IMG/VR virus record: IMGVR_UViG_3300042291_001013
Origin: a virus
Taxonomy: Duplodnaviria > Caudoviricetes
Direction: 5' to 3' (one strand)
Length of the DNA stretch: 64,000 nucleotides
Under the pieces are notes generated by a model. The model searched no databases, was not told the origin of the DNA, and saw only the letters and a list, made by a program, of their open reading frames with translations. Each line of letters opens with the position of its first letter. Positions within the stretch are counted from its first letter, which is position 1. This document shows positions 1-64,000 of the stretch, piece by piece. Both the position numbers and the translations under genes were made by a program.

Positions 1-286
1 GATCACTGTGTGCTTTTGACAGGTATCCAAAGATACCCATACTGGTCAGTATCATGAGAAACGCCACGGCCGGTATGAGATACACCTTAAAGGCCCAACC
101 AGCACGTTTCCAGTTGTTGTGCAACCATACTGTGGCTGCAATCTTGCCTAGTTCTAGGCTACCGCCCATGATGATAACCGGAATAGTGGCCGCACTAAAG
201 ATGGCCACCAATCCGGCTACTGAGTAATAAGCAGCCACCATGCTTAACAACAATGCGGTGGCGAGAATAGCAAATCCAAATATCAT
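1..286 (-). CDS. Conserved phage membrane protein (partial, runs off the left edge)
   Basis: Manual translation MIFGFAILATALLLSMVAAYYSVAGL...LTSMGIFGYLSKAHSD; several hydrophobic helices; TAAATA 7 nt upstream. Confidence 0.8.
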   Translation of the reverse strand, partial: MIFGFAILATALLLSMVAAYYSVAGLVAIFSAATIPVIIMGGSLELGKIAATVWLHNNWKRAGWAFKVYLIPAVAFLMILTSMGIFGYLSKAHSD

Positions 287-292
287 AGAATA

Positions 293-604
293 TTATTTAT
301 TTTGTGTTTTTAATACCCTTACTGCTAGTTTAACGGCGCACCAGGTAGCAAACTTTTCTTCAGGTACATCAAACCACACAGTCTCGGCTTTTTGAGTATA
401 CTTGTGTCGTTCCAAACGACGTTTGACATGGCTTTGACTGCGCCAGTCTTTATTATACAGTGTTCGAGCTTCACGCATCACAGTGTACCACTGTTGAGCG
501 TTGTCAAACTCAAACCAAATACGGTGCATGACCAAAGGCGTTAATTCAAGCGAGTCAATTGATTCAGGCATGCTCAACGCAGAGGCCTCGATGTTGACAG
601 TCAT
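293..604 (-). CDS. Hypothetical protein
   Basis: ORF track 293..694; likely start MTVNIE at 604, after AGAAAGG SD-like sequence. Confidence 0.7.
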   Translation of the reverse strand: MTVNIEASALSMPESIDSLELTPLVMHRIWFEFDNAQQWYTVMREARTLYNKDWRSQSHVKRRLERHKYTQKAETVWFDVPEEKFATWCAVKLAVRVLKTQNK

Positions 605-793
605 TACTAACCTTTCTAGATTTATCCTCTTGGCATACCCCCGGGGTACCAGCCCAGGTTTTAGCCTATTGCTAGGCCGAGGTCCTTGTCGCAACCTACG
701 GGATTTATGTTTATTGTGCCACGGAGCCAGACAGGCCTAGGTTATCGATTCACCCCGCCCGGCCTTTAAACGACCCAATCTCTTTGATCATGC
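605..793 (-). ncRNA. Candidate structured RNA or long 5' leader
   Basis: GC-rich non-coding stretch downstream of a perfect promoter; GCCTA-GCAA-TAGGC GNRA hairpin plus several long-range complementarities. Confidence 0.45.
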
Positions 794-799
794 ACTGTA

Positions 800-828
800 A
801 TTATAGCAGTGGAGACTGGAGTTGTCAA
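800..828 (-). promoter_or_regulatory. Perfect sigma70 promoter
   Basis: TTGACA-17 nt-TATAAT. Confidence 0.9.
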
Positions 829-852
829 TAACTTGTTTTGCCGTCTTGGGGG

Positions 853-1263
853 TTATTCACCGTTCCAGCTTTCGCCAGTGTCAGTGTTTGTGAGCTCTAA
901 AGGACCATAGAAGTGATACTCAGTATCGTCGCATGACCAGCCCAGGCCTTCCAGGCCATCAAAATAGTCTTCTTCCCAGGCGGCTTCAAGCTCTTGTTGT
1001 TCTTGTTTGGTCATGTCATCGGGATAAGTCCAATCCGCCCAGCACCCATCATCAAGACTGTCCAGTTCCCAGTCATAGTCAGTAAAGCCAAGCTCGTATC
1101 CGTCGGGATTTTTAAGATCAACGTCGGGACGATCTTCGCTTTCGCAATAGAATGCGCCCCAACGATAGCCTTCTTCACGAATGACTGTGCGCCCATCCTT
1201 GGTCCAAAATTGTCGTTCAACAGCGTTCTTTTTTTGGTAAGCTGACAGTTTCCAAGTAGCCAT
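853..1263 (-). CDS. Hypothetical acidic, Trp-rich protein
   Basis: 136-aa ORF tightly packed in the operon. Confidence 0.75.
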   Translation of the reverse strand: MATWKLSAYQKKNAVERQFWTKDGRTVIREEGYRWGAFYCESEDRPDVDLKNPDGYELGFTDYDWELDSLDDGCWADWTYPDDMTKQEQQELEAAWEEDYFDGLEGLGWSCDDTEYHFYGPLELTNTDTGESWNGE

Positions 1264-1265
1264 TT

Positions 1266-1949
1266 TTAATCTTTCTTGATGCCAAACAACTGTAACAAGT
1301 TGATAAACAGATTGATAAAGTCCATGTACAGTGTAAGTGCTCCGATAACTTCTTCTCGTCCGGTATCACTGTCTACACTAACTGCTTCGCGAATCTTTTG
1401 CGTATCGTATGCAGTTAATCCTAGAAAGATAATGATAGCTAACGCACTGATAACCATTTGCATAACAGTTGAGCCAATAAAGATGTTCACAACACTGGCA
1501 ATGATAATGGCAATCAGACCAATCATCATGAACTGTCCCATGCTGTCTAGACTGCGTTTGGTAAAGTATCCGTAAAAGCTCATGGTACCAAACAAGATGG
1601 CCGCACCCATGAACGCACTCACAATCGACCCCATGGTGAACACAGCAAATATTGTTGCCATGCTCAGACCCATTAACGCCGCAAAGCCATATAGGAACAA
1701 CTGTAGTTGACTCTTGTTGAAGTTTTCACTGGCAAACGCAAAGGCCAAGATTGCCAACAAGGGTGCAAAAATCACAATCCACTTGGTGACGCCTGTGAAA
1801 AAGAACTGTAGCAACTCTGGGCTGGTGCCCACAAAGTAGCTCACAATCATTGATACAACAACTGCCAGACTCATGTGTCCATACACACGGCCCATGGCTG
1901 AGTTAACTTGCTCTGCTGAGCGATAGGTGTTTAAAGTTTCGGTATACAT
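1266..1949 (-). CDS. Bax inhibitor-1/YccA family membrane protein
   Basis: About 7 TM helices; motifs AYDTQKI and GALTLYMDFINLFINLLQL; start MYTET at 1949. Confidence 0.9.
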   Translation of the reverse strand: MYTETLNTYRSAEQVNSAMGRVYGHMSLAVVVSMIVSYFVGTSPELLQFFFTGVTKWIVIFAPLLAILAFAFASENFNKSQLQLFLYGFAALMGLSMATIFAVFTMGSIVSAFMGAAILFGTMSFYGYFTKRSLDSMGQFMMIGLIAIIIASVVNIFIGSTVMQMVISALAIIIFLGLTAYDTQKIREAVSVDSDTGREEVIGALTLYMDFINLFINLLQLFGIKKD

Positions 1950-1953
1950 TATA

Positions 1954-2274
1954 TTAGTCATCCTTTTCCATAGAAAGCACTTCACGTACCAAGCCTACTA
2001 ATTCGTCTTCGGTGCCGCACATGATCTTGGCAGTTTTGTAGTCATTTTCTTCATCACGACCACTGACTTCGATCATGTATCCGTTGTCATAACGATAGAT
2101 GGTAAACGATTCGCTAACCTTAGTTAGCTTGTCGTTAAATTTATTTACACTAGCAGTTTTGGCTTTGGCCATGGGGTTCTCCTTTGAAAATTCAATACTG
2201 ATTTCGTCTAGCTGACGAATAAGCTCTTGTTCAGAGAGCTCTACTATGTTGTCTATTTGCTTTTTACGCGGCAT
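1954..2274 (-). CDS. Hypothetical protein
   Basis: ORF track; alternative start at 2172 with AAGGAG SD. Confidence 0.7.
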   Translation of the reverse strand: MPRKKQIDNIVELSEQELIRQLDEISIEFSKENPMAKAKTASVNKFNDKLTKVSESFTIYRYDNGYMIEVSGRDEENDYKTAKIMCGTEDELVGLVREVLSMEKDD

Positions 2275-2731
2275 TTGATTCCTTTTGTTTGGTCAATTCA
2301 CACACCATCAAAAACTTCTCGTAAGCATCACGCACACTTTCGTGTCTCATTAATTTATCTGCTTCGTCTTGCAGTGCTTTTAAGCCTGCGTCAGCAATAT
2401 CTCGAGCACAGTCAATCTGCAGGGTAGTTAGTCCTGTACCAAACTCTCGAGCCAATTTGTTCCAAGCTCGACGTTGACCTTCTGTGATAGGTGTTGATTG
2501 TGGACGTAGTTCGCTGGCTTTACGAATAGCATCGCACATGGCATCTTCGGCCACACGCCCAGCCGCAATCAACGCGGCATGGTTAGGTTCCACGTTAAAC
2601 CTACGGCTGGAGCCTCCCGGGTAACAGAGGACCAAGTGGGCACCTCGAGGGAAACTATCCAAAAGGTCATTATCATACTCAGCCACAGGCATATACCGAC
2701 GTCCAATTTTTTCATAGTAAATTTTCTTCAT
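2264..2731 (-). CDS. Hypothetical protein
   Basis: 155-aa ORF overlapping its neighbours in the operon. Confidence 0.75.
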   Translation of the reverse strand: MKKIYYEKIGRRYMPVAEYDNDLLDSFPRGAHLVLCYPGGSSRRFNVEPNHAALIAAGRVAEDAMCDAIRKASELRPQSTPITEGQRRAWNKLAREFGTGLTTLQIDCARDIADAGLKALQDEADKLMRHESVRDAYEKFLMVCELTKQKESNAA

Positions 2732-2948
2732 TTGTTTTTCCCAAGGTCATGGGTGCATGGTCAAGTGTTGCACCCATTTCGTCTTTGTACAAAAATGCAT
2801 CTTCGTCATCGATTACCACAGTTAAGTCACAGTGACGCAAATCATAGTCTGTGAAGTTGTGATCCGCATCGTACACCCGAAAGAAGTAAGAGCCGCCAAA
2901 ACTTTCAATAATGTGACCGCGTAGGCCTTTTGCTGGTTTAGGTGTCAT
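2712..2948 (-). CDS. Hypothetical protein
   Basis: 78-aa ORF with an ATGA overlap to the upstream gene. Confidence 0.65.
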   Translation of the reverse strand: MTPKPAKGLRGHIIESFGGSYFFRVYDADHNFTDYDLRHCDLTVVIDDEDAFLYKDEMGATLDHAPMTLGKTNEENLL

Positions 2949-3175
2949 CCGCCAAAATACTTTATAACTGTGTTCAATGCTTCAACCATGCGAGTGTTGA
3001 TTTCCACATCCTCGGGGTGCATCCACTTACCGCCAGGATTGGTATCTGTGCGCGGGTCCTTTTTCCACTCACTCAGCTCTTTCTTGAGATAGCTTCTTTG
3101 CTCTTTGAGATTGAGCACAGTGATTCGGTCAGCGGCTTCGCCGTCCAGGGTAATAGGTCCTACTCGGTTACTCAT
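2945..3175 (-). CDS. Hypothetical protein
   Basis: 76-aa ORF coupled to its neighbours. Confidence 0.7.
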   Translation of the reverse strand: MSNRVGPITLDGEAADRITVLNLKEQRSYLKKELSEWKKDPRTDTNPGGKWMHPEDVEINTRMVEALNTVIKYFGG

Positions 3176-3599
3176 TATGTGCTTTCAAGGGTGTGCCTTT
3201 GAGGCCAGAAATCATTTGGAATTTGTCCCAAGCGTCTTTAACTGTTGGAGAGTTTTCTAACTCGTCGTCGGCTACTATTGTTTCAAGCCAGTAGTAGGGC
3301 AGTCGGGAAGGCCGTGCGCCAAACTTACGGGGCTGGTGCAGTTTGCCGCTGTCATAGAGTTTAATACTAACGTCTCGAAACTTGGCTTCGTCTTCAACAG
3401 GATAGTCCATCCATTCTGGGTTACTAAAGGGATTGCCAAAAGTTTGGCCGCCGCCGTATCCAGACCAGATACCGGCCCACTGCTCGTCATCACGTGGGTC
3501 AAAATCTGTACGAGTGATTAACACTAGCACATCATTGATGTCTACCTTGCTATCCACAATGTCTCTAATGCAACGGCTGTAACTGAGTCCAACTTTCAT
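3168..3599 (-). CDS. Hypothetical protein
   Basis: 143-aa ORF with an ATGA overlap to the ligase stop. Confidence 0.75.
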   Translation of the reverse strand: MKVGLSYSRCIRDIVDSKVDINDVLVLITRTDFDPRDDEQWAGIWSGYGGGQTFGNPFSNPEWMDYPVEDEAKFRDVSIKLYDSGKLHQPRKFGARPSRLPYYWLETIVADDELENSPTVKDAWDKFQMISGLKGTPLKAHNE

Positions 3600-4969
3600 A
3601 CCTTTTCTCCTGCGTCAAAGTCACGGAATCTCAAGAACCTGGGGAATCGGAGTGAGTAGGTTCCGTCTTGGTTTTGGGTAACTGCGTCCGCTTGGACTTC
3701 AACCAAGTGACCAAGTAAGTGATCCCTATTGGTCCAATACTCATCACGAAGAGCATCGCTAAAGCCAGTACCAACATTAACATAAATTCTACGGTCATTG
3801 TCATCTCCTTCACAAATTATAGCACCCAACCGGCCTGCATTGCGACCAGTTCCTTCTTCAAAACCCACAATGTTCAAATCAACACTAATGGTGGGTTTCC
3901 ATTTCATCCACGAGTCTGAACGTTTACACTCGTACGGTGCATCCAGGCTCTTGATCATGATGCCTTCAAAGCCTTCGGCAACACAATCCTGTGCATACCG
4001 ATTCATGATGTCATGTCCTTCAGCTGTGTCCAAGTCCACATCCAGGCCGTTCATGATACGCAAACAATCAGTGTCCATCAACTGTGTTTTGGCACTGTCA
4101 ATCCATTCAATTCTTTTGTACTGTTGCAAGTTGCAGTGGCCTTCTTTGAGGGCATCCAAGGGCAAGATGTCAAAAATATGATACACCATGTTATCAGTTT
4201 TGGCATCGCTTTTACGATGTGCTTGCTTCATGAGTTTCTGAAAACTCTCGCCCACAATCTCACCGTCTAACACAAAGTGACCACCTGTACCGCGACCCCA
4301 CTGGAATGCCTTGCGATTATCTAAAATAGCTTCTGCAATCTGCGGGAAGTTTTCAAACTCCTTGCCATTTCGACTAAACAGTGTACAAGCATCACCTGAA
4401 ACCACAGCCAATACACGTACCCCATCCAGTTTACATTCCAGGCGTTTGATACCTCGGAGCTTTTTGGGCTGGTCTGTTGAATCCTGTGCTAACTGGCATG
4501 AGAACACTGGAATCCGGTATTCAGTCTTGCCCACAACCTTGTTAATGGTCTTTTCGGACACACCGCATCGCAAATCCTTGATCAGCACACGTCGAGCCAG
4601 GTTGTTCCATTCATCACTGTCAAACTCATCAGCACATTCTTGAATGGCGTCACGTGCGCGATGTCCACTAATACCTCGTGTGCGCAGGTCTTCTAGCAAG
4701 GCCCAAAAACGCGGCCAAGGATTATCGCGCCCGGTTAAGTCTGTAGTTTCAGGAACTTGCCGAACGTTGAACGCATAAAAAGGATTGTAGGCTTGGTAGC
4801 AGTTAAACAAAAAACACTGTGCATCGGCACTGCCCAACCTGGCCGCCATCAGAGCTTTTTCAATAACTTTCTCCTTGTGTATGCGGCTGTCCGAACTTTC
4901 TAGATCACGAATCCAGCCTGCCGCCATTACACCGCCAAATCTTTCGTTTGAGAAATCAGTTTCATTCAT
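3596..4969 (-). CDS. lig: ATP-dependent DNA ligase
   Basis: Ligase motifs ECKLDGVR (adenylated Lys), LDGE, EGIMIK, WMKWK; C-terminal OB-fold SLRFPRF. Confidence 0.95.
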   Translation of the reverse strand: MNETDFSNERFGGVMAAGWIRDLESSDSRIHKEKVIEKALMAARLGSADAQCFLFNCYQAYNPFYAFNVRQVPETTDLTGRDNPWPRFWALLEDLRTRGISGHRARDAIQECADEFDSDEWNNLARRVLIKDLRCGVSEKTINKVVGKTEYRIPVFSCQLAQDSTDQPKKLRGIKRLECKLDGVRVLAVVSGDACTLFSRNGKEFENFPQIAEAILDNRKAFQWGRGTGGHFVLDGEIVGESFQKLMKQAHRKSDAKTDNMVYHIFDILPLDALKEGHCNLQQYKRIEWIDSAKTQLMDTDCLRIMNGLDVDLDTAEGHDIMNRYAQDCVAEGFEGIMIKSLDAPYECKRSDSWMKWKPTISVDLNIVGFEEGTGRNAGRLGAIICEGDDNDRRIYVNVGTGFSDALRDEYWTNRDHLLGHLVEVQADAVTQNQDGTYSLRFPRFLRFRDFDAGEKV

Positions 4970-4981
4970 ATACTTAATGCC

Positions 4982-5425
4982 TTACCATGATGAGTTATAA
5001 AACACTTTTAAGCCCATGAACATCTCGGCACGGGCATTTTTAATGAACTCAAGATCCTGACTGTAATAGTGTTGATCTGAGTCATTGCCAAAAAAGAATC
5101 CTGCTGTTGCGGGCAGTTTGTGCTTTTTGACTGCCTTCTCTAGCTCGTCAAGATCTTCAGCACCGAGTTCTAGTTCAATACCATTGAAACTACTACCCCA
5201 CTCACTTTCAGGAATGTCGCGATTGGTATCATGCATTTTGCGTTTCCACAAACTTTCCATCCAACCATGCAGGTTAGGATGCTTGCGCCAGTAAGCAATT
5301 TCTCGTGGCTTGTTTACTTTTTTGTTTACATAATCACGAGTGGCTTCGTCAAACTCGGCACCGTCGTAGTAGTCTGATTGCTGTCCAGCACGGGCGGCCA
5401 CATAAGCATACATATCAAGACCCAC
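4982..5425 (-). CDS. Conserved phage hypothetical protein
   Basis: GTG start (VGLDMY) after AAGGAG; IAYWRKHPNLHGWM motif. Confidence 0.75.
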   Translation of the reverse strand: MGLDMYAYVAARAGQQSDYYDGAEFDEATRDYVNKKVNKPREIAYWRKHPNLHGWMESLWKRKMHDTNRDIPESEWGSSFNGIELELGAEDLDELEKAVKKHKLPATAGFFFGNDSDQHYYSQDLEFIKNARAEMFMGLKVFYNSSW

Positions 5426-5579
5426 GACCAACTCCTTTTTGATACTGGTACTCACGTTTGAGCCACCAGCGATAACGTTGAAAATATTCTTGCATGGTAT
5501 ATCGCGGTTCGCTGTATGCATCATGCTCTTCGCAGTTCTGCCGCCACAACTCTTCTAGCCATTTGCGAAAGGGCTTCAT
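5415..5579 (-). CDS. Small hypothetical protein (54 aa), not in ORF track
   Basis: Manual translation MKPFRKWLEELWRQNCEEHDAYSEPRYTMQEYFQRYRWWLKREYQYQKGVGRGS; overlaps both neighbours. Confidence 0.7.
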   Translation of the reverse strand: MKPFRKWLEELWRQNCEEHDAYSEPRYTMQEYFQRYRWWLKREYQYQKGVGRGS

Positions 5580-5860
5580 GCGGCCTCCAGCATGTTGGCT
5601 GGCACGTTGAACAAGCCACCGTTGGTCTTGACAAGAACATATTTGATCTTGACTTTGTTCACAGTGCCAATGTATGTTAGGCCGTTGCGATTGCTGGTAA
5701 ACTTTACAGAGTCTCCTGCCTGGAAGGCACGTTTATTTTGCTTGGCCAAGCCGGCTCGTGCAAACTTCACTGCCGAAATAACACTTTCAAGTTCAACGTT
5801 AGAAAGATTACCAAACATGATTGCAGAATTGATCTGCTGGATTGTGCTAAGTTGTTCCAT
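5576..5860 (-). CDS. Early hypothetical protein with SH3/KOW-like C-terminus
   Basis: Start MEQLS after AAGGAGCC; C-terminal FQAGDSVKF...GTVNKVKIKYVLV. Confidence 0.75.
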   Translation of the reverse strand: MEQLSTIQQINSAIMFGNLSNVELESVISAVKFARAGLAKQNKRAFQAGDSVKFTSNRNGLTYIGTVNKVKIKYVLVKTNGGLFNVPANMLEAA

Positions 5861-5888
5861 CTGGGGCTCCTTTGTTGCGTATGTGTAT

Positions 5889-5917
5889 ATTGTACACTCA
5901 AACAGTTTTACCGTCAA
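5889..5917 (-). promoter_or_regulatory. Early sigma70 promoter
   Basis: TTGACG-17-TACAAT. Confidence 0.75.
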
Positions 5918-6287
5918 CCAATCTACGGATGCGGTGGGCCATGTCGTCGGGTGTGTCGCCTTTGCCTGTCAGCATGTAGGCACCGTACTCCACCATGTCT
6001 GCCTGCTTGAACTCCAGGTCAATGCCCAAGTTCTTGAACACAACGTTAACCTGCTTCAGGGTCTCTTCTACTGTCTTATGCACAATCTCTAGATGATCAT
6101 TGTCGATCTCGTCCTCATCGTATCCAACTTCGTCTGTTAGCACTTTGGTAAAGGACATTTCGTCGTCCATAATGCAGAACTTGCCAAACGCCTTGTTCAG
6201 GGCGTCGTCGCCAAAGTCCTCAATGCCCTCACCAATGTCGTTGGTGTCGATATCGTTAAGGTGTTGTTGTTTAGAAAATGTACGCAT
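5898..6287 (-). CDS. Early acidic hypothetical protein
   Basis: Own promoter and AAGGAGCC SD. Confidence 0.8.
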   Translation of the reverse strand: MRTFSKQQHLNDIDTNDIGEGIEDFGDDALNKAFGKFCIMDDEMSFTKVLTDEVGYDEDEIDNDHLEIVHKTVEETLKQVNVVFKNLGIDLEFKQADMVEYGAYMLTGKGDTPDDMAHRIRRLVDGKTV

Positions 6288-6317
6288 TTCTGGCTCCTTT
6301 TTGTTAAACTATGCTAT

Positions 6318-6346
6318 ATTATAGCAGTTTGGGAATTATTGGTCAA
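6318..6346 (-). promoter_or_regulatory. Early sigma70 promoter
   Basis: TTGACC-17-TATAAT. Confidence 0.85.
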
Positions 6347-6355
6347 CCGCGTGGA

Positions 6356-6634
6356 TCACATGCTCCAGTAAGTTTCGCTAGCCGGGTTGCAACACCAAGG
6401 AGTGTCAGCATCAATTTCCACAGGCTTGCCGCTCATCAAATTCTTTACAGTGATCCGGGGTGCAGTATAGGTTGCACGAGCCACAATGTTCAGTTGACTT
6501 TCGTTCCAACCTGCTTTGTTGCAAAGACGGGTACGAGTTGCCTTAGCGGCACCAAAAGTTTTGTATGCACGGGTTTTATTGGGACCGTCTGTAACAATAA
6601 GACCTGTACCTTTTGCGACAATTACGTAACTCAT
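6356..6634 (-). CDS. Early hypothetical protein
   Basis: Start MSYVIV after AGGAGCC; own promoter. Confidence 0.75.
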   Translation of the reverse strand: MSYVIVAKGTGLIVTDGPNKTRAYKTFGAAKATRTRLCNKAGWNESQLNIVARATYTAPRITVKNLMSGKPVEIDADTPWCCNPASETYWSM

Positions 6635-6664
6635 TTGTGGCTCCTGTTTGCTGTTTATGTGTAT

Positions 6665-6693
6665 ATTATAGCATTTTGGGATATTTTGGTCAA
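6665..6693 (-). promoter_or_regulatory. Early sigma70 promoter
   Basis: TTGACC-17-TATAAT. Confidence 0.85.
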
Positions 6694-6699
6694 CCAAAG

Positions 6700-6726
6700 A
6701 AAAACCCTGCAAATTGCAGGGTTTTT
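6700..6726. terminator. Intrinsic terminator (potentially bidirectional)
   Basis: AAAAACCCTGC-AAATT-GCAGGGTTTTT. Confidence 0.85.
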
Positions 6727-6773
6727 GTAGTACTAAAGTATTACCTTTAGAATGTTGCGTTTTTACAACACTA

Positions 6774-7319
6774 TTAGAAAGCGCGAGTGTATGACAACGC
6801 CATATTTTTCTGGTCACTGTCGCCATTTACACGATCATAGGCCAATGTGATGCTGTCTTTCTTGGACAGAGCATAGCTCAAAGAAGTACGCACCGCACGA
6901 GTTTGGTCTGCAAAAGCCGTGTTGTCAAAGGCATCGCGGAAACGATATCCCAAGCTGGCAGTGAATGGACCAACTGGTACTCGTACGCCTGGCTCCACAC
7001 TGTAGTAATTCCAATCAGTGCTGGTAGTAAATCTACGACCAACAGCCGTACGCACATAACCGGTCACAGGGCCAAGAGGAGCAGTAGCAGTAAGGCCACC
7101 TTCCAAACGTCCGCCTACTGAGTTACTATTTTCAGTGTGTACAGTGTGTGATACTGCATCAATAGTCAGTGACTTGTTGATGGGTGCTCGCACTGCTAGG
7201 CTGTACATCTTTTGATCATTGCCAGTGGCGTTGTCAATATCAGTATAACCCAAAGTCACGCTTTGTGCAAATGCTGAACCAGTTAGGGCCAAGGCCAGGA
7301 TAGCAAAAAATTTCTTCAT
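6774..7319 (-). CDS. Outer-membrane beta-barrel protein
   Basis: Signal peptide MKKFFAILALALTGSAFA; alternating amphipathic strands; C-terminal Phe (YTRAF) BAM signal; AAGGAG SD. Confidence 0.8.
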   Translation of the reverse strand: MKKFFAILALALTGSAFAQSVTLGYTDIDNATGNDQKMYSLAVRAPINKSLTIDAVSHTVHTENSNSVGGRLEGGLTATAPLGPVTGYVRTAVGRRFTTSTDWNYYSVEPGVRVPVGPFTASLGYRFRDAFDNTAFADQTRAVRTSLSYALSKKDSITLAYDRVNGDSDQKNMALSYTRAF

Positions 7320-7346
7320 AATTTCTCCTTTAATGTGAAGTAAGTT

Positions 7347-7395
7347 AGTATAACAGTTGCGTGTTGACATGTCAACTGTCATAGAATAATATTTA
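7347..7395 (-). promoter_or_regulatory. sigma70 promoter with palindromic -35 region, plus upstream TAAATA
   Basis: TTGACA-17-TATACT; GTTGACATGTCAAC palindrome at 7363-7376; TAAATA at 7390-7395. Confidence 0.65.
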
Positions 7396-7420
7396 CCGTG
7401 GAAACTGCAATACGGCAAAA

Positions 7421-9547
7421 TTACGAACCAGAAACCACGTATCTTGCAGGCGACGCAGTGACTTCCGCTCGATTTTTTGGATACGTATTAAACAAATCCG
7501 GGTTAGGGCGGCAATCTACAAAATTCCCGCCAGGTGCCGATCCTGTGGGAATTTTGTTGGCAGTGTTTCTAACACCCACAACGTCTAACCGGGTTTGGTT
7601 GTAGGCTTCTCTTATGGCACCAATGCCGGCCTGTCCGGTCAGTGTGGTGGTGTCAAGCACTTGGTTCAGCAAGTCCCAGGCCCCGCATGTGCTGGGGTCA
7701 CTGGCAAACTGTGGAAAACTTTCTACTAAAGAATATGTGCTTGTGGTGGTTCCAGATTGGAATACAAAATAGTTTACTCCAGCCTGACTTTGCCACTGTG
7801 CTTGTTGGTTCATGATTGTGGCCATGTAGTTCCATGCTGTGTTTAGGATTGCAACTTGTGCGTTAGCTGACAGTGCCGCAATAGCTGTGTTGGCATTGCC
7901 AATGTATGTTAACACTGTTGCATCATCGGGCGCTGTGGCAATATTGTTGTATGCAGTGTTTAGTGCGGCAAGACTACCTGCGGCCTGCAATGCATTGATT
8001 GCTGTGGTTGCTGTGTTGAGTTGTGCGGCAAAGTTGTCATGGTCAATCATTATGCCCAGCACATCACACATGGTAAGAGTGTTATAGCAGCCAGTGCCAG
8101 TGGCCACTGAGTTGTCAAAGAAATTAGTCACTGACGAATCAACTGACGCTGTCTGCGCTTGTACCAAGCCCAGATCATCCATGGTCAACAAGTTGCCACG
8201 GTCAATAGGTTGCCAATAATCAGTGTCATTGAGTGCTGTTCCTGCAGGGACGTCTTGCTGACTTTGATAAGCCTGTGGAATTACCCCGCTGTTGTCGGCC
8301 ACAATTTCATTGGGCAAGTAATCACGATTACTGTTCCATGCAGGATCACGACCTGCCGCATAAATTGCCTTGCCAAATGCCGGCCATGTTGAGTTTGAAA
8401 GATTGGGTATGTTTTGTAATGATACTTGCAGAGCTTTGTTGGCCACAGCAGTGGCCTGTGGAATAATCTTGCCCAGTTCATCACAGCCTGACGCACTTGG
8501 CAAATACAAGTTGACAATTTCTGCTGTGCCACTGTTGACATAACCTTGTTGACTGTAGACATAAATGGGGCCTTGGGGCGACTGCGTTAACAATGTGTCA
8601 TAGCTGAGTGGAAACATCACCAAGGGATCCAGCAGTTGGTCTGCACTTTCAATGTTGGGTGTGGTAATTTCCAAAATGTCCAACAACTGTTGCAGGTTTT
8701 CTCCAGTGATCAATGTCAAGCCATCGTAGGCTTTTTTCTGCAATGTGTCAAATTGATTGCTAGTAAGACCATTGGGGTTAAACACACTGACTTGATTGTT
8801 GTTGACCAGGTCCAGAATCTCAGATGGTGCAAGCCCTGACGCAATCAATGCTGATTGAATTGAAGGCAATGCACCAGACAGTTTGGCCACTTTGGTGATT
8901 TGTTGTATCAACCCAGCTGGGGTGCCGTATAGCTCAAGATTTTTTGTATCAACCAGTTTGCCCTGTCGTGATACATCAGTACCAAATCGATCAAACACCG
9001 GGTTGACTTTGACTACATCAGCCGATGTCAGCGAATCCATGGTGGTAAACGTTGGCCCAAGATAGTTGTCAGCATTGACTGCTGAGTTAATAAACTTATT
9101 TGTGGTTTGTACAAAACTGTACATGGACAGAAATCCCTGTGCAAATCGCCCCACATCAAGTCCCACGTCATTGCGACCCAGGTAAGCATTGCCAGTGTCC
9201 TGAATCAAGTTGCTGAATCCATAGGGTTGAAAGGTAGAAGTATCAGACAAACTAGGCAAATATTCGTATCTCAAGTAAGGGTAATTGCCCACTGGTGAAT
9301 AAGGTATGCTGTTGCCCAGGGCAGGACATGCAGTGCTACCAATGCTCAACAGTTTGTCCAGCGTGGATTCTGTTTTGAAACTCTGTGATGCATAATAGTT
9401 GACTGCGGTCAACCAATTGGCAATTGCTGTGGTAGCGTTGAAACTGGTGATAGCAGTTGTCAACGCTGTGGGCAAAGTTTTGATACCAGTGTTGTTTAAA
9501 AACCCGGCCAATGCTGTCAGCTGTAACGGTGTTGAAACGCTGGCCAT
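7421..9547 (-). CDS. Large virion structural protein (baseplate/tail region), putative
   Basis: 708 aa, Thr/Ala/Asn-rich, adjacent to the PAAR gene. Confidence 0.6.
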   Translation of the reverse strand: MASVSTPLQLTALAGFLNNTGIKTLPTALTTAITSFNATTAIANWLTAVNYYASQSFKTESTLDKLLSIGSTACPALGNSIPYSPVGNYPYLRYEYLPSLSDTSTFQPYGFSNLIQDTGNAYLGRNDVGLDVGRFAQGFLSMYSFVQTTNKFINSAVNADNYLGPTFTTMDSLTSADVVKVNPVFDRFGTDVSRQGKLVDTKNLELYGTPAGLIQQITKVAKLSGALPSIQSALIASGLAPSEILDLVNNNQVSVFNPNGLTSNQFDTLQKKAYDGLTLITGENLQQLLDILEITTPNIESADQLLDPLVMFPLSYDTLLTQSPQGPIYVYSQQGYVNSGTAEIVNLYLPSASGCDELGKIIPQATAVANKALQVSLQNIPNLSNSTWPAFGKAIYAAGRDPAWNSNRDYLPNEIVADNSGVIPQAYQSQQDVPAGTALNDTDYWQPIDRGNLLTMDDLGLVQAQTASVDSSVTNFFDNSVATGTGCYNTLTMCDVLGIMIDHDNFAAQLNTATTAINALQAAGSLAALNTAYNNIATAPDDATVLTYIGNANTAIAALSANAQVAILNTAWNYMATIMNQQAQWQSQAGVNYFVFQSGTTTSTYSLVESFPQFASDPSTCGAWDLLNQVLDTTTLTGQAGIGAIREAYNQTRLDVVGVRNTANKIPTGSAPGGNFVDCRPNPDLFNTYPKNRAEVTASPARYVVSGS

Positions 9548-9834
9548 TATCCAGCCCTTACATCGCCGGAGCCGCCAGCTCTAGCATGTCCACATGTGTC
9601 GCCTGCGCCTGCGACCACTACAGCAACACCGCCAGCTCGCACTGTGCCAACACCGCCAGCTGTGCTGGCACTGCAATGTATGGGTGGTGCTCGACGCTGA
9701 CCGCAGGGTGGATGAGCAGTGACTCCGTTGCCGTTGACAATCACTGGACGATTGTTGACTCTTACAGAACCAACTCCCCCAGTGGCAACTCCCCCTGCAC
9801 CATTTGCATCACCTACTCGTTGTACTGCTGGCAT
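9547..9834 (-). CDS. PAAR-like tail spike tip protein (T4 gp5.4-like)
   Basis: PAVQRVGD start, Gly-rich repeats, His/Cys metal ligands (HPPC, HC, TCGH). Confidence 0.85.
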   Translation of the reverse strand: MPAVQRVGDANGAGGVATGGVGSVRVNNRPVIVNGNGVTAHPPCGQRRAPPIHCSASTAGGVGTVRAGGVAVVVAGAGDTCGHARAGGSGDVRAG

Positions 9835-9835
9835 G

Positions 9836-10138
9836 TTATCCCATTATGATTTTCTTGTCGGGTACCTTGATACCAGTGGTGGCTTCAAGATACTTCATGC
9901 GCACTGCATCGTCAGTGGGCGCATACAGTCCGACACTGTTCATATTTAGTGTGGGGTTTTCGTCAGGATCTGCGGTAAACATACTGGGTACCAGGCCCAT
10001 GCCCTGCGGGCCCGGGGCCACGCTCACAGGGTGTTCAATAGACACTGTGTTGTCGCCTTGCGCAACAACTTTGGCAATAAGTTCTTCTCCTGAGTTTAAC
10101 TTAAAGGTGTAAACTTTACCTGTTTCAATTGATTGCAT
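9836..10138 (-). CDS. Conserved phage protein, possible Sm-like fold
   Basis: FKLNSGEELIAK motif; beta-rich. Confidence 0.6.
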   Translation of the reverse strand: MQSIETGKVYTFKLNSGEELIAKVVAQGDNTVSIEHPVSVAPGPQGMGLVPSMFTADPDENPTLNMNSVGLYAPTDDAVRMKYLEATTGIKVPDKKIIMG

Positions 10139-10140
10139 TT

Positions 10141-10812
10141 TTAAACTTTCTGTATAACGTATTGATAATTGATCATGCCAATGGCAATATGCTTTCTAAA
10201 CATATTAACAAAAGCATCAATGCTCATTTTAGGATGGTCCAACACATCCGGGGATTCATTCCACAAATAGTCGTCAAATATCATATAGCCTTGTTTTTTA
10301 AGAAGACCAAATGCCATAGTAGCATCTGCTAACACAGCATCAGAACAGTGACTTCCGTCTACATATATAAGATCAAATTCCCGACGGTCTACAATTAACT
10401 GTGCCAGGCCATGATAGCTCATGACCGGCATGACTTCAACTGTTTGTGTGGGCAATTTTGTTAGGTCTGTATTGTGCCGGTGTATGTCTTGAATAATACG
10501 TTGCTCAGGTAACTCATCGTTTTTGTATGCATTCATTGGTGTGTTACCAAACGGATCAATGCAAGTGATAGTTCCATCTTTGGCCAACAAGTTTTCCAGC
10601 ATCCAACAAGTGGCGCGGCCTTCGTGCGAACCAATTTCCAAGATACTAGATAACTTTTGTTCAGCATGTTCCTTGACAAAGTTAAAGTTTACCAAACCAT
10701 TTGAAAACCAGTCAGCTGTGAAAAAGTGTTTGGTTTCAAAGTCTGGTATATTTTGTCGAAACCAGTCTATTGTGATGTTGTCTAAATCAGGCAAGTTTTT
10801 GTCTGAGCTCAT
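10141..10812 (-). CDS. Class I SAM-dependent methyltransferase (Methyltransf_24-like)
   Basis: LEIGSHEGR, DLIYVDGSH, LLKKQGYMIFDDY. Confidence 0.85.
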   Translation of the reverse strand: MSSDKNLPDLDNITIDWFRQNIPDFETKHFFTADWFSNGLVNFNFVKEHAEQKLSSILEIGSHEGRATCWMLENLLAKDGTITCIDPFGNTPMNAYKNDELPEQRIIQDIHRHNTDLTKLPTQTVEVMPVMSYHGLAQLIVDRREFDLIYVDGSHCSDAVLADATMAFGLLKKQGYMIFDDYLWNESPDVLDHPKMSIDAFVNMFRKHIAIGMINYQYVIQKV

Positions 10813-11008
10813 TGAACCCTCCCACATGTGCATCATCTAAAAAGATTTGCGGTAGTGTGCGGGCAGTTGGAACTGCTTCTAATAATTGTTCTCGGGTCCA
10901 GCCATGCATAATATTGCGTTCTTCGTATTCAATGCCTCGGCTTTCAAGCAGTGCTTTGGCTTGAACACAATAAGGACATTGATCCTTACTCCATACTATC
11001 GCTTTCAT
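10787..11008 (-). CDS. grx: Glutaredoxin
   Basis: CPYC active site, TLPQIF, GGF. Confidence 0.95.
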   Translation of the reverse strand: MKAIVWSKDQCPYCVQAKALLESRGIEYEERNIMHGWTREQLLEAVPTARTLPQIFLDDAHVGGFNELRQKLA

Positions 11009-11419
11009 TCAGTTTCCTTGTTTTGATGTATCATAAGTTTGTGCAAAAATATCTTTCTTTACAACGCCATAGTCACCAGGACCATGCTTGACAATATAAT
11101 CATTGCCTTTGGTATATTCTAAATTGCCCCAGCTGGCTTTTACAACACCATCATGGTCAGCAAGTCGAGCTACCTTCATGATCTTCTTGGGTGTTGCCGT
11201 GCCGTCGCCGTTGTCATCATAATAGGCCGTAAACTTGATAGGGCTTACAGGATACCGTTCGCCCTTGGGGCCTGTAATAATCTTGTGTCCCACTGTATAT
11301 GCAACAGGACCTTCTAGTGTGTCTACTGTGCCGTTGTCTGTGGCAGTTTCATACTTGATGGGAGTAGGGTGCTTGTAGGTTTCAAACCCACCTTGTTGGA
11401 ACCATTCGTCGTTAATCAT
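11009..11419 (-). CDS. PGDYG-motif protein
   Basis: HGPGDYGVVKKDIFAQTY; two similar half-domains. Confidence 0.75.
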   Translation of the reverse strand: MINDEWFQQGGFETYKHPTPIKYETATDNGTVDTLEGPVAYTVGHKIITGPKGERYPVSPIKFTAYYDDNGDGTATPKKIMKVARLADHDGVVKASWGNLEYTKGNDYIVKHGPGDYGVVKKDIFAQTYDTSKQGN

Positions 11420-12516
11420 AAGTTTGGTAACTCGTCGTAATCAATATTCTCGCTCATTACACCAATAACATAGTTGGTGCTTTCATTTTCCTGTAGTGCT
11501 GTTTGCTTTTTGCTAACATCAACGTGTTTGTTAAACCAAGGAATTGGGGTGCTACGTGGTGCAGGCTCCTGGTACTTGATTCCAATTTCTTTAAGTGCAT
11601 TGACTGCTGTGTAGTCCACAAAGTCTTTGAGAATGTTAGCGTTAAGTCCAATCACGGGGCCTTTCTTGAACAAGTATTCAGCCCAGGCTTTTTCTTCACG
11701 GATCACATCCAAGTACATCTGATACACTTCAGCTTCACATTCTGCTTTGGCCTTGGCAAAGCGCGGATCTTCTTTGACAACCTGATTGATCAACCAAGCT
11801 GTCCATTCCTTGTGCAGAATCTCGTCTTGCAAGATCAAGCCAATAATATTACCATTGCCCATAAAGATGCGATTCTCTACCATGGCTAAACTAGTAGCAA
11901 AGCTAACCATAAAGCGGAATGCTTCTAGTGCATAACTAGCGTTAAGAGCCATCCAAATTGCTTTGATGTGTTCATGTTCAGAAAACTTTTCTAACAATTC
12001 TTTGCGACAGTTGATCATGTGCAACTTATCATAGTAGTTGCCCACACTTGATGCCATGTCCACAATCTCTTGTGTGTCGTGGATAGTGTTGAACACATCC
12101 TTGGGCACGTTGTAGATGTTGCGAATGATGTGACTGTAACTGCGACTATGAATGTTTGTTTCAAAGAATGTCCAGTTGTACACCAGGGCCTCTAGTTCGG
12201 GAATACTCACAACAGGTGTAAAGATTTGACTTGGGCCACGTCCTTGTAAACTGTCTAGTGCTGTTTGCCGTAGTAGATTTGATGTAAAGATATGCTTGAC
12301 AGTATCTGATGCGTCTTTGAAGTCTTGTGCGTCTTTGGTTAACGAGATTTCTTCTGGTACCCAAAAGAAGCCACGTGCTTCTTGCTCGTACTTGACTAGT
12401 TTGTTGTATTTGACTTCTTCAAATCGTTGTACTGTTACCGGGCCTGCTGGGTCCAGGAACATCTTGCGATTGAGATAGTCTGTTTTTAATTTTAAATTGT
12501 ATTGTGCTTGACTCAT
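11416..12516 (-). CDS. nrdB: Class Ia ribonucleotide reductase beta subunit
   Basis: Diiron ligands and radical Tyr: LDSLQ, ETNIHSRSY, LEAFRF, DEILH. Confidence 0.96.
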   Translation of the reverse strand: MSQAQYNLKLKTDYLNRKMFLDPAGPVTVQRFEEVKYNKLVKYEQEARGFFWVPEEISLTKDAQDFKDASDTVKHIFTSNLLRQTALDSLQGRGPSQIFTPVVSIPELEALVYNWTFFETNIHSRSYSHIIRNIYNVPKDVFNTIHDTQEIVDMASSVGNYYDKLHMINCRKELLEKFSEHEHIKAIWMALNASYALEAFRFMVSFATSLAMVENRIFMGNGNIIGLILQDEILHKEWTAWLINQVVKEDPRFAKAKAECEAEVYQMYLDVIREEKAWAEYLFKKGPVIGLNANILKDFVDYTAVNALKEIGIKYQEPAPRSTPIPWFNKHVDVSKKQTALQENESTNYVIGVMSENIDYDELPNL

Positions 12517-12520
12517 TGTA

Positions 12521-12712
12521 TTACCAGTGTCTAATTGTGTTGGCTATGATAAAGCCACAAGTTATAACATGTATTATAACCCAAAATGTTTTAAAGAACA
12601 AGGCTATTCGAGCTTCTCGAAGTGTTAGTATAGGCACATCAGGACGGTCATGATCTGACTCGCCCATCAAGTGCCCAGTTGCTCGGGCCCAGACTTTTTC
12701 TAAGCTATTCAA
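12521..12712 (-). CDS. Small membrane protein
   Basis: 63 aa with a C-terminal hydrophobic helix, between nrdA and nrdB. Confidence 0.7.
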   Translation of the reverse strand: MNSLEKVWARATGHLMGESDHDRPDVPILTLREARIALFFKTFWVIIHVITCGFIIANTIRHW

Positions 12713-15030
12713 AGTTTACACGCCTCGCAATCTTCTTCAAGATCAAAATCAATCTCAAGTAAGGGTGCAGGTGCATCTTCTTTGACCATCTTGCTGCCAG
12801 CCTTGTTGATTAAGCTGTAGTAGAATGTTTTCAGTCCCCAGTAGTGTGCTTGCATCAAGTTCCGGGCAATCAGTGTGGTGGGAACTTTGCGGTCAGGAAA
12901 GTGTGCAGGGTTGTAGAATGTGTTTGTTGAGATTGACTGATCAACGTAAGCCGCCAACACAGCCGCGGTCTTTAAGTAGCCGTCACAGTCTTTTTGTGCC
13001 CACATCATTTGATACTTGTTTTTAAGTTTGTGATACTCGGGCACAACCTGTGTTAATGATCCTGCTTTGGATTCTTTAACAGAGATTAGACTCATGGGCA
13101 TTTCAATGCCGTTGGTTGAGTTGATAACCACACTACTAGACTCTACAGGAGCAATGGCCATCAAGGTAGCATTGCGTACCCCGTAACTGCGCATCTCTGC
13201 TCGCAAACCTTCCCAGTTTAGTTCAGGAGCAAAGTCCGTGAGCTCGTTGACCCCGGCGCTACGTCTCTCCCAAGGAAAGACACCTTTACCATACCAGGTG
13301 CGGTCTGAATCTTTGCAACGGCCCCGCTCCTTAGCAAGCTCAACTGTGGCTTCGGTAAGGTAGAAAGCCTGATGTTCCATCCAGCTTTTGACTTCGGCCA
13401 AAGAGTCCTTGTCACCATATTGGAGTCCTCGTTTGGCATGCCAGTAAGCCAAGTTAGTAATGCCGATACCAAGCGGCTGGATTTCGTCATTCGATAACTG
13501 CGATTGGATTGACAGGAAGTCTTGGTAGTCAAGGATATTGCACAAGGATCTCTGCAGAATTCTACAAGCTCTGCGCATGTCTTCAGGATTCCGGAATGCA
13601 CCCCAGTTAATACTTCCAAGCGTACAGAGCGCGATTCGCCCATCAGCGTCATCCAGGCGCTTAAACGATTTTGTAGGTAAGAGAATTTCACAGCAAAGAT
13701 TACTCTGGTAAATGGTGTGATACTCAGAGTCAAACGGACCCTGGTTCATCACGTTGTCAATAAACACAAGATAGATACGACCAGTGTCTGTTCGCTCTTT
13801 CAGTATGCCCGACTTGAAAACTTCTTCAGCACTCATGGTCTTGGTGCGTAAGTCTTTACGTTTTTCGTATTTAACATACAGCTCTTCAAAGCGTTCGGTA
13901 TTTTTATAAAACGCTTCGTATAAGTCTGGTACTTCGTTGGGATCAAAGAATGTTATGTCTTCTTTGTTTTTGAATCGTCTCCAGAAGAAAGCACTAAGCA
14001 CAACCCCATAATCCATATGACGGACTCGGGTTTCTTCTGTTCCTTGGTTGTTCTTAAGGACAATAAGGTCATCAAACTGAAGATGCCAAATAGGATAAAA
14101 AACAGTAGCACTTGCATTACGAATACCTCCTTGACTGCAACTACGCAGGTCACCAAACCACTTCTTCAAGAATGGGATCATACCTGTGTGCATAATTTCA
14201 CCACCACGAATGGGTGAACCTAGTGGTCTTAGACGACCAATCTCCAAACCAATGCCGGCACGTTTGCTGGCATACTTGGCCATCATCTCGCCACTAGCGA
14301 ATATACTATCAAGATCGTCGTCACTCCTGATAAGCACACAACTACTAAACTGTTTAGTAGGAGTGCCGAGCCCTGCAAGCACAGGTGTAGCAAGAGTAAA
14401 CAAACCATCACTGGCGGCTTGATAATATTCTTTGATATAACGCATTCTAGCTGAGTTAGGCTCTTCTTTGTGAAACACTGTAGCCGCGGCCACCATGTAT
14501 CTGACTTGTGGAGTTTCATAAATTTCCTTAGTGCTACGATTACGAACAAGATACTTTTCAATCAGTTGTTCCACTGCCGCGTAACTGTATTGCTCATCCT
14601 TGACATGATCCAGCATGTCATTCATACGGTTCCAATCAGCCTCATCGTACCATTCCAGGAGTTCGGCAGTGTACAGGCCTGTGGCCACGTTTTTCTTCAC
14701 AATCTCATACAAGTGGGGAGGCTGATAGGAACCGTATACGTCTTTGCGTAACATGCTTAGTCGTTGTTTGCCTGCCACGTATTGATAGTTGGTATGTCCC
14801 ACGTCAGGGTTTGACTCTACGTCAATTAGATCCACTATGGCTCGTAGTGTAATTCCATCAATCTCAGTTGTTGTTATGCCGTCATAAAAATGCAGTTGAG
14901 CTTTGATTTCGATCATGCTCTGACTAACATCTGCTATTCCTGAACAGACTTTTGCAATCTGCGCTTGCCATTTTTCCAATGCCAACGGCTCGCGAGTTCC
15001 GTTGCGCTTTAAGACAGTAATTTGCTTCAT
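12709..15030 (-). CDS. nrdA: Class Ia ribonucleotide reductase alpha subunit
   Basis: N-terminal ATP-cone (VLKRNG), FSSC, SNLCCEI, ALCTL, C-terminal CEAC. Confidence 0.97.
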   Translation of the reverse strand: MKQITVLKRNGTREPLALEKWQAQIAKVCSGIADVSQSMIEIKAQLHFYDGITTTEIDGITLRAIVDLIDVESNPDVGHTNYQYVAGKQRLSMLRKDVYGSYQPPHLYEIVKKNVATGLYTAELLEWYDEADWNRMNDMLDHVKDEQYSYAAVEQLIEKYLVRNRSTKEIYETPQVRYMVAAATVFHKEEPNSARMRYIKEYYQAASDGLFTLATPVLAGLGTPTKQFSSCVLIRSDDDLDSIFASGEMMAKYASKRAGIGLEIGRLRPLGSPIRGGEIMHTGMIPFLKKWFGDLRSCSQGGIRNASATVFYPIWHLQFDDLIVLKNNQGTEETRVRHMDYGVVLSAFFWRRFKNKEDITFFDPNEVPDLYEAFYKNTERFEELYVKYEKRKDLRTKTMSAEEVFKSGILKERTDTGRIYLVFIDNVMNQGPFDSEYHTIYQSNLCCEILLPTKSFKRLDDADGRIALCTLGSINWGAFRNPEDMRRACRILQRSLCNILDYQDFLSIQSQLSNDEIQPLGIGITNLAYWHAKRGLQYGDKDSLAEVKSWMEHQAFYLTEATVELAKERGRCKDSDRTWYGKGVFPWERRSAGVNELTDFAPELNWEGLRAEMRSYGVRNATLMAIAPVESSSVVINSTNGIEMPMSLISVKESKAGSLTQVVPEYHKLKNKYQMMWAQKDCDGYLKTAAVLAAYVDQSISTNTFYNPAHFPDRKVPTTLIARNLMQAHYWGLKTFYYSLINKAGSKMVKEDAPAPLLEIDFDLEEDCEACKL

Positions 15031-15032
15031 TG

Positions 15033-15458
15033 TTACCTTAGTTGTTGTTTTATTTGTGCTAGTGTCATGCTGTGTCGAACCTTTTGAGGTTCTAGGTTGA
15101 TATTTACAACAGTATCCGCGTCCCAATTCAGTATATATTTTGATTTGTCTACCAGGACTAAATTGTCGCTATCTAGCTCAACCAACACCACATCCTGCAG
15201 ATCTTCACGATCTACAATAGCTATAGTATACAGGATTCCCAGCCCGCGAGCAAGTGGGCAATAGAGGTTGTCACTCAATAATTGCCAGGGATCTGGCCAA
15301 GTGGGTTGATCGTCCCAGTGCAAATGGTAAGCACGCCATGGCGTACCAAACCACCAGGAATTGATTAGATCCAATGCTTTTTGTTTATCGGCCTGGGCGG
15401 CTTGTTGTCTCAGTTGCGTCCAAGACTCAAGCCTTTCGGCAAAAGTTTGATGCCACAT
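15033..15458 (-). CDS. Hypothetical protein, possibly transglutaminase/cysteine-protease-like
   Basis: WPDPWQLL..NLYCPLARGLGILYT pattern; coupled to the fibre gene. Confidence 0.5.
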   Translation of the reverse strand: MWHQTFAERLESWTQLRQQAAQADKQKALDLINSWWFGTPWRAYHLHWDDQPTWPDPWQLLSDNLYCPLARGLGILYTIAIVDREDLQDVVLVELDSDNLVLVDKSKYILNWDADTVVNINLEPQKVRHSMTLAQIKQQLR

Positions 15459-17290
15459 TACCCAAGGTTTGTAATAGTGTAGTCAATTATTCCGTCAATA
15501 CCAGCAGTACAGGTGTAGCTGATGGTACAACCAGTAAGGTTGTCGGTCACTGTTAACGTAGTACCGGTACTGCTATTTTCTTGATAGTCGTCAATGTAGG
15601 TAAACCCAGCACCTGAGCCATTGTAGTTTTGCATTACTGTAACTGCTCCACGACGTGTGTTCACATCACGTTTGATAGTATAATCCATTTTAAACGAACT
15701 TAGGCCAGTTGAACCAGCACCAGTCCATCTTGGAATCGTCACAAGGTTAGCTGTGGTTGATTCGTTTACAATGTCTCTCACACTGGCCGCAACTTGATAA
15801 TTGCCAAGGTCCAGTGTGTTGGCTGGAGTATAAACTACAGCAGTGTCATAGTAATACTGAACATTATGAGAGTTCATGCTCATAGCAATGGTATTGCTGT
15901 TGTTCAGTTTGATTCTAGGATAGGTAGTGCTTTGTTGGTTGTTGCGTTGAAACATATCACCAACGCTGACGTTGTTGTCACCGTCAATGTCAATGATACT
16001 GGTGGCCGGGAGAGTCACTCCCAAGAAGCTGTTGCCCACGTCATAGAAGGTGTTGTAGGCCGAGATGTTCCGACCCACATCAGTCATTGAAATGCCGTCA
16101 GCGTAGATGTTGTCAAACACACTGGTTGTGACTCTTACTCCAGTGGGGCCTGTGGTCTGTCCCACTGCCAATGCCAAGTTAACACCACTGTACAATACAT
16201 CAAATTCACAGTTGCTGAATGTTACACTTTCGGTGTTGTCTTCATCAAGGTCCACACCATAGCTCATGTTTGAAAACAAGCAGTTGTTGAATGTTACATG
16301 GCGAACCAGCAGTGTGCCTGTTCCGGTGGCTCTAACACCAGCTGTGCCGGCACCTGCGGTATTCAAGTTGGCTTCTGTGCTTGCACCTTCAAATGCCACA
16401 GAGTCAAAAAAGCATTCAGGAGATTTTTCCAATAACACACCGCTGACATCACGATTGGTTCTAAACTTGATACCAGAGATTTCAATGTTGCCCGGTGGCA
16501 ATGCATCATTGGTGGCAATGTTTACTCCGGTTTGTTGTAGGCTGTCGGCAGTTTGCAAGATGTAATCTGGCAATCCACTGGCGGCATTGGTATTGATGTC
16601 TCCCCAATAGTAGTCGCCACCTGTGGTGGTGGCATTGATCAAGGTGCCCACAGGCACAGGGAAGTTTGCTCGATAATAACCAGCTGATGCATAGCCGCCA
16701 GTGCCGTCATAGTACACCAAGATGTTGTCAGTATAAGAAACAGTGCTGGTCCAATTCTGCACGTTCAAATAGATAATGGTGCTGTCAGCACCTTCGCCAT
16801 ACAATTTACAGTATGGAGGAATATCTAGTGTGTCAGTGATGATGTAAGTGCCTGCTGGAAAAAACACACTACGACGAACCTGTGTGGTTAGGCCACGGCA
16901 AAAGATCTGATTCAGCGCACGATTAATGTCTAGTGTTACGTCAGTGACACCATCGCCTGTGGCACCAAAGTCAGTGATCACAGCATAGCTGTCTAGTCTG
17001 CTTTGAATGCTTTGGCTAACTGGTGTGCTGGTTGTGGGACCAGTCTGCACTGTGTAGCCAGCGGCTTCGCCCTTGTAGGTGTATTCTGTAGCAAAACTCA
17101 GAATATCTGAAAATTCAGTTAGAACTTCTGTGTTGCCAACAACAGGTGCGCCGTCTAATAAATCGCCGTTGCCAATGAATAGCCTGCGTTGATCTATTGC
17201 CCAGCCAAACTCTGCACCTGCTAGAGGTGCTGGCAAATCGCTTTCTAAGCCTTTGCGTTGTGTGATTCGTGATATTTGTACAATTGCCAC
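15458..17290 (-). CDS. Tail fibre/baseplate protein with pectin-lyase-like beta-helix
   Basis: N-terminal fibre-attachment motif (QISRITQRKG...AEFGWAIDQRRLFIGNG); DFGATGDGVTD, VFFPAGTY, LYGEG. Confidence 0.8.
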   Translation of the reverse strand: MAIVQISRITQRKGLESDLPAPLAGAEFGWAIDQRRLFIGNGDLLDGAPVVGNTEVLTEFSDILSFATEYTYKGEAAGYTVQTGPTTSTPVSQSIQSRLDSYAVITDFGATGDGVTDVTLDINRALNQIFCRGLTTQVRRSVFFPAGTYIITDTLDIPPYCKLYGEGADSTIIYLNVQNWTSTVSYTDNILVYYDGTGGYASAGYYRANFPVPVGTLINATTTGGDYYWGDINTNAASGLPDYILQTADSLQQTGVNIATNDALPPGNIEISGIKFRTNRDVSGVLLEKSPECFFDSVAFEGASTEANLNTAGAGTAGVRATGTGTLLVRHVTFNNCLFSNMSYGVDLDEDNTESVTFSNCEFDVLYSGVNLALAVGQTTGPTGVRVTTSVFDNIYADGISMTDVGRNISAYNTFYDVGNSFLGVTLPATSIIDIDGDNNVSVGDMFQRNNQQSTTYPRIKLNNSNTIAMSMNSHNVQYYYDTAVVYTPANTLDLGNYQVAASVRDIVNESTTANLVTIPRWTGAGSTGLSSFKMDYTIKRDVNTRRGAVTVMQNYNGSGAGFTYIDDYQENSSTGTTLTVTDNLTGCTISYTCTAGIDGIIDYTITNLG

Positions 17291-17309
17291 AGTGATGGTC
17301 CTTTGGATA

Positions 17310-18026
17310 TCACATATTTAGCATGTAGTACTGTTCAACCTTTTTCCACCACAAGTTGCGGTATTTTTCAAATTCTGCGCCTTCCAGCACAAATTCCTGG
17401 TATTGAGGTTTTCCTACAATATTGTGTTGCTCATCCAGATCGGGTTTGACGCACATCAAAATTACACCTTTGCGTATTTTTGTACCGTGCAATTCATTGT
17501 GTGCTTCTGCGTAGGCGCACAGTTGCACAAAGTAGTCGTCAATCCACTCGCGCTTTTTGGGTTTGTTGGTCTGCTTGTAGTCTAGTATGGCTTCTTCATT
17601 CAGGTGTATGCCTGCGCCATCTGTTGTGCCTGCGTATACGCTGGGAAAGTATAGTGGAACTTCAATGCCCCAAAATTCATCAACGTTTTTGAGTCCATCT
17701 CTAATCACAGTTTCGGCCATGATATGACTGGGCCAACTAAAAGGGTTGGACCCACGTTCTTTTTGCTCACCTGTTTTGACATAGTGTTCAAGATAGGTAT
17801 GCATACGTGTGCCGCGGTTGGCAGCTTCTGTTGTGATTTGTTGTGCTTTTTCTGCACCCACGCGACGACGCCACTGATTCAGTGCTTCAACTTTTTCTGG
17901 GGGTTTTGTCTTGTCTAAGATTGTGGTTACTGAGGGCAAGTTGTTGCCATCGGGTGTGGCATAGTAACGCCGGCCCTCTATTGTAACTCTAGGAATGGGC
18001 TGGTAGTTAAATTTTGGATTATACAT
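17310..18026 (-). CDS. PD-(D/E)XK superfamily exonuclease
   Basis: LPSVTTIL, GTRMH, YAGTTD, ILDYK, QLCAY. Confidence 0.88.
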   Translation of the reverse strand: MYNPKFNYQPIPRVTIEGRRYYATPDGNNLPSVTTILDKTKPPEKVEALNQWRRRVGAEKAQQITTEAANRGTRMHTYLEHYVKTGEQKERGSNPFSWPSHIMAETVIRDGLKNVDEFWGIEVPLYFPSVYAGTTDGAGIHLNEEAILDYKQTNKPKKREWIDDYFVQLCAYAEAHNELHGTKIRKGVILMCVKPDLDEQHNIVGKPQYQEFVLEGAEFEKYRNLWWKKVEQYYMLNM

Positions 18027-18066
18027 AATTATAGTCAATTATAGACAATTATAGTCCAGTTGTCAA
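18027..18066 (-). promoter_or_regulatory. sigma70 promoter with three tandem 10-bp TATAAT-containing units
   Basis: AATTATAGTC/AATTATAGAC/AATTATAGTC at 18027-18056; TTGACA at 18061-18066 lies 17 nt from the middle unit. Confidence 0.7.
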
Positions 18067-18099
18067 CTATATTTGAAAACTTTCTCCGCAACCGTTGCG
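18067..18099 (-). pseudogene. Orphan duplicate of the iscA 3' end
   Basis: Reads RNGCGESFQI-stop versus RCGCGESFRV-stop at the live iscA end (18804-18836). Confidence 0.75.
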
Positions 18100-18111
18100 G
18101 TACGGTTGAAT

Positions 18112-18807
18112 TCAGGATTGTACATTGCTTTGTTTGATTATCCAGTCATACAATGTTTGTGCAATTAATTCGTGACCTAGTTCATTTGGGTGGCTACACT
18201 CACGCAAGTATTGATTTGGTGATCTCTTTGAAAAATCTATTGGAGTTTCATACCCAAATAGTTGTAAACAAGATTTGTGATATATTTTATCAGTATCAAT
18301 CCCAGGCAAGTTTAAATTAACATCATTCCATCCAACAATGTAATAATCTTTTATTTTGTATTGTCGGCATATTGCTTGCATGCTCAACACATTTTTGTGT
18401 AGATTAAAGTTAAGTGTAGAAATTGAAGTAAAATGCTTTACATAATTTTTAGAAACTTCATCAATTTGATTGGCTCCTAAATCAACAACTTTAAAACCAT
18501 CAAGGTCTTCAACACCAAAAATAGTTTTAGTTTCATCTATAGGAGGACGGAGATCATCTAATAGTATGCATTCTCTCGTAGGGGTAGTGATTAAAAAAAC
18601 TGCTATAGAATTTTCTAAAAGTACGTCTGTACGTTTAACATAGTCAAGCAGTTGCAACACTGATCTGCTGTTGCTGGATCCGCTTATCCCTAAATTAACA
18701 AAATTGGTTGCGGATAATTTAGAAGACAGCCGTGCTCCAAATGAATCTGTTTCTAGAACGCCAAGGCCCACAGTCCAACTGCATCCAAAGACTGCTAATG
18801 CAGTCAT
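18112..18807 (-). CDS. SGNH/GDSL-like hydrolase or acyltransferase
   Basis: FGCSWTVG, NLGISGSSN, SHPNELGH; AT-rich. Confidence 0.75.
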   Translation of the reverse strand: MTALAVFGCSWTVGLGVLETDSFGARLSSKLSATNFVNLGISGSSNSRSVLQLLDYVKRTDVLLENSIAVFLITTPTRECILLDDLRPPIDETKTIFGVEDLDGFKVVDLGANQIDEVSKNYVKHFTSISTLNFNLHKNVLSMQAICRQYKIKDYYIVGWNDVNLNLPGIDTDKIYHKSCLQLFGYETPIDFSKRSPNQYLRECSHPNELGHELIAQTLYDWIIKQSNVQS

Positions 18808-19127
18808 ACCCTAAAACTTTCCCCGCAGCCACATCGATCTCTCTCATTGGGATTTGAAAATTCAAAGCCTTCGTTAAGGCCTTGGCGCACATAATCTACT
18901 GTCATGTTTTGAAGATACACATTGTCTTTTTGATTTACTAGCACAACAAACTCTGGCTGTGCATAATTGATAACATACTGTTCTGATGTGTATTCCTTGA
19001 CATACTCTAACACATAAGCAAGTCCGGAGCAACCTGTGGTCTTAACCCCAAGACGAATGCCAGCGTAGTTCTTGGCTGTGACAAGTTTTTGTATTTTGTT
19101 TCGGGCAGTGTCAGTGAACGAGATCAT
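18804..19127 (-). CDS. iscA: Fe-S cluster A-type carrier IscA/HesB
   Basis: TTGCSG and CGCGESF motifs. Confidence 0.92.
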   Translation of the reverse strand: MISFTDTARNKIQKLVTAKNYAGIRLGVKTTGCSGLAYVLEYVKEYTSEQYVINYAQPEFVVLVNQKDNVYLQNMTVDYVRQGLNEGFEFSNPNERDRCGCGESFRV

Positions 19128-19497
19128 GCTTTTTGCGATAGTCTTCTACCGCGGCCTTGATAGCGTCTTCTGCTAGGATTGAGCAATGTATCTTAACTGG
19201 CGGGAGGGCAAGCTCTTCAGCAATCTCTGAATTCTTAATCGCTCCCGCGGCGTCGAGCGACATTCCTTTAACCATTTCGGTGATGAGCGAGCTTGAAGCA
19301 ATTGCTGAGCCGCAACCGTAAGTCTTAAATTTTGCGTCCGTAATAATGCCATTTTCTACTTTGATTTGTAGTTTCATTACGTCGCCGCAAGCAGGTGCGC
19401 CAACCATACCAGTACCAATATCAGTATCACTCTTGTCAAAAGAGCCGACATTCCGGGGATTTTCATAGTGATCAATTACTTTGTCTGAGTATGCCAT
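19111..19497 (-). CDS. iscU: Fe-S cluster scaffold IscU
   Basis: YENPRNVG, GAPACGD, YGCGSAIAS, KIHCSILA. Confidence 0.96.
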   Translation of the reverse strand: MAYSDKVIDHYENPRNVGSFDKSDTDIGTGMVGAPACGDVMKLQIKVENGIITDAKFKTYGCGSAIASSSLITEMVKGMSLDAAGAIKNSEIAEELALPPVKIHCSILAEDAIKAAVEDYRKKHDLVH

Positions 19498-19498
19498 A

Positions 19499-19813
19499 TT
19501 AGATCCTTATCAGCACTTCTTGGTAAGCACCGTTGACCAGGATCCATTGCTTGCGATATGCAAAGCCGTCAATGTAAACTATGTCTGTGGGAGGTGCAGA
19601 GACCATTGGGGGTTGCTGTACAACAACAGGTGGGCGAGTAATTGCATAAACCACTGCACCGCCGATCAAGGCAGGGCCAACCCAGCCCCAGCCGTTGCCG
19701 CCATGGCGGTGATGGTGATGTGGTGTGTGCAATGCGGAGCCGTGATATCCATTGGGTCCAGCAAATGCTGTGGTAGCGAAAAAAACTAGTACAAAAATTA
19801 ACAGTTGTTTCAT
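19499..19813 (-). CDS. Secreted His-rich small protein
   Basis: Signal peptide, HHHHRH, Gly-rich hydrophobic segment, Pro-rich tail. Confidence 0.7.
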   Translation of the reverse strand: MKQLLIFVLVFFATTAFAGPNGYHGSALHTPHHHHRHGGNGWGWVGPALIGGAVVYAITRPPVVVQQPPMVSAPPTDIVYIDGFAYRKQWILVNGAYQEVLIRI

Positions 19814-19833
19814 ATCAGCCTCCTATGTAAAGC

Positions 19834-19862
19834 AGTATACAATATTTAACGTTTTAGGTCAA
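19834..19862 (-). promoter_or_regulatory. sigma70 promoter with embedded TAAATA
   Basis: TTGACC-17-TATACT; TAAATA at 19843-19848. Confidence 0.7.
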
Positions 19863-19882
19863 TCTTTTGTTGACCCGTTTGA

Positions 19883-20245
19883 TTAGATGTTGCGATCTTT
19901 TTTGGCCGCTGATTTGGCCGCAGCCGCCACAATGTCTTGAGCTTTGTTTACTGGCATTGGGACTGGTCCTTGTCCGGCACCTTTGAATTGGATCATCCCA
20001 GTATTGGGATCCAAGGGTTCTAAAATATTATTGAGTGGAGGTTGATTAATGATATCAGGCAAATTGTCAGCAGTGACGTTTATGTCCAGATCCTGTGCCA
20101 GTTTGATAAATGCGTCTTGGCTGATTTGTTTCTGTGCGCCGGTATCGGAGGCCCGCCCATCCAAGAAATTTACCAACCCCATCAGTGCATCTGGATCTGG
20201 AGTTGGCATAGGAGGGCCAATATCGGCTACCTCAAATATTTTCAT
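19883..20245 (-). CDS. Putative head-associated protein
   Basis: Starts MKIFE (hydrophobic-x-E protease-type motif). Confidence 0.55.
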   Translation of the reverse strand: MKIFEVADIGPPMPTPDPDALMGLVNFLDGRASDTGAQKQISQDAFIKLAQDLDINVTADNLPDIINQPPLNNILEPLDPNTGMIQFKGAGQGPVPMPVNKAQDIVAAAAKSAAKKDRNI

Positions 20246-21177
20246 TATCTCTTGGCGCGGCCCAAGGCAGCGGCTGCTGGTTCGGCACCAGGTTCAATTG
20301 GTTCGGCGGCCATTTCGTCACCTGCGGCAGCCATGTCTGCTTCAGCACCACCCATGTCAGCACCGGCAGCGGCCATGTCAGCGCCAGCAGCCATGTCAGG
20401 TGCAACCATGCCAGCATCAGGTGGAGGTGCTGTGCCAGTTACCACGCCCAAGGCCGCGTCAAGCTGTTGCTTGGTACCTTGGAGATTTTGTAACAATCCT
20501 GTTAGTGCCGCAGTAGCGTCAGTGTTGAATTGGGTAGCTTGGTCAATACCAACTTGATTCTTGATTGAGTCAACCAAGGCTGGTAGTTCTTTAAACTGTA
20601 GTTCTGATACGTCTTCCAACATGCCTTGCATTTTATCAACCATGTCTTGAGCAGCCAACACAACTTGAGCCTGTTGAATTTCGCTTTCGTTTAGTCTGCG
20701 CATTGCTCTACGCAAACGGCTTTCGGCCTGCATCATTGCGGCGCCGGCCACTAGCTTTTGTTCTTCAGGATTCAATGTTTGACCAGCTGAACTCTTTTTA
20801 AGTGCGGCAGCTAGTTTAGGATCTTTTGCAACAGCGCCAGCCACAGCAGGCGTACCACCAGCCACAGCAGCCTGTGGAGTTGCAGGAGCGGCACCAGCAG
20901 GAGCAGTACCTGTAGGTGGAATGCCAACTGCTTCTCTGAGCTTGCTGTGCAATGCCTGTTCCATCATGACCAATTGAAGATACTGTGGATTACGCTCGCT
21001 GGTATGGCGTGCGCTGGTAGCTCTATGCTCACCAAGAATGCCACGCACCTTGACCAACATTGCCTGCGTTTGGCGGGGTGTTAATTGGTCAAAGCGAATG
21101 CGGCCACCAAAGTAACTTTCAAATACTTTGGCAATTTGCTTACTTGGCGTTGGGGCCGATAGTTCTTGCAGTTTCAT
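20245..21177 (-). CDS. Putative head scaffold or internal protein
   Basis: MKLQE, LREA, LNES motifs; Ala/Gly/Asp/Met-rich low-complexity C-terminus; TAAATA at 21201. Confidence 0.6.
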   Translation of the reverse strand: MKLQELSAPTPSKQIAKVFESYFGGRIRFDQLTPRQTQAMLVKVRGILGEHRATSARHTSERNPQYLQLVMMEQALHSKLREAVGIPPTGTAPAGAAPATPQAAVAGGTPAVAGAVAKDPKLAAALKKSSAGQTLNPEEQKLVAGAAMMQAESRLRRAMRRLNESEIQQAQVVLAAQDMVDKMQGMLEDVSELQFKELPALVDSIKNQVGIDQATQFNTDATAALTGLLQNLQGTKQQLDAALGVVTGTAPPPDAGMVAPDMAAGADMAAAGADMGGAEADMAAAGDEMAAEPIEPGAEPAAAALGRAKR

Positions 21178-21625
21178 TATTGAATCCTCTAATTTGTATA
21201 TATTTAGCTTGGTTTACACATTTTTCAAGTTCGGTTGATACACTGTTGTATCGATCAATCTTGGTTTGTATTTTGGTATTTACTATCTCGTAAAATACCT
21301 CGTGTTTGCCACGCTCGCCCATGCTTTTTCTTGTGTAAATGTCTGCCGCTAATGCTTGTTTTTTACGGTCTAAAATCAAGATCAAGTTGGCCAGGTTGTA
21401 CTGTTGACAATTGTCGGCACTGCACCAAGCCAAGGCTGCTCGCTTGCTGACAAAATTGTGTATTACTCTATCCCATGTTCTAACCACATGATCAGTGGCA
21501 GTGCTTTCAATGTAGTATCTGCCAAAGGCAATCAAGTCGCCTTTGTCATCGGTAATGATGAGATTGTCAATATTTTTACGAAGTTCGCGCTCGGCGAAAC
21601 GTTCAAATTTTTGATTTTGTGTCAT
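21140..21625 (-). CDS. Hypothetical protein
   Basis: 161-aa ORF in the late operon. Confidence 0.7.
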   Translation of the reverse strand: MTQNQKFERFAERELRKNIDNLIITDDKGDLIAFGRYYIESTATDHVVRTWDRVIHNFVSKRAALAWCSADNCQQYNLANLILILDRKKQALAADIYTRKSMGERGKHEVFYEIVNTKIQTKIDRYNSVSTELEKCVNQAKYIQIRGFNNETARTIGPNAK

Positions 21626-21885
21626 TTAAATACGTAGTGAGTAAGCAACCAGCCCACTGTTGCTGTCAAAGCACCAATTACGCCAATGCCCCAGTTGATC
21701 AGTTGATTGTTGCGTTGTTCACTCATTCGATGCACCATGCCATGTACTATTTTGACATCTGATTTGATCTCATCAATACACAAAATCATGGAGTCTAATT
21801 GTAGTTCCAGCGCTCGGTAACGTTCAGCACACAATTCAACGTGTGCTTCCAAACTTTTCTTTTCAATGTCAGTTGTGTCTACCAT
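21622..21885 (-). CDS. Coiled-coil protein with a C-terminal TM helix
   Basis: SLEAHVELCAERY coiled coil; hydrophobic C-terminus. Confidence 0.7.
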   Translation of the reverse strand: MVDTTDIEKKSLEAHVELCAERYRALELQLDSMILCIDEIKSDVKIVHGMVHRMSEQRNNQLINWGIGVIGALTATVGWLLTHYVFK

Positions 21886-21887
21886 GA

Positions 21888-22319
21888 TTACTCCAATATA
21901 TTATTTATTGATTCAAACCAAATATTTTGATCTGCGCCCGACACAACAATGGTTGGGGCAAGGCCAGACTGTTCATTGAGATTAACAATCATGGGCACAC
22001 CATTGCAATCATTTTTGAGCCCAATAAAACTGTCTTTGTGTCCAGACTGCCCGAACACACTTTCACTTTCACTAATAAACTCAAATTGCCAAATACCGTC
22101 CGTGCAGGCTGGCTTTGTGATGTCCATGGGCTGTGTGCGCAGGCCAAAGATCTGCATCAAGGTTTCCCAGTTGCGCTGTTGATTACGACTGTGATTCCAG
22201 TTTTCCTGGCTGCTCACAGCTTGACCAGCTTGGTCCTGAAACGGAATCTCACTGGGTCTAAAATGACCAGTGACACCAGTATAGGTACAATCAAATTTTG
22301 TTTTACATAAGATCTTCAT
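21888..22319 (-). CDS. Hypothetical protein
   Basis: 143-aa ORF; TAAATA 7 nt upstream. Confidence 0.7.
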   Translation of the reverse strand: MKILCKTKFDCTYTGVTGHFRPSEIPFQDQAGQAVSSQENWNHSRNQQRNWETLMQIFGLRTQPMDITKPACTDGIWQFEFISESESVFGQSGHKDSFIGLKNDCNGVPMIVNLNEQSGLAPTIVVSGADQNIWFESINNILE

Positions 22320-22342
22320 CTATGGATATTTAAGGCCAAAGG

Positions 22343-22371
22343 AAAACCCTGGAGTTTTTAATTCCAGGGTT
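22343..22371 (-). terminator. Intrinsic terminator
   Basis: AACCCTGGA...TCCAGGGTT stem followed by a T-run on the minus strand. Confidence 0.8.
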
Positions 22372-22391
22372 AGCGTGGTTAACTAAACTGA

Positions 22392-22799
22392 TTACAGGTT
22401 AGTGAAGCTGGCTGTAGCAGAAACGTTGGCAGTTGGGATGCCAATGTTCAAACCACCAGTTGCGTTGGCTGTTTGAGCAGCCGCAACTAGAGTAGTTGTA
22501 GTGTACGCACCGCTTGGATAGATAGCCAAGCTGATTGTACCAGCTGTAGCGCCGGCTTGGTAAAGTGCGATTGTGCCAAGTTGTTGAATCGAAGTCAACA
22601 CGTTGTTCAAATAACCGTTTACGTTACCAGCGTTGGTAAGTGCGGCGTTAGCTGTCAAAGTGAAGAAGTCAAGTTTTGGACCTTGAATTTGAACTGGACC
22701 TTGAGCGGCCACGTTGGCTGTGCCAGCGATGGAACCGTTTGCTACGTCGATTGCGAATGACGGTTGTGTAGTACCGTTTACTTTTGTGAAAATTGCCAT
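22392..22799 (-). CDS. Probable abundant virion protein (decoration-like)
   Basis: Ala/Thr/Gly/Asn-rich; TAAGGAG SD, TAAATA promoter and own terminator. Confidence 0.6.
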   Translation of the reverse strand: MAIFTKVNGTTQPSFAIDVANGSIAGTANVAAQGPVQIQGPKLDFFTLTANAALTNAGNVNGYLNNVLTSIQQLGTIALYQAGATAGTISLAIYPSGAYTTTTLVAAAQTANATGGLNIGIPTANVSATASFTNL

Positions 22800-22860
22800 G
22801 TTAAAGCTCCTTAATATATGACCTTATCGGGTCTGCTTTTATTTAGTCAAAACGGAAAAA

Positions 22861-24762
22861 TCACGCCTGTTGAGGATTATTTTGAGCACGATTTTGTGCG
22901 GCAAATGCATTGGGATCAAAGCGATTTACTGCTTTGGCATAGCCTGCAGGGGTGGCCATGACCCAGCCTTCTTGTCCCGGATGCTCTGTGTCGGCTTGTT
23001 TCAACAGGTACATTTTAACATCGTGCAACAGAATAAACGCGGTAAATGCTGCCGCAAGACCTTGTTGGTTAGATGTGGGACTTTGCAGGTATTCCACAAT
23101 GTTGCGGAACTTGCTGGGAGTGACTTTTGTCTGTAGCCAGTCGCCAAACTCAGGCAATAGTGTAGCACCGTTTAGTGGAGTTCCCACTTTGGTATTGATA
23201 AAGTCCACGCACAACTTTGCTAGATCTGTGATCTTGTGTGCTCGTAGTTCAGCAGGATTGAACAAGGTGTTTATATTGTTGCCATCATTCTTGATAATAG
23301 CCTTGAGCTGTTTTTCTGCGTTGGTTTCAGTTTGTAATGCACGTGGGCTAGCTGGCTTTTCCAACATCAGGCCTGGTACTTGGTTAAAGCCTACTCCACT
23401 CAAGGGCTGTCGTGCTTCGCCAACATCTGCGTACATTGAGTGAATAGCAATGCCAATATTACTGTTGCCAATGCGTTGTCCCAACGCACTCTTTGCTGGA
23501 ATCTTGTACTCTATAGTATTGGGCTTGAACACATAGTTGCCAGAAATCACAGGAGGTGTATCCATATACAACAAGTCGCCCTTGACATAGCCTCTAAAGC
23601 CCTGGGGCAAACTGGCTTCCAGCACAGGGAACAGTTGTGAATATAGATTGATCAGTTCAGTTCTGTCACCCGAACGTCGGCTCTGTATGTTGGCCATCAT
23701 CTGTGGGCTAGTGGCAAGACCATCATAGCCCTTGGCTTCAAAGCCGGATCCATCTGTGAGCACAAACTCACCTGTGGCGGGCTTGCGTCCAAATATCACA
23801 GCAGGCTTACCGTCCCATTTGGCTGTGACTGTACTGGGTTGTTGTGTGGAATGTTGCACAATTGCCAGCGCATCCTTGATGCCCTGTGTACCACGACGGA
23901 ACACAAGATCTTCCAAGTGTTCAATGCCCTTGGCCCTGCCACCCACTCCTGCTTGTTCAGCTTCAACCAAGGCAACATAGCCGCGGTTTACAATACGGTC
24001 ACGCAGTCGGGCCAGGAAGTTTGCATCACTTTCGGCCATGCCTGTTTGTGGTTCTTGTAGGCCTTCACGTTTGAGATATTCTCTAAAGTCTGCTAGCTTG
24101 GCATCACGGTCGGGGTCATTGGCCAGCGCCGCATAGATGCTTTCAACGTTTTGCAAATTGCTACGATCAGCACGTCCGCCCAGCAACCACTTTGCAGTCT
24201 GATCAGGATCCACGCTGACAACTTCGTTGGTGGTGCGGCTTATAACGCCATTGGCACCAACTTTGAGTCCTAGTTGTTTGGCAATTGAACTCATGAGCAC
24301 ATTGCGGTTCATGCCTTTGTAGACAGAATTAGCGCCACCGCCATAGTAAAAAATACCCCACTCTACATTGGGGAAGAACATGAAATCAGTTTGTACATAG
24401 CCCTGATTGGGATCACCATTAACAGGAGTTCTAAAATGCACTTCGCCAGCTTTCTTGACCCACTCACGTGGATCCAAGCCTTGGCTGGTCACATACTGTG
24501 TGAGCAAATTTGCCAGTTGTTCTTTTGTGACTTCGTTGGAGTCCACAGCAAGATCTAAATCGCCCGACGTGGGCTTTTTGCCTGTGCTACCCAACCAGCG
24601 GCCCGGAGTGTTGGTTAGTGAATCAATTTCAGCTGAGAAGTTGATACCAGTCAGTGCTTCTAGCCACTGCACAGTTCCTGGGACGTCAGCCTGATTGATG
24701 CGCTGAGTCAGGGGTTGCCCCTGCTTGTCTTTGAATACGTTTCCGCCTTCTAGTAGTTTCAT
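22861..24762 (-). CDS. Two-domain protein: Pol-beta-like nucleotidyltransferase plus ligase-like KxDG domain
   Basis: LGSTGKKPTSGDLDLAV in the N-half; IEHLEDL...AKWDGKPAV in the C-half. Confidence 0.6.
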   Translation of the reverse strand: MKLLEGGNVFKDKQGQPLTQRINQADVPGTVQWLEALTGINFSAEIDSLTNTPGRWLGSTGKKPTSGDLDLAVDSNEVTKEQLANLLTQYVTSQGLDPREWVKKAGEVHFRTPVNGDPNQGYVQTDFMFFPNVEWGIFYYGGGANSVYKGMNRNVLMSSIAKQLGLKVGANGVISRTTNEVVSVDPDQTAKWLLGGRADRSNLQNVESIYAALANDPDRDAKLADFREYLKREGLQEPQTGMAESDANFLARLRDRIVNRGYVALVEAEQAGVGGRAKGIEHLEDLVFRRGTQGIKDALAIVQHSTQQPSTVTAKWDGKPAVIFGRKPATGEFVLTDGSGFEAKGYDGLATSPQMMANIQSRRSGDRTELINLYSQLFPVLEASLPQGFRGYVKGDLLYMDTPPVISGNYVFKPNTIEYKIPAKSALGQRIGNSNIGIAIHSMYADVGEARQPLSGVGFNQVPGLMLEKPASPRALQTETNAEKQLKAIIKNDGNNINTLFNPAELRAHKITDLAKLCVDFINTKVGTPLNGATLLPEFGDWLQTKVTPSKFRNIVEYLQSPTSNQQGLAAAFTAFILLHDVKMYLLKQADTEHPGQEGWVMATPAGYAKAVNRFDPNAFAAQNRAQNNPQQA

Positions 24763-24767
24763 AATAA

Positions 24768-25535
24768 TTACTTGACCTCTACGCCTAGCATTTTTGCGGC
24801 TTCTTGGTGCTTAGGATTAGTTTTGTCAAATGGAGCATATGAGCCATTACCTAAATCAACTTCAAATGTAGGTGGCATTGAGCCACGTTTGACTCTAATG
24901 TCAATTTCACTTTGTGATCCACGATCATAGGCCAAGGTATTTTGTGCTGGTGCAATGCCATCTTTAACCAATTCCACAAACGCAGAGTTAACTGCATTGG
25001 TGCCTGCACCATCCACAGTAGCTCTATAAATTGCTTCTATGTTTGTGTTTATGGCTGTGGTAATTTCTTGTGCGGCTTGTTTGGCCACAGGGTCGTCACC
25101 TACTGCACGACTTAAACTTTGATAGCTAAAACTGCCACTACTCGGGCTAATCATGCGGTTGATCATTTGCACAAGATCATTTCTAAGACTGTCTACACTG
25201 GGGGTTGTAACGTCTTTTAGCGATGTTGGGGGATTGCCTGCAGAATCTTTGCTGTTGGCCAAAAAGGTCTGTACTGTCTGTGCCCAGGCTTTTTGTAGCT
25301 GTGGTACCAGGGCATCAACAATGGACTGGCTGACTTTCATGCCGCCAACACGATCTGTTGGACTGCCTGCTCGATCACCCGGTGCCAGTTGCGGGGCAAA
25401 CTTCTGTACAAATTGTTTGCCGGCCTGTTTGGCTATGCCGCCAGCCACAGATGCTATACCGCCAGCCACAGCTCCTAGTATTTCATTCACTGGCTCTTTG
25501 TTTGATGGTTTGCGGGTTATTTCATGTATCTGCAT
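24768..25535 (-). CDS. Putative head-associated protein
   Basis: MQIHE and VNE motifs before an amphipathic Gly/Ala segment. Confidence 0.55.
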   Translation of the reverse strand: MQIHEITRKPSNKEPVNEILGAVAGGIASVAGGIAKQAGKQFVQKFAPQLAPGDRAGSPTDRVGGMKVSQSIVDALVPQLQKAWAQTVQTFLANSKDSAGNPPTSLKDVTTPSVDSLRNDLVQMINRMISPSSGSFSYQSLSRAVGDDPVAKQAAQEITTAINTNIEAIYRATVDGAGTNAVNSAFVELVKDGIAPAQNTLAYDRGSQSEIDIRVKRGSMPPTFEVDLGNGSYAPFDKTNPKHQEAAKMLGVEVK

Positions 25536-25770
25536 GGGTGCGTCTCACTGATCTGCTGAATTTGCCTGAATCTTTTGTGCGAATTGCATTGAGTAATTTG
25601 CGTGTTAAATTCTCTGCTTGATCGGCAGGATACTCAGCTTCAATTTGTTCTACCAAACGTATAGCCGTCTCAATAATGTTACTGGCGCGATTCTCAATTA
25701 GCAAACGGCGATCACGTTCTACGTACAACGTGTCCAGTTCTTCCAGTATGCTCCGTGTCTTTTTTTGCAT
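25522..25770 (-). CDS. Hypothetical protein
   Basis: 82-aa helical ORF; TAAATA at 25791. Confidence 0.7.
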   Translation of the reverse strand: MQKKTRSILEELDTLYVERDRRLLIENRASNIIETAIRLVEQIEAEYPADQAENLTRKLLNAIRTKDSGKFSRSVRRTHADT

Positions 25771-25853
25771 CTATTCAGGGGCCTTTGGATTATTTAGCAG
25801 GTTCAAGGTTCAAATAAATATCTATAGTATCGCACAGCGACAAGGAAAACCCA

Positions 25854-27170
25854 ATGACCAGTCAGATCAACCCAAACAACATAGATGGCAGCTACCCAGT
25901 TGCTGGCCAGCCCAATAACACACAGGGCTTTAGAGACAATTTTACCAATATTAAACAGAATTTTCAATATGCAGAAACTGAAATTGATGATCTGCAAAAC
26001 AAAGTTGTTCTAAAACAAGCCCTGGCCGGTGGTACTTTGAACAACAACATGAACGACAATCTCATGTATGCTGTAAAGTTCCAAGACGTTAGTTACACCT
26101 ATGTGCAAAATGCCACTACTTCGGGCACTGTGCCCTTGGATTTTTCAGCTGGTCAATATCAATTTATTACCACAACAGGTCCTATCACTCTTTCCTTTGC
26201 TAACTGGCCAATTTCAGGATCAGCTGGACTTATTCAAATTGCTGTTAATATTACCAGTACTGCGCACACACTGACTTTGCCGTCAGCAGTGAGTCTAGGT
26301 ACTGTGGGAGTACAAGGCTACAGTAGTAATGTAATTACATTTGCTCAAACTGGTACCTATCAGTTTGCGTTTAGTTCTGTCAATGGCGGAACTACCATAA
26401 CTGTGTACGATCTCAATAGACCACTCAGCTACTACACCAACCCTGTGACCATTTCCAATACCGCAGACAGCACAGGAACATCGTCTGGTGCCCTGATTGT
26501 CAGTGGCGGCGTTGGTGTAGCCGGTAACTTGTACGTGGGCGGCAACATTGTGGGCAGTATTGTTGCAACCGGCAATACTTTTGCAGGCAACACCACTGTG
26601 GGCAATTTGCTCACAGCAGGATTTGTCAGTGCCACAGGCAACATCACTGGCGGCAACATCAATACCGCGGGCTTGGTATCAGCTATTGGTAACATCACTG
26701 GCGGCAACTTAAATTCTGTTAGCCTAAGTCTAAGCGGTAACGTGATATCAGCTCTAAACGTAACTGGCAACATAACTGGTGGCAACATCATGAGTGTGGC
26801 CATTGTCAGTGCGGCTGGTAACGTTACAGGTGGAAACTTGCGCACAGGCGGCTTGATCAGTGCAACTGGTACTGTTACCAGTGCATCAAATATCACTGGT
26901 GGCAACATCACCACAGCTGGTCAAGTCAGTGCCGCAGGTAATGCAATAATTCTTGCAGGCACAGCACCACCAGCTGGTGGCACTACTGGTGCTGGCTTGC
27001 GTATGTCCAGTACTAGCAATCTTGGTTTATTCTTTGGAGCCGGTACTCCCAGCCTTAGCGCCGCGCAAGGCAGTCTCTATATCAATACTACTGGAAGCAG
27101 TACATCAACTCGAATTTATATTAACACCAACGGCTCTACTGGCTGGACGGCTGTGACTACTGCGACTTAA
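25854..27170 (+). CDS. Fibre-like virion protein with Gly-rich repeats
   Basis: N-terminal GQPNNTQGFRDNF attachment region; repeated GN(I/V)TGGN units; TAAATA at 25815. Confidence 0.75.
   Translation: MTSQINPNNIDGSYPVAGQPNNTQGFRDNFTNIKQNFQYAETEIDDLQNKVVLKQALAGGTLNNNMNDNLMYAVKFQDVSYTYVQNATTSGTVPLDFSAGQYQFITTTGPITLSFANWPISGSAGLIQIAVNITSTAHTLTLPSAVSLGTVGVQGYSSNVITFAQTGTYQFAFSSVNGGTTITVYDLNRPLSYYTNPVTISNTADSTGTSSGALIVSGGVGVAGNLYVGGNIVGSIVATGNTFAGNTTVGNLLTAGFVSATGNITGGNINTAGLVSAIGNITGGNLNSVSLSLSGNVISALNVTGNITGGNIMSVAIVSAAGNVTGGNLRTGGLISATGTVTSASNITGGNITTAGQVSAAGNAIILAGTAPPAGGTTGAGLRMSSTSNLGLFFGAGTPSLSAAQGSLYINTTGSSTSTRIYINTNGSTGWTAVTTAT
26637..26909 (+). repeat. Imperfect coding repeats (GNITGGN, 5 copies)
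   Basis: Variants of GGYAACATCACTGGYGGCAAC recur. Confidence 0.8.
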
Positions 27171-28635
27171 TTTTACCCAGTAACTGTTTAAGTTTGGCGC
27201 TTTGTACGTCTGCTGTGATTTTTTCTGCAACCTCGGGTTTTAATTCTTTGCCACCTGGTTGATAATCCCAAGCGTGTGTTCCTGTTGGCTTTTCCCACTT
27301 GGTGGATGTACTGTCCGTTGTTTCGGTGTCAGCAGCCTTGACTTGACTCCGGGCCTTGATTGAATCCATAATGGAACTTTGTGGTCGATTGTATCCTGTT
27401 CCTTCGTCCCCGCCTTCATCAGTAATGCGCATAGTTTCAATGTTGTACTCCAGATCGATTTTTTGACCAACGCCGGTCGAGCTTCGCGACTTCATACACT
27501 GTATTTGGTATTTGCCACGTTCCTTCATTGCTCGGCTTGTGAAAATGCCGAACACGTTATCTGCTGTGTTGATCTTGGAAATACCACCTGAAATATGCGA
27601 GTGATCAAATTCAATTTCTTCCACAGCGGATCTGTTTAACTGCGATGCAGTTACCATTAGGATTCCTAGCTCTTTGGCTAAATTACGGAGTTCTTCTGAA
27701 ACATACTTGTCTTTCACAAACAAGTCGTTGGGACTGACTTTGGCACTTACAGGCATCAGCAAATCCAGGTAGTCAATCATCACAAAGTCTACCTTCTTGC
27801 CTGTTTGAATTTGATACTCTTTCAAATAAGCACGAATGTCATTGATGTTGCTTTGTGCTGGCAAGCCCTTGACTTGATAGTTGCCCGACTTCTTGGCCAC
27901 CAACTTGACCTTGAGCTCTGTGGTGTCTATGTCCTTGCGAATGTCTTTTGTTGACATATTGGTCAACATAGCATCAGTTCGCAATGACGTAAGCTCTTCT
28001 GACAGTTCTAGTGTGATGTAGACACCGCTGAGTCCTGATTGTAGCCAGTTCAAGGCAATGTTCATCATGACCAGTGACTTGCCTGATCCTGAGCCACCTG
28101 CAAAGATGTTGAGTTCACCACGGCTGAATCCGCCATACAACAATCTGTCCAGTTGTGGCCAGCCTGTGCTTACTTGTCCGCCCGAGTTGAAGTATTTCTC
28201 AATGCGAGCCTTGGGATCAGCAAAGTAGTCTGTACCCATGTCTTTAGTAAGAGATATCTGTACTGCATCTTTGATGAGTTTTTCAACAGGTTCATATTCG
28301 CCTTTCTCCAGCAAGTCTGCTGATTTCAAAATAGCACGTTCCAGTTCTTGGCGTCGAGTAAATGCTTCAAACTCGCCCATGAACCAGTCAAAGTGACCTT
28401 CGTTCAAGTCCGGCACCGGTTGCAGTTTAACGCCTGTGGTTGCTGAAATCTGCATCCTATCAGGCATGGTCTTGTGCTTGTCTGAGTGTTCTTTAATGAA
28501 CTCAGCCGCAGGTCTCAAACTCCGGTCAAAGTTTTGCGGGTTGTAGATGTTTTGAACACGCACATAACTTGTGGCATCTTCCAGCATCATCTCTAAAAAT
28601 AATCGTTGGACATCAAGTCCGTAGTCTTTAATCAT
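27157..28635 (-). CDS. Replicative DnaB-like helicase (T4 gp41-like)
   Basis: GGSGSGKS, FVMIDYLDL, VTASQLNR, KSR. Confidence 0.93.
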   Translation of the reverse strand: MIKDYGLDVQRLFLEMMLEDATSYVRVQNIYNPQNFDRSLRPAAEFIKEHSDKHKTMPDRMQISATTGVKLQPVPDLNEGHFDWFMGEFEAFTRRQELERAILKSADLLEKGEYEPVEKLIKDAVQISLTKDMGTDYFADPKARIEKYFNSGGQVSTGWPQLDRLLYGGFSRGELNIFAGGSGSGKSLVMMNIALNWLQSGLSGVYITLELSEELTSLRTDAMLTNMSTKDIRKDIDTTELKVKLVAKKSGNYQVKGLPAQSNINDIRAYLKEYQIQTGKKVDFVMIDYLDLLMPVSAKVSPNDLFVKDKYVSEELRNLAKELGILMVTASQLNRSAVEEIEFDHSHISGGISKINTADNVFGIFTSRAMKERGKYQIQCMKSRSSTGVGQKIDLEYNIETMRITDEGGDEGTGYNRPQSSIMDSIKARSQVKAADTETTDSTSTKWEKPTGTHAWDYQPGGKELKPEVAEKITADVQSAKLKQLLGKIKSQ

Positions 28636-28661
28636 ATAGTATTATAGCACATAAAAAGAAG

Positions 28662-29108
28662 TTAGAATTTTATTTTGTTGCCTAATTTTAACAAATAGGC
28701 AAAAGGATCCGGGTCAAACAAATCAAACAACACACACCCATTGTAGTTCCAGGTAGTTGAACGTGTGGATGGGTAGTCAAGATATTCTTTTATGGAACCG
28801 GGTGTTTGGGTTGATACGATGGGTTTGTATTCAATCCTGGTTAGCACTATGTCTTGATTAATTTTTATGCCTGCCAACGAAACATTCAAAAGTTCTACAG
28901 ATTTTTGGTCATGACTGTTTTTTCCTGATAGTACAAGCATTACTGTATTTGGCAAATAACTCAAAATTTCAACAGTTTCTATTCCATTGTTGATTTTTCG
29001 TGTAGTTGGCAACATCTCAAAATCAGAACCATATGCATTTATAGTCATTGCATTATCGCTGTGTTTGAGATTTAAAATTAGAAGAAAGTTTGTACGTTGA
29101 ATCCGCAT
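28662..29108 (-). CDS. Hypothetical protein (AT-rich accessory)
   Basis: 148-aa ORF coupled to the radical SAM gene. Confidence 0.65.
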   Translation of the reverse strand: MRIQRTNFLLILNLKHSDNAMTINAYGSDFEMLPTTRKINNGIETVEILSYLPNTVMLVLSGKNSHDQKSVELLNVSLAGIKINQDIVLTRIEYKPIVSTQTPGSIKEYLDYPSTRSTTWNYNGCVLFDLFDPDPFAYLLKLGNKIKF

Positions 29109-30442
29109 TGTTGTATTACTTTAACAGTATCAATTGCATTGCGATACCTTGACATTTGATTTTGTCGGAAAGAACTATGATCAATTGTTTTTTCTAACTT
29201 TGTACCTGGCAATATACCCGGTAATGTGCATTGAACTTTTAGTACTGTGCCATTGGCAAAATCACTGTGATTTAAAAACCATTGTCTGACCTGCTGATAA
29301 TCTGACTCTGTTTCTGTTGGATATGACAGAATTATTAGCAGATTCATCGGTACCTGATATTTTTTAGCCATCTCCAAATGATGATCAAGATCTGCATTGG
29401 TAAAATTCTTACCTAGATTGATTCGAACATGCTCAATGATGCTTTCAACGCCAGTTAGTAAAAATCCATTGCTTTTTTTTATTAATTTCCACATGTCTTC
29501 TTTGTGTTGTGTTGCAGATCTAATAATAAAAGATCCTACCCAATGTATCTGGGCCTGAGCGTTTGTTTGGTCATTGTAGGCAGCTATTAGTTGCAATAGT
29601 TTTTTAAACTCTTTTAAATTACCATTGCAAATGCTACTAGCAAATTGAAATCTATACACCTTGTAAGTTTCTATATGTTTTTGTATTTGTTCAAAAATGT
29701 TTTCAGCAGTTAGATACTGAAACTTTTCCCAGAATGCAATTACATCACAAAATTCACAGGCCTGCACACAACCACGGCTATCCACAATTGGCAATGTTGG
29801 ATATCCATATCTAAACAACCTGTAGTCAGAGTAATCTGGGATAGGAAGTTTATTAAATTCTGTGTTGGATTGCCAAGCATGGGAGTTAATGCCAGGATAA
29901 GACATATTTCCACGCACATATTCAACCAAGGACGTTTCGCCATCACCAGTGATATAGTCGTCAATAAATCCTAACTTTTTAACGCGGTCAGGAAATTTAA
30001 ACAAAGAATTTTCCAATGTCTGCAATCCAGGTCCGCCAATTACTATTTTGGCGTCAGGCGCTTGCTGTCGTAACATTGCGCACAGCCAAACAGTAAAGGT
30101 CTGCGTTTGTGAGGAAAACAAACTCAGTCCAATAATAGTAGGGGCATGCGACAATATTTCTCGAGCGTAAAAATCCAGCATTATAACTAAATCGTCCGCT
30201 ATTTCTTCATGTATTTTTTGTCGATTAAAAAAATCAAGAAACAGGTTTCGTTTGGGATTGTGTTGTATTTTGTTGTATATTTCAATATTAAGATCGAGCG
30301 CCACGCATGCGATTCCGTTGGCTTGCAATGATGCTTTTAATACTGCTGGGGCTGCCAATGGAGTATCATCGTCAACAAAAGGCATCGACGCAACAACAAC
30401 TTTAACAATATTCTGTTGATTAGTATTGTAGTCGCTTAACAA
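29078..30442 (-). CDS. B12-binding radical SAM enzyme (class B methylase-like)
   Basis: APAVLKA, LDLN and KIVIGGPG in a cobalamin-binding domain; SRGCVQACEFC. Confidence 0.88.
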   Translation of the reverse strand: MLSDYNTNQQNIVKVVVASMPFVDDDTPLAAPAVLKASLQANGIACVALDLNIEIYNKIQHNPKRNLFLDFFNRQKIHEEIADDLVIMLDFYAREILSHAPTIIGLSLFSSQTQTFTVWLCAMLRQQAPDAKIVIGGPGLQTLENSLFKFPDRVKKLGFIDDYITGDGETSLVEYVRGNMSYPGINSHAWQSNTEFNKLPIPDYSDYRLFRYGYPTLPIVDSRGCVQACEFCDVIAFWEKFQYLTAENIFEQIQKHIETYKVYRFQFASSICNGNLKEFKKLLQLIAAYNDQTNAQAQIHWVGSFIIRSATQHKEDMWKLIKKSNGFLLTGVESIIEHVRINLGKNFTNADLDHHLEMAKKYQVPMNLLIILSYPTETESDYQQVRQWFLNHSDFANGTVLKVQCTLPGILPGTKLEKTIDHSSFRQNQMSRYRNAIDTVKVIQQCGFNVQTFF

Positions 30443-31409
30443 GTTGCTTTTTCCTTAGTTCTATTTTGATTCGACTGGTTTCTCTAGCTGACATTATAGT
30501 TAGCAATGCTCCGAGCCGCCCCAACACAATTACCGCATCATTAACATCTTTGCAACCTTCTGGCCATTCTGGTATACTTACCGCCCAGCCAAGTTCTACT
30601 GCACGATCTATTAGTTCAAGTCCTGCTTTGTCTTGATCAGGTATTACTGTGATTTGTTTTCCAAGACTTCTAATCAGTCTTGCTTGTGTATCACTAATGG
30701 TGTTGTGCATTACTGCTAAGCCAGATATGGATAACGCACAAAATACACCTTCCATGACAAACACATGTTCCCATTCAGTCTTTTGTAAATCCGTACCAAA
30801 CACATATCCAGGTTGCATATGATTAATATACTTGGGCACCTTGTTGTCTAAGAATCTAGCAGTCCAGCCAACTACAGTATTGTTCCAAGTAAACGGCACA
30901 ACCACATGAGGCCTAATCCAATGAATTCCGTCCGTTTTAATAGCAGTCATGATAGGATAATCTTTGGGTACCTGGCGAGTTTGCAAATAATCCCAGTAGT
31001 CTGTCATTTCAGGAGTTACAACTTCTGAGTATGGTGGTAAGTCGTCAGACTCTTCAAATGTTATATCTGCTAATGCTTGAAATGTTTTATTACGGTCATC
31101 TAGAATACCGTGTATGCTACGATGTTTAAGACTTTCTAAGTTTAAGTACTCAACTTCATTTTCAGAAACACCTAACCATCCTAGTAACTTTTTTGCTTTA
31201 AAACTTACTGAACGTCCAAGAACGAAACTTGCTGTGTATGAACAATTAAAACAGTGATAGCTCCAGCCTTGTTCTGCAACTTTGATTCCGCCACGTTGAC
31301 GTTTGTCTTGGGAGTTACCGTTATGCGTACAGCAAACCGCATTGAAACTCAGCCAGCCACTGGGACTGCTTTTTCTTTTTGCGGGTAGGTAACTTAGGAT
31401 ATCCAGCAT
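30420..31409 (-). CDS. DNA primase (T4 gp61-like)
   Basis: N-terminal Zn ribbon (CC...HCFNC); TOPRIM EG and PDQD; KDVNDA. Confidence 0.88.
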   Translation of the reverse strand: MLDILSYLPAKRKSSPSGWLSFNAVCCTHNGNSQDKRQRGGIKVAEQGWSYHCFNCSYTASFVLGRSVSFKAKKLLGWLGVSENEVEYLNLESLKHRSIHGILDDRNKTFQALADITFEESDDLPPYSEVVTPEMTDYWDYLQTRQVPKDYPIMTAIKTDGIHWIRPHVVVPFTWNNTVVGWTARFLDNKVPKYINHMQPGYVFGTDLQKTEWEHVFVMEGVFCALSISGLAVMHNTISDTQARLIRSLGKQITVIPDQDKAGLELIDRAVELGWAVSIPEWPEGCKDVNDAVIVLGRLGALLTIMSARETSRIKIELRKKQLVKRLQY

Positions 31410-31440
31410 CTATACAGTATAACAGATTAGTTACACTAAA

Positions 31441-32511
31441 TCAACGATACTGGACGTTTTCAACCTCGCCGTTGTCAAAAATTGCCACAGCAGAAACTGG
31501 GCTTTGGAATTGCATGGGCACATAACCTGAGCCACCATTCACAATGGTTACTCCGGCAATTTGATTGTTGAGACCAATTGTACAGGTGGCTTCAGCACCA
31601 GCACCGTCGCCTAGAATTCGAATTCTAGGCGGCGCTGTGTACTGATATCCAGCATTGGTTATGGTTATACCAGTTACTACTCCATTGGCAACTACTACGT
31701 TTCCACTGGCACCATAACCAATTGAGTTGTTTAGAGCCAGGCGCAGGATTGGGTGAAATCCAACTACATTGAAATAGTCTGTGGTAGTTTGTGACAGGTA
31801 CTCACGAGATTCAGTTACATCATACCAGGCAGACTCATAGTTTTGAGCGGCTTGCACCTTGGCTGTACCGGTGTAACCCACAAGGTCAAATTTCACAGTG
31901 GTAAAGCTAGACTCATTTGTGGGCATGAAACTGGAATAGAATTCAGTTTGATAAATTGCCACTTGTGGTTGCGGTGTGTTGGCCCAGTCCGGCCAGTTGG
32001 TAGATGATCCGCTTACAAACTGATTTTTGCCATACAGGTCTGGCACTGTGCAATCTGTACTGGGAATAAATTGCGGCAATATGCTGTCCACAATGTTTAT
32101 GTCTGCTCGTGCTTCGGAGTTTGCATTGACATACACTGCCTGCACATAGTTTCCTGAAGTTCGTTGGATACTGTAGCTGGCTGGCTGTGATTCAATATTG
32201 ACAGTTTCATTTGTTTCAAGCACCACTTTTACTCGGCCTGTTGATGCACTAAGTACTTCCATGCTCTTGGTCAATAATAGTCGATCGCCAGCTTGGTTTA
32301 CCAAGCGGAAAACAAAAGAACTACCTGTAATGTTGACAGGTTTTTGGTCTTGGTTAATAAATTCAAATAACAAGACGTTGTCAACGCCTTTGTTGATGGT
32401 TAAAGTTTTAGCATACACTGGGTCATACCTCGCTGTGAAATATCCACCGCTGGTGTCTATCAAAAGTACACGGGCAATTTGCTGATATAAGTACGCAGTG
32501 GTTGAATACAT
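31441..32511 (-). CDS. Putative baseplate/tail structural protein
   Basis: Start MYSTT; C-terminal ITNAGYQYT.PP and VNGGSGY beta-repeats; TAAATA at 32528. Confidence 0.65.
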   Translation of the reverse strand: MYSTTAYLYQQIARVLLIDTSGGYFTARYDPVYAKTLTINKGVDNVLLFEFINQDQKPVNITGSSFVFRLVNQAGDRLLLTKSMEVLSASTGRVKVVLETNETVNIESQPASYSIQRTSGNYVQAVYVNANSEARADINIVDSILPQFIPSTDCTVPDLYGKNQFVSGSSTNWPDWANTPQPQVAIYQTEFYSSFMPTNESSFTTVKFDLVGYTGTAKVQAAQNYESAWYDVTESREYLSQTTTDYFNVVGFHPILRLALNNSIGYGASGNVVVANGVVTGITITNAGYQYTAPPRIRILGDGAGAEATCTIGLNNQIAGVTIVNGGSGYVPMQFQSPVSAVAIFDNGEVENVQYR

Positions 32512-32532
32512 AGGAATCCTTGACAAGTATTT

Positions 32533-32910
32533 ATGGGTAACAATATTTTTGAAAAACTGACGGAAAAGTACCCGTTTATAACCTTGTGCGTGTACGCTAA
32601 CGCAGAGTATGTGGGCGTTGTGCAGAATCGTGATGATACTGTGACAACAATCTACGACTTTGGCAGTGTGCAAACACAACAAGAAAAACTAGAATTTCTA
32701 GAGTTGGCCAGCGTTTGGTGGTGGGAAAGCAACAGATCTATCCCTATCAATATTTTTCTGCGCAAAGAGTGGGACAAGTTTCGCCCAACTCTGCGCACCT
32801 TTGTAAACAAGGATCTTGAAATCTTGCACGGACCCACTTGCAGTTTGCTGGACATTGCTCGCAAGAAAAGCAAACGAAAGAGCATTACGCTAGTGCGGCG
32901 TCTTGAGTGA
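32533..32910 (+). CDS. Conserved phage hypothetical protein
   Basis: 125 aa, WWWESNRSIPINIFL; divergent from the previous gene. Confidence 0.75.
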   Translation: MGNNIFEKLTEKYPFITLCVYANAEYVGVVQNRDDTVTTIYDFGSVQTQQEKLEFLELASVWWWESNRSIPINIFLRKEWDKFRPTLRTFVNKDLEILHGPTCSLLDIARKKSKRKSITLVRRLE

Positions 32911-33463
32911 GTAGATTCATATGCAGGGCAACAAGGGCCGCGTAGGAAACTGCGTGGCTTTTTTTAAATGAGTAGCCTCTACTGTCGTCCCCGTTCCACA
33001 CTTCAGCAAATACTTCTTCCCAAGAGCAAGTTTGCAAGTGTGCTTTGCCTGGACGTATGATTGAAATAAATGCGGCCATCCTGGGAATTGAGTCTGGCTT
33101 CATGACTCGCAGTAGGTCTGTATAGTTTCCCACATGCACCAGCTGAGCGGCCCAGGCGTTGTCAGTCCACAGTCTTGACCATGATGGTTCTATGCCCAAC
33201 ATCTGTTCATAATGTTCGGGACTTTTTACCAGTCCATAAACGCTCATGTTCAAGAAGTCTAGTTTAAAGTATCCACGCTGTTCCGCAGTTTCATAATCTA
33301 ATGCCGCACAACCAATGATGGGATCTGTGGGTATTTCTGTTACATAAATGCCCGAGTTGTGTTTGCGCACACCAGTTGCAGATTCAAGCCGTGCAGGAAC
33401 ATGCTGAATCAATTTCAGCAATGCGTCCCTGTTGGGCATGTCAATGTCAATGTCTGCGCTCAT
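32885..33463 (-). CDS. Miniature DNA polymerase III alpha (DnaE)-like protein
   Basis: DIDID, KHNSGIYV, GYFKLDFL, ISIIRPG and GYSFKKSHAVSY occur in DnaE order within 192 aa. Confidence 0.8.
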   Translation of the reverse strand: MSADIDIDMPNRDALLKLIQHVPARLESATGVRKHNSGIYVTEIPTDPIIGCAALDYETAEQRGYFKLDFLNMSVYGLVKSPEHYEQMLGIEPSWSRLWTDNAWAAQLVHVGNYTDLLRVMKPDSIPRMAAFISIIRPGKAHLQTCSWEEVFAEVWNGDDSRGYSFKKSHAVSYAALVALHMNLLTQDAALA

Positions 33464-34167
33464 AGTCTTACTATACCAGTATTGGGCACGTGGTTTCGAT
33501 TGTAGGTTCCATTGCGTATTTTAACATCTTCCTGTTCAATCTGCAACCTTGTGTCTGCGCTGACAGGGTATTGTGGTAAAACTCTTTCCACATAGTTCAA
33601 ATGCTCAATTGGTGTGTGGTGCATGTCATACTCAATCACGATTTGATCGTGTATGACTTCTTTGAAACTGGGCTTGACAGTGTCTAGCACATTTTGGTAC
33701 AGTTTGAGAATATCATAGTTTGGATTGTAATCTTTGTCTTGATACTGATCGGATTGATGCATGGGCACCATGCTTAAAAAGTGCCAGGTCACACCAGTGT
33801 GCTCTAGTAGAGTTTTTACTGCGGATATAAATGCAAAATCACGTACCATGCAACCACGTTCGTCAATCCAACGTTTGACCCAGTCTCGAGGATAGGTACC
33901 TTGTGTGTATACATTGCCCGGTGTGACCCAGTTCCGGTCCACATATCTATCTTCACGTGCTGTGTTGGTCCAACACACAATCACAGTGTCGCCAGGTTTG
34001 AATTGGTTGCGCTGATTGCACTCATACACAGAGTTTAATATGTAATGGTTGCCGGCCCCTACTCTACCCCAGTTGTGAAATTCCTGTGCTTGGTAGCTCA
34101 AGATATCAGCCCAAGTACTCCACACATAGCTGGTATAGCTACACCCAAATGTAAACAATCTATTCAT
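33460..34167 (-). CDS. SGNH-like protein
   Basis: FGCSYT, NWGRVGAGN, DMHH. Confidence 0.7.
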   Translation of the reverse strand: MNRLFTFGCSYTSYVWSTWADILSYQAQEFHNWGRVGAGNHYILNSVYECNQRNQFKPGDTVIVCWTNTAREDRYVDRNWVTPGNVYTQGTYPRDWVKRWIDERGCMVRDFAFISAVKTLLEHTGVTWHFLSMVPMHQSDQYQDKDYNPNYDILKLYQNVLDTVKPSFKEVIHDQIVIEYDMHHTPIEHLNYVERVLPQYPVSADTRLQIEQEDVKIRNGTYNRNHVPNTGIVRL

Positions 34168-34883
34168 AGCAATCTTTCTAGCTCAGGCCAAAGCCATTCA
34201 CGCACCAAGACTTCACTGGCTTCAGTACCATAGTGTCCGTCGTGCGTGTATGGCAACTTTCGCTTTTCGCCTTCGTCACGACCCACGCCATTGGCCAATT
34301 TGAGACTGTTTCTAAACCATTCATAGCCCGGAAGGAACAATGTGTCCCAGTCCACAAACCAACTGAAAAATATCAGCTTCTTGTTGTGTGCATCACACAA
34401 GGCCTTCATGGCCAACATGTTGTGCAAGGTCTGATACTGCCAGAACCGTGCGCCAGCTGACTGGTCAAGCCAAAAACGATCAAACTGCTCAAGGTCATAG
34501 TCAACCATCTTGCCCAGCCAGTACTTGTTCTCATGTACATTGAGTGTGTAACACCCCATGTCTTTGTAGATGTTGTTGTGTGTGGAGTCTTGATAGTGCT
34601 GGGGTGCAGGTATGGGATGTGGCCGTAGATTCTGTTGCACTTCTTCCCAGGCTCGCATGCCGATCACCACACGACTGGGTTCAGTCAGTTGTACAATCAC
34701 AAGATCCACCTCGGGATCTTTTACAATGTCATGTAACTTCTCAACATAGAAAGCATTGCCAGCACCTGAACTGCAAGCTCTAACCAGCTCACTGCTTAGT
34801 TTGGCACTGACATGATCAGGCCAACTCTGGCCATAGTCTGCTGTGCTAAAGCTGTCACCAAGGGCGGCTAATTTACGATACAT
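34164..34883 (-). CDS. SGNH-like protein
   Basis: LGDSFS, SGAGN, DGHY. Confidence 0.7.
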   Translation of the reverse strand: MYRKLAALGDSFSTADYGQSWPDHVSAKLSSELVRACSSGAGNAFYVEKLHDIVKDPEVDLVIVQLTEPSRVVIGMRAWEEVQQNLRPHPIPAPQHYQDSTHNNIYKDMGCYTLNVHENKYWLGKMVDYDLEQFDRFWLDQSAGARFWQYQTLHNMLAMKALCDAHNKKLIFFSWFVDWDTLFLPGYEWFRNSLKLANGVGRDEGEKRKLPYTHDGHYGTEASEVLVREWLWPELERLL

Positions 34884-35220
34884 CACACAGGGCCACAGCA
34901 ATCTTAACAGCATCTTCTGCACGATCTCTAGCCAATAATGCATCTGCCACAGTAGGATGTTTTTTTGCCAACTCCAACATTTGTTTTTCTTGTTCCATTT
35001 TGCGACGAACCCACTGAACCGCTTCTTGTGCTACGCCGTCCAGTTCAATCTGTGGAATACTCGAACTGAACTGCACCCAGTCAGTCCCATTGTATACTTC
35101 AAAATTTGATCCATTGTACCGGACCATGCCTGCACTGTGTCGACTCATGTCAACATAAGGTGTGCTGTAATTGTTGGCCGCAATATAGATGCCCGGCCCC
35201 GGTGTAATATTTTTAATCAT
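34873..35220 (-). CDS. Conserved phage hypothetical protein
   Basis: GMVRYNG..FEVYNGTDW motif plus a coiled coil. Confidence 0.7.
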   Translation of the reverse strand: MIKNITPGPGIYIAANNYSTPYVDMSRHSAGMVRYNGSNFEVYNGTDWVQFSSSIPQIELDGVAQEAVQWVRRKMEQEKQMLELAKKHPTVADALLARDRAEDAVKIAVALCDVS

Positions 35221-35221
35221 G

Positions 35222-35893
35222 TCACCATCCTGCCTTTGTTAAGATATCCCGTGCATACTCTTGGTCTGCTGGATAGTTGTTAAATTTCTTTTGCCACTCG
35301 TCACTGTCAATGTAGGACCATATCATACCAATTTGATCTGATGCAAGACCGGCTAGAAACTGTTGTCCTGATTCACAGTTGTAGATAATCCAAGGACTGA
35401 TACGACCAGTTGTGACAGCATAGCACATGGCCACACTACTGCCATAACGCAAACAGTCCTGTGGTTGAGCAGAGTTTTTGTCTGCCCAGTCCATGCCAAA
35501 CTCCACTGCTCTTGCTAGAGCATCTGAAACGTTTTCCACACGCAAATACCCAATCAAGTATTCAGTGTAGAGCTGGTCGCTGGACCAATTGTCAATTTTC
35601 TTTTGTTGTTTTAGCAACCACAGCAGATAACGCTCAGGTGCAATTACTTTTGTGTTTACACAGTAACGACCAAACTTTACAAATGCTCGATAGTATGCTG
35701 AGTCCGCAAAATCATCAAAGGTTTTTAACTTGGCTGATCCCTGTGCTTGTTCATAAAACTTAATGTAAGCTCTGTACCCCAACTGTACACCACGTTCGTC
35801 TTGTTCGAATCTCCTGCGCTTGGGCTCACACATGTGAACAGCTATGCTAGTTTCTCTAGCAAACTGTTTTTTACAGTACTGGCATTGGATCAT
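35222..35893 (-). CDS. Zn-finger-containing hypothetical protein
   Basis: N-terminal CQYC...HMC. Confidence 0.7.
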   Translation of the reverse strand: MIQCQYCKKQFARETSIAVHMCEPKRRRFEQDERGVQLGYRAYIKFYEQAQGSAKLKTFDDFADSAYYRAFVKFGRYCVNTKVIAPERYLLWLLKQQKKIDNWSSDQLYTEYLIGYLRVENVSDALARAVEFGMDWADKNSAQPQDCLRYGSSVAMCYAVTTGRISPWIIYNCESGQQFLAGLASDQIGMIWSYIDSDEWQKKFNNYPADQEYARDILTKAGW

Positions 35894-36597
35894 TGTAGTA
35901 TTTTATGCTCTTGTATGTAATTTGTCAAGAACTCATTGAGTTTTGCATGATGACCTATTGCCGGATGTGTCATATCTGGAGGAACATGCGGTGCACCTGG
36001 TGGATACTTTTTAGGCTCCACACCTTGTGCGGCTTGCCAGGCTGTTGCTCGCCACTGATATCCATCAACAATTTCTGGGCAACAAAACAAACTCAATCTA
36101 GAATCTTCAAGATATTCCTGATACAAATCATCGGCCTGCTGAAACATCAACACTCGATGCCCTCTAGATTTCAAACTGTCAATTGTGCTGAGCATACGGT
36201 ACATGAGATCTTCAGTACGATCCAAAATGCTGTATACTTCAGTTTTGAGTTTGGTTTCCACAAACTGTTCAGACTCTTTTTGGTTCCAGCCTGTTTGCCA
36301 TCTGTAAGCAAACTCTTGGTTTTGCGGATTTACCCATCGTCCTTCAAAATCATTTTCAGATTCACAGATGGGTATTTCTAGTCTGCTGAGAAAGGTCATA
36401 CCCAACACATACAAGGTCGGTGGTGCTGTGTAACTGTGTTTAAGAGTGGTACGAAGTATTCTGCTGTTGGCGCTGCCACTAACAGCAATACTGTGGGCGT
36501 TAGCTATACCTAGACGCTGTGCTAGATCTTGATGGCCGTTGCCCAATGCGTAGGAATGTGTGTAACTGCATCCGTTTACAACCAATTGTTGTATCAT
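35890..36597 (-). CDS. SGNH-like protein
   Basis: NGCSYT, SGSAN, THPAIGHH. Confidence 0.7.
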   Translation of the reverse strand: MIQQLVVNGCSYTHSYALGNGHQDLAQRLGIANAHSIAVSGSANSRILRTTLKHSYTAPPTLYVLGMTFLSRLEIPICESENDFEGRWVNPQNQEFAYRWQTGWNQKESEQFVETKLKTEVYSILDRTEDLMYRMLSTIDSLKSRGHRVLMFQQADDLYQEYLEDSRLSLFCCPEIVDGYQWRATAWQAAQGVEPKKYPPGAPHVPPDMTHPAIGHHAKLNEFLTNYIQEHKILQ

Positions 36598-37037
36598 TTT
36601 TCTTTGCCGGCAGCTTTGTGATAAGCGTCAATTTCTTTCTGTGTGGTTATTGCAGCCAACACATCTATTTCATCATCCTTGTAGGTGGGATAAATGGCTA
36701 TCAAGGCTTTGCGTTTTGCACTTAGGCCTGCTTCTTTTTTCTTGGGAGCAATCCACAGATGTCGCGGGGTTCCCAAGCCTGGACTCACTGCTGTAGCACA
36801 CAGCCATTGCAGTTTGGGATGACGACCAATATCAAAGAAGTGTTTGTTGAGATAGTGGTTGCAACTTTGCACATAATATTCTTGTAGTTCTTGAGCGCCT
36901 TCCACAGCCGAGCTCCAACGCAACATCAAGAACAGGCTAAACTTCTTGCGCTCTTCTTCAGTGAGCTCGTTGTAGAAGTTTTTATTTTTGCGATCCAGCT
37001 GTCGCATTTCATTGGCAATGTTTAGTTTATCACTCAT
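36594..37037 (-). CDS. Putative clamp-loader small subunit (T4 gp62-like)
   Basis: EEERKKFSLFLMLRWSS...HPKLQWL...WI resembles the gp62 pattern; replication context. Confidence 0.55.
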   Translation of the reverse strand: MSDKLNIANEMRQLDRKNKNFYNELTEEERKKFSLFLMLRWSSAVEGAQELQEYYVQSCNHYLNKHFFDIGRHPKLQWLCATAVSPGLGTPRHLWIAPKKKEAGLSAKRKALIAIYPTYKDDEIDVLAAITTQKEIDAYHKAAGKEK

Positions 37038-37347
37038 TGGTTTTGGTTAGTTTATAGATCATTATAACACGGGCCAGCGCATCTTGTAAAGTGGGATTGG
37101 TTCGAGCGGTGCGCCGAATTTCTCCCCACATCTTGTCTTCCATTATGTGATCGTGTAAAGGTCTGCCGTCTGCGGTTCTCTTATCATAGTCTATTTTGTG
37201 CCCAGATACTGGATCATAATCTGTGCCTGATTCATATCCTACTACCTGACGTGTACTGGGATCAGCGCCCGACTCACGAGCATAGATAATACCTTCTGAT
37301 CGTTCATAGACGTATGTTGCGCCAGGCTTTAATGTACCCATTACCAA
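37030..37347 (-). CDS. Hypothetical protein
   Basis: 105-aa ORF, YVYER...IYARE. Confidence 0.7.
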   Translation of the reverse strand: MVMGTLKPGATYVYERSEGIIYARESGADPSTRQVVGYESGTDYDPVSGHKIDYDKRTADGRPLHDHIMEDKMWGEIRRTARTNPTLQDALARVIMIYKLTKTNE

Positions 37348-37841
37348 GACTTGTTGTAATCTACAATTTCGCAGTTGCGACTGATGTCCTTGACAAAGTA
37401 CACACAGTCGGGTTCAGCGTCGTCGTTTAAGGGCACGGCCAGCATCTGCCCATTCTTGAGTTTGGGTGCATACCATGATACTTCATGATACACATCTAGT
37501 ATTTCAATGTCAGGAAAGCTGGGTCTGTAACTGCTGAGTGGGTTGAATTGAAATACTTTAAACCCACGATCATTAATTGATGTCAAGGGCAACACTTCTA
37601 GGTCACCAATGTCAGGCTCACCTATTAGAATTTGCCAGTCCATGGGCATTTTAATTGTAGCAGATCCAATGCGTAATACCAGTGCAGGTGCATTAAAACT
37701 TTCTAGAAAAATCAGTGGTATAAAGTGATAGTCAGGGTCTGCTGGATTCGAGTTATCAAGTATAGCAAAGCGCATGTCATCAACTTCTTCGGGAAGATGA
37801 TCTAGGTCGTAGTAGCTGTTATCAAGTGTTAATATTCTCAT
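37341..37841 (-). CDS. Conserved phage hypothetical protein
   Basis: Start MRILT, 6 nt after TATACT. Confidence 0.7.
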   Translation of the reverse strand: MRILTLDNSYYDLDHLPEEVDDMRFAILDNSNPADPDYHFIPLIFLESFNAPALVLRIGSATIKMPMDWQILIGEPDIGDLEVLPLTSINDRGFKVFQFNPLSSYRPSFPDIEILDVYHEVSWYAPKLKNGQMLAVPLNDDAEPDCVYFVKDISRNCEIVDYNKSW

Positions 37842-37855
37842 GTTGTTAGTATACA

Positions 37856-38440
37856 TTATTTTTCGGGGCGTGTCAAGATGACACCATTGTCTATGGTTTG
37901 ATAAACTATTTGCCAGCCCCGGGCTAACAAATAAACCACTACTGGTCCAGACTTACCAATCCAACAGTCGTTGTAACAATAGGTATCATCTAGCGCCACC
38001 ACTGCTCTGGGAGCCAACACATTGTACAAGGCCAACAACTGACTCATGTGTGCAATTTGACAGGCCTGATTGGTCATTGGCGTGCCATTGGAAGCATACT
38101 GCCGCATTTGAACTTCAATTGCTGGCGACGTATTGTTGATATCCCAGATGTAATCAAAGTTGTCTAGGTACAAAACAGCAACATCAGTGTAGCTGGTTGC
38201 AAATTCACGGGCCCAGGCAGCTCCGTCAGCCACAACAAATTGGGTATTGGTACAAGTTGATTCTAGCCAACTTTTGGCCTTGCTTAGTATGTCTACTGTG
38301 ATGAGTTTGGTGTTGTGTGTGCTGGCCAAACGGTCTAGATACTGGCTAGATCCTTCGCCTCGGTCTGATCCTATTTCCACAAACACACCATGCACAGTAT
38401 CAGGCAAGTGTTTGCCAATGTGTTGATATACCGTTCCCAT
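37856..38440 (-). CDS. Methyltransferase-like protein
   Basis: FVEIGSDRGEG, LYLDNFD, VALDDT. Confidence 0.65.
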   Translation of the reverse strand: MGTVYQHIGKHLPDTVHGVFVEIGSDRGEGSSQYLDRLASTHNTKLITVDILSKAKSWLESTCTNTQFVVADGAAWAREFATSYTDVAVLYLDNFDYIWDINNTSPAIEVQMRQYASNGTPMTNQACQIAHMSQLLALYNVLAPRAVVALDDTYCYNDCWIGKSGPVVVYLLARGWQIVYQTIDNGVILTRPEK

Positions 38441-39150
38441 TATCGCCAGCCCATGGTCATTGATTTTAGTATTTCAAGAAAGTTGTCATGGCATTCTTGA
38501 TCGTTGTGCGTAACTGACTTTTCATAATCATACGGGCCCTTGGGCATCAAGCAAGGCAGTTGATCTTTGGGCCACACACAGTCTACCCAACTCCAGTCCA
38601 TGTAGGCCATACCATGTGGAATGTACACAAAGGGAATACGAGCTTGTTGTAGTTTGCGCAACCCGTCACTGAGTACATAGAAATTTTCTTGGCGCTTGAG
38701 TCCTGAATTGTGCAAGTCAGCAACGTAATTTTTGATTGCTGTTTTTTGTTCGTCAGTGACCATGCGTTCGTGATTGCTGTGCAACAAATTCACAATGGTA
38801 TCACTGATTACCATGGTCCTGTGCTGACGTACTGTGGCTTCAACTTGACTTTTGTATCCTTTGAGCAAGATGTTTTCCATGGTCAAGTAATTGATAATAT
38901 CACCGTCTTGGCGCACAGGAATGTCCATTCGATCACTGCTGGTGCAACCCACTATCACATAGTCTGCTCCGTTGGCAATGGCATAATCAATTTGCAAACG
39001 TATTAGAAATATAGTTGCGCCTGCACGACCAAGACTGACGTGATCAAAGCCTTTATACTCAGCAAACATCTGCAAAAAACTAGTGACTTCTTTTTGCGGA
39101 TGGTCCAAGGTCATGTAACTGTCGCCGCAAGTGAACAATCGCTTTTTCAT
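38440..39150 (-). CDS. SGNH-like protein
   Basis: CGDSY, LGRAGA, THN. Confidence 0.65.
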   Translation of the reverse strand: MKKRLFTCGDSYMTLDHPQKEVTSFLQMFAEYKGFDHVSLGRAGATIFLIRLQIDYAIANGADYVIVGCTSSDRMDIPVRQDGDIINYLTMENILLKGYKSQVEATVRQHRTMVISDTIVNLLHSNHERMVTDEQKTAIKNYVADLHNSGLKRQENFYVLSDGLRKLQQARIPFVYIPHGMAYMDWSWVDCVWPKDQLPCLMPKGPYDYEKSVTHNDQECHDNFLEILKSMTMGWR

Positions 39151-40616
39151 TTGATTTTCATCCACTCTAGTTTCTCTGCAGAGAAAGGATAGTTGGCTTC
39201 TCGATAGAACTGTTTGCGCTTGGTCAAGTGGCGCTTGGCAAACTTGCAGGTTGAGGTGATGTCCCAGATTTGAACATGATCTTTGTCTTCTGCTTTTCTT
39301 ATGCCGCGTCCAATGCTTTGGATAACGCGGACAAAACTTTTCCCGGGTTCCACAAGAACCAAATTAAAAATCCTAGGGATATTAATGCCCACAGCGGCAA
39401 CACCATAGGTAGCCACAATAATCTTATCAGTGCTGTCTGCAACTTCATCATATTCATCTTGTCTATCTTTTGCTTTGGTTGCACCCGAAACAAACACAGC
39501 ACGATCTCCCAGTCGAGATACCAGTTGGCGGCCGCATTCAGTGCGATCTACCAACACTAGAGTGTTGCCTGTTTCGTTTACGTGTCGTATGAGTTCTGCC
39601 ATGGCATCTAGTCTGCCCGACTCTTCCAACAAATATTTAAGCTCACTTTGATAGTTGGAGTACTCCACATGATCCTGTAACTGCACAATGTTCACATGAC
39701 ACTGTGCCAACACACCTTGTTGTTGTAGCTCGTTAGCAGTTAATTTGCCAATTACAGGTCCCAGGCTCACCAACAAGGATTGGCTTTCAAACTTTTCCTT
39801 GGGTATAGTTCCAGTCAATCCCCAGCGAATTGGCACTCTAGCCATTACGCCAGTAAGCAGGGTCTTGAGTGCATCAGCTTTGGCCATGTGTACTTCATCC
39901 ACCATTACACATACCACATCCTCAATAAAGTCTTGTATGGTCACATTGCCTACACCTGCTTTGGTATTCTTTAGTAATACGTTCAGGCTCTGCCAGGTAC
40001 AGATAGTGTGCTTGTGACCATGTTCTTTTCTGTCACCAAAATAAACGCCCACATCTAGTCCCACATTGCGATAGTCTTTTTCTGTTTGTGTCACAAGACT
40101 TTTGTTGGGCACAATCACAATACTTCGTCCATGTGGCTCCACTGCCGCACTTAGAGTAGCTGTCATAATTGTTTTGCCTGCGCCTGTGGCCACTTCTTGT
40201 ATGCATTGTGGGTTGGTCAAAAAGTTGTTCACAATCTCCACTTGGTAGTCACGCAACAGGATAGGCTTACCTTCTGCAGGATGTCCTTTGGGCCAGGTTT
40301 TGTGTGCAAACGTTTGTTCTGTAACTTGATCAAACTCAAATGTAGTTGAGTAGTCGCGCTGATCATCTAGTTCAATGTCCCAGTTGTACTTTTCTAATAA
40401 GGGCAAGATCTCGGGCAGTAGATTGGTATATGTTGATCCGCCTAGTTGGAAGTAACTGACTTTGCCGTCCCAGCGTCCTAATCTCACTGCTGGCAAGTAT
40501 CTGGCGTAGGGAACGTCATACTTGAATGCTGTGACCAGGCGCTTGCGCATGTCAAGGTCCAGACCTTCTATTTTGATGTTTACTTCATCACGTATAACGA
40601 TTGTGGCTTGTTTCAT
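39147..40616 (-). CDS. uvsW: SF2 DNA helicase UvsW-like
   Basis: LRDYQ, ATGAGKT, DEVH, GLTGT, QSIGRGIR. Confidence 0.92.
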   Translation of the reverse strand: MKQATIVIRDEVNIKIEGLDLDMRKRLVTAFKYDVPYARYLPAVRLGRWDGKVSYFQLGGSTYTNLLPEILPLLEKYNWDIELDDQRDYSTTFEFDQVTEQTFAHKTWPKGHPAEGKPILLRDYQVEIVNNFLTNPQCIQEVATGAGKTIMTATLSAAVEPHGRSIVIVPNKSLVTQTEKDYRNVGLDVGVYFGDRKEHGHKHTICTWQSLNVLLKNTKAGVGNVTIQDFIEDVVCVMVDEVHMAKADALKTLLTGVMARVPIRWGLTGTIPKEKFESQSLLVSLGPVIGKLTANELQQQGVLAQCHVNIVQLQDHVEYSNYQSELKYLLEESGRLDAMAELIRHVNETGNTLVLVDRTECGRQLVSRLGDRAVFVSGATKAKDRQDEYDEVADSTDKIIVATYGVAAVGINIPRIFNLVLVEPGKSFVRVIQSIGRGIRKAEDKDHVQIWDITSTCKFAKRHLTKRKQFYREANYPFSAEKLEWMKIK

Positions 40617-41467
40617 TCTAAGGTTACTTGCTGTACCCATTGACGTCGGGCAATTTGAAATAGTAATTCTTCTCGACTGCCTGTGTACTCTAAATCTGCA
40701 ACAGGAAATCGCAAGGGTTGTGCTTTTATATTATACACACTTGTGATGTTTTGTGCAACAAAAAAGTCTTGATGTTGGTCAATGTAGTGTTGTACTGACC
40801 CATATATTTTGCTCAGATTTCTATCATGAAACTGCACGTTGAAGTCTGCACTGTAGTGACTGAACGGGCAAAATGCATCATCAGCAATGTACTTATCGTT
40901 GTCATGAGCAAGGTCTTCTACAGTTTTGCCAATTTCACAGTAATTTAGATACACGGTGCCAAACTTTATGTTCCAGTCGCCGTATGCACTTTGTAATTCA
41001 GGTGCAAGTTGATGTATCTTGGGCATGCCAAACCAAGTGCAAACAAATCTTGGTTGAGTACCTGCGGCAACACTTTCACATCTATGTACTGCCAAGTTTA
41101 ATTCAGCCAAGGCTTGACGAACTGACTCGGGCGCACGAAGCCAGTAGTCTGAATCTTGCTGATCCAGTAGCCCGTGGTAGCGTTCAAAGATGTTGTGCAA
41201 GTAATTGAGACAATCCTGTGTGTACTCAAATGGCCTGTGTATGATTGGATCCCAAAGATTGATTGTGGCAATGCAACGTTGAATGTCGGCCACAGCACGT
41301 TCACGCTCTTGTAGTGGAGTGCCAAATCCGTAAAATCTATTGGGATGGTCCAAGGGCCAAGCCTGACGCTCGTGCATACGTTGAGCCCACAAGTCTGCCA
41401 CAGGTGTTTTACGAACACGAAAATTCAATGTCAGTGGGTCTTGTTGGCCTAGAGTAATCAAAAGCAT
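40613..41467 (-). CDS. Hypothetical protein
   Basis: 284-aa ORF with its own promoter. Confidence 0.75.
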   Translation of the reverse strand: MLLITLGQQDPLTLNFRVRKTPVADLWAQRMHERQAWPLDHPNRFYGFGTPLQERERAVADIQRCIATINLWDPIIHRPFEYTQDCLNYLHNIFERYHGLLDQQDSDYWLRAPESVRQALAELNLAVHRCESVAAGTQPRFVCTWFGMPKIHQLAPELQSAYGDWNIKFGTVYLNYCEIGKTVEDLAHDNDKYIADDAFCPFSHYSADFNVQFHDRNLSKIYGSVQHYIDQHQDFFVAQNITSVYNIKAQPLRFPVADLEYTGSREELLFQIARRQWVQQVTLE

Positions 41468-41473
41468 TGTAAC

Positions 41474-41502
41474 AGTATATACTCACTGTAAACAAAAGTC
41501 AA
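41474..41502 (-). promoter_or_regulatory. sigma70 promoter (probably leaderless transcript)
   Basis: TTGACT-17-TATACT, 6 nt before the ATG. Confidence 0.75.
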
Positions 41503-41534
41503 AAAAACAGGTACCTTTTTTAAGGGTACCTGTT
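41501..41534 (-). terminator. Intrinsic terminator
   Basis: 10-bp stem AACAGGTACC/GGTACCTGTT followed by a T-run. Confidence 0.85.
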
Positions 41535-41587
41535 ATAAAACCTGGGCCGGAGCCAACCGTTTGTATGCCCAGGGAAACTTTTAAAAG

Positions 41588-41704
41588 TCAAGCGCCATAA
41601 TATTCCAAACTCTTTACAGTAAAGCCTGCTTCTTGTTGCTCATCTGCTTCGTATTTTGTTTCTACAGAATACAAGTACAAATCACCATCCCAAATTTCAA
41701 ACAT
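41588..41704 (-). CDS. Small acidic protein (38 aa), not in ORF track
   Basis: MFEIWDGDLYLYSVETKYEADEQQEAGFTVKSLEYYGA; TAATG coupling. Confidence 0.65.
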   Translation of the reverse strand: MFEIWDGDLYLYSVETKYEADEQQEAGFTVKSLEYYGA

Positions 41705-41889
41705 TAATAAGTTTCCTTTACATAGTTGTATTGATCCGCAGGCCATTGTGTTTTAAACTCTTCTGATTTGACATACTCATTGTATGCTTTGGCATCAAAA
41801 AACATTTTGCGGAACACTGACGTAAACTGGCCCTTGAGAGTTACCGTTAGGTAAATGGATTTTGCTTTTCCTGCCATATCAATCTCCAA
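41704..41889 (-). CDS. Small hypothetical protein
   Basis: Likely start MAGKAK after GGAG. Confidence 0.65.
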   Translation of the reverse strand: MEIDMAGKAKSIYLTVTLKGQFTSVFRKMFFDAKAYNEYVKSEEFKTQWPADQYNYVKETY

Positions 41890-41971
41890 ATATTAAAATT
41901 ATAAAAGCATAAAGTAGTGCCCAGATTGGGTGTCCTAACATTACCAACATTAGAACACCTATCCAGGGCAT
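41879..41971 (-). CDS. Small hydrophobic peptide (30 aa), not in ORF track
   Basis: MPWIGVLMLVMLGHPIWALLYAFIILIFGD; fills the gap after the AAA gene. Confidence 0.55.
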   Translation of the reverse strand: MPWIGVLMLVMLGHPIWALLYAFIILIFGD

Positions 41972-41972
41972 G

Positions 41973-43001
41973 TTAGGCTACCTTCATGCAAGTAGTTTCA
42001 GCCAGACGCTTCCAGTTCAATACTGACAGCTTGCGCAAGTCTGCAATCTTCAGCGCCATACGCAAGGATACCTCACGCAAACGATTCTTGTTGTCGTCCA
42101 TAAACGTAATGATGTCGTCTTGAACAGCTTCTTCAAAGTCGTAGTCTGCAAACAGCACACCGTCTTTGGCAATCTGTTTGATACGCAACAATTTGTCACG
42201 CATGGTGTCCAAGGTCAAGTCCAAGTAGTGGCACCGGCTTTGCAGTGCGTCCAAGTGATCCCGCAATTTTTGCGACTTCATCTTGTCAAACTTAAGGTTG
42301 GTAATAAAAATTACACTACCTTTGAACTCAAAACGGTCTGGGATGCCTTCACGGCGCAGAGCACTAGACTCTGACAACCAGGAGATAACACGTTTTTTGC
42401 CGGAGTCCAGGGCACCCTTGAGCAAGTTAAGAGCAACGTCATCCAGCAGGATTGAGTCACAGTCGTCAAACACAATTACACAATTTGAGTCAGAATACTT
42501 GTAGAGTGTTTGGTACAGGCCAATCGGGGTAGCACTACCTTTAACAACCTCGGCACGTAGTCGCTTGCCGGCCAGCTTGTCAAACAAACAAGCCTTATCA
42601 ATTTCTGTCTCAACGCCGTAGCTCTTGCCCACGCCTGGGGGGCCGCTCACAATCATAGCACGGATGTCACCGGTTACAGTGGCCTTTGTCATCTCATGCA
42701 GAATGTCAAAACGCTCACGGATACGATCCATGGCCTGTTCGTCACTTTCAACAACCGAAACTGTCTTTTCAAAATGTACAGTATTATCTTGCACAGGGTC
42801 TACTCCATTAACATATTCAAGATCACGTATGCCGTCAACACGGATACGCACGACATCAAACTCAGGGCCAAAATAGCCATCTGATTGTACAGTAACAAAG
42901 CCGCCTTTGCTACCAGTTTGGAAACCCTTAACTAGATTAAAGGTAACATTGTTCACGGGCTTGTTGCGATAAACACCGTTAATAACTCGAATTGCACTCA
43001 T
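41973..43001 (-). CDS. AAA+ ATPase
   Basis: Walker A GPPGVGKS, Walker B VIVFDD, ALQSR. Confidence 0.88.
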   Translation of the reverse strand: MSAIRVINGVYRNKPVNNVTFNLVKGFQTGSKGGFVTVQSDGYFGPEFDVVRIRVDGIRDLEYVNGVDPVQDNTVHFEKTVSVVESDEQAMDRIRERFDILHEMTKATVTGDIRAMIVSGPPGVGKSYGVETEIDKACLFDKLAGKRLRAEVVKGSATPIGLYQTLYKYSDSNCVIVFDDCDSILLDDVALNLLKGALDSGKKRVISWLSESSALRREGIPDRFEFKGSVIFITNLKFDKMKSQKLRDHLDALQSRCHYLDLTLDTMRDKLLRIKQIAKDGVLFADYDFEEAVQDDIITFMDDNKNRLREVSLRMALKIADLRKLSVLNWKRLAETTCMKVA

Positions 43002-43031
43002 AGTTGGCTCCTTTTTGTGCGTTAAAATTGT

Positions 43032-43060
43032 ATTATAGCTGGAATTGATTTATTGGTCAA
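43032..43060 (-). promoter_or_regulatory. Early sigma70 promoter
   Basis: TTGACC-17-TATAAT. Confidence 0.85.
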
Positions 43061-43064
43061 CCGC

Positions 43065-43241
43065 TTAGGCTGGGGCAAACAACTTGCCCATCTCGTTAAA
43101 AACTACACGGCTTGCACGACGCTGAATGTACGTCAATTCATCTTCGTCGCTGTTCATCTGCATTAGAGTTTCCAGCAGTCCGGGCAAGCGCCAGTCTTTT
43201 TGGTATTGCTGGACCACTTGCATTGCTTGTTCAAAGTTCAT
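43065..43241 (-). CDS. Early small hypothetical protein
   Basis: Start MNFEQ after AAGGAGCC. Confidence 0.7.
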   Translation of the reverse strand: MNFEQAMQVVQQYQKDWRLPGLLETLMQMNSDEDELTYIQRRASRVVFNEMGKLFAPA

Positions 43242-43271
43242 TTTTGGCTCCTTGTTACTTACTATGCCACT

Positions 43272-43300
43272 ATTATAGCAAATTGGGAATATTTGGTCAA
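43272..43300 (-). promoter_or_regulatory. Early sigma70 promoter
   Basis: TTGACC-17-TATAAT. Confidence 0.85.
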
Positions 43301-43323
43301 CCAAAGAGTAGTACTAAAAAGTA

Positions 43324-43533
43324 TTACTTTTTGAGAATTTCGTAGAAATGTGAGTTGATTGTGTCCATTTCTTCGCGGGAAACGTAGAAATCTGTGGTGG
43401 GATCGTAGTAGGCACCTTCTTTGTTGCAATAATACAACACTCTACCCGAGAAGTTGAACGGGCCTTCAAGCCCCGGGCGGGCACCGTATTTTTGACGCAT
43501 GTGGTCTACAGTATCCAAAACACGATATCCCAT
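43324..43533 (-). CDS. Early small hypothetical protein
   Basis: YGARPGLEGPF...YYDPTTDFY; AAGGAGCC SD. Confidence 0.75.
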   Translation of the reverse strand: MGYRVLDTVDHMRQKYGARPGLEGPFNFSGRVLYYCNKEGAYYDPTTDFYVSREEMDTINSHFYEILKK

Positions 43534-43559
43534 CTGGGCTCCTTGCTGTTTAAGCCACT

Positions 43560-43588
43560 ATTATAGCAAATTGGGATTTTTTGGTCAA
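43560..43588 (-). promoter_or_regulatory. Early sigma70 promoter
   Basis: TTGACC-17-TATAAT. Confidence 0.85.
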
Positions 43589-44325
43589 CCACCCCAGATT
43601 GTGCGTAATTCTCCCGGGGGCAACTGATGTGGTTTGGGCTGGCCGTGGAACACTACCACAGCAGTGTTTCCGGCTATACGAGCGCCAGCGCCGGGCTGAC
43701 GATGACTGCGGCGTTGGAAGTCGTATCCGCCATCCAATACTTGCCAGCGATAACTTTCAAACAACTGATCTTCAAACAGTCTGCGTTGATTGACATTTAG
43801 TACATGACCCAAGTAATCTTGATCCCCGGGCCAACGTTTGACAACTTCGTCAATGTTGAGCTTGGCAAAGTCGTCCCAGATCCAACCAAATTTGTCTGTG
43901 TCCATGTACATCATGCTGGAATTGATGTTGCTGATATTTTTGCGTTGCAAATATCTAAAGTCACGCAAGGCCCAAAAGTAGTCAGTGTGACACTGTGTTA
44001 TCCAACCAAGGTCTCGTACAACAACAACATCAAGATCAAGATACAGTAAAGGGCCATCAAAGTGCTCGCGATTAAACAACTGCATCTTGTACCACCAACT
44101 GCGTTTGGCGCCACCAATACCAGGCCATTCATCCAGGCAATGTTTGATCATGTATGGTGGCACACTGCGATGGTGTTCAGTGTAAACATGAAGACGTATA
44201 CCTTGTGGTATGTTTTTGACCAACATGTTGTACAAACGTTCAACATAGAGCCACTCGTATCCTGTGCCGTGAATCACACAAGCACAGTCTACAATTTGGT
44301 CAGTACGTGGGAACGTTTTGCTCAT
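43585..44325 (-). CDS. GT-A fold glycosyltransferase (GT8-like)
   Basis: WWYKMQLF, LYLDLDVVV (DxD), NSSMM, GDQDYL, VFHGQPKP. Confidence 0.85.
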   Translation of the reverse strand: MSKTFPRTDQIVDCACVIHGTGYEWLYVERLYNMLVKNIPQGIRLHVYTEHHRSVPPYMIKHCLDEWPGIGGAKRSWWYKMQLFNREHFDGPLLYLDLDVVVVRDLGWITQCHTDYFWALRDFRYLQRKNISNINSSMMYMDTDKFGWIWDDFAKLNIDEVVKRWPGDQDYLGHVLNVNQRRLFEDQLFESYRWQVLDGGYDFQRRSHRQPGAGARIAGNTAVVVFHGQPKPHQLPPGELRTIWGG

Positions 44326-45104
44326 GACCAGTAAGGATACCGACGTAACACAGCATCAACCGGTGCAGGATACTGTGGATCAACTTGATTGGTAGCAGTT
44401 TTGTGATTGATTGCAGTGCCGTCAAGTCGTTTGAATGTTTCTAACATTTCGTCTGCATCTCGATGTTGTGTTTCAATGCAACTCCAAGCCTTGCTTTTGA
44501 TAATGTCATCATTACCAATCCAGCCCCAGTGCCAGCCAGCAGTTTTGGGAAATTGCACACAGTGGCTACGGTCTTTTTTCTTTTGAGCATGTCCCACTCC
44601 ACTCTGCAACCCCTTGTACAGTTTGCACGGATCTGCAAACATGTGTTTTTTGGCCACAGCATTTCCAGTCCACTTGCGATCTACTTGTTGATCCCAGCGA
44701 TAGATATACATGTCCAAGGTGCAAGTCACGGGCTGGTTTGCAGTGTTGACCAGTTGCAATATTTCAGGCCACAGTTCAGGATTAATAATTTCATCCAAGT
44801 CACTGTGCATCACAATGTCTTCATCACTGCAATCTGCATAGCCTTCTAACAGTGCCGAACGCTGTCCGTTTTCAATGTCCCAGTTGGTCCAAGTTTCGGG
44901 TATATCAAGACGTACTACATGCAGTCGATCTCCCCAGTGGCTGTAGCGATCCATGTTGTCTGACAGATAGAATGGTTTGGGCCTGCCGCTCATGGTGCGG
45001 TTACCTTCACAAATGACCCAACGGTCCACATAGTGTTTGGTAAGTTCCAAACGTATGTCTAGCATATCGAACTCGTTGTTGAAAAGTGTGGTGTCTACTA
45101 TCAT
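44322..45104 (-). CDS. GT17-like beta-1,4-N-acetylglucosaminyltransferase
   Basis: FNNEFDMLDIRL, EGNRTMSGRPKP, ENGQR, SDLDEI, GWHWGW. Confidence 0.8.
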   Translation of the reverse strand: MIVDTTLFNNEFDMLDIRLELTKHYVDRWVICEGNRTMSGRPKPFYLSDNMDRYSHWGDRLHVVRLDIPETWTNWDIENGQRSALLEGYADCSDEDIVMHSDLDEIINPELWPEILQLVNTANQPVTCTLDMYIYRWDQQVDRKWTGNAVAKKHMFADPCKLYKGLQSGVGHAQKKKDRSHCVQFPKTAGWHWGWIGNDDIIKSKAWSCIETQHRDADEMLETFKRLDGTAINHKTATNQVDPQYPAPVDAVLRRYPYWS

Positions 45105-45105
45105 G

Positions 45106-45738
45106 TTAAAATTTAAAAATTATTTGGTAAGCGTCGTAAATTGGTTGCTTGCCTTGCTGTGCAAGATACTCAACAATGCGTCGACCTTTGCCTGTTCTAC
45201 GATTGTCTTCTAAAAATCTAGCATTGTCATCTATGGTCACAATGGCTCCAGGTTTGATGTGTGGTTCAATAGCTTGAAATTCTTTCAAATGATGCTCGGC
45301 GCTGTCATGATCGTTTTTCCATTTAACGTCCCAGCTGTCTAGATAAAACAAATCTACTTGACCAAGATCAGGTTGATGTGACAGCCAAGCCACGCTGTCA
45401 CTGCAACTGGCGCGAAAACAAGGATTGGGCAACACTGACTGTGCAATGTTTACAGCCGCAGGATCAATGTCTACTGATCTTACTGTGCCGCTGTGGTGCT
45501 CCACAAACTCCACAAACAATTGGGCACTTTGCCCGTCTTTCCAATTGCCTGGATTACGCAGAGTACCAGTTTCCACAATATGATATTCAGTCTGCTGGAG
45601 ACTCTCCAAGTAGGCAAATATCAAGTTAAAGCCGTCTGCACGGCAATACAAGCCTTCATGTAGGCCGCGCTTGGCGCCACTGGTGTTTGAGTTCAAGCGA
45701 TCAAAGTATTGCTCGCGATAATGTTTAAGCCATGTCAT
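45106..45738 (-). CDS. Methyltransferase-like protein
   Basis: IVETGT, SVDID, DLFYLDS, VTIDD. Confidence 0.7.
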   Translation of the reverse strand: MTWLKHYREQYFDRLNSNTSGAKRGLHEGLYCRADGFNLIFAYLESLQQTEYHIVETGTLRNPGNWKDGQSAQLFVEFVEHHSGTVRSVDIDPAAVNIAQSVLPNPCFRASCSDSVAWLSHQPDLGQVDLFYLDSWDVKWKNDHDSAEHHLKEFQAIEPHIKPGAIVTIDDNARFLEDNRRTGKGRRIVEYLAQQGKQPIYDAYQIIFKF

Positions 45739-45754
45739 GAAGATATTTACGTTA

Positions 45755-46354
45755 CTAGATACTGCTGTCCTCAAAATCCGGTTTGTCTACCAGCCAGCAT
45801 CTGCCAGCTCTGCGCACCTTGAGATTGAGATCTCCAAAAAAATCCCACACAGCTTGTTGCACTCCGGGATGGCCTTTGGTGTAGTCATCACCACCAAATT
45901 GACCGCCTGGGCGTATTTTGGGCCACCAAGCATGCAAGTCTCTTATCACACAATCATAGGTATGACCTGCATCCACATAACAGAAGTCCACATCACCTTC
46001 ATCAAACCAGTCGGCTGCGTCCCAGCTTAGGCTTTTGATGGGTACAATAAGATCCAATACAGGTGCCACATTGCGTTCAAACACCTGTTCTAAGGTTTGA
46101 GATTTTATTATGTCTTGTTCAACTAGTTCTATACCGCCATCCCAGGTGTCCACGCAGTAAAACTCACCAAACTTTTCTCTCTGCAACAATTCAACCACAC
46201 AATAGGCTGTGCTTTTTCCAGTCCAAGCGCCCAGCTCAACCCAACGGCCTCCTGCTGGAAATGAGTCCAACACAATGTCTAACATCACTGTGTTTTTATG
46301 ACTCATAAATCCTTCAACGTCTTGATAAAAGTGGTTCATTTTGTATTTACTCAT
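45755..46354 (-). CDS. Class I SAM-dependent methyltransferase
   Basis: VELGAWTGKS, DFCYVDAGH, GGQFGGDDY. Confidence 0.85.
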   Translation of the reverse strand: MSKYKMNHFYQDVEGFMSHKNTVMLDIVLDSFPAGGRWVELGAWTGKSTAYCVVELLQREKFGEFYCVDTWDGGIELVEQDIIKSQTLEQVFERNVAPVLDLIVPIKSLSWDAADWFDEGDVDFCYVDAGHTYDCVIRDLHAWWPKIRPGGQFGGDDYTKGHPGVQQAVWDFFGDLNLKVRRAGRCWLVDKPDFEDSSI

Positions 46355-46364
46355 AATCTTAGCC

Positions 46365-46372
46365 TATAAATA
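46365..46372 (+). promoter_or_regulatory. T4-type late promoter (representative of at least 15 TAAATA sites)
   Basis: TATAAATA 5 nt before the ATG. TAAATA also at 294, 7390, 17315, 21201, 21902, 22327, 22840, 25791, 25815, 32528, 45744, 46344, 51770, 53569 and 63835. Confidence 0.75.
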
Positions 46373-46377
46373 TCTGC

Positions 46378-47142
46378 ATGAAAATCGTACTTGTAACCGG
46401 CGGCTTTGATCCGCTACATTCGGGACACCTTGCCTATTTTGCAGAGGCCAAAAAACTTGGTGACAAACTTATTGTAGGTTTGAATTCAGACGCATGGTTG
46501 ACCCGCAAAAAGGGCAGACCATTCATGCCACTGCAAGAACGAAAAGCAGTGGTTTCCAATCTCAAAGACGTTGACACAGTTGTGACTTACAACGATGACG
46601 ACAACTCTAGCAAGGATGCTATCCTTTGTGTACGTGCGCTGTATCCCATGGCAGAAATTATTTTTGCCAACGGTGGAGATCGCACTGACTCTAATATTCC
46701 TGAAATGGATGTTGAAGACAACAATCTCCACTTTGTGTTTGGAGTAGGTGGATTTAACAAAGCAAATTCAAGTTCGTGGATCCTGGAAGATTGGAAAAAG
46801 CCCAAGACACACCGAGCCTGGGGATACTATCGTGTGTTACACGAAGTTGGTGCCAATACCAAACTAAAAGAACTTACTGTTAACCCCAAAACTTGTCTTA
46901 GTATGCAACGTCATGACAGGCGAGCAGAGTTTTGGTTTGTGGCTGAAGGAGAAGCAACAGTTTATACAGTGGATCCTCACAGCACAGACCGTGACTTAAT
47001 GGCCAGTCCTGCCAAGCACCAATCAACTTGGATTAAATTAAACGAGTGGCATCAGCTATGTAATGAAACTGATGAACCGCTAAAACTAATTGAGATTCAG
47101 TACGGTGAAAACTGTGTTGAGGAAGATATCGAGCGTAGATGA
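46378..47142 (+). CDS. Cytidylyl/adenylyltransferase (HldE/RfaE-like) fused to a mannose-6-P isomerase-like cupin
   Basis: TGGFDPLHSGH (HxGH), FANGGDR; WGYYRVL...SMQRH..RAEFW. Confidence 0.85.
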   Translation: MKIVLVTGGFDPLHSGHLAYFAEAKKLGDKLIVGLNSDAWLTRKKGRPFMPLQERKAVVSNLKDVDTVVTYNDDDNSSKDAILCVRALYPMAEIIFANGGDRTDSNIPEMDVEDNNLHFVFGVGGFNKANSSSWILEDWKKPKTHRAWGYYRVLHEVGANTKLKELTVNPKTCLSMQRHDRRAEFWFVAEGEATVYTVDPHSTDRDLMASPAKHQSTWIKLNEWHQLCNETDEPLKLIEIQYGENCVEEDIERR

Positions 47143-47828
47143 AAGATATCATACCAATCTTCGTTGGCTATGATCCACGTGAAGCCATAGCATATCATAC
47201 CTGTGTCAACAGCATTATTAGAAATGCAAGCCGTCCTGTGAGCATTGTGCCTGTAGCACTTAACTTGTTTCGAGACTACGACGAAACACACACCGATGGC
47301 AGTAACCACTTTATCTACACACGTTTCTTGGTACCATATCTCATGGGATTCTCAGGATCGGCTATTTTTATTGATGGCGACATGATTGTGCGAGGAGACA
47401 TTGCTGAACTTTGGGAGTTACGAAATCCTTACATGGATGTACAAGTAGTCAAGCATGACTACAAGACTCGCATGCCTGTAAAATACCTAGGAGCAAAAAA
47501 TGAAGACTATCCTCGAAAAAATTGGAGTAGTGTTATTCTGTGGAATTGTAATAGCTTTCCTAACCGGCGACTTACTCCTGAGTTCATTCAAAAATCCACA
47601 GGCAGTGAGCTCCACCGCTTCTCGTGGATAGATGATGAGCGTGTTGGTGAACTACCAAAGGAATGGAATTGGTTGCCTGATGAATACGGGCCAAACCCCG
47701 ACGCCAAGCTCTTGCATTATACCTTGGGCACTCCATGCTTTCACGAGTTTGCTGATACACCACAGGGTAACGAGTGGCACAGAGAACGCATACTAACAGA
47801 GTACTGCCAACAAAGAGATATCATATGA
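47139..47828 (+). CDS. GT-A glycosyltransferase
   Basis: IFVGYDPRE, FIYTRFLVP, FIDGDM, NWSSV, LHYTLGTP. Confidence 0.85.
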   Translation: MKDIIPIFVGYDPREAIAYHTCVNSIIRNASRPVSIVPVALNLFRDYDETHTDGSNHFIYTRFLVPYLMGFSGSAIFIDGDMIVRGDIAELWELRNPYMDVQVVKHDYKTRMPVKYLGAKNEDYPRKNWSSVILWNCNSFPNRRLTPEFIQKSTGSELHRFSWIDDERVGELPKEWNWLPDEYGPNPDAKLLHYTLGTPCFHEFADTPQGNEWHRERILTEYCQQRDII

Positions 47829-48637
47829 CCAATTTTATTTTCCTTAGCAAAGGCAACCAAGATGAGTACATCAACATGTTGGCCAAGAGCGCGGGACAAG
47901 AACCCACAGACACAGACTTTTTTGACTACAAGTACGATGTATTGCAAGATGGTATGACTCCTGTATTGCGTGGTATTTTGAAATACAAAATCATGCAGAA
48001 GTGTCTGGCCGATAACAAAGATTTTTACTACGTGGATTCTGGCTACGTGGGCAACAACATCAGCAGACACAATCGCATGGGCAACAAACTGTATCATCGC
48101 ATTGTTAAAAACGATTTGCAACAGACTGAAATACGTCCGCGCCCCGGTGATCGTTGGAAAGCACTTGACATCAAACTGCAACCAAGAAAGTTTGGCAGAA
48201 AAATTGTTGTGGCTGCACCAGACGAAAAACCCTGCAGGTATTATGGGGTTGATCAAGCAAAGTGGGTAGAACAAACTGTTGAAGAGATTAAAAAATACAC
48301 TGACCGTCCAATTGTGGTACGAGAACGAGCACCAAAACGAATTGACCGTGTGGTAACAGCGCCGTTGCATCAAGTGTTGGCGCAAGATGTTCATGCTCTT
48401 GTGACCTTTAACAGTGTTGCGGCAGTGGAATCTATTTTTTCAGGCGTACCAGCTTTTGTACTGGCTCCCAGTCATGTGGCACAACCTGTGTCTAGCATGT
48501 ATTTGAGTCAAATTGAAAATCCTTACTGGGCAGATCAAGACAAATTAGATGCATGGTGCCATAGCATGGCCTATGGTCAATATCATGTGCGTGAACTACG
48601 CGATGGAACTGCTTTTAGAATGATGCAAGAACTATGA
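47825..48637 (+). CDS. Capsule-polysaccharide-synthesis-like (GT-B) protein
   Basis: YVDSGY, IVVRER, LVTFNSVAAVESIFSGVPAF. Confidence 0.65.
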   Translation: MTNFIFLSKGNQDEYINMLAKSAGQEPTDTDFFDYKYDVLQDGMTPVLRGILKYKIMQKCLADNKDFYYVDSGYVGNNISRHNRMGNKLYHRIVKNDLQQTEIRPRPGDRWKALDIKLQPRKFGRKIVVAAPDEKPCRYYGVDQAKWVEQTVEEIKKYTDRPIVVRERAPKRIDRVVTAPLHQVLAQDVHALVTFNSVAAVESIFSGVPAFVLAPSHVAQPVSSMYLSQIENPYWADQDKLDAWCHSMAYGQYHVRELRDGTAFRMMQEL

Positions 48638-49602
48638 AAGTTGTAAGCTATTTGGCTACGTTGCCAAGAAAAGAACAATACACTTCTGAGGAAAGTCTAA
48701 AGGCTGCCACAGACAAACTCAATACATTGAAGTTTTTTATTCAAGGTGTACAGGCCTGCGGTGACGAAGGAGTCATGGTTGACGACTTTAACTATCAGCC
48801 CAGTGATGTGGCCGTGATACTGGGTTGGGTACACGAGCATGGAAAAACTGCCCCACACCTACAACTGCGTCAGCAGATACTAGATGAACAGCGAAACTAC
48901 AATGGTCGTACTGTGATTGCTGACAGTAATCTTTTCCTTTACAAAAACACTGCCAATCCTGGTTACTGGTTGCGTTACAGTTTTGATGGTGTGTTTCCCA
49001 ACACCGGCACGTATTGTGATACTGCACCCGATCCTGCTCGTTGGTTGGCAGTACAACAAAATCTCAACATAAATCTCAAACCATGGCGTACACAAGGCAA
49101 CCATATCCTGTTGTGTTTGCAACGTGACGGTGGCTGGAGCATGGGCGGCTTTGAAGTGCTGGACTGGGCCGTGAAAAACATAATGCATTTGCGCAGATAC
49201 ACCAAACGTCCCATACGCATACGTGCGCATCCTGGTGACAAACGAGCCAAGAAGTACTGCGATAGATTAATGAAGCTGTGCATTGGCCGCAGACTACTCA
49301 ATGTAGAACTCAGCGCACCCAACACATCATTGGAACACGATTTGAAAAATTGTTGGGCAGTGGTCAATCATAACTCCAGTCCCACAGTGGGTGCGGCCAT
49401 AGAAGGTATTCCTGTTTTTGTTACTGATCCTGAACGCAGTCAAGTACGAGAAATTGCCGAAACAAGATTGGACAAAATAGAAACTCCCATAACACCTGAT
49501 CGTGATGCATGGATTCAGCGTCTAAGTCAGTTCCACTGGAGCCATCATGAACTCAGAGATGGCACAGCCTGGGCACACATGAGAAAGTTTGTGGAAAAAT
49601 GA
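48634..49602 (+). CDS. Capsule-polysaccharide-synthesis-like (GT-B) protein
   Basis: IRIRAHP, VVNHNSSPTVGAAIEGIPVF; paralogous to its neighbours. Confidence 0.65.
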   Translation: MKVVSYLATLPRKEQYTSEESLKAATDKLNTLKFFIQGVQACGDEGVMVDDFNYQPSDVAVILGWVHEHGKTAPHLQLRQQILDEQRNYNGRTVIADSNLFLYKNTANPGYWLRYSFDGVFPNTGTYCDTAPDPARWLAVQQNLNINLKPWRTQGNHILLCLQRDGGWSMGGFEVLDWAVKNIMHLRRYTKRPIRIRAHPGDKRAKKYCDRLMKLCIGRRLLNVELSAPNTSLEHDLKNCWAVVNHNSSPTVGAAIEGIPVFVTDPERSQVREIAETRLDKIETPITPDRDAWIQRLSQFHWSHHELRDGTAWAHMRKFVEK

Positions 49603-50318
49603 TAGAAATTATTACCAGCTTTGACCAACGTTACCATGACCTAATAGGCAAGGATTGCGTGAGCAGTTTTTTAGAACACTGGGATTCACAATTTCAGTTG
49701 ACATGCTATGTGGAAGGCTTTGCCTTGCCCGAACATGAAAGAATCAAACAGATTGATTTTAACTCACAAGTGGATCCAGAGTATCATGCATTGCAACAAG
49801 ACACTGAGTATGGTGTACAAGTCAAAAAGTTTAGCAAAAAAGCATTCAGTGTGATACACGCCATGTATCACAGCACCGCAGATTGGATCTTGTGGCTGGA
49901 TGCTGACGTTGTTACCATGAAGTCCGTGCCTGCACACTTGATCTTGGACTGTATGCGGTCTGAAGATCTTGCCATGTACATGGGAGTAACCTACACTCAA
50001 GACAAGTCAGGTAACCCTGGATCATGGCTTGTGCCCGAAACAGGTGTGTTTGCTGTAAACACTCAGCATGAAAAGTTTGAAGAATTTAGAAACGAGTATC
50101 GTAGACGCTATGTTGAACGCGATCATGCTGACCTGCGTAGATTCTACGACAACGATGTGTTTGGTGCCGCAATCAATCTTGCTAGCGCACCAGTGTATGA
50201 TTTGTGTGAGGGATTTGCCAAGCCTTACAAAACACCTTTGCCGCACACAGTACTAGGTGAGTTCCTTATTCACTACAAGGCCAAGCACAGCAAGGCCGAA
50301 TATCAAACAGACCAATAA
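49599..50318 (+). CDS. Nucleotide-diphospho-sugar transferase
   Basis: KFSKKAF, WLDAD, ETG, YDNDVF. Confidence 0.75.
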   Translation: MIEIITSFDQRYHDLIGKDCVSSFLEHWDSQFQLTCYVEGFALPEHERIKQIDFNSQVDPEYHALQQDTEYGVQVKKFSKKAFSVIHAMYHSTADWILWLDADVVTMKSVPAHLILDCMRSEDLAMYMGVTYTQDKSGNPGSWLVPETGVFAVNTQHEKFEEFRNEYRRRYVERDHADLRRFYDNDVFGAAINLASAPVYDLCEGFAKPYKTPLPHTVLGEFLIHYKAKHSKAEYQTDQ

Positions 50319-51130
50319 CTTTCGCTTCGAGGCTGAATAAGATCCTTGGCTAAACTACGCCCAGTTTCTTTTCGTTTGCCCTTAAGGTGATCTAAGTATG
50401 CACCCCAGGGTGTGTTGATCAAGGGATGTCCTTCTCCTTTGATCAGTCCGTGACTCCAGTTTAGCTGGCGCCATTTGGGATGGGCCGCTTGTACTTCGTT
50501 GCGAGTCTCATCAAAAACCCAGCAGTCGTTCCACTCAGCCATGGTCATCAGTCGACCTGAATCATAGGCCAACTGAAACTCTTTGAGCCATGTTAGTGTT
50601 ACAGGGTCACGTAGGTTCATGCCGTATAAGCCACATTCACTAAACTTGCGTTCGCGTCCTAGATATGCTAGGCCTATCTTGGCGGGCATTTGACTGGTAA
50701 TAAATTCTTCAGTAATAGGTGTGTGGCACACCATGTCTGCGTCCATCCAAAACAACACATCAGCGTCACAGTTTGCCGCACTGTGAAACACCGAATATGC
50801 TTTGTGACTGAATCTAATAGCGTCCCAACGAAACCCTATACCAGGTGCTTTGCCTTTGCGATCTACAGGACCTGTTGCAACCAAGCCACGTGCTCTAGGA
50901 TCACCGCCCCAGCGTTGCTTGAAGGTGACAATTTCAGGACTCACAGCATGTAGATCTCTAACATGCAGATTGGGTGCGCTTTGACGTATTGCACAGTCTT
51001 CAGTGTAAACGTATAGATCAATTTCTTGGGGCCAGTTTTGTAAAAACGTGTCAATCATGCGACTGGCATAGCGTTCGTAGCCGCTGGCATTGAATGTTGT
51101 AACAACTGCGTATTTCATTTGGGTATCCAT
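50303..51130 (-). CDS. Nucleotide-diphospho-sugar transferase
   Basis: RFSHKAY, WMDAD, SECG, WNDCWVF, DHLKGKRK. Confidence 0.75.
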   Translation of the reverse strand: MDTQMKYAVVTTFNASGYERYASRMIDTFLQNWPQEIDLYVYTEDCAIRQSAPNLHVRDLHAVSPEIVTFKQRWGGDPRARGLVATGPVDRKGKAPGIGFRWDAIRFSHKAYSVFHSAANCDADVLFWMDADMVCHTPITEEFITSQMPAKIGLAYLGRERKFSECGLYGMNLRDPVTLTWLKEFQLAYDSGRLMTMAEWNDCWVFDETRNEVQAAHPKWRQLNWSHGLIKGEGHPLINTPWGAYLDHLKGKRKETGRSLAKDLIQPRSESYWSV

Positions 51131-51762
51131 ATTGTATTGCTCTTGCTCTTGACCGGCGCCGCTTCATATGGGCCGCACAAATCATTGAGCCACTGTCTGT
51201 GTTGATCTCGTTGACCGTTGTCCTCAATCAACAACCAAGGTCTATTGCGTTGTATAGTATCACGACTTCCGTCTAACACTGCATTTTCAAAACCTTCAAC
51301 ATCAATCTTGATCCAGTCAACTGATTCAAAATTGAATCGATCCAGTGTAGTTAACTCTCCAGTGTGCTTTTCAAACTCTGGATTGGGCACAAACTCTGCT
51401 ACTTGTTTGGTGTGTCCGCACTTGAGAGTTTGTAATTCAAATGTTGCTGTTTGATCTCGATCGCTGAGACCCAAGTTATGCAATTCTACATTGCTGTAAT
51501 TTTCTAGATTTTTTTGCAAAACTTCAAAATTTTTAAGTACTGGTTCAAAACATATCACATGTTCAAAACGTTCAGCACTGGGCCTAGCAAATATGCCAAT
51601 GTTGGCACCAATATCAATCATGGTACGCTTGCGTGGAATATTGTTGTACACATACCAACGGTAACGATTTTGATAATGCACATCTACCACTTCCTGCAAT
51701 CGTTCACTGAAAAATCCAGTTGGTGGTTCAGGAGAATACCAAAGTGAGTTTATTTTATACAT
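51115..51762 (-). CDS. FkbM family methyltransferase
   Basis: IDIGANIG, CFEP, IKIDVEGFE. Confidence 0.9.
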   Translation of the reverse strand: MYKINSLWYSPEPPTGFFSERLQEVVDVHYQNRYRWYVYNNIPRKRTMIDIGANIGIFARPSAERFEHVICFEPVLKNFEVLQKNLENYSNVELHNLGLSDRDQTATFELQTLKCGHTKQVAEFVPNPEFEKHTGELTTLDRFNFESVDWIKIDVEGFENAVLDGSRDTIQRNRPWLLIEDNGQRDQHRQWLNDLCGPYEAAPVKSKSNTIWIPK

Positions 51763-51780
51763 ATATAACTATTTAATCAA

Positions 51781-54683
<2,903 letters not shown>

Positions 54684-54690
54684 ATTTTCC

Positions 54691-55143
54691 TTAAACTTGA
54701 ATATCTTCCATACCTGCTGTGCGCAAACGAACTACATGTCCCATTTGCCACTGCTTGGAATCCAGGCCTTTCATGATGCCCAACCATCGGTTACGCAACA
54801 AGGCCACTTCGTTGATGATAGTTTCAAAGTCAATCACTTCGTCTTCACCATCAACATATTTTTCAGCATCCCTACTGGTCAGCGCACGAGCATAGGCTTC
54901 CAGATACTTTTGAAAATGCTTGCGTCGAATCTTGCGCAGTTGGATGTTGAGATAGTTTAACACAGCTTCAATTTCTTGCAGTTGGTTAAATCTATGTTCA
55001 GTAATGCCCGGCAAGGTTGTGATGTTTTTCTCCACCAGGCCCCCAATACGACAATCCTTCTTGGCAGACTCAAGCTCGTGTTCATAGTGAGCAATAAAGT
55101 CTGGTATTGCATCAAGGCCGGCAGTTATACGACTATACCACAT
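54691..55143 (-). CDS. uvsY: Recombination mediator UvsY-like
   Basis: YLEAYARALTSRDAEKYVDGE; KQWQ. Confidence 0.8.
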   Translation of the reverse strand: MWYSRITAGLDAIPDFIAHYEHELESAKKDCRIGGLVEKNITTLPGITEHRFNQLQEIEAVLNYLNIQLRKIRRKHFQKYLEAYARALTSRDAEKYVDGEDEVIDFETIINEVALLRNRWLGIMKGLDSKQWQMGHVVRLRTAGMEDIQV

Positions 55144-56380
55144 ATTTTTTATACTTTACTAACCAAGGGAATAGCACAGTCCAGTCGGTGCCACGGCGAC
55201 GATCTTTTTCTTCTAAAAATACAAAAAGATCACGGATATCTGTTGGGCTGTGAGTTGGCTGGCATATTTGTTGAAATATGCCTTTCATGTATTCATACGC
55301 TAGAGAATCCTCATCTGTGTCTGTGGGCAATAGACTTAAAATAGTATCCATATCTTTTTCAAATTCATCTCCGGGCAATATACCTGACTTTAAATAATTT
55401 GGTCCCGGTTCTACTCCTGAAAACCAATGTCCTATTTTACGCTCTTTGCGCCATTCTATTAATTTTGTTAAAAGTTCTGGCATAGTCTTAATTGTTAATA
55501 CTGAAATAGTTTGATTGATCATAAGATATAACCATTTATACTGCATCAGATAACGAAAATTTTCCTCCCATCTTTTAAGATCGATTCCGTATCTCACATA
55601 TTCTTGTTGAGGTCCCCAACAATCAATACTGACACTAATGTCAATTCTGGCAATCTTTCGATCTACTAATAGTTTACGAAATTTAGGTATAAATGATGCC
55701 AATCGTTCTGGAGATACCATAAGATTGGTTACGATATTTAATTGGCAGTCAGGATTGGGATATTTGTCAACCATTTCTAAGAAATAATCAAATTCCTGTT
55801 GTATCAATGGTTCGCCACCTAAAATTCCCAATCGTTTAAGTTTAGGAAATCCATCAGGAAACCATTCCCAAAATAAAGGAACATAGTCTTTGTATTTGTT
55901 TTTAATAATAGGAAGGTGTACTCCTCCTTGTTTGAATTCTTTAAATTTGTTGTTTTCTGCTGTGTTGGTACTACTAAGACCATTGGGACAATATAAACAT
56001 CCCATGTTACAAGCACTACTAAAATATACTTCTAGTAGAGTAGGGCTAACGTTAACGGCCTGAAGATTATGTTCTAATTCTGGCGGTGACATATCAGGTA
56101 TGCTTAAATGGCGCATGCGATCGCTTGTGCCCCCTACTTCTTCAATTTTACGACAATAAGCACAACTATCTTCTGGCCATAGTCCCTGCAACATTTGTTG
56201 CCGATCCTGTATTTTTAATGGAGTATTATGAAATTGCATAAAGTCTTCTGGAGCAACTGTGCCAATGGCTGTTCGATGACAGCTTCCTGTTACACCATTA
56301 TTAAGATATAATGTACTCCATGCCCATTTAAGTTGGCAAGCGGTATTTGTTTTTATTGGAAAATATTTTTTGTCAGGCAT
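55133..56380 (-). CDS. Radical SAM enzyme with N-terminal SPASM/twitch-like Cys region
   Basis: SACNMGCLYC, LGGEP; N-terminal CQLKW...SCHR...CAYC. Confidence 0.9.
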   Translation of the reverse strand: MPDKKYFPIKTNTACQLKWAWSTLYLNNGVTGSCHRTAIGTVAPEDFMQFHNTPLKIQDRQQMLQGLWPEDSCAYCRKIEEVGGTSDRMRHLSIPDMSPPELEHNLQAVNVSPTLLEVYFSSACNMGCLYCPNGLSSTNTAENNKFKEFKQGGVHLPIIKNKYKDYVPLFWEWFPDGFPKLKRLGILGGEPLIQQEFDYFLEMVDKYPNPDCQLNIVTNLMVSPERLASFIPKFRKLLVDRKIARIDISVSIDCWGPQQEYVRYGIDLKRWEENFRYLMQYKWLYLMINQTISVLTIKTMPELLTKLIEWRKERKIGHWFSGVEPGPNYLKSGILPGDEFEKDMDTILSLLPTDTDEDSLAYEYMKGIFQQICQPTHSPTDIRDLFVFLEEKDRRRGTDWTVLFPWLVKYKKYVV

Positions 56381-57542
56381 TTTGTATCCAGTTTACAAAA
56401 CTAGCAGGATAGATACTGAAATCTAAATTGCGGCGCCGGGCAAACTCCTTTAGGTATACAGATAATGTCTGCTGTTGTTGCGCTGTAACTGGTGCCATCA
56501 TGGTTTGTATAATGGTGTCACGAAATTCTATTTCACTGTTGTTTAATAGTTCAGACAAGGCGTGTTTACTATCAGCATCTAATACGTTGACATTTAGAAA
56601 TTCTGGTTCACTACAAAATTCATACTTGATATGTTTTCCTTTGAATTGTTCTACAAATTCAAAGAAACCAAATATTGTTAAATTGCTTAGTACGCAAGAA
56701 AAATACCATTCAAATCCCTGCTGTTCAATTTGTTTTAAATTTATTTCAAAATTTTCCCACGTGTTGCCGAATCGATTAAATTCGTAGAATGCCCCACAGT
56801 TTTCTGCACTAACAATTAAGGTTATACGATTTCTATTTTTTAATTTTGTTAGTTGTTTTTCAAACCGGATTGGATCTACTCCCAGGCCTGTATAAATCTT
56901 GACTTGATTATGCTCGCTAATTTTGTTTACCAATTCTACTAAATTATTGTAAAGAAATGTTTCGCCGCCAGTGATATAAACACAATCGGTGGTGCGTAAT
57001 CGTTCTATCTCATCAGTAAGTGTAATGTATCCTGTGCTTGCTTGATGTTCGGGCTGACTAATTTTTAATAGAAGTTTGTCTATTGGCGAAATAATAAATC
57101 TATCGTGCTCTAAATAAGACCCATGTTCGTTGATATCGCGCAACCATGCTGTACTATAATTTTTACAGCAATACGAGCAAGTCATATTACAAGTTGACCC
57201 TAACATGATGTGTAAATTTTTTGGAGCATCAACTTGAACAGAATCAAACCGTTCTTTTTGTGTAGGGAATATCATTCTGCGACTAACAGTTCCAATATTC
57301 TCTGGTCTCCAGCAAACATCTTCACAGCTGGACACAGGCTGATTATCCAGCATCTGTTGCCGTTCGTTTTGCAAAGAAGGGGTATTAAATAACTGCCCTG
57401 GATTTTGTTTGATCCAGTTTATATTGACTTGTTCAGGACGGGCGGCACAACATGAAAACGTCTGCCGCTTCTCTAGATCAACCGAAAGCCAGGTGAATTT
57501 TTCACTGCAATAAAAATCACCAGGCGGTAGTTGATCCATCAA
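56373..57542 (-). CDS. Radical SAM enzyme with N-terminal SPASM/twitch-like Cys region
   Basis: TCNMTCSYC, TGGET; N-terminal YC...SCC...CEDVC. Confidence 0.9.
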   Translation of the reverse strand: MMDQLPPGDFYCSEKFTWLSVDLEKRQTFSCCAARPEQVNINWIKQNPGQLFNTPSLQNERQQMLDNQPVSSCEDVCWRPENIGTVSRRMIFPTQKERFDSVQVDAPKNLHIMLGSTCNMTCSYCCKNYSTAWLRDINEHGSYLEHDRFIISPIDKLLLKISQPEHQASTGYITLTDEIERLRTTDCVYITGGETFLYNNLVELVNKISEHNQVKIYTGLGVDPIRFEKQLTKLKNRNRITLIVSAENCGAFYEFNRFGNTWENFEINLKQIEQQGFEWYFSCVLSNLTIFGFFEFVEQFKGKHIKYEFCSEPEFLNVNVLDADSKHALSELLNNSEIEFRDTIIQTMMAPVTAQQQQTLSVYLKEFARRRNLDFSIYPASFVNWIQNA

Positions 57543-57799
57543 TTTTCCCAGTCTTCTTCGTTGTAGTCTTCTTCTTCAGACTCTTCTTCATCTTCTGCGT
57601 AGTCTTTGTCGTTGTCAAGATATGATGTAAGTGCTCGTTTGATATCTACATCGCCTTTGAAAGCGTTACGGATATCTTCAACGTCTGAATCATTGTCCAT
57701 TAGAATCTGAACCACAGTTTCTGCCGCTTCGTTGCGATCAACTGTGTTTACATACCTCTTGAGTTCTCCCCAAATTTCTGCGGCTACATGTTCACTCAT
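57539..57799 (-). CDS. Small acidic hypothetical protein
   Basis: 86 aa with a very acidic tail; follows uvsX. Confidence 0.75.
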   Translation of the reverse strand: MSEHVAAEIWGELKRYVNTVDRNEAAETVVQILMDNDSDVEDIRNAFKGDVDIKRALTSYLDNDKDYAEDEEESEEEDYNEEDWEN

Positions 57800-58851
57800 T
57801 CTGCTTCCTCCTCGCCGGTACTTACCTCTTCCTTGATATTTCCAAAGTCTTTCATCACAGTATCAAGACAGTTGTCATCGTTGCGTTCCCATCCTTTGCG
57901 GAACTTCTTGATGATTTCACCTTGGCTTGTGGTAAACACCAGGCTGTTGCCTTCTTTCTTGAGTAGGCCTTTTTTCTCAATCAAGTCAGTTAATCCTGAG
58001 TAAGGACTCATGCCTGTTGTGTAGGGAATCTTGACTTGCACGCCTTCAAAAGGTTTGGCATAGCGTGTTTTCATTACTTTACAGCCGGCACGGATACCCA
58101 TGACATCAGTGATCTTGTTGCCGTCCTCGTCCTCTTTCAGTTTCATCTTCTTCATGGCTACCACAATTGAGCTGGCATAGATAAAGCCCTGACCGCCGGA
58201 GATCTTGTCATCGGGATCAAACATGTCTTGGCTTGCGTATGTGTGATTGGTACATACCAATCCAACATTGTAACTACCAAACATGTTCACACAGTTACGC
58301 ACAAGTGCTGTGAGTGCTTTGGGCTTACGACCTAGATCACCCTTCATTTCGCCTGCATCAAACTGGTTCACATCAGTGGGTGTCAACAACATGCCTAGAC
58401 TGTCAATCACAAACATGACCTTGGGACGCTCGCCATCTGGCAAGGCCTTGTAGTCACTCATGAATGTTGAGATAGTTTTGGCCACATCGTCAATCATGGC
58501 CATACTCAGCTTGAGCAATTTGCTGTCACTTGTGTCAACGCCAAGTGCTTTGAGCCAGTCTTCATCCAGTGCATTTTCACTGTCAATCAACACCACAAAG
58601 ATACCTTGCTCTTGTGCGTTCTTCACAATGTTGCCTGAGCAGATATAACTTTTACCTGCACCAGAGTCGCCGGCAAACACAGTGACCTTGCCCAAGGGAA
58701 TGCCTCGATTGAAGTCTCCTGAGATCAGGTAGTTCAGTGCATAGTTGCCTGTTGAGATCCAGTCTGTGGGATCGTTAAAGCCGATCGACAAGCCGTCAAT
58801 GCTCTTGGTAATTTCCTTGCGGAACTTGCTTACATCAAATGGTTTTCCCAT
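57796..58851 (-). CDS. uvsX: RecA-like recombinase UvsX
   Basis: GDSGAGKS, VIDSLG, CTNHTY, SGGQG. Confidence 0.95.
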   Translation of the reverse strand: MGKPFDVSKFRKEITKSIDGLSIGFNDPTDWISTGNYALNYLISGDFNRGIPLGKVTVFAGDSGAGKSYICSGNIVKNAQEQGIFVVLIDSENALDEDWLKALGVDTSDSKLLKLSMAMIDDVAKTISTFMSDYKALPDGERPKVMFVIDSLGMLLTPTDVNQFDAGEMKGDLGRKPKALTALVRNCVNMFGSYNVGLVCTNHTYASQDMFDPDDKISGGQGFIYASSIVVAMKKMKLKEDEDGNKITDVMGIRAGCKVMKTRYAKPFEGVQVKIPYTTGMSPYSGLTDLIEKKGLLKKEGNSLVFTTSQGEIIKKFRKGWERNDDNCLDTVMKDFGNIKEEVSTGEEEAE

Positions 58852-58853
58852 GA

Positions 58854-60014
58854 TTAATTTCCTTCTTTAAATTTATATAACTCTTTAAAAATTTTACTAC
58901 TGTCAATTTTTCTTCTAATATCAATATTTTTCAGGTTTTCAAATGTTGCGTTGAGATCTTTTTCAACTGGTGTAGATATGTAGTTTAACATTAAACTCAG
59001 AGAATTGTAAAGACAATAGGCAGGGTTTGATAGATTTAGTTTGCTCTGAATTTTATTTCTCAATAGTGTTAGCTCAGAATCTGGCAAATTTCCCACATGC
59101 CAAACTTTGGGATTATCCAACGGGTTTACAATAAACGAATTTTCGTGAAACCCTAAATTTTGCAAAAATTCTATGCAATCTAATACTCCATATGCGGTCA
59201 TAATGCACCATGTGGAGTTGAAATTTATTTTTTCAAAGTCTTGTCTAAGTTGTTGTAAATTGTTAATGAACTGATCCCAGACTCCACCATAACGCACATA
59301 TTCAAATTCTTTGCCGACACCGTCAACACTCACTGTCCAATGTACATTTTTAAACTGTTTGAGCAAGTTATAAATCTCGTTGTTAATTATACTTAGATTG
59401 GTGTTGATTCGTATTTCTACATTGGGATTAATCTCACGTATTTTTTTTAACAACACTATATTTTCTTTGATCAACAATGGCTCTCCACCTGCTAGATATA
59501 TGTGCTCTACTGTGTTTAGATTACTGTAAATGTAATCCAAAGATTGTTGTAATGCATCTTCTTTTATATGTTGTGGTAAATTTAATTCGCTAGCCCAAGC
59601 ACTACTTAGATCTGGTCCGCAATAGATACACGCAAAATTGCAAGTGTTTTTCCAACGAAGATCTAACATGTTCAATCTGTAATTACTTGTATTGTCAAAA
59701 AATTCTAAGTCATTATTTTTTAACGTTTTTAGATACCACACTCTGTTGCTAACCGAATTAGGACTAAATTTTTGATTTTTTTCTAATAGATGACAGTGAC
59801 TGCATCTATTGTGCAGGACGTCGTTTAACATGTCTTGTTTGATGAGTTGATTGTTTTCTCCGTGCAAAATATTCTTTAACGGCTGTGAGTTTATGTTTCC
59901 CAAAGTTTCGTTAGTAATAGCACAATTTCTTACATCACCGTCGGGCTGTATGTACACTCCTAACCAAGGCAAGGTACAAAAACTTTTTTTAGTTAGATAT
60001 TCTTTTGGGGTCAT
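58854..60014 (-). CDS. Radical SAM enzyme with N-terminal SPASM/twitch domain
   Basis: CTLPW...DGDVRNC...CSHC; TCNFACIYC; AGGEP. Confidence 0.92.
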   Translation of the reverse strand: MTPKEYLTKKSFCTLPWLGVYIQPDGDVRNCAITNETLGNINSQPLKNILHGENNQLIKQDMLNDVLHNRCSHCHLLEKNQKFSPNSVSNRVWYLKTLKNNDLEFFDNTSNYRLNMLDLRWKNTCNFACIYCGPDLSSAWASELNLPQHIKEDALQQSLDYIYSNLNTVEHIYLAGGEPLLIKENIVLLKKIREINPNVEIRINTNLSIINNEIYNLLKQFKNVHWTVSVDGVGKEFEYVRYGGVWDQFINNLQQLRQDFEKINFNSTWCIMTAYGVLDCIEFLQNLGFHENSFIVNPLDNPKVWHVGNLPDSELTLLRNKIQSKLNLSNPAYCLYNSLSLMLNYISTPVEKDLNATFENLKNIDIRRKIDSSKIFKELYKFKEGN

Positions 60015-60015
60015 G

Positions 60016-60561
60016 TTAAAAAGTTATTTCTTTAAGATTGAATCCGAGGTTGTTAGTTTCTGACATTATTAACAAGAATGTTTTTACCCAGTTAGTCAGT
60101 TTTGTTTGTTCCTCAACTGTGATTGTATCACTATAAAGATGCACAGGGTTGATCAAAACAATCCTGGGCCAAACAGATTTAAATGACAACTGGGCACTGG
60201 CCTCATTCAATGAAACTTTGGCTGTACGGTATGCATCCATGCCAGGATCATCAAACAGATTTCTTGGCAAGACTGGAGTATAGGTAATTGCACTGCTAAT
60301 ATTTATTATGGTTTTTTGTTGGTTTTTCCAACGTTTCCATAGTTCATATAGTACGGTTGTTTGAACAAAATCTGGTTTTGCAACATTGATAAACATGTCA
60401 CACTCAGTAGTTTGATCAAGCATTTTTTGCATGTGATCCCAATTTCTTAGATCGTAGCCGTTGGAGCGACTGAACCCGCTGACTTGATGTCCTGATTCTT
60501 CATACGTTTTTTTAAACTCGGCGCCAAGGCCTCGAGTATGACCAGTGATAGCAATTTTCAT
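60016..60561 (-). CDS. Short-chain dehydrogenase/reductase (compact)
   Basis: ITGHTRGLG, FINVA, NISS, YRTAK. Confidence 0.8.
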   Translation of the reverse strand: MKIAITGHTRGLGAEFKKTYEESGHQVSGFSRSNGYDLRNWDHMQKMLDQTTECDMFINVAKPDFVQTTVLYELWKRWKNQQKTIINISSAITYTPVLPRNLFDDPGMDAYRTAKVSLNEASAQLSFKSVWPRIVLINPVHLYSDTITVEEQTKLTNWVKTFLLIMSETNNLGFNLKEITF

Positions 60562-61100
60562 AATTTTGGACCCAATGATATATCTGAGATAGTTAAATTA
60601 TTGGTCTGTGCTATTTCTAACATAGATACCAACGCTCCGGCCCAGACATTTACATCTGCGGCAGGTGGCACTGTTTTGTCAGCACTGGTTGCAATGTTGC
60701 CCGGTCGAACTAGAGTAATTTTTATACCTGAGCGACTATTTCGTATTTGACTTACCGCTTGTTCTAGTGTGGTTTTTTGTATTCTGTAAGCCATCATATC
60801 CAGTCCAGGCAATACACTCACCGGATCTTGTGTCATCATGGTGCTGATGACCATGATGTGTTTACCACTACCTTTCCAACGCTGAACCATCTCAAACAAC
60901 AATTCGGTCTGCGCATAGCCTGCTTGTGCGTTGTTTATAAACATATCACAGGGTTCTATTGCGTCGGCTATTTTTGGTATCACTCGTATGTTATGGCCTG
61001 TGCGGCGGCTTAGACTTAGTATCTCGTGACCACGTGCTTGGTATTCGTTACCCAGTGCCTGACCTATTCCAGCTGTGCCGCCTGTAATTGCTATTTTCAT
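60558..61100 (-). CDS. Short-chain dehydrogenase/reductase (compact)
   Basis: ITGGTAGIG, FINNA, YRIQK, RPGNIAT. Confidence 0.82.
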   Translation of the reverse strand: MKIAITGGTAGIGQALGNEYQARGHEILSLSRRTGHNIRVIPKIADAIEPCDMFINNAQAGYAQTELLFEMVQRWKGSGKHIMVISTMMTQDPVSVLPGLDMMAYRIQKTTLEQAVSQIRNSRSGIKITLVRPGNIATSADKTVPPAADVNVWAGALVSMLEIAQTNNLTISDISLGPKL

Positions 61101-62062
61101 TGATAGTAATCCCAAAGTTTAATACCACGCAACTGATCTTGTGCATGTGTCCATGACTGTAGTTCAATTGTGTTGTCTCGATCCTGGCCCACTATGGATT
61201 TTAATTCATCTGGTACATCAGCAGTTCTTGTAAAATGATTATTGTACTTGACGTTTAGTACCTCTGGCTGTTCCAGCAATGCCCAGGAGTGATCAAGACC
61301 TTGCTGTTTTGTATATGCAAAAATATTCTTCAAGTTGCTGATATTTAACGAACTGACTGTGGTCCAGGTGTTTAGTTCTTGGATTCCCATGTTTCTGTAT
61401 ATGTCAAGATTTCGTTCAAAGTTTTCCCACTTGATAGGCCAACGCACATAATCATGAACACGTCCGATACCATCCAGGCTCACTGTGACTGTGACGTGTA
61501 CGCCACGCTTGACCAGTTGCTGTATTTCTGGAATGACCATAGAACAGTTGGTGTTGATTCTAACGCTGACCACTGATGGAGGAATATTTTTAAGTATGTT
61601 GCGATAGTTTTTACTGGCACTGGGTTCACCACCATTAATATCCAAATGAACCACACGCTCTAATGGCAATTGCCAAAATGCCGCTGAGTTATCTACTATG
61701 GGATAGTTACTAGATATTAAACTGCCTATCTTGGTGCTTAGATTTTGATTGCAAGATTGGCAAGCACTATTACAAATGTTGTCTAGTACCCCGCCAACAG
61801 TAAGATAGTCCAGGCGTGTTTGTTTTTTATCAAATTTGATAGCATTGAGTCTTATGCTGGTGTTGTTGATTTGTTCTGTTTGTTGACACCGCACACATTC
61901 CTTGGGCCATGTATCTGGATTGCTTTTGATATCACTTAACCAATCACTAGCGTTCATTTTCTCTATGGTATCAAACTCAGGTGGATTGACCATATGACCG
62001 CATCGACTCATGGTACCATTGGGATTAAATCTCACAAAGTGATCAAGTCTCGGGCAATACAT
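61097..62062 (-). CDS. Radical SAM enzyme with N-terminal twitch-like region
   Basis: CPRL...NGTMSRC...CVRC; ICNSACQSC; NGGEP. Confidence 0.88.
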   Translation of the reverse strand: MYCPRLDHFVRFNPNGTMSRCGHMVNPPEFDTIEKMNASDWLSDIKSNPDTWPKECVRCQQTEQINNTSIRLNAIKFDKKQTRLDYLTVGGVLDNICNSACQSCNQNLSTKIGSLISSNYPIVDNSAAFWQLPLERVVHLDINGGEPSASKNYRNILKNIPPSVVSVRINTNCSMVIPEIQQLVKRGVHVTVTVSLDGIGRVHDYVRWPIKWENFERNLDIYRNMGIQELNTWTTVSSLNISNLKNIFAYTKQQGLDHSWALLEQPEVLNVKYNNHFTRTADVPDELKSIVGQDRDNTIELQSWTHAQDQLRGIKLWDYYQ

Positions 62063-62669
62063 GTTCGATGATATTTTTATAATTTTTTTGATAGTAATCC
62101 AAGAGTTCGCTCCAGGTAAATTCTTGACCAGCCAACTCTAAAAGTATTTGATCTAAATACAGCCACAACTCAATACCGTGATTTTCTTTAAACAATTCAG
62201 CAACAAAGTCTTTACTGGGCGGAATAACGTATGCTCTAGATTCAAAATCAGTTATTGCGCCAAAGTCTTTGAAGTTCCTAAAGCGTATTTTTGTATCGTT
62301 ACGTAGATAACGAGAAAGATTTGCCAACCAGTGAAACTGGGGCAAGTAGTGTGTGTTTAAAAATTTATATCGCTTGGCAAACCAAAATGCTGTAGAAGAA
62401 TCTAACTCAGGATAGTCGCGTTGAAGATGTTGCAGGTATGTGTTAATTCCACTGACATATCTGTCTCGGGGGTTGCGTATGTAGACATCCACATAGTCCA
62501 GCGCCAAAATCTCATGATTACTAAACACCACGAGATTCTCTTTTTTTTGCTGATATCGCAAACTGGTGTTTCCGTTTTTTTGAATTAGATAAACCCATTG
62601 ATTGTGAAGTGGTAGAGATACCACTTCACATAGATTTGGAAACAATTCTGTATCCAAAGACGTTTTCAT
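62043..62669 (-). CDS. Sulfotransferase family 2-like protein
   Basis: IQKNGNTSL (5'-PSB-like), RNPRDRYVSG (3'-PB-like), HYLPQ. Confidence 0.65.
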   Translation of the reverse strand: MKTSLDTELFPNLCEVVSLPLHNQWVYLIQKNGNTSLRYQQKKENLVVFSNHEILALDYVDVYIRNPRDRYVSGINTYLQHLQRDYPELDSSTAFWFAKRYKFLNTHYLPQFHWLANLSRYLRNDTKIRFRNFKDFGAITDFESRAYVIPPSKDFVAELFKENHGIELWLYLDQILLELAGQEFTWSELLDYYQKNYKNIIEHVLPET

Positions 62670-63658
62670 TACTGCTTTTGACGTGCTCGGATCATGGCCA
62701 AGATATCTTGGGCGTTGCCACCGGCCACCGGCTTGGCTACTGGAGCAGTAGCAGTTGCTGGCTCGTCCTCATCCCAGGCAGGTGTTTCTGCCGCCGGAGC
62801 AGGTGCGGCTTTTGCTACTGGAGCAGGTTTAGCTGGTGTATCCTCGTCGCTTGCGGCTGCACCAGCAGGTGCTTGTACACCAGCAGGACGGAAGTACTGA
62901 CCCCAACGCTCAGTGTCGTATGGCTGTCCATCTACACTTGCTTCAAACATCTCTTTGATGACTCGGAGCTCAACGTCAGTTGGCTTCTTGGGCAAGAATG
63001 TGCTCAAGTCAAACAATCCATGCTTTTCAATCGCAGCCTGTTCAGCCTCTGTCAGTGCTGACTCTTTACGTGCCCACTTGGATCCGTTATAGTCAGCAAA
63101 ACCGCCTTTGCTTCCTTTGGTGATACGGAAGTCCAGGCCACGCAAGTAGTCTGTTGGCAATTCTTCCAGTTCAGGATCCATCAAGGCGCCCTTGATAGTT
63201 GTAAAGATTTGTGGACCAATGATGAATCGACGAATTGGATTCTCTGGAGTTTTGTCGTCACCCAGTGCGTTTTCGCGCACAAAGCCTTGGAAGATGTAAC
63301 TGCGTTTCTTCCAGTACTTACGACCCATGTCTTCAAGAGTCTTGTCCTTGAACCATGTGCGTACTTCTGCCAGGATTGGGCAGGCTTCCTGCCACATTTC
63401 CACGCAAGGTACTTGTACCATGACTTGTTTGGATTCCATCTCTCCTTTGACACCGTTGAAGGGCAAACGAATCATTGCTCGTTCTTGCCAAAAGAAAGTG
63501 TTTTTAGAGTTACCGTCTGGGAGGAAGCGTAGTGTAGCAGAGCTGCCTTCTTCCATATTCCAATGCGGATAAATTGAGTTGTCGCCACGTTCAGTGGATT
63601 GACCACCTTTTGATTCTGCTGCCTGCAGTCGTGCGCGGATTTCTGCTAATGATGCCAT
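62669..63658 (-). CDS. Single-stranded DNA-binding protein (T4 gp32-like)
   Basis: LRFLPD, CPI, YWKKRSY, FIIGPQI; acidic Ala/Pro tail. Confidence 0.88.
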   Translation of the reverse strand: MASLAEIRARLQAAESKGGQSTERGDNSIYPHWNMEEGSSATLRFLPDGNSKNTFFWQERAMIRLPFNGVKGEMESKQVMVQVPCVEMWQEACPILAEVRTWFKDKTLEDMGRKYWKKRSYIFQGFVRENALGDDKTPENPIRRFIIGPQIFTTIKGALMDPELEELPTDYLRGLDFRITKGSKGGFADYNGSKWARKESALTEAEQAAIEKHGLFDLSTFLPKKPTDVELRVIKEMFEASVDGQPYDTERWGQYFRPAGVQAPAGAAASDEDTPAKPAPVAKAAPAPAAETPAWDEDEPATATAPVAKPVAGGNAQDILAMIRARQKQ

Positions 63659-63840
63659 ATTGTGTTGCCTTTCTATGCGTTAATATGATTTTAAAATTTA
63701 AGACTTGCTTAAATGCTGCCTACAAGGTTATTTTAACACAGCCTGTCTGTGTTTCCTACCTTTACGGTAGAGAATTTTGCCTAACTTGTTGTTTACGGAA
63801 GTGTGCGCTACTACACACACTTCTTTTATGCGTTTATTTA
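63659..63840 (-). promoter_or_regulatory. Structured gp32 leader with four hairpins
   Basis: Stems at 63798-63823, 63756-63770, 63735-63753 and 63696-63714, downstream of TAAATA (63835-63840). Confidence 0.65.
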
Positions 63841-63842
63841 TG

Positions 63843-64000
63843 TTATTTTATCAAAGCCAATGATTTTATTCTTGCCAAAAGTGCAGTGCCGTCTTTTGAC
63901 TCATAGTAGCTGTCGGTCACAGCGCCACGAGAGTCCATGGGATCTTGCTCGCCCATGATATCTTCAGCCATGCCCATTCCACATTCCATTAAGCCATGTT
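63843..64000 (-). CDS. C-terminus of a hypothetical protein (partial)
   Basis: Manual translation ...MECGMGMAEDIMGEQDPMDSRGAVTDSYYESKDGTALLARIKSLALIK-stop. Confidence 0.65.
   Translation of the reverse strand, partial: HGLMECGMGMAEDIMGEQDPMDSRGAVTDSYYESKDGTALLARIKSLALIK

Follow-up and report, generated by a model that had tools for sequence, protein, structure and literature searches.

A conserved, structured RNA was confirmed to lie behind a strong promoter on the minus strand of a 64-kb window (the whole stretch of DNA analysed) from a giant freshwater (lake-water) phage. The RNA occupies approximately positions 524-793, about 270 nt, and consists of the entire leader of a small gene, p105, together with the first 27 codons of that gene. 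Judged by its covariation, its extension into the coding sequence, its fixed link to one gene, the co-evolution of RNA and protein, its promoter and the basic domain of the encoded protein, it is probably a cis-acting mRNA element governing translation or mRNA stability of its own operon. All features described below lie on the minus strand and are given in window coordinates, unless numbered as RNA positions.

Promoter and transcript start

A sequence-only reading of this region had proposed a perfect sigma-70 promoter at 800-828, and this was borne out. The -35 (TTGACA, 828-823) and -10 (TATAAT, 805-800) hexamers match the consensus at 12/12 positions, are separated by a 17-nt spacer and are accompanied by a TG extended -10, and this is the only perfect sigma-70 site within 3 kb. 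Among 61 distinct homologues, TTGACA was retained in 52, TATAAT in 53 and the 17-nt spacer in 57. From promoter spacing and pair conservation, the transcription start was deduced to be position 793, the G of GCAUG (RNA position 5) and the first base of the closing helix. The predicted start base is 6 nt past the -10 hexamer in 58/61 homologues, and the pairs at RNA positions 5-16 are kept while those at 3-4 are not conserved; the start is accordingly placed, as a prediction, at the base that opens a 12-bp helix or within 1-2 nt of it. The opposite strand of the element carries a single promoter-like site (594-622, 10/12 match), which is at chance level (6 sites found versus 5.7 expected). The same reading had seen no long ORF in the leader, and within 605-795 the only ORF found was indeed the frame of the downstream gene, extended in phase to an upstream TTG.

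Extent and covariation of the element

Homologues of the element share 82% nucleotide identity, compared with 56-59% for the flanking protein, and contain about 75 invariant nucleotides and about 15 helices. The final model comprises 78 pairs, with 92.2% of cells paired as against 23-47% in slid controls; 44 of these pairs have changed on both sides, and none of 500 shuffles performed as well. Such shuffle statistics overstate independence because the sequences are related, a concern that is lessened by the slid controls and by the diversity of pair types. Leader-only models made earlier gave the same picture. The check for conservation and covariation in related phages, suggested at the outset, was therefore decisively passed, and the proposal of a structured transcript was sustained: the RNA is conserved and contains a genuine pseudoknot, the GGCA/UGCC pairing described below. 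Comparison of folding energies, also suggested, formally went against the proposal, as the 191-nt stretch was no better than shuffled sequences (-57.1 versus -57.8 kcal/mol, z = 0.16); the value for the 274-nt element was weak (z = -1.23).

The initial delimitation, a unit of about 190 nt ending at the ATG (605-800), had to be abandoned, as a helix of 12-14 bp that joins the 5' end to codons 23-27 closes the fold. In this helix (LR), positions 782-795 (RNA positions 3-16, core 5-16) pair with 524-537 within the coding sequence (codons 23-27, P-L-V-M-H). Its 14 pairs are formed in 93.5% of cells, eight of them have changed on both sides (for example AU:26/GC:15/UA:2 and UG:17/CG:13/GC:7), and it was also recovered by the minimum-free-energy fold. 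Residue 25 of the protein (V/P/D/T/S) varies in step with leader positions 10-12 of LR. A second long-range helix, LR2, joins GCGA (689-692; GAGA in other clades), which lies in the invariant UGMGAC, to UCGC in codons 17-19 (550-553). LR2 is 100% paired, and its middle pair is CG in 25 and AU in 18 sequences without exception, the partner base being the wobble base of Ser18; the helix closes a junction holding domain II, the open linker and the codon 3-17 hairpin. Codon-level covariation was present in LR, LR2 and the coding-region helices Pc1 and Pc4, and synonymous entropy was about 0-0.45 in codons 1-33 and about 0.6-0.95 beyond.

Architecture of the fold

Domain I (700-776) is built of the stacked helices P2, P3, P4 and P5/P5b beneath an apical region (753-736). 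Three of the four pairs of P2 (776-773 with 704-700, containing one bulged U), every pair of P3 (771-767 with 713-709) and eight of the nine pairs of P5/P5b (762-754 with 735-727) covary, and P4 (766-763 with 724-721) is invariant. The apical loops of P5 contain self-complementary 6-10-mers (at least 6 nt) in 31/33 distinct sequences, with a mean palindrome length of 6.5 nt versus 3.2 nt in shuffles; these palindromes alter their sequence yet remain self-complementary, and can also be taken to form a short hairpin, P5c, with a loop of 4 nt. Domain I is joined to domain II by PK2, the sole true pseudoknot, in which GGCA (717-720, RNA positions 78-81) pairs with UGCC (632-635, RNA positions 163-166) of the invariant GUAUGCC. 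PK2 is 98.8% paired, and pair 78-166 occurs as GC in 34, AU in 4 and GU in 4 sequences.

In domain II (618-685), the basal helices PKb (685-683 with 620-618) and PKa (682-679 with 629-626) enclose the P7 hairpin (678-663, with a GCAA loop), an invariant CAAAAC joiner and the P8 hairpin (658-640). PKa takes the forms CCUC/GAGG, CCAC/GUGG, CUUC/GAAG, CCUU/AAGG, CCCU/AGGG and CUA/UAG, with mean duplex energies of -7.1 kcal/mol for native, -5.3 for cross-clade and -4.4 for shuffled strands, and the loop of P7 is of the GNRA or UNCG type across homologues. Between PKb and Pc4 lies a 19-nt unpaired linker (599-617), the translation initiation region, carrying the Shine-Dalgarno sequence AAAGG (615-611) and the AUG (604-602). 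In the covariation-supported model this linker is the only long unpaired stretch and is located inside the closed fold.

Domain III (554-598) lies within the coding sequence (codons 3-17) and consists of Pc4 (598-594 with 558-554, 99.5% paired), Pc1 (588-585 with 569-566, 98.8% paired, with all four pairs changed on both sides) and Pc2 (584-582 with 575-573), together with a conserved UGCGUU loop. Residues 7 and 13, encoded in the Pc1/domain III region, covary as T-F, A-P and G-P. A candidate loop-linker pairing of GCGUU (RNA positions 218-222) with AACGC (256-260) was 67-100% paired and showed no compensatory changes.

Six helices had been named in the sequence-only reading, and two of these survived, namely the GNRA hairpin (664-677) and TGGCA/TGCCA (717-721 with 631-635), which corresponds to PK2. 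The other four (AGGT/ACCT, TACCC/GGGTA, GCGGGGT/ATCCCGT and CCTAGG/CCTGGG) were jointly 75.0% paired, compared with 75.3% in shuffles, and are therefore without support. Two further candidates were rejected during modelling. The closing helix P1 (GCAUG, RNA positions 5-9, with UAUGC, 161-165) was 99.5% paired and invariant in the main variant of the RNA (V1), yet never covaried; it was dropped as the change U8C in L100 breaks P1 and is compensated in LR, as the divergent variant (V2) lacks it, and as its 3' strand is taken by PK2. The coding-region hairpin Pc3 (RNA positions 233-237 with 242-246) was only 79.5% paired, and its place was taken by Pc4. A mutually exclusive alternative structure with covariation, the mark of a switch, was not found in the alignment analysis.

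The downstream gene and its operon

The p105 gene (293-604; ATG at 604, stop at 293-295) encodes 103 amino acids in this phage, and the protein is about 105 aa long in general. Residues 1-25 form an acidic, disordered N-terminal tail (pI 4.3) that is encoded within the RNA fold, and are followed by a basic (pI 10.1), aromatic-rich, ferredoxin-like domain. The AlphaFold2 model (pLDDT 76.8) gave matches to generic ferredoxin-like or ACT-like folds with Z no higher than 6.9. No Pfam or PHROG family and no gp32 or SSB domain was assigned to p105, no RNA-binding family was recognisable in Pfam, PHROG or fold searches, and homologues were found in phage and metagenome sequences only. The next gene (2-286, ATG at 286, running off the window) encodes a membrane protein of about 480-525 aa in homologues, the start of which lies 4-6 nt past the p105 stop. 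This gene pair is kept in V1, V2 and RNA-less forms, and genes for ClpX and bS21 are located further down the operon.

Distribution and co-evolution of RNA and protein

A pattern scan detected the cassette of promoter, RNA and gene in related freshwater phages, on at least 95 IMG/VR contigs. Each of the 65 distinct V1 copies precedes a p105 gene at a fixed short distance, with one copy per window. V2 is a divergent RNA heading a p105 subfamily of about 39% identity, and 8/8 copies precede the p105 family. In all eight V2 sequences the pairing between 5' end and coding sequence is kept (-15 to -21 kcal/mol), and a PK2-equivalent pairing, read by eye from the sequences and unscored, appears to be retained. 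V1 occurs with the long-tailed and V2 with a short-tailed p105 subfamily. Tail-less p105 homologues have no RNA; these start at about residue 22, lack the N-terminal tail and have a very short leader or none.

A V2 pattern gave 29 matches in metagenomes, six of which (three distinct sequences) were followed by the WF.VPD motif of p105 and were taken as real; no p105 gene was found after the remaining 23, some of which lie at a contig end. The same pattern recovered only three already known contigs from IMG/VR. A scan of 185,579 species genomes yielded 11 pattern matches, all of which failed the covariance model and are therefore considered chance matches. No DNA match to the INPHARED phage collection was obtained in near or distant mode.

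Comparison with known RNA families and systems

The earlier failure to match the RNA to a known family was borne out by the Rfam scan that had been suggested for it. Rfam 15 (4,227 models, including riboswitches, ribozymes, RNase P, tmRNA, GOLLD/ROOL and freshwater motifs) gave no matches in the 64-kb window at gathering thresholds; at E ≤ 10, positions 500-950 matched only CRISPR-DR18 (14.9 bits, noise), and V2 loci gave only sub-threshold noise. No tRNA or tmRNA was detected in the window with ARAGORN. Structured RNAs so large and conserved that lack a family match are rare.

Several known systems share part of the features observed here. Like the T4 gene 32 leader, the element is a pseudoknotted, structured 5' leader in a T4-type phage, tied to one gene and presumed to serve control by the product of its own translation. 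It resembles in these respects, and in its discovery by IMG/VR comparison, the unnamed csRNAs upstream of gp32/gp20 described in IMG/VR phages by Fremin et al. 2023 (PMC10690425), who reported 8,495 IMG/VR candidates. A literature search found no published description of the element, those 8,495 candidates not having been compared with it. Unlike these leaders, which lie upstream of gp32 or gp20, it precedes the 103-aa p105 gene, is several times larger and holds the start codon inside a fold that pairing with the coding region closes, and binding of the product is putative.

As in the ribosomal-protein leaders (L20, S15, S4), the motif is strictly tied to, and co-inherited with, one protein family, and a pseudoknot lies at or near the initiation region, where ribosome entrapment or exclusion is possible. 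Ribosomal-protein leaders are 50-150 nt long and mimic rRNA sites, and their proteins are known RNA binders; unlike this element, they fold without drawing 27 codons of the ORF into the structure. Long-range pairing in which folding kinetics matter is also known from hok-type mRNAs (the fbi/tac 5'-3' fold-back) and from the MS2 maturation-gene leader. Shared with these is the long-range pairing of the extreme 5' end, here backed by coupled covariation, which would decide start-site use. In contrast to them, there is no small hydrophobic toxin, antisense RNA or RNA-phage genome here, the product of the ORF being basic, soluble and 103 aa long; the 5' end pairs with a segment 70-80 nt inside the coding sequence, and this pairing does not involve the Shine-Dalgarno sequence.

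GOLLD, ROOL, OLE, raiA and HEARO are large orphan bacterial or phage RNAs, all present in Rfam, and GOLLD and ROOL occur in phages. A complex fold, invariant junction nucleotides, strong covariation and, for GOLLD and ROOL, phage occurrence are features in common, and the self-complementary loops might here mediate self-association. The element matches none of these RNAs and, whereas they are free-standing and non-coding, it is embedded in an mRNA, some of whose translated codons it contains.

Proposed function and alternatives

Under the cis-acting reading, the fully paired 5' end would guard the mRNA against decay that depends on the 5' end. With PKb ending at -14 and Pc4 beginning at +7, the closed fold would restrict access of the 30S subunit, and the open or locked state of the fold would then determine initiation. 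Every translating ribosome would have to unzip Pc4, LR2 and LR. The trigger may be a product of the operon, with the basic ferredoxin-like domain of p105 binding the fold and locking it. By analogy with T4 gp32/RegA or ribosomal-protein leaders, such autogenous repression by p105 is tentatively put forward as the most likely trigger. The cis-acting reading in general is held with more confidence than this trigger, to which a small-molecule ligand and a purely constitutive stabiliser or presenter, both discussed below, are the chief alternatives in the same cis-acting framework. The RNA co-occurs and co-diverges with its downstream gene, as translational operators do, and the association with one gene would seem to fit a gene-specific, possibly autogenous, operator somewhat better than a riboswitch. 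Against this, about 75 invariant nucleotides and 15 helices are far above the needs of known protein operators, and in the conserved model the Shine-Dalgarno sequence and AUG are predicted to be unpaired, so that the secondary structure does not make repression evident. The element may instead represent a new class of complex-fold regulatory RNA, in which a sensor domain encloses its own ribosome-binding site and start, recruits 27 codons and dictates the N-terminal peptide through RNA pairing rather than protein function, perhaps acting as a dimer via the apical loops or sensing a factor other than the product; this was considered possible but rather doubtful.

The region had previously been described as an unclassified ncRNA, ribozyme or riboswitch-like leader, and of this description the leader stands, as opposed to a free-standing gene, while none of the features tested singles out a ribozyme or a small-molecule riboswitch. 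A riboswitch, in which a small molecule or ion bound in a junction pocket would shift the closed/open balance around the start codon, is unlikely. Covarying helices are combined with invariant junction nucleotides as in riboswitches, in a large pseudoknotted architecture with invariant unpaired CAAAAC, GUAGG-UGMGAC, GUA before UGCC and CCGUGGCA, placed directly on the translation initiation region; moreover, the invariant GCAUG/UAUGC pairing of P1, a competitor of LR and PK2, might form transiently instead of them. However, riboswitch classes usually head multiple ligand-related gene families, whereas all 65 V1 and 8 V2 copies head the single p105 family, which is non-metabolic in character. 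The element was not found in the cellular genomes searched, no Rfam aptamer was matched, and the GCAUG/UAUGC pairing has the defects for which P1 was rejected.

A constitutive stabiliser and start-site presenter with no sensor was given a similarly small chance. Here the sealed 5' end would block RppH/RNase E, and the Shine-Dalgarno sequence and AUG would be held open in an RNase-resistant body. The start of the 5'-terminal helix at the predicted +1, which would resemble a stabilising stem of the ompA type if that start is right, the confinement of long unpaired sequence to the linker with the Shine-Dalgarno sequence and AUG, and the consensus promoter of a gene read as early expressed are all consistent with this. 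Nevertheless, one 5' hairpin suffices in known cases of stabilisation, which leaves the roughly 75 invariant positions, the pseudoknot, the possible loop-loop contact and the two deeply diverged variants unexplained, and RNA-less homologues get by with a very short leader or none.

It is more improbable still that the RNA functions in its own right, as a ribozyme, a ribonucleoprotein partner of p105 or a self-associating RNA, and is merely co-transcribed and read through. Its size and conservation are like those of large orphan RNAs, the P5 loop palindromes are of the type that drives kissing-loop dimers, and RNA and protein tail are gained or lost together. Conversely, the fold requires codons 3-27 of an ORF that stays in frame in every copy, the lengths of its indels being divisible by three; RNA and gene are not separated by any terminator or processing signal, and no ribozyme model of Rfam 15 was matched; the palindromes are also open to the P5c hairpin reading. 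Lastly, although an in-frame TTG ORF (133 aa, TTG at 694) spans 605-694 and the palindromic hexamers could be DNA sites for protein binding, an explanation by DNA-level sites or an unrecognised upstream ORF extension is very unlikely, since leader indels are not multiples of three (P7 varies by 4, 7 and 8 nt), variation is compensatory pair by pair even for pairs 250 nt apart, and the palindromes change while keeping their self-complementarity.

Implications of the element

Earlier unmatched large RNAs led to new biochemistry, including riboswitch classes and the GOLLD, ROOL and OLE assemblies. A single fold that runs over an untranslated leader and 27 translated codons, sealing the 5' end of the mRNA, is unusual, and the N-terminal amino acids at several positions follow RNA-pairing needs, a clear natural example of protein sequence being overridden by RNA structure. 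As the two deeply diverged variants track two p105 subfamilies, and tail-less relatives lack the RNA, a ready-made evolutionary experiment is available. Further along, the early operon of these abundant freshwater giant phages encodes ClpX and bS21, a ribosomal protein of phage type, and an understanding of the element may reveal how the take-over of host proteostasis and translation is timed or gated. The size of the element is compact, making it amenable to direct structural and reporter work.

Genomic setting and promoter

The window comes from a giant freshwater phage of the T4-like kind and carries genes for ribonucleotide reductase, a DnaB-type helicase, an ATP-dependent ligase and a tail-spike-like protein; nucleotide searches of the INPHARED phage collection produced no match. 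Contigs as long as 361 kb also carry an identical copy of its p105, the 103-aa representative (gene 293-604, minus strand) of a phage-only family of about 105 aa. All genes around the structured RNA lie on the minus strand; an acidic 136-aa protein (853-1263) adjoins it upstream. Two genes upstream of the RNA, a BAX-inhibitor-1/YccA-type membrane protein is encoded (Bax1-I, 1266-1985, minus strand; Pfam E = 2.9e-53).

The sigma70 promoter claimed in the sequence-only reading was confirmed (TTGACA at 828-823, a 17-nt spacer and TATAAT at 805-800; 12/12 consensus bases, the -10 being extended by TG), and its consensus is maintained throughout the homologues; as had also been claimed, no convincing ORF is present between the -10 box and the ATG at 604. 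In 58/61 homologues the -10 hexamer is followed 6 nt later by the G of GCAUG. With RNA position n defined as window base 798 - n, promoter spacing indicates that the transcript very probably starts at the first base of LR, a helix joining the 5' end to the coding region, and the lack of conservation of pairs at positions 3-4, compared with those at positions 5-16, is consistent with this start.

A conserved fold spanning leader and coding region

The leader and the first 27 codons of p105 together make up a conserved fold, roughly 270 nt long, which closes off the 5' end, surrounds the start site and is strictly tied to one operon. Synonymous-codon entropy, determined among sequences sharing the same amino acid, was close to 0 for most of codons 1-33 and 0.6-0.95 thereafter, and three long-range helices were obtained by aligning the extended region and scanning all column pairs. 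LR pairs RNA 5-16 (3-16 in the window phage) with 261-272 (-274), corresponding to codons 23-27, over 12-14 bp; mismatches are nearly absent among its pair types (AU:26/GC:15/UA:2, UG:17/CG:13/GC:7 and GC:32/AU:11), and leader bases 10-12 are tracked by residue 25 (V, P, D, T or S). LR2 pairs RNA 106-109, the centre of an invariant UGMGAC, with 245-248 (codons 17-19), its middle pair being CG in 25 and AU in 18 sequences with zero exceptions and involving the wobble position of Ser18. Pc4 (200-204 with 240-244) encloses Pc1 (210-213 with 229-232) and Pc2 (214-216 with 223-225), so that codons 3-17 form a single long hairpin, and residues 7 and 13 covary (T-F, A-P or G-P) because their codons pair.

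Leader helices were derived from alignments A1, A2 and A5 together with RNAalifold: P2 (22-25 with 94-98, one bulged U), P3 (27-31 with 85-89), P4 (32-35 with 74-77), P5/P5b (36-44 with 63-71), the P7 hairpin (120-135, variable in length and capped by GNRA or UNCG loops), the P8 hairpin (140-158) and PKa/PKb (113-119 with 169-180). The last has at least six distinct complementary versions, with a duplex energy of -7.1 kcal/mol between native strands as opposed to -5.3 across clades and -4.4 with shuffled partners, and is an ordinary nested helix in the full model. The sole true pseudoknot is PK2 (GGCA, 78-81, with UGCC, 163-166), which is the TGGCA/TGCCA pairing among six helices proposed earlier; it is borne out by an exchange of A78-U166 for G78-C166, whereas four others of the six were paired no more often than shuffles (75.0% vs 75.3%). 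A pairing of AGG (101-103) with CCU (116-118), window 680-697, was 83% paired without covariation and would compete with PKa; it might be an alternative of importance for switching. A candidate loop-loop contact (58-61 with 146-149) was 92% paired in 3/4 pairs, mainly with one-sided changes. P1 (GCAUG with UAUGC) was rejected as the closing helix: it showed zero covariation and is broken in one locus (L100) by U8C, a change compensated in LR. P1 is redundant once LR is present, and its 3' strand is used by PK2 instead.

The Shine-Dalgarno sequence (183-187) and the AUG (194-196) share the only sizeable unpaired stretch, of 19 nt, between PKb and Pc4 inside the junction closed by LR2.

The full model contains 78 pairs in 16 helices. 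Paired cells amounted to 92.2%, compared with at most 44.7% in slid controls, 44 pairs had changed on both sides, and the covariation score was 0.347 against 0.06-0.10, with 0/500 shuffles reaching the model; the leader-only model on A2 gave 87.9% against 31-45%. Judged by folding energy alone, the earlier claim of a structured RNA would fail, since dinucleotide shuffles fold as well as the 191-nt stretch (z = 0.16). For the 274-nt RNA, LR was recovered in the minimum-free-energy fold and P5 and P8 were added in the centroid, with a z of only -1.23.

Distribution and divergent forms

IMG/VR searches with the downstream 103-aa and upstream 136-aa proteins returned 9 and 63 loci, respectively. 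Only 6/63 contigs with a 136-aa relative (L010-L072) carried the RNA cassette within 3 kb (L025, L028, L029, L058, L059 and L062), and the cassette is therefore mobile relative to its neighbours. In the closest loci, DNA from the -10 box to the ATG was 82% identical compared with 56-59% for the flanking protein. A degenerate pattern built from invariant blocks of the RNA found 95 stretches in IMG/VR, representing 67 distinct sequences; among 185,579 prokaryotic species (one genome each) it gave 11 matches, which are attributed to chance because none passes the covariance model. This model (R1) found exactly one copy in the window and scored homologues at 129-188 bits.

A divergent form, V2, precedes a p105 subfamily of about 39% identity. 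Its leader differs, is 240-250 nt long (some 260 nt upstream of where the match begins in L179-L183; also in L215, L216 and L223) and was undetected by the covariance model built on the main form, V1. Its blocks follow the V1 order (CCRUGGC, AGUCC, GGNUGNGGCAC, hairpin, CAAAAC, hairpin, GGGAGU-NN-GCC), and metagenomes supplied three more distinct sequences. All V2 evidence comes from eight sequences, and in 8/8 the initial ~15 nt form a bipartite helix (-15 to -21 kcal/mol) with CDS positions 33-47, which includes the compensation GGGG/CCCC to UGGG/CCCA. Where V1 has M26 (AUG) and V2 has L (CUG), the 5' end shows a matching change from GCAUG to GCAGU.

Three p105 homologues without the RNA (L184, L185 at 1486-1758, and L210) begin at about residue 22 (MENKTLHRIYV...) directly behind a promoter and keep the membrane-protein partner; the RNA and N-terminal tail thus appear and vanish together, and the tail looks like translated structural RNA. 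Their GTG start lies only ~5 nt past a TATACT -10 box, and these mRNAs may be leaderless or nearly so. In L102, p105 is reduced to 91 aa: residues ~18-35 are missing, and with them the 3' strands of LR2 and LR, for which either a natural deletion or faulty assembly could account.

p105 and its operon partner

No Pfam or PHROG family was found for p105; its relatives comprise 207 close clusters and 75 more distant representatives, of which the named ones are all "hypothetical" and not one contains a Pfam domain. The AlphaFold2 model (pLDDT 76.8) has 25 disordered N-terminal residues followed by a beta-alpha-beta-beta-alpha-beta domain, with generic ferredoxin-like or ACT-like fold matches only (best Z 6.9). 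Tail and domain differ in charge, with pI 4.3 (acidic) and pI 10.1 (strongly basic), respectively. Except in L136, every sufficiently long locus encodes a membrane protein of 465-526 aa beginning 4-6 nt past the p105 stop (gene start in the window, 2-286, minus strand; L001 counterpart, 3325-4773). This protein has transmembrane segments at its N terminus and a coiled coil, and its C-terminal part gives a weak match to PHROG 11591 ('virion structural protein'); the genes that come next in L001 are those for ClpX and ribosomal protein bS21. In the last ~5 p105 codons (293-307), too, synonymous variation is suppressed, probably because the next, tightly coupled gene has its ribosome-binding site there.

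Proposed function and novelty

The fold probably acts in cis, on translation or stability. The paired 5' end would delay decay of the kind that depends on the 5' end, helices at -14 and +7 would make it harder for the mRNA to settle in the 30S channel as long as the fold neither breathes nor is opened, and each translating ribosome would have to unzip Pc4, LR2 and LR. Among the cis-acting readings, the best fit to the one-gene linkage and co-divergence is autogenous control through the basic domain of p105, put forward tentatively, at somewhat below even chances; a small-molecule riboswitch and a constitutive stabiliser are both unlikely, and equally so.

The earlier reading could not match the RNA to a known family, and no Rfam family matches it: Rfam 15 gave no match in the window at gathering scores and only noise around the site at E <= 10, and a literature search found no description of the motif. 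It could be among the 8,495 unnamed structured-RNA candidates, gp32 and gp20 leaders included, predicted in IMG/VR by Fremin et al. 2023 (PMC10690425).

A free-standing function, as a ribozyme, RNP or self-associating RNA, is improbable, with some support from the self-complementary apical loops. The P5 apical region (window 736-753 and homologues) carries perfect self-complementary 6-10-mers differing in sequence between clades (AUCGAU, AGAUCU, UAGCUA, GUUCGAAC and AUCUCGAGAU), and a second palindrome (CCUAGG, CCCGGG or ACCGGU) is frequent. Self-complementarity of at least 6 nt was seen in 31/33 distinct sequences, with a mean of 6.5 compared with 3.2 in shuffles, and may reflect a site of kissing-loop dimerisation or else a short hairpin whose tetraloop is palindromic.

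Follow-up and report, generated by a model that had tools for sequence, protein, structure and literature searches.

A stranded iscA gene end beside an SGNH-like cargo gene in an uncultured giant phage: probable scar of recombination at a slot between core genes

How an accessory gene can be gained by a phage without mobile-element machinery, and which traces such a gain leaves at the level of nucleotides, is the question raised by a locus in which the gene iscA appears to have two 3′ ends, one alive and the other stranded beyond a neighbouring cargo gene. The locus lies in a window of 64,000 nt (the whole stretch of DNA analysed, to which all unprefixed coordinates refer). All genes of its isc-exonuclease region are on the minus strand, in the order iscU, iscA, a 231-codon cargo ORF, a non-coding stretch (18111-18027) and an exonuclease gene, followed by a pectate-lyase-like tail fibre gene (Table 1). 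An earlier note had proposed that incoming DNA carried a replacement iscA tail plus an AT-rich SGNH gene and displaced the old tail. Relatives bearing on this proposal were collected by IMG/VR scans with two iscA proteins and the cargo protein, by a metagenome scan with the cargo protein and through one DNA-pattern match. The resulting set comprises 185 loci (the best 80 per query), while contigs bearing iscA number more than 300 in total.

Table 1. Features of the iscA-exonuclease locus, in window coordinates
Feature	Position	Strand	Basis or remark
iscU, first gene of the Fe-S assembly pair	19111..19497	minus	128 aa; Pfam NifU_N, E 1.5e-52
Live iscA	19127-18804	minus	Pfam Fe-S_biosyn (PF01521), E 3e-18, 66 bits
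iscA nt 1-284, apparent resident-type part	18844..19127	minus	Identity to insert-free relatives
iscA nt 285-324, apparent donor-type replacement tail	18804..18843	minus	Best identity to SGNH-bearing relatives
Cargo gene, putative SGNH/GDSL-fold hydrolase-like protein	18112..18807	minus	231 aa; motifs, fold model, Foldseek
Apparent vestigial overlap of cargo 3′ end and donor exonuclease 5′ end	18105..18125	minus	21 nt; 18/21 identity to L087
Junction scar	18094..18104	minus	11 nt; maps cleanly to neither parent
Apparent stranded resident iscA 3′ end (last 8 codons and TAG), now non-coding	18067..18093	minus	26/27 to type-I relatives
Spacer with exonuclease promoter	18027..18066	minus	40 nt; 12/12 sigma-70 consensus
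PD-(D/E)XK exonuclease gene, downstream anchor of the hotspot	17310..18026	minus	PHROG 298 exonuclease, E 3e-53; Pfam PDDEXK_1 weak

The 3′ end of iscU overlaps the start of iscA, and a promoter-like site lies 5′ of iscU (19862-19834). The iscA TGA overlaps the cargo ATG (18807) as ATGA, the cargo gene being translationally coupled to iscA. Before the exonuclease gene stands a promoter with its −35 element at 18066-18061, a 17-nt spacer and its −10 element at 18043-18038, matching the sigma-70 consensus at all 12 positions. The stretch 18018-18056 (minus strand) consists of three to four tandem copies of a 10-nt unit, each with TATAAT; the last copy overlaps the exonuclease ATG, and a transcript from the consensus promoter would get a leader of ∼5 nt with no Shine-Dalgarno sequence; this array is kept in all of the at least 23 relatives of type I (see below). 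In most relatives, among the loci listed, the exonuclease gene directly follows iscA. Related IMG/VR contigs reach 349 kb, and a search of phage GenBank records returned only distant matches to iscU and the exonuclease. The annotated genes of the isc-exonuclease region include no integrase, transposase or homing endonuclease, which agrees with the earlier remark that no integrase is nearby.

Both iscA ends reported earlier are present. The live gene ends in RCGCGESFRV-TGA (18836-18804) and the second copy, beyond the cargo gene, in RNGCGESFQI-TAG (18099-18067), both on the minus strand; their 18-nt cores (18830-18813 and 18093-18076) are identical at 16/18 positions and, as had been noted, the two differences are synonymous. 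When the core 18-mer was searched over the whole window with up to three mismatches, three matches were obtained, namely the live tail, the second copy and an unrelated three-mismatch site (9464-9481); in shuffled sequences the mean was 0.06 matches, and three were never reached. In an ungapped scan of the last 27 nt of each ORF against the 3.5 kb downstream of it, the iscA pair scored 18/27, a score equalled by eight other ORFs, and therefore the similarity within the window is suggestive and does not by itself prove homology. The two tails are different alleles (about 19/27 identity overall) that share at most nine consecutive identical bases. Live iscA keeps the C-terminal C-G-C motif expected of an A-type carrier, ends in C-G-C-G-E-S-F and has the Fe-S_biosyn domain; in the remnant, Asn replaces the first Cys of the motif, and no ORF lies upstream. 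Two methods applied to the whole window found no other convincing displaced gene end, and two candidates (D7 and D8) were examined and dropped.

Homology is carried by the comparison with relatives, among which two kinds of empty site occur. In type I, iscA ends in RI-TAG and is followed by a 40-nt promoter spacer and then the exonuclease gene. Type V has no promoter: its iscA ends in RV-stop, immediately before the exonuclease start or overlapping with it. The remnant (18093-18067) is identical at 26/27 positions to the live iscA end of type-I relatives (L004, L005, L006, L021, L043 and others; at least 23 contigs), the sole difference being a change of CGA to CAA, i.e. of Arg to Gln, and the 40-nt spacer is identical at all 40 positions to L023-L026 and at 37-39 to the other 19 type-I relatives listed. 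These identities mark the stranded copy as what would be the old type-I iscA tail, once directly before the exonuclease promoter in an ancestor, and they bear out the idea that the insert displaced an old tail. The earlier prediction that insert-free relatives would end in GCGESFQI-stop before the exonuclease promoter was right as to position and wrong by one base as to sequence, since at least 23 of them end in GCGESFRI-TAG, with Arg in place of Gln. Two exact-pattern IMG/VR scans, one for the joint and one for the CAA variant of the tail, returned no second copy of the window arrangement, which is known on one contig only. The remnant is almost without decay, and this could mean either a recent event or some constraint; probably the remnant itself has no function, its only effect being that the exonuclease promoter retains its native upstream sequence. 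A role as terminator or structured RNA was considered and rejected: no terminator-like site was predicted at 18060-18130 and the RNA fold of the junction region is not significant (z = −0.8). Among the listed loci, the nearest relatives differ between the iscU, iscA and exonuclease genes, in line with a highly mosaic population.

This mosaicism extends into live iscA itself. Its first 284 nt are 94-100% identical to insert-free relatives, with 99/100 positions shared with L001 over nt 101-200 and 84/84 with L003 over nt 201-284. Over nt 285-324, identity to these two closest iscA relatives falls to 28/40 (70%), all differences from L003 being synonymous. The change of source at nt 284/285 is sharp (84/84 versus 28/40 to L003; Fisher p = 3.5e-7). 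For the last 40 nt, the best match among the relatives listed is 34/40 (85%), reached by SGNH-bearing L082 and L095 and by one other contig. As the cargo gene is 86% identical at the nucleotide level to L082, its closest donor candidate, and iscA nt 1-284 only ∼76%, the tail appears to share the history of the cargo gene and not that of the rest of iscA. These comparisons uphold the proposal that the incoming DNA brought a replacement iscA tail together with the cargo. Because the population is highly mosaic, the left breakpoint could nevertheless stem from a separate, later exchange.

At the right-hand joint, the comparison is with a donor-type arrangement found on at least 11 distinct contigs, in which iscA, an SGNH-like gene and the exonuclease gene are tightly linked with overlapping ends, and neither promoter nor remnant is present. 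In all SGNH-bearing relatives, the cargo stop falls inside the first seven exonuclease codons. A trace of this overlap is seen in the window, where 18125-18105 matches the live exonuclease start of L087 at 18/21 positions and includes a dead exonuclease ATG (18125-18123); the generic tail scan likewise pairs this segment with the live exonuclease start. The incoming piece described earlier as tail plus cargo thus stands, with the addition that it also held this 21-nt donor exonuclease-start overlap. Similarly, of the 33 nt first described as remnant, the last 27 are the old iscA end, while the first six (the ‘RN’ codons) belong to the 11-nt scar. By a manual reading of the alignments, this scar (18104-18094) can be matched to iscA nt ∼288-298 only at the price of one indel pair plus a TTG-to-CAA change, and since it maps uncleanly the right joint is known to within ∼10 nt. 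In the coordinates of resident iscA, the incoming piece would have entered between nt ∼284 and nt ∼288-298. As a separate observation, through the TTG-to-CAA change relative to iscA, a perfect 13-nt palindrome (18094-18106, minus strand) has replaced a direct repeat of Cys-Gly codons; changes of this kind are made by template switching at quasi-palindromes.

The cargo gene is AT-rich, as had been noted, with a GC content of 0.35 in its ORF versus 0.44 in the window and in iscU-iscA and 0.45 in the exonuclease gene; in all lineages, its GC content lies below that of its flanks. As to fold and motifs, the SGNH label is upheld (Ser10, His206 and Foldseek matches), with curated sequence families below threshold: the sole Pfam match, DUF6071, scored 16.4 bits (cut-off 27), and PHROGs gave nothing relevant. 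In block I, F-G-C-S-W (residues 7-11), Ser10 and Gly8 are invariant in 22 homologues; the canonical Asp is replaced by Cys in most homologues, and two members keep G-D-S. Block II (N-L-G-x-x-G-S-S-N) is nearly invariant in the family, the window protein has G-W-N-D as block III, of which Trp alone is invariant across the family, and block V contains an invariant H206-P207 in H-P-N-x-x-G-H. The Asp usually sought three residues upstream of His206 is absent, so that catalysis by a Ser-His dyad is possible. An AlphaFold model (pLDDT 87, pTM 0.86) has a three-layer alpha/beta/alpha flavodoxin-like fold, and its top 40 or more Foldseek matches in the PDB are TesA, GDSL esterases and acetyl-xylan esterases (E down to 6e-6, TM 0.5-0.66). 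Motifs and model together point to a putative SGNH-fold hydrolase-like protein. Its closest homologues are five proteins (P0001, P0002 and P0004-P0006; 82-91% amino acid identity), all of which end like the window protein, and no relative from the metagenome scan exceeded 84% identity to the cargo protein. The closest of them, P0001, has a nine-residue N-terminal extension that resembles the iscA tail in another frame and is an apparent gene-calling artefact. In a more distant relative on a 343-kb contig (L086:4001-5734), the same SGNH-like gene (70% amino acid identity) does not lie beyond iscA but upstream of iscU, which is followed by two iscA paralogues.

Taken together, these comparisons make it highly probable that a ∼750-nt piece from a related phage, consisting of an iscA tail, an SGNH-like gene and an exonuclease-start overlap, stranded the resident iscA end. 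The ancestor would have had iscA, the 40-nt promoter spacer and the exonuclease gene; in the donor, the SGNH-like gene would have stood between iscA and the exonuclease gene, each stop overlapping the next start. The transferred piece would have held the last 40 nt of a diverged iscA, the SGNH-like gene and ∼20 nt of overlap with the donor exonuclease start. On its left, a homologous exchange inside iscA at about nt 284 would have left the gene intact and encoding the same protein; on its right, a non-homologous joint to resident iscA at nt ∼288-298 would have produced the 11-nt scar and pushed the resident tail downstream, where it would have become non-coding. One homologous anchor with an illegitimate joint close by is the pattern expected of homology-facilitated illegitimate recombination. 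A register-shifted (unequal) crossover between co-infecting genomes and then a separate homologous exchange in iscA could give the same product. The homologies, the two breakpoints and the recurrence in relatives are read directly from the alignments; the number of events (one or two), the enzymes and the direction of transfer are what we infer from them. The reading of the locus as a tail-replacement recombination, put forward in the earlier note, finds support in both the identity of the type-I tail and the change of source in iscA.

The window is not an isolated case. The slot between iscA and the exonuclease gene accommodates at least 10 unrelated cargo families, including B12-radical-SAM enzymes, an Asp/Asn-hydroxylase-like protein, a dCMP deaminase, other GDSL-like proteins and proteins of unknown function. 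A search of other accessory-gene junctions for displaced tails, as suggested earlier, was rewarded at this same slot: three further independent joints of an exonuclease head to an iscA tail are observed in relatives (L009-L014, L110 and L126), and a fuzzy-pattern search for remnants in the other slot inserts was positive in these only. In the L009-L014 arrangement, known from five contigs of five samples, the joint lies between a gene for a 225-aa G-D-S-W protein, on the iscA side, and a 347-aa gene, on the exonuclease side; it puts ∼289 nt of the exonuclease gene in frame with iscA codons 90-107 through a 5-nt microhomology, and L013 represents one parent of the arrangement. L110 has its joint between two cargo genes, one of 323 aa next to iscA and one of 339 aa next to the exonuclease gene; here, nt 1-29 of the exonuclease gene run into the final ∼47 nt of iscA. 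In L126, the order is iscA, a gene of the 339-aa type, the joint, a gene of the 323-aa type and the exonuclease gene, with exonuclease codons 1-42 (126 nt) joined to ∼10 nt of the iscA end. L110 and L126 hence contain the same two cargo genes in opposite order (70% and 57% amino acid identity). In each order, the two genes are separated by an exonuclease head and then an iscA tail; register-shifted recombination between differently loaded genomes would predict such stacking, and the opposite orders suggest that the slot may stack cargo in this way.

The breakpoints differ in all four cases (the window, L009-L014, L110 and L126), and therefore no recombination signal is claimed. A 9-nt patch shared by iscA (its Ser-Asn-Pro codons) and the exonuclease gene was considered as such a signal and rejected, as it fits L010 with a 5-nt overlap and L110 loosely, but neither the window nor L126. 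It is more speculative, and rather unlikely at present, that the slot is a dedicated stacking site, to which cargo genes would be added in succession by register-shifted recombination between the exonuclease 5′ region of one genome and the iscA 3′ region of another; the iscA tail would accompany each cargo gene because its end, with GGAG and the overlapping stop, supplies the translation start of the cargo.

Other features of the slot were met in the same relatives. In L013:2272-3200, the 347-aa cargo gene is apparently broken, with a 63-aa ORF left at its start, and therefore cargo genes in the slot appear also to decay in place. The iscA tail of L110 (4014-4085, minus strand) and of L126 (3540-3600) contains, out of frame with iscA, an ATG that shares the reading frame of the 339-aa cargo gene downstream; it is present both with a live tail (L126) and with a remnant tail (L110), so that it represents either an over-extended ORF or a true start within the iscA end. 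A second variable slot is seen as a gap of 0.7-1.8 kb between iscU and iscA in L019, L027, L032, L038, L054, L055, L060, L072 and L110, and in L110 this gap holds a 575-aa ORF that is radical-SAM-like by eye.

The same product might have been reached by another route, namely by a single crossover in the iscA tail with a mini-circle containing tail, cargo and exonuclease head, as has been proposed for PeSL mini-circles, or by a double-strand break in resident iscA at nt ∼285, repaired by copying of donor sequence and subsequent end-joining. T4-type phages have documented mini-circles (PMC2839356), and in resident coordinates the left breakpoint (nt 284/285) nearly coincides with the beginning of the stranded tail (nt ∼288-298), as a point insertion would give. 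Such a route is unlikely nonetheless: the donor arrangement has no flanking repeats able to excise a circle, two tails with so short a longest identical run are a poor substrate for homologous integration, and the long exonuclease heads in L010, L110 and L126 (289, 29 and 126 nt) fit unequal crossover between whole genomes.

Far less probable is the reverse history, in which the two-tail arrangement is ancestral and the form with iscA, promoter and exonuclease arose by deletion between the tails. Recombination between direct repeats can delete a flanked gene and the slot clearly gains and loses genes, but the source of the duplication would then be left unexplained, and the dead exonuclease start at 18125-18105 needs an earlier tight linkage of cargo and exonuclease. 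The distribution is also adverse, with type I on at least 23 diverse contigs versus the two-tail form on one, and the live tail is of another allele than the remnant.

A low-GC gene bracketed by direct repeats also brings to mind a target-site duplication made by a transposon, a homing endonuclease or an integrase-borne element, an origin that is most improbable here, given that the two copies are different alleles (with 16/18 identical core positions) and not one target duplicated, that the divergence of the live copy matches that of the cargo gene, that the annotated genes of the region contain none of the corresponding enzymes and that the cargo is a single hydrolase-fold ORF. Insertion by a transposon or integrase was rejected on these grounds. 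Equally improbable is a chance resemblance or a chimeric metagenome assembly, in spite of a within-window score that lies within the noise of the generic tail scan and of an arrangement known from one contig, because chance cannot produce identities of 26/27 and 40/40 to relatives, an assembler would need a shared k-mer for a chimeric join where the joint has an 11-nt scar absent from both parental types, and the analogous L010-type joint recurs on five contigs from five different samples.

The preferred reading, a donor piece that stranded the resident iscA end, can be set beside several known systems. Homology-facilitated illegitimate recombination was first described in naturally competent bacteria. 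As in its published definition (PMC3240628), one end is anchored homologously, here in iscA, and the other is joined nearby at little or no homology, with no site-specific recombinase; in this locus, the homologous switch and the illegitimate joint indeed lie close together in iscA. Unlike the known cases, which concern transformation or conjugation into bacterial chromosomes, the process would have taken place here between co-infecting phage genomes.

Displaced orphan gene ends are also a feature of Rhs and CDI loci. In these and in T6SS effector/immunity displacement arrays (PMC5361080), a new gene end plus cargo recombines in a conserved part, the old end is orphaned downstream and repeated events stack modules, a course of events similar to that proposed here. 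There, however, the new end is a different toxin tip and the exchange serves to alter function, whereas here the peptide encoded by the replaced iscA tail is unchanged, the stranded piece measures only 27-37 nt and there is no toxin/immunity logic. PeSL-mediated modular shuffling in the hyperplastic regions of T4-type phages (PMC2839356, PMC4122927) resembles the present case in that accessory genes are swapped, gained or lost at fixed slots between core genes without integrases, with a strong sigma-70 promoter at the border of the slot. It relies on repeated promoter-plus-stem-loop cassettes on both sides, in contrast to this locus, where the joints lie between the coding ends of two core genes; a PeSL cassette was rejected, as the consensus promoter stands on the exonuclease side only and neither a terminator nor a significant stem-loop accompanies it. 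The cargo was also rejected as a moron, since no promoter or terminator is predicted at its borders and its ATG overlaps the iscA stop. Phage mosaicism has reportedly been explained by Hendrix and colleagues with a model of illegitimate recombination that leaves novel joints and gene remnants. The locus shares with such joints a sharp change of ancestry at or near gene borders and a non-functional remnant at the joint, and there is no difference in principle; homeologous recombination by phage recombinases is treated elsewhere (PMC2327257, PMC3945230). The finding thus adds a clear case to a kind of recombination scar that is already known, and its added value lies in four independent scars at one slot.

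For annotation, the locus is a warning that short orphan gene ends may be misread as small ORFs or may falsely extend neighbouring genes, as apparently happened in P0001 and in an ORF of L110. For phage biology, it shows at the nucleotide level the gain of an accessory gene in an uncultured giant phage without mobile-element machinery, with both parental arrangements still circulating and with one homologous and one illegitimate junction. The four independent scars at a single slot, including the same cargo pair in both orders, amount to a small natural experiment on how a hotspot between core genes is filled. If the slot were in truth a dedicated stacking site, it would represent an integrase-free cassette system whose ‘attachment site’ is the end of a coding gene.

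Follow-up and report, generated by a model that had tools for sequence, protein, structure and literature searches.

A 192-residue reading frame of an uncultured giant phage as the probable C-terminal subunit of a two-subunit minimal DnaE-type nucleotidyltransferase

The locus analyzed here raises the question of what a reading frame of only 192 residues is doing with the active-site motifs of DnaE, a protein which has 1160 residues in E. coli. The frame lies in the window, by which is meant the whole analyzed stretch of 64,000 nucleotides, and the first-pass annotation of that stretch had taken it for a minimal polymerase core, either one piece of a split replicase or an enzyme repurposed for priming, end-filling or nucleotide transfer. 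The source of the window is an uncultured giant T4-like phage of about 360 kb, of the group 2.2 jumbo type. Here we surveyed the sequence, fold, conservation, neighbours and partner of this ORF. It is very probably the C-terminal subunit (hereafter C-unit) of a two-subunit minimal C-family (DnaE-type) nucleotidyltransferase of the T4-related group 2.2 jumbo phages, of which the other subunit (hereafter N-unit) is encoded by a separate gene. The coordinates of the C-unit gene, of its motifs and of the conserved neighbours are collected in Table 1.

The likeness of the C-unit to DnaE is far beyond chance, and the protein is a homologue of the palm and fingers of that enzyme. The gene has its own ATG start and stop codon, and the motifs follow each other in the order DIDID (residues 4-8), KHNSGIYV (34-41), GYFKLDFL (63-70), KPDS (122-125), IIRPG (135-139) and GYSFKKSHAVSY (163-174); in E. 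coli DnaE the corresponding positions, as read from the sequence, are PDFDVD at 400-405, KFD at 553-555 and GYGFNKSH at 753-760. The BLASTP alignment with E. coli DnaE is colinear, with residues 13-139 on 488-641 (E 3e-4) and residues 163-175 on 753-765 (E 0.01), and a third segment pairs residues 4-22 with 403-418 at an E of 0.79, which alone is not significant. A profile built from 86 relatives places residues 55-140 on E. coli 541-642 with an E of 2e-5. The GRGS block for NTP binding (R362-G363-S364 in E. coli) was not found in the 192-aa ORF, and this block precedes DxD in every DnaE known to us. The first-pass statement that all the hallmark blocks occur in order holds, then, for every motif that it listed and fails for GRGS. 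The role of the active-site aspartates of E. coli DnaE is described in the literature, in which H760 is the named steric gate (PMC8485763).

Standard family searches did not reveal this homology. Pfam returned no family for the C-unit at E up to 0.1 and NCBIfam none at E up to 0.01, the curated DnaE models (PF02811, PF07733, PF17657, PF14579 and TIGR00594) did not reach their thresholds, and the C-unit protein, when searched singly against the sequences of PDB chains, gave no match at E up to 10. The kinship with DnaE is visible only by profiles and structure.

Table 1. Positions of the C-unit gene, its motifs and its conserved neighbours in the window
Feature	Coordinates	Strand	Basis and remarks
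C-unit gene of the split minimal Pol III alpha type (Mg-binding palm half and condensed fingers)	32885..33463	-	192 aa; phrog_11778 match, AlphaFold, VIA-align
DxD metal-binding strand D4-I-D6-I-D8 at the extreme N-terminus (E. coli D401-F-D403-V-D405)	33440..33454	-	conservation
Strand with third catalytic Asp, K67-L-D69 (E. coli K553-F-D555)	33257..33265	-	BLASTP and hhalign alignment
Fingers motif R137-P-G-K140 (E. coli FRPG, about 638-641)	33044..33055	-	conservation, alignment
Fingers helix Y164-S-F-K-K-S-H170 with putative steric-gate His (E. coli Y754...H760)	32954..32974	-	conservation, BLASTP
Convergent 125-aa ORF (phrog_11637)	32533..32910	+	34/34 related loci, 70-90% identity; PHROG E 2.4e-32
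115-aa gene	34873..35220	-	26/34 related loci, usually ends at the C-unit start
C2H2-like protein, 223 aa (phrog_11058), conserved upstream neighbour	35222..35893	-	34/34 related IMG/VR loci and PAC2; PHROG E 1.1e-54
Toprim DNA primase, downstream, conserved block	30420..31409	-	PF13155 Toprim_2 E 3.8e-5; phrog_47 E 2.2e-30
DnaB-like replicative helicase	27157..28635	-	phrog_19 E 6.1e-70; PF03796 DnaB_C on the identical gene of contig L090

The structural evidence agrees with the alignments. The AlphaFold model of the C-unit has a pLDDT of 95.9, and the top 17 rows of a Foldseek search with it are all C-family polymerases, at an E of about 1e-3 which is formally above the 0.001 line, so VIA-align was used to settle the matter. 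By this method C-family polymerases only were recovered, with Z of 6.5-10 and 184-189 of the 192 residues aligned, over the spans 399..784 of E. coli DnaE, 460..841 of the Taq enzyme and 970..1299 of PolC, while the next unrelated fold stands at Z 3.3. The palm with DxD and the third Asp, and the fingers with the steric-gate His, were matched by structural alignment to 13-15 solved C-family polymerases. The superposition on the DnaE palm which the first-pass annotation had suggested is thus borne out, and so is its statement that the PHP, clamp-binding and OB parts are absent, to which the thumb has to be added; the evidence for this comes from the structural alignment and from a search for PHP in related phages, described below.

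The gene is real and strongly conserved. Residues D4, D6, K67, D69, R137 and P138 are invariant among 86 diverse relatives (down to 28% identity), D8, K140 and H170 are kept in at least 90% of them, and all nine residues are present in 81 of 81 close IMG/VR orthologues. Conservation of the catalytic aspartates in orthologues, on which the first-pass reading depended, is hence observed for D4, D6 and D69. All 81 extracted coding sequences are intact, and the dN/dS comparison proposed earlier gave a median of 0.11 (373 unsaturated pairs), the window against relative L007 giving 0.084. The length is kept at 185-200 aa while the neighbour genes vary between relatives.

The palm half with GRGS was found in the related phages as a separate gene, so the ORF, which begins at DxD, is not a complete minimal core. 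This N-unit gene encodes about 172 aa and lies 35-220 kb from the C-unit gene. In Phosso, Atu_ph07 and PAC2 there is one PF07733 match each, in an ORF of 170-180 aa far from the C-unit, and in two close uncultured relatives, G001 and G003, the distance is 99 and 86 kb; in these five, as in the phage records counted next, the search covered enough length, and the N-unit is present in every one. The N-unit family (phrog_11127) occurs in 95 phage records and the C-unit in 96, with nearly equal genus tallies, and cluster representatives from metagenomes number more than 7,900 for either unit. The end of the N-unit (..L-D-x-x-E-F-L-R/K/N) matches the DnaE segment which directly precedes PDxDxD, and to the first ~75 residues of the N-unit no fold was assigned. 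A tblastn search of the 64-kb window with five N-units and a fused form found no N-unit, and among the best 120 N-unit clusters there was no row from the 361-kb contig bearing the identical C-unit. A 'GVGRGS' string followed by an immediate stop, in a 54-aa out-of-frame ORF at 5415-5579, was rejected as a chance echo (E 0.14-0.39).

Both units are also joined by nature in a single chain. Three fusions (P0174, P0391 and P0392; 375-376 aa) contain the two units, with PF07733 running across the junction (E 4.8e-16); their residues 190-373 are 37-38% identical to the C-unit of the window, and the N-terminal half aligns with stand-alone N-units. Such fusions are rare, with 3 clusters against thousands of split ones. 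The model of the fused protein matches the DnaE palm and fingers at Z of about 21 over 288-289 residues (302..800 of Mtb DnaE1, 289..830 of Taq), the E. coli rows have Z of 13-16 with one spanning 270..773, and the next row outside the C-family stands at Z 4.1.

For the separate chains a heterodimer is predicted by complex modelling. It was modelled with the C-unit of L018 and the N-unit P0271, which come from one genome, so that the modelled pair is that of a relative, whose C-unit is 75-76% identical to that of the window, and not the window's own. The ipSAE was 0.90 in three runs and 0.00 for the best of 3 controls. Of 80 solved complexes 58 reached this mark, as did 2 of 110 mismatched pairs, and likeness to solved single-chain DnaE structures can also carry the two parts of a split enzyme past it. 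Between the three runs at least 96% of the contacts are shared, the partner has a pLDDT of at least 85, and the predicted contacts place C-unit residues 2-10 against N-unit residues 133-146.

The neighbourhood of the C-unit gene is that of a replication block. The convergent phrog_11637 ORF overlaps the 3′ end of the gene by 26 bases, and in Phosso, Atu_ph07 and PAC2 a gene of 360-400 bases is also found on the opposite strand at this position. The Toprim primase is syntenic in 31 of 34 loci and in the three isolate phages. Upstream, the 115-aa gene abuts the start of the C-unit gene in most relatives, whereas in the window two extra genes (33460-34943) are inserted directly there. These two genes (33460-34167 and 34164-34943) were considered as partners and rejected, being absent from this position in 33 of 34 related loci; since they are missing at the position in relatives, they are taken as an insertion outside the system. 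The remaining locus, L064, has a weak match to the 33460-34167 gene, placed across the C-unit from this position and in the opposite orientation. The N-unit of PAC2 is two genes away from a confirmed clamp loader (phrog_168), and an annotated AAA-ATPase lies near that of Phosso.

Of the searches which the first-pass annotation had called for in the rest of the genome, those for PHP and for a family B polymerase were run in relatives. No PHP domain was found in any of five related records, three of them complete genomes and two partial ones, and a profile of the fingers matched the related phage genomes only within the C-unit genes. G001, the one close relative checked for it, has both units and also encodes a family B polymerase of 892 aa. 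The suggestion of a piece of a split replicase is accordingly upheld as regards a split polymerase piece and not as regards the replicase role.

The C-unit matches phrog_11778, 'DNA polymerase', with an E of 6.5e-53 (residues 3-188 on 7-194 of the 197 profile positions). By tblastn a homologue was tracked in 96 phage records, 95 of which cover at least 80% of the protein, and all the phage records listed are jumbo phages or pieces of jumbo-phage genomes. Among the best 150 library representatives, gene fragments aside, nearly all have 180-231 aa with the match beginning within the first residues. A protein identical to the C-unit sits on a JGI contig of 361,093 bp, and no DNA near-identical to the window is present in the phage collection. 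As regards expression, the listing of RNA runs for the window was empty, and two aquatic runs contained only 5-6% of its sampled sequence words. The type itself is already known: Iyer, Anantharaman, Krishnan, Burroughs and Aravind (Iyer et al. 2021, Viruses 13:63; PMC7824862) described, from comparative genomics, a split minimal Pol III alpha in group 2.2 jumbo phages, and the C-unit is its C-terminal, Mg- and template-binding unit. The literature search found no biochemical, genetic or other experimental work on any member of the mini-enzyme. The PaBG paper is about other Pol III subunits.

From these data a mode of assembly may be proposed. The C-unit has the second half of a Pol-beta-like palm, of which the DxD strand opens the protein and the KxD strand contributes the third Asp, together with shortened fingers in which RPG and the YxFKKSH helix, bearing the steric-gate His, are retained. 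The N-unit brings the other, first palm half, and with it the GVGRGSS loop for triphosphate binding. The two most likely assemble non-covalently, the strand and loop of the N-unit packing on the DxD strand of the C-unit, and the pair would then form one active site of about 360 residues, devoid of PHP, clamp-binding, OB and tau-binding parts and with almost no thumb. We infer for it the role of a template-dependent, dNTP-using DNA polymerase of low processivity, auxiliary to the T4-like family B replicase, which might extend primers or fill gaps. The DnaE thumb holds the primer-template duplex; because it is nearly absent here, ordinary polymerase activity is uncertain. A more specific version, in which the two-subunit enzyme of ~360 residues is a working polymerase, thumb-less and clamp-independent, which receives the RNA primers made by the adjacent primase and passes them on to the family B replicase, is offered tentatively, as a possibility that we rather doubt.

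Other explanations were weighed against the two-subunit enzyme. The ORF could be what decay or a frameshift has left of a complete dnaE acquired from a host, a possibility which the first-pass annotation had itself raised, as 192 residues against 1160 is very short and the Pfam and NCBIfam matches remain below threshold. This reading is already refuted: no DnaE continuation flanks the gene and the 64-kb window contains nothing else that resembles DnaE, the length is constant though the neighbours differ, the 81 coding sequences are intact with a dN/dS of 0.11 and invariant catalytic residues, and homologues of equal length number in the thousands. It is very unlikely that, as the heading of the first-pass annotation implies, the 192-aa C-unit is a self-sufficient minimal polymerase working alone. 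The three catalytic Asp, the KxD lysine, the RPG motif and the steric-gate helix are indeed all within it and its model folds confidently by itself, but it starts at DxD and has neither the GRGS loop nor the first helices and strand of the palm. Moreover, the missing half is encoded by the co-occurring gene, forms one chain with the C-unit in a rare lineage and, according to the complex model, would complete its beta-sheet, and the C-unit aligns only with E. coli 399..784 whereas the fused model covers the palm from about 270.

The pair could also be catalytically active and yet copy no template. A terminal or untemplated nucleotidyltransferase, a modifier of primer ends or a maker of nucleotide signals would suit the loss of the thumb and of every part that serves processivity or clamp binding; the Pol-beta-like fold recurs in weak structural neighbours (Z 2.5-4.1), namely CCA-adding enzymes, MenT toxins and Cid1-type transferases, and the literature search turned up no measured activity of the mini-enzyme. 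We consider such a non-copying enzyme unlikely, as the RPG motif and the YxFKKSH helix, which position template and dNTP in DnaE (for the role of H760 see PMC8485763), are strongly conserved, the structural match to DnaE/PolC, at a Z of about 21, greatly exceeds those to other nucleotidyltransferases, and the genes of both units are in replication modules. At the other extreme, the pair could be the main replicative polymerase of the phage and not an auxiliary one, both genes being universal in the phage group and placed beside primase, helicase and clamp-loader genes. This is extremely unlikely in view of the family B polymerase of G001, of the T4-type family B enzyme reported throughout group 2.2 by Iyer et al. 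(PMC7824862), and of the lack of a proofreading PHP or exonuclease domain and of a clamp-binding region in the mini-enzyme. The auxiliary two-subunit enzyme is therefore the reading which we prefer.

If active, this enzyme would be by far the smallest C-family polymerase, its two chains totalling about 360 residues compared with a single chain of more than 1,100. It would show what the catalytic core of the bacterial replicase type can at the least be reduced to, would serve as a model for the origin of that type, as Iyer et al. argue (PMC7824862), and would imply a mixed replisome, family B and DnaE-type enzymes together, in very abundant aquatic giant phages. Should the tentative primer hand-off be true, it would represent a division of labour like that of Pol alpha or of B. 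subtilis DnaE, with the smallest known C-family catalytic core, and the rare fusion would lend itself to study as a single-chain model of the ancestral Pol III. To the published concept the present data add structural models, purifying-selection figures, strict co-occurrence counts, the rare fusion and a controlled complex prediction.

Among known systems, the closest is the split minimal Pol III alpha of isolated phages. The C-unit of the window shares with its C-terminal unit the length, the start at DxD and the motifs, and it likewise lies in a conserved block with primase and helicase; in the isolates the partner phrog_11127 is encoded far from it. Identity is 35-42% to the proteins of Phosso, PA5oct, Atu_ph07, GAP32, CBB, XacN1 and SCTP-2, no isolate exceeds 42%, and, unlike the isolates, the present lineage is uncultured and very abundant in aquatic metagenomes. 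The fused mini-enzyme differs from the form of the window in being a single chain instead of two genes.

With DnaE (E. coli; Taq 2hpi/3e0d; M. tuberculosis DnaE1 5lew/7pu7) and PolC (3f2b) the C-unit has in common the Pol-beta-like palm with three Asp and the KxD lysine, and the RPG motif and steric-gate His helix of the fingers. It differs from DnaE in that the stretch 399-784 of E. coli is condensed to about 190 residues, which start at the equivalent of E. coli 399-401 and end at that of ~784. Large deletions affect the thumb and the part of the fingers that separates the RPG motif from the steric-gate helix; residues 9-35 alone stand for E. coli 408-510, thumb included. PHP, the beta-clamp motif, HhH, OB and the tau-binding region are all absent from it, and the palm of the phage enzyme is split over two polypeptides, whereas DnaE has GRGS and the catalytic Asp in one. 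As regards the proposed role, B. subtilis DnaE is described as extending primers beside PolC and then handing off (PMC5627055), and the phage pair may by analogy be a second polymerase of the C-family beside a main replicase. B. subtilis DnaE is, however, a full-length single chain, and the partner replicase of the phage pair would be of family B.

The 192-aa product studied here (the C-unit) is encoded by an ATG-initiated ORF with a stop codon, along which six DnaE-like motifs are collinear (see table). The first-pass annotation had read this series as a DnaE palm and fingers; that observation is confirmed, and the proposed homology is correct. In pairwise BLASTP three colinear segments were aligned with E. 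coli DnaE, namely C-unit 13-139 with 488-641 (E 3e-4), 163-175 with 753-765 (E 0.01) and 4-22 with 403-418 (E 0.79), and a profile of 86 relatives matched 55-140 to 541-642 (E 2e-5). Direct reading of the E. coli DnaE sequence places PDFDVD at 400-405, KFD at 553-555, GYGFNKSH at 753-760 and GPGRGSG at 359-365; its active site comprises D401, D403 and D555, with H760 proposed as steric gate (PMC8485763).

The fold agrees with this assignment. An AlphaFold model, built from an alignment of 86 diverse relatives, has pLDDT 95.9 and pTM 0.87, and the top 17 Foldseek hits in the PDB were all C-family polymerases (probability up to 1.00, E from 1.3e-3). VIA-align superposed these candidates on 184-189 of the 192 C-unit residues, at Z 6.5-10.0 and rmsd 3.4-4.5 A; the best unrelated fold reached Z 3.3. 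The catalytic aspartates, whose conservation was to be checked, are retained. D4, D6, K67, D69, R137 and P138 are invariant in the alignment (identities down to 28%), and D8, H35, G38, P45, K140, K167 and H170 are at least 90% conserved. An orthologue set was assembled from 80 complete CDS of IMG/VR loci and the window's own; all 81 are intact and keep D4, D6, D8, K67, D69, R137, P138, K140 and H170. Median Nei-Gojobori dN/dS was 0.11 (range 0.03-0.21; 373 pairs with unsaturated dS), and the window's own gene against that of its closest relative, L007, gave 0.084. Purifying selection on the gene is thus strong, with the catalytic residues retained.

The earlier description of a minimal core within 192 aa was overstated, as the reading frame opens with the DxD strand and has no GRGS loop. 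To our knowledge, every DnaE has this triphosphate-binding loop about 40 residues before DxD (R362-G363-S364 in the E. coli sequence). The suggestion of one piece of a split enzyme is the supported one; related phages encode a separate protein with the missing palm half (the N-unit). PF07733 gave one match per genome in the isolate jumbo phages Phosso, Atu_ph07 and PAC2, each in an ORF of 170-180 aa having GVGRGS and the C-terminus LDFxEFL(N/K/E)-stop, and separated from the C-unit gene by 44 to about 224 kb. In two uncultured relatives, G001 and G003, whose C-units are 76% and 72% identical to the window's, the N-unit lies 99 kb and 86 kb away. It was not found within the 64-kb window, which fits these distances. 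The N-unit family is phrog_11127; it occurs in 95 phage records against 96 for the C-unit with almost equal genus tallies, and its metagenomic abundance is on a par. A 54-aa ORF of the window (5415-5579, minus strand) ends in KGVGRGS-stop and gives a weak tblastn echo of the N-unit (E 0.14-0.39); this is apparently a chance match, overlapping a real 180-aa gene (4982-5524) in a different frame.

Both units also occur naturally fused, in three metagenomic proteins of 375-376 aa from independent sources (P0174, P0391 and P0392). In these, the N-terminal half can be aligned to stand-alone N-units and the C-terminal half to C-units, and a PF07733 match spans the junction (E 4.8e-16). The fused form is rare, as it makes up just three clusters at 90% identity and the split form thousands, and it is not mentioned in the passages of Iyer et al. 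(PMC7824862) that were consulted. The model of the fused protein (pLDDT 82.6, low in the first ~80 residues only) superposes on the DnaE palm and fingers with Z ~21, rmsd 3.0-3.1 A and 288-289 residues aligned (M. tuberculosis DnaE1 302..800, Taq 289..830), and on E. coli DnaE with Z 13-16, one of these alignments covering 270..773; the next neighbours were other Pol-beta-fold transferases (Z up to 4.1).

Binding of the separate units was modelled with the same-genome pair of G001. The complex gave ipSAE 0.90 in three runs, a mark that 58 of 80 solved complexes and 2 of 110 mismatched pairs also attain; the best of three controls gave 0.00. The halves of a split enzyme may also score high through resemblance to solved single-chain DnaE. 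Contact agreement between the runs was at least 96% and partner pLDDT at least 85. In the predicted interface, C-unit 2-10 (the DxD strand) packs against N-unit 133-146 (a strand and the GVGRGSS loop). The model lends support to a putative heterodimer. The first 75-95 N-unit residues precede the PF07733 match (1-95 in the G001 protein, 1-80 in P0174); this stretch, to which no fold could be assigned, has pLDDT 45-61 in the fused model, and residues 3-11, 31-33 and 65-78 contact the C-unit in the complex model. It may be what is left of the PHP-palm linker, or else a novel element.

Features of the C-unit and of the window
Feature	Position	Strand	Remark
C-unit ORF	32885-33463	-	192 aa
DIDID motif	C-unit residues 4-8		
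KHNSGIYV motif	C-unit residues 34-41		
GYFKLDFL motif	C-unit residues 63-70		
KPDS motif	C-unit residues 122-125		
IIRPG motif	C-unit residues 135-139		
GYSFKKSHAVSY motif	C-unit residues 163-174		
ATP-dependent ligase	3596-4969		
Ribonucleotide reductase large subunit	12709-15126		
DnaB-like helicase	27157-28635		
Radical SAM protein	29078-30442	-	PF04055 on identical gene of contig L090; no PHROG match
Toprim primase	30420-31409		
413-aa protein	31441-32682	-	
Convergent 125-aa ORF	32533-32910	+	phrog_11637; overlaps final 26 bases of C-unit gene
UvsW-like helicase	39147-40640		

The window comes from the genome of an uncultured jumbo phage related to T4. The C-unit lies in a block ordered as C2H2-like protein, 115-aa protein, C-unit, convergent 125-aa ORF, 413-aa protein and primase, which is kept in every one of the 34 related loci of sufficient length (115-aa gene in 26, primase reached in 31). 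The convergent ORF is present in all 34 at 70-90% identity, mostly above that of the C-unit itself. In Phosso, Atu_ph07 and PAC2 the order from the C-unit and a similar-sized opposite-strand gene through primase is conserved, and PAC2 also has a C2H2-type protein upstream of the C-unit. The N-unit gene of PAC2 and Phosso has a MazG gene a short way upstream, at a distance of a few genes; after it come a GroES-like co-chaperonin and, further along, an AAA ATPase, which in PAC2 is a clamp loader (phrog_168, E 2.4e-81).

Two genes just upstream of the C-unit (33460-34167 and 34164-34943), between it and the 115-aa gene, were considered as partners and rejected; 33 of the 34 related loci lack them there, and the remaining one (L064) has a weak match to the first of them across the C-unit on the opposite strand, so they represent an insertion. 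Together with 35890-36597 (all minus strand; 235-259 aa) they carry G-(C/D)-S-(Y/F)-(T/S) motifs at the N-terminus that recall block I of SGNH/GDSL hydrolases, with pairwise similarity barely detectable (E 0.18). The two had no Pfam, PHROG or NCBIfam match and the third no NCBIfam match. Elsewhere in this region, the radical SAM gene sits between the primase and DnaB-like helicase genes, overlapping the primase start. The C-terminal ~70 residues of the 413-aa protein match several PHROGs (E 1e-11 to 1e-5) through repeats that occur in giant virion structural proteins and in baseplate-wedge proteins, and its equivalent in Phosso and Atu_ph07 is annotated as virion structural protein.

As to activity, substrate and role, we infer that the two small proteins would together form a single Pol-beta-like palm bearing reduced fingers, where C-unit D4, D6 and D69 would hold Mg, the N-unit GRGS loop and C-unit K67 the dNTP triphosphate, and H170 would check the sugar. 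Such an enzyme would be near-thumbless, without proofreading domain or clamp contact, and hence probably a distributive helper of the family B replicase; the neighbouring genes make primer extension or gap filling the most economical guess. A family B polymerase (892 aa) is encoded by G001. PHP (PF02811) was not detected in any of three complete genomes of jumbo phages or in two partial close relatives. Sub-threshold PF17657 (fingers) matches were confined to C-unit genes.

Other readings were weighed against this proposed split helper polymerase. That the C-unit works as a stand-alone enzyme is very improbable, as the NTP-binding half is not in its ORF, and the presence of a family B polymerase makes the pair extremely improbable as main replicase. 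A gene remnant is practically negligible in view of intact length, purifying selection and abundance. A non-templated transferase is unlikely.

The C-unit belongs to a widespread family. It has no match in Pfam or NCBIfam; it falls at full length in phrog_11778 'DNA polymerase' (E 6.5e-53), and a short stretch also matches phrog_405, a full-length DnaE family (profile positions 773-809). Same-length homologues, 35-42% identical by tblastn, occur in the 96 phage records, several annotated 'DnaE-like DNA polymerase III alpha'; among the matches listed, all are jumbo phages or fragments thereof, including Phosso, the PA5oct group, Atu_ph07, GAP32, CBB, XacN1, SCTP-2 and Rak2/121Q-like phages. More than 7,900 cluster representatives occur in large protein collections. 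When 1.84 billion representatives were scanned exhaustively with HMMER, 362 matched; the best 150, gene fragments aside, are nearly all 180-231 aa, with alignments starting within the first residues. The identical protein is on a 361,093-bp metagenome contig and at least 11 further contigs, and no near-identical DNA to the window was present among 50,697 phage records.

The split mini Pol III has been described before; its biology is striking but not new. According to Iyer et al. (PMC7824862), a split minimal Pol III alpha coexists with a family B polymerase, and other Pol III domains are absent. The present ORF is the C-terminal unit of this system. A literature search found no later experimental work on this mini-enzyme. 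Compared with cellular enzymes, the VIA-align ranges (E. coli 399..784, Taq 460..841, M. tuberculosis DnaE1 418..811, PolC 970..1299) indicate that ~190 C-unit residues replace ~385 of DnaE. Relative to E. coli DnaE most of the shortening affects the thumb, with C-unit 9-35 in place of 408-510; the fingers are also shortened from the RPG motif to the steric-gate helix, with 139-163 in place of 641-753.
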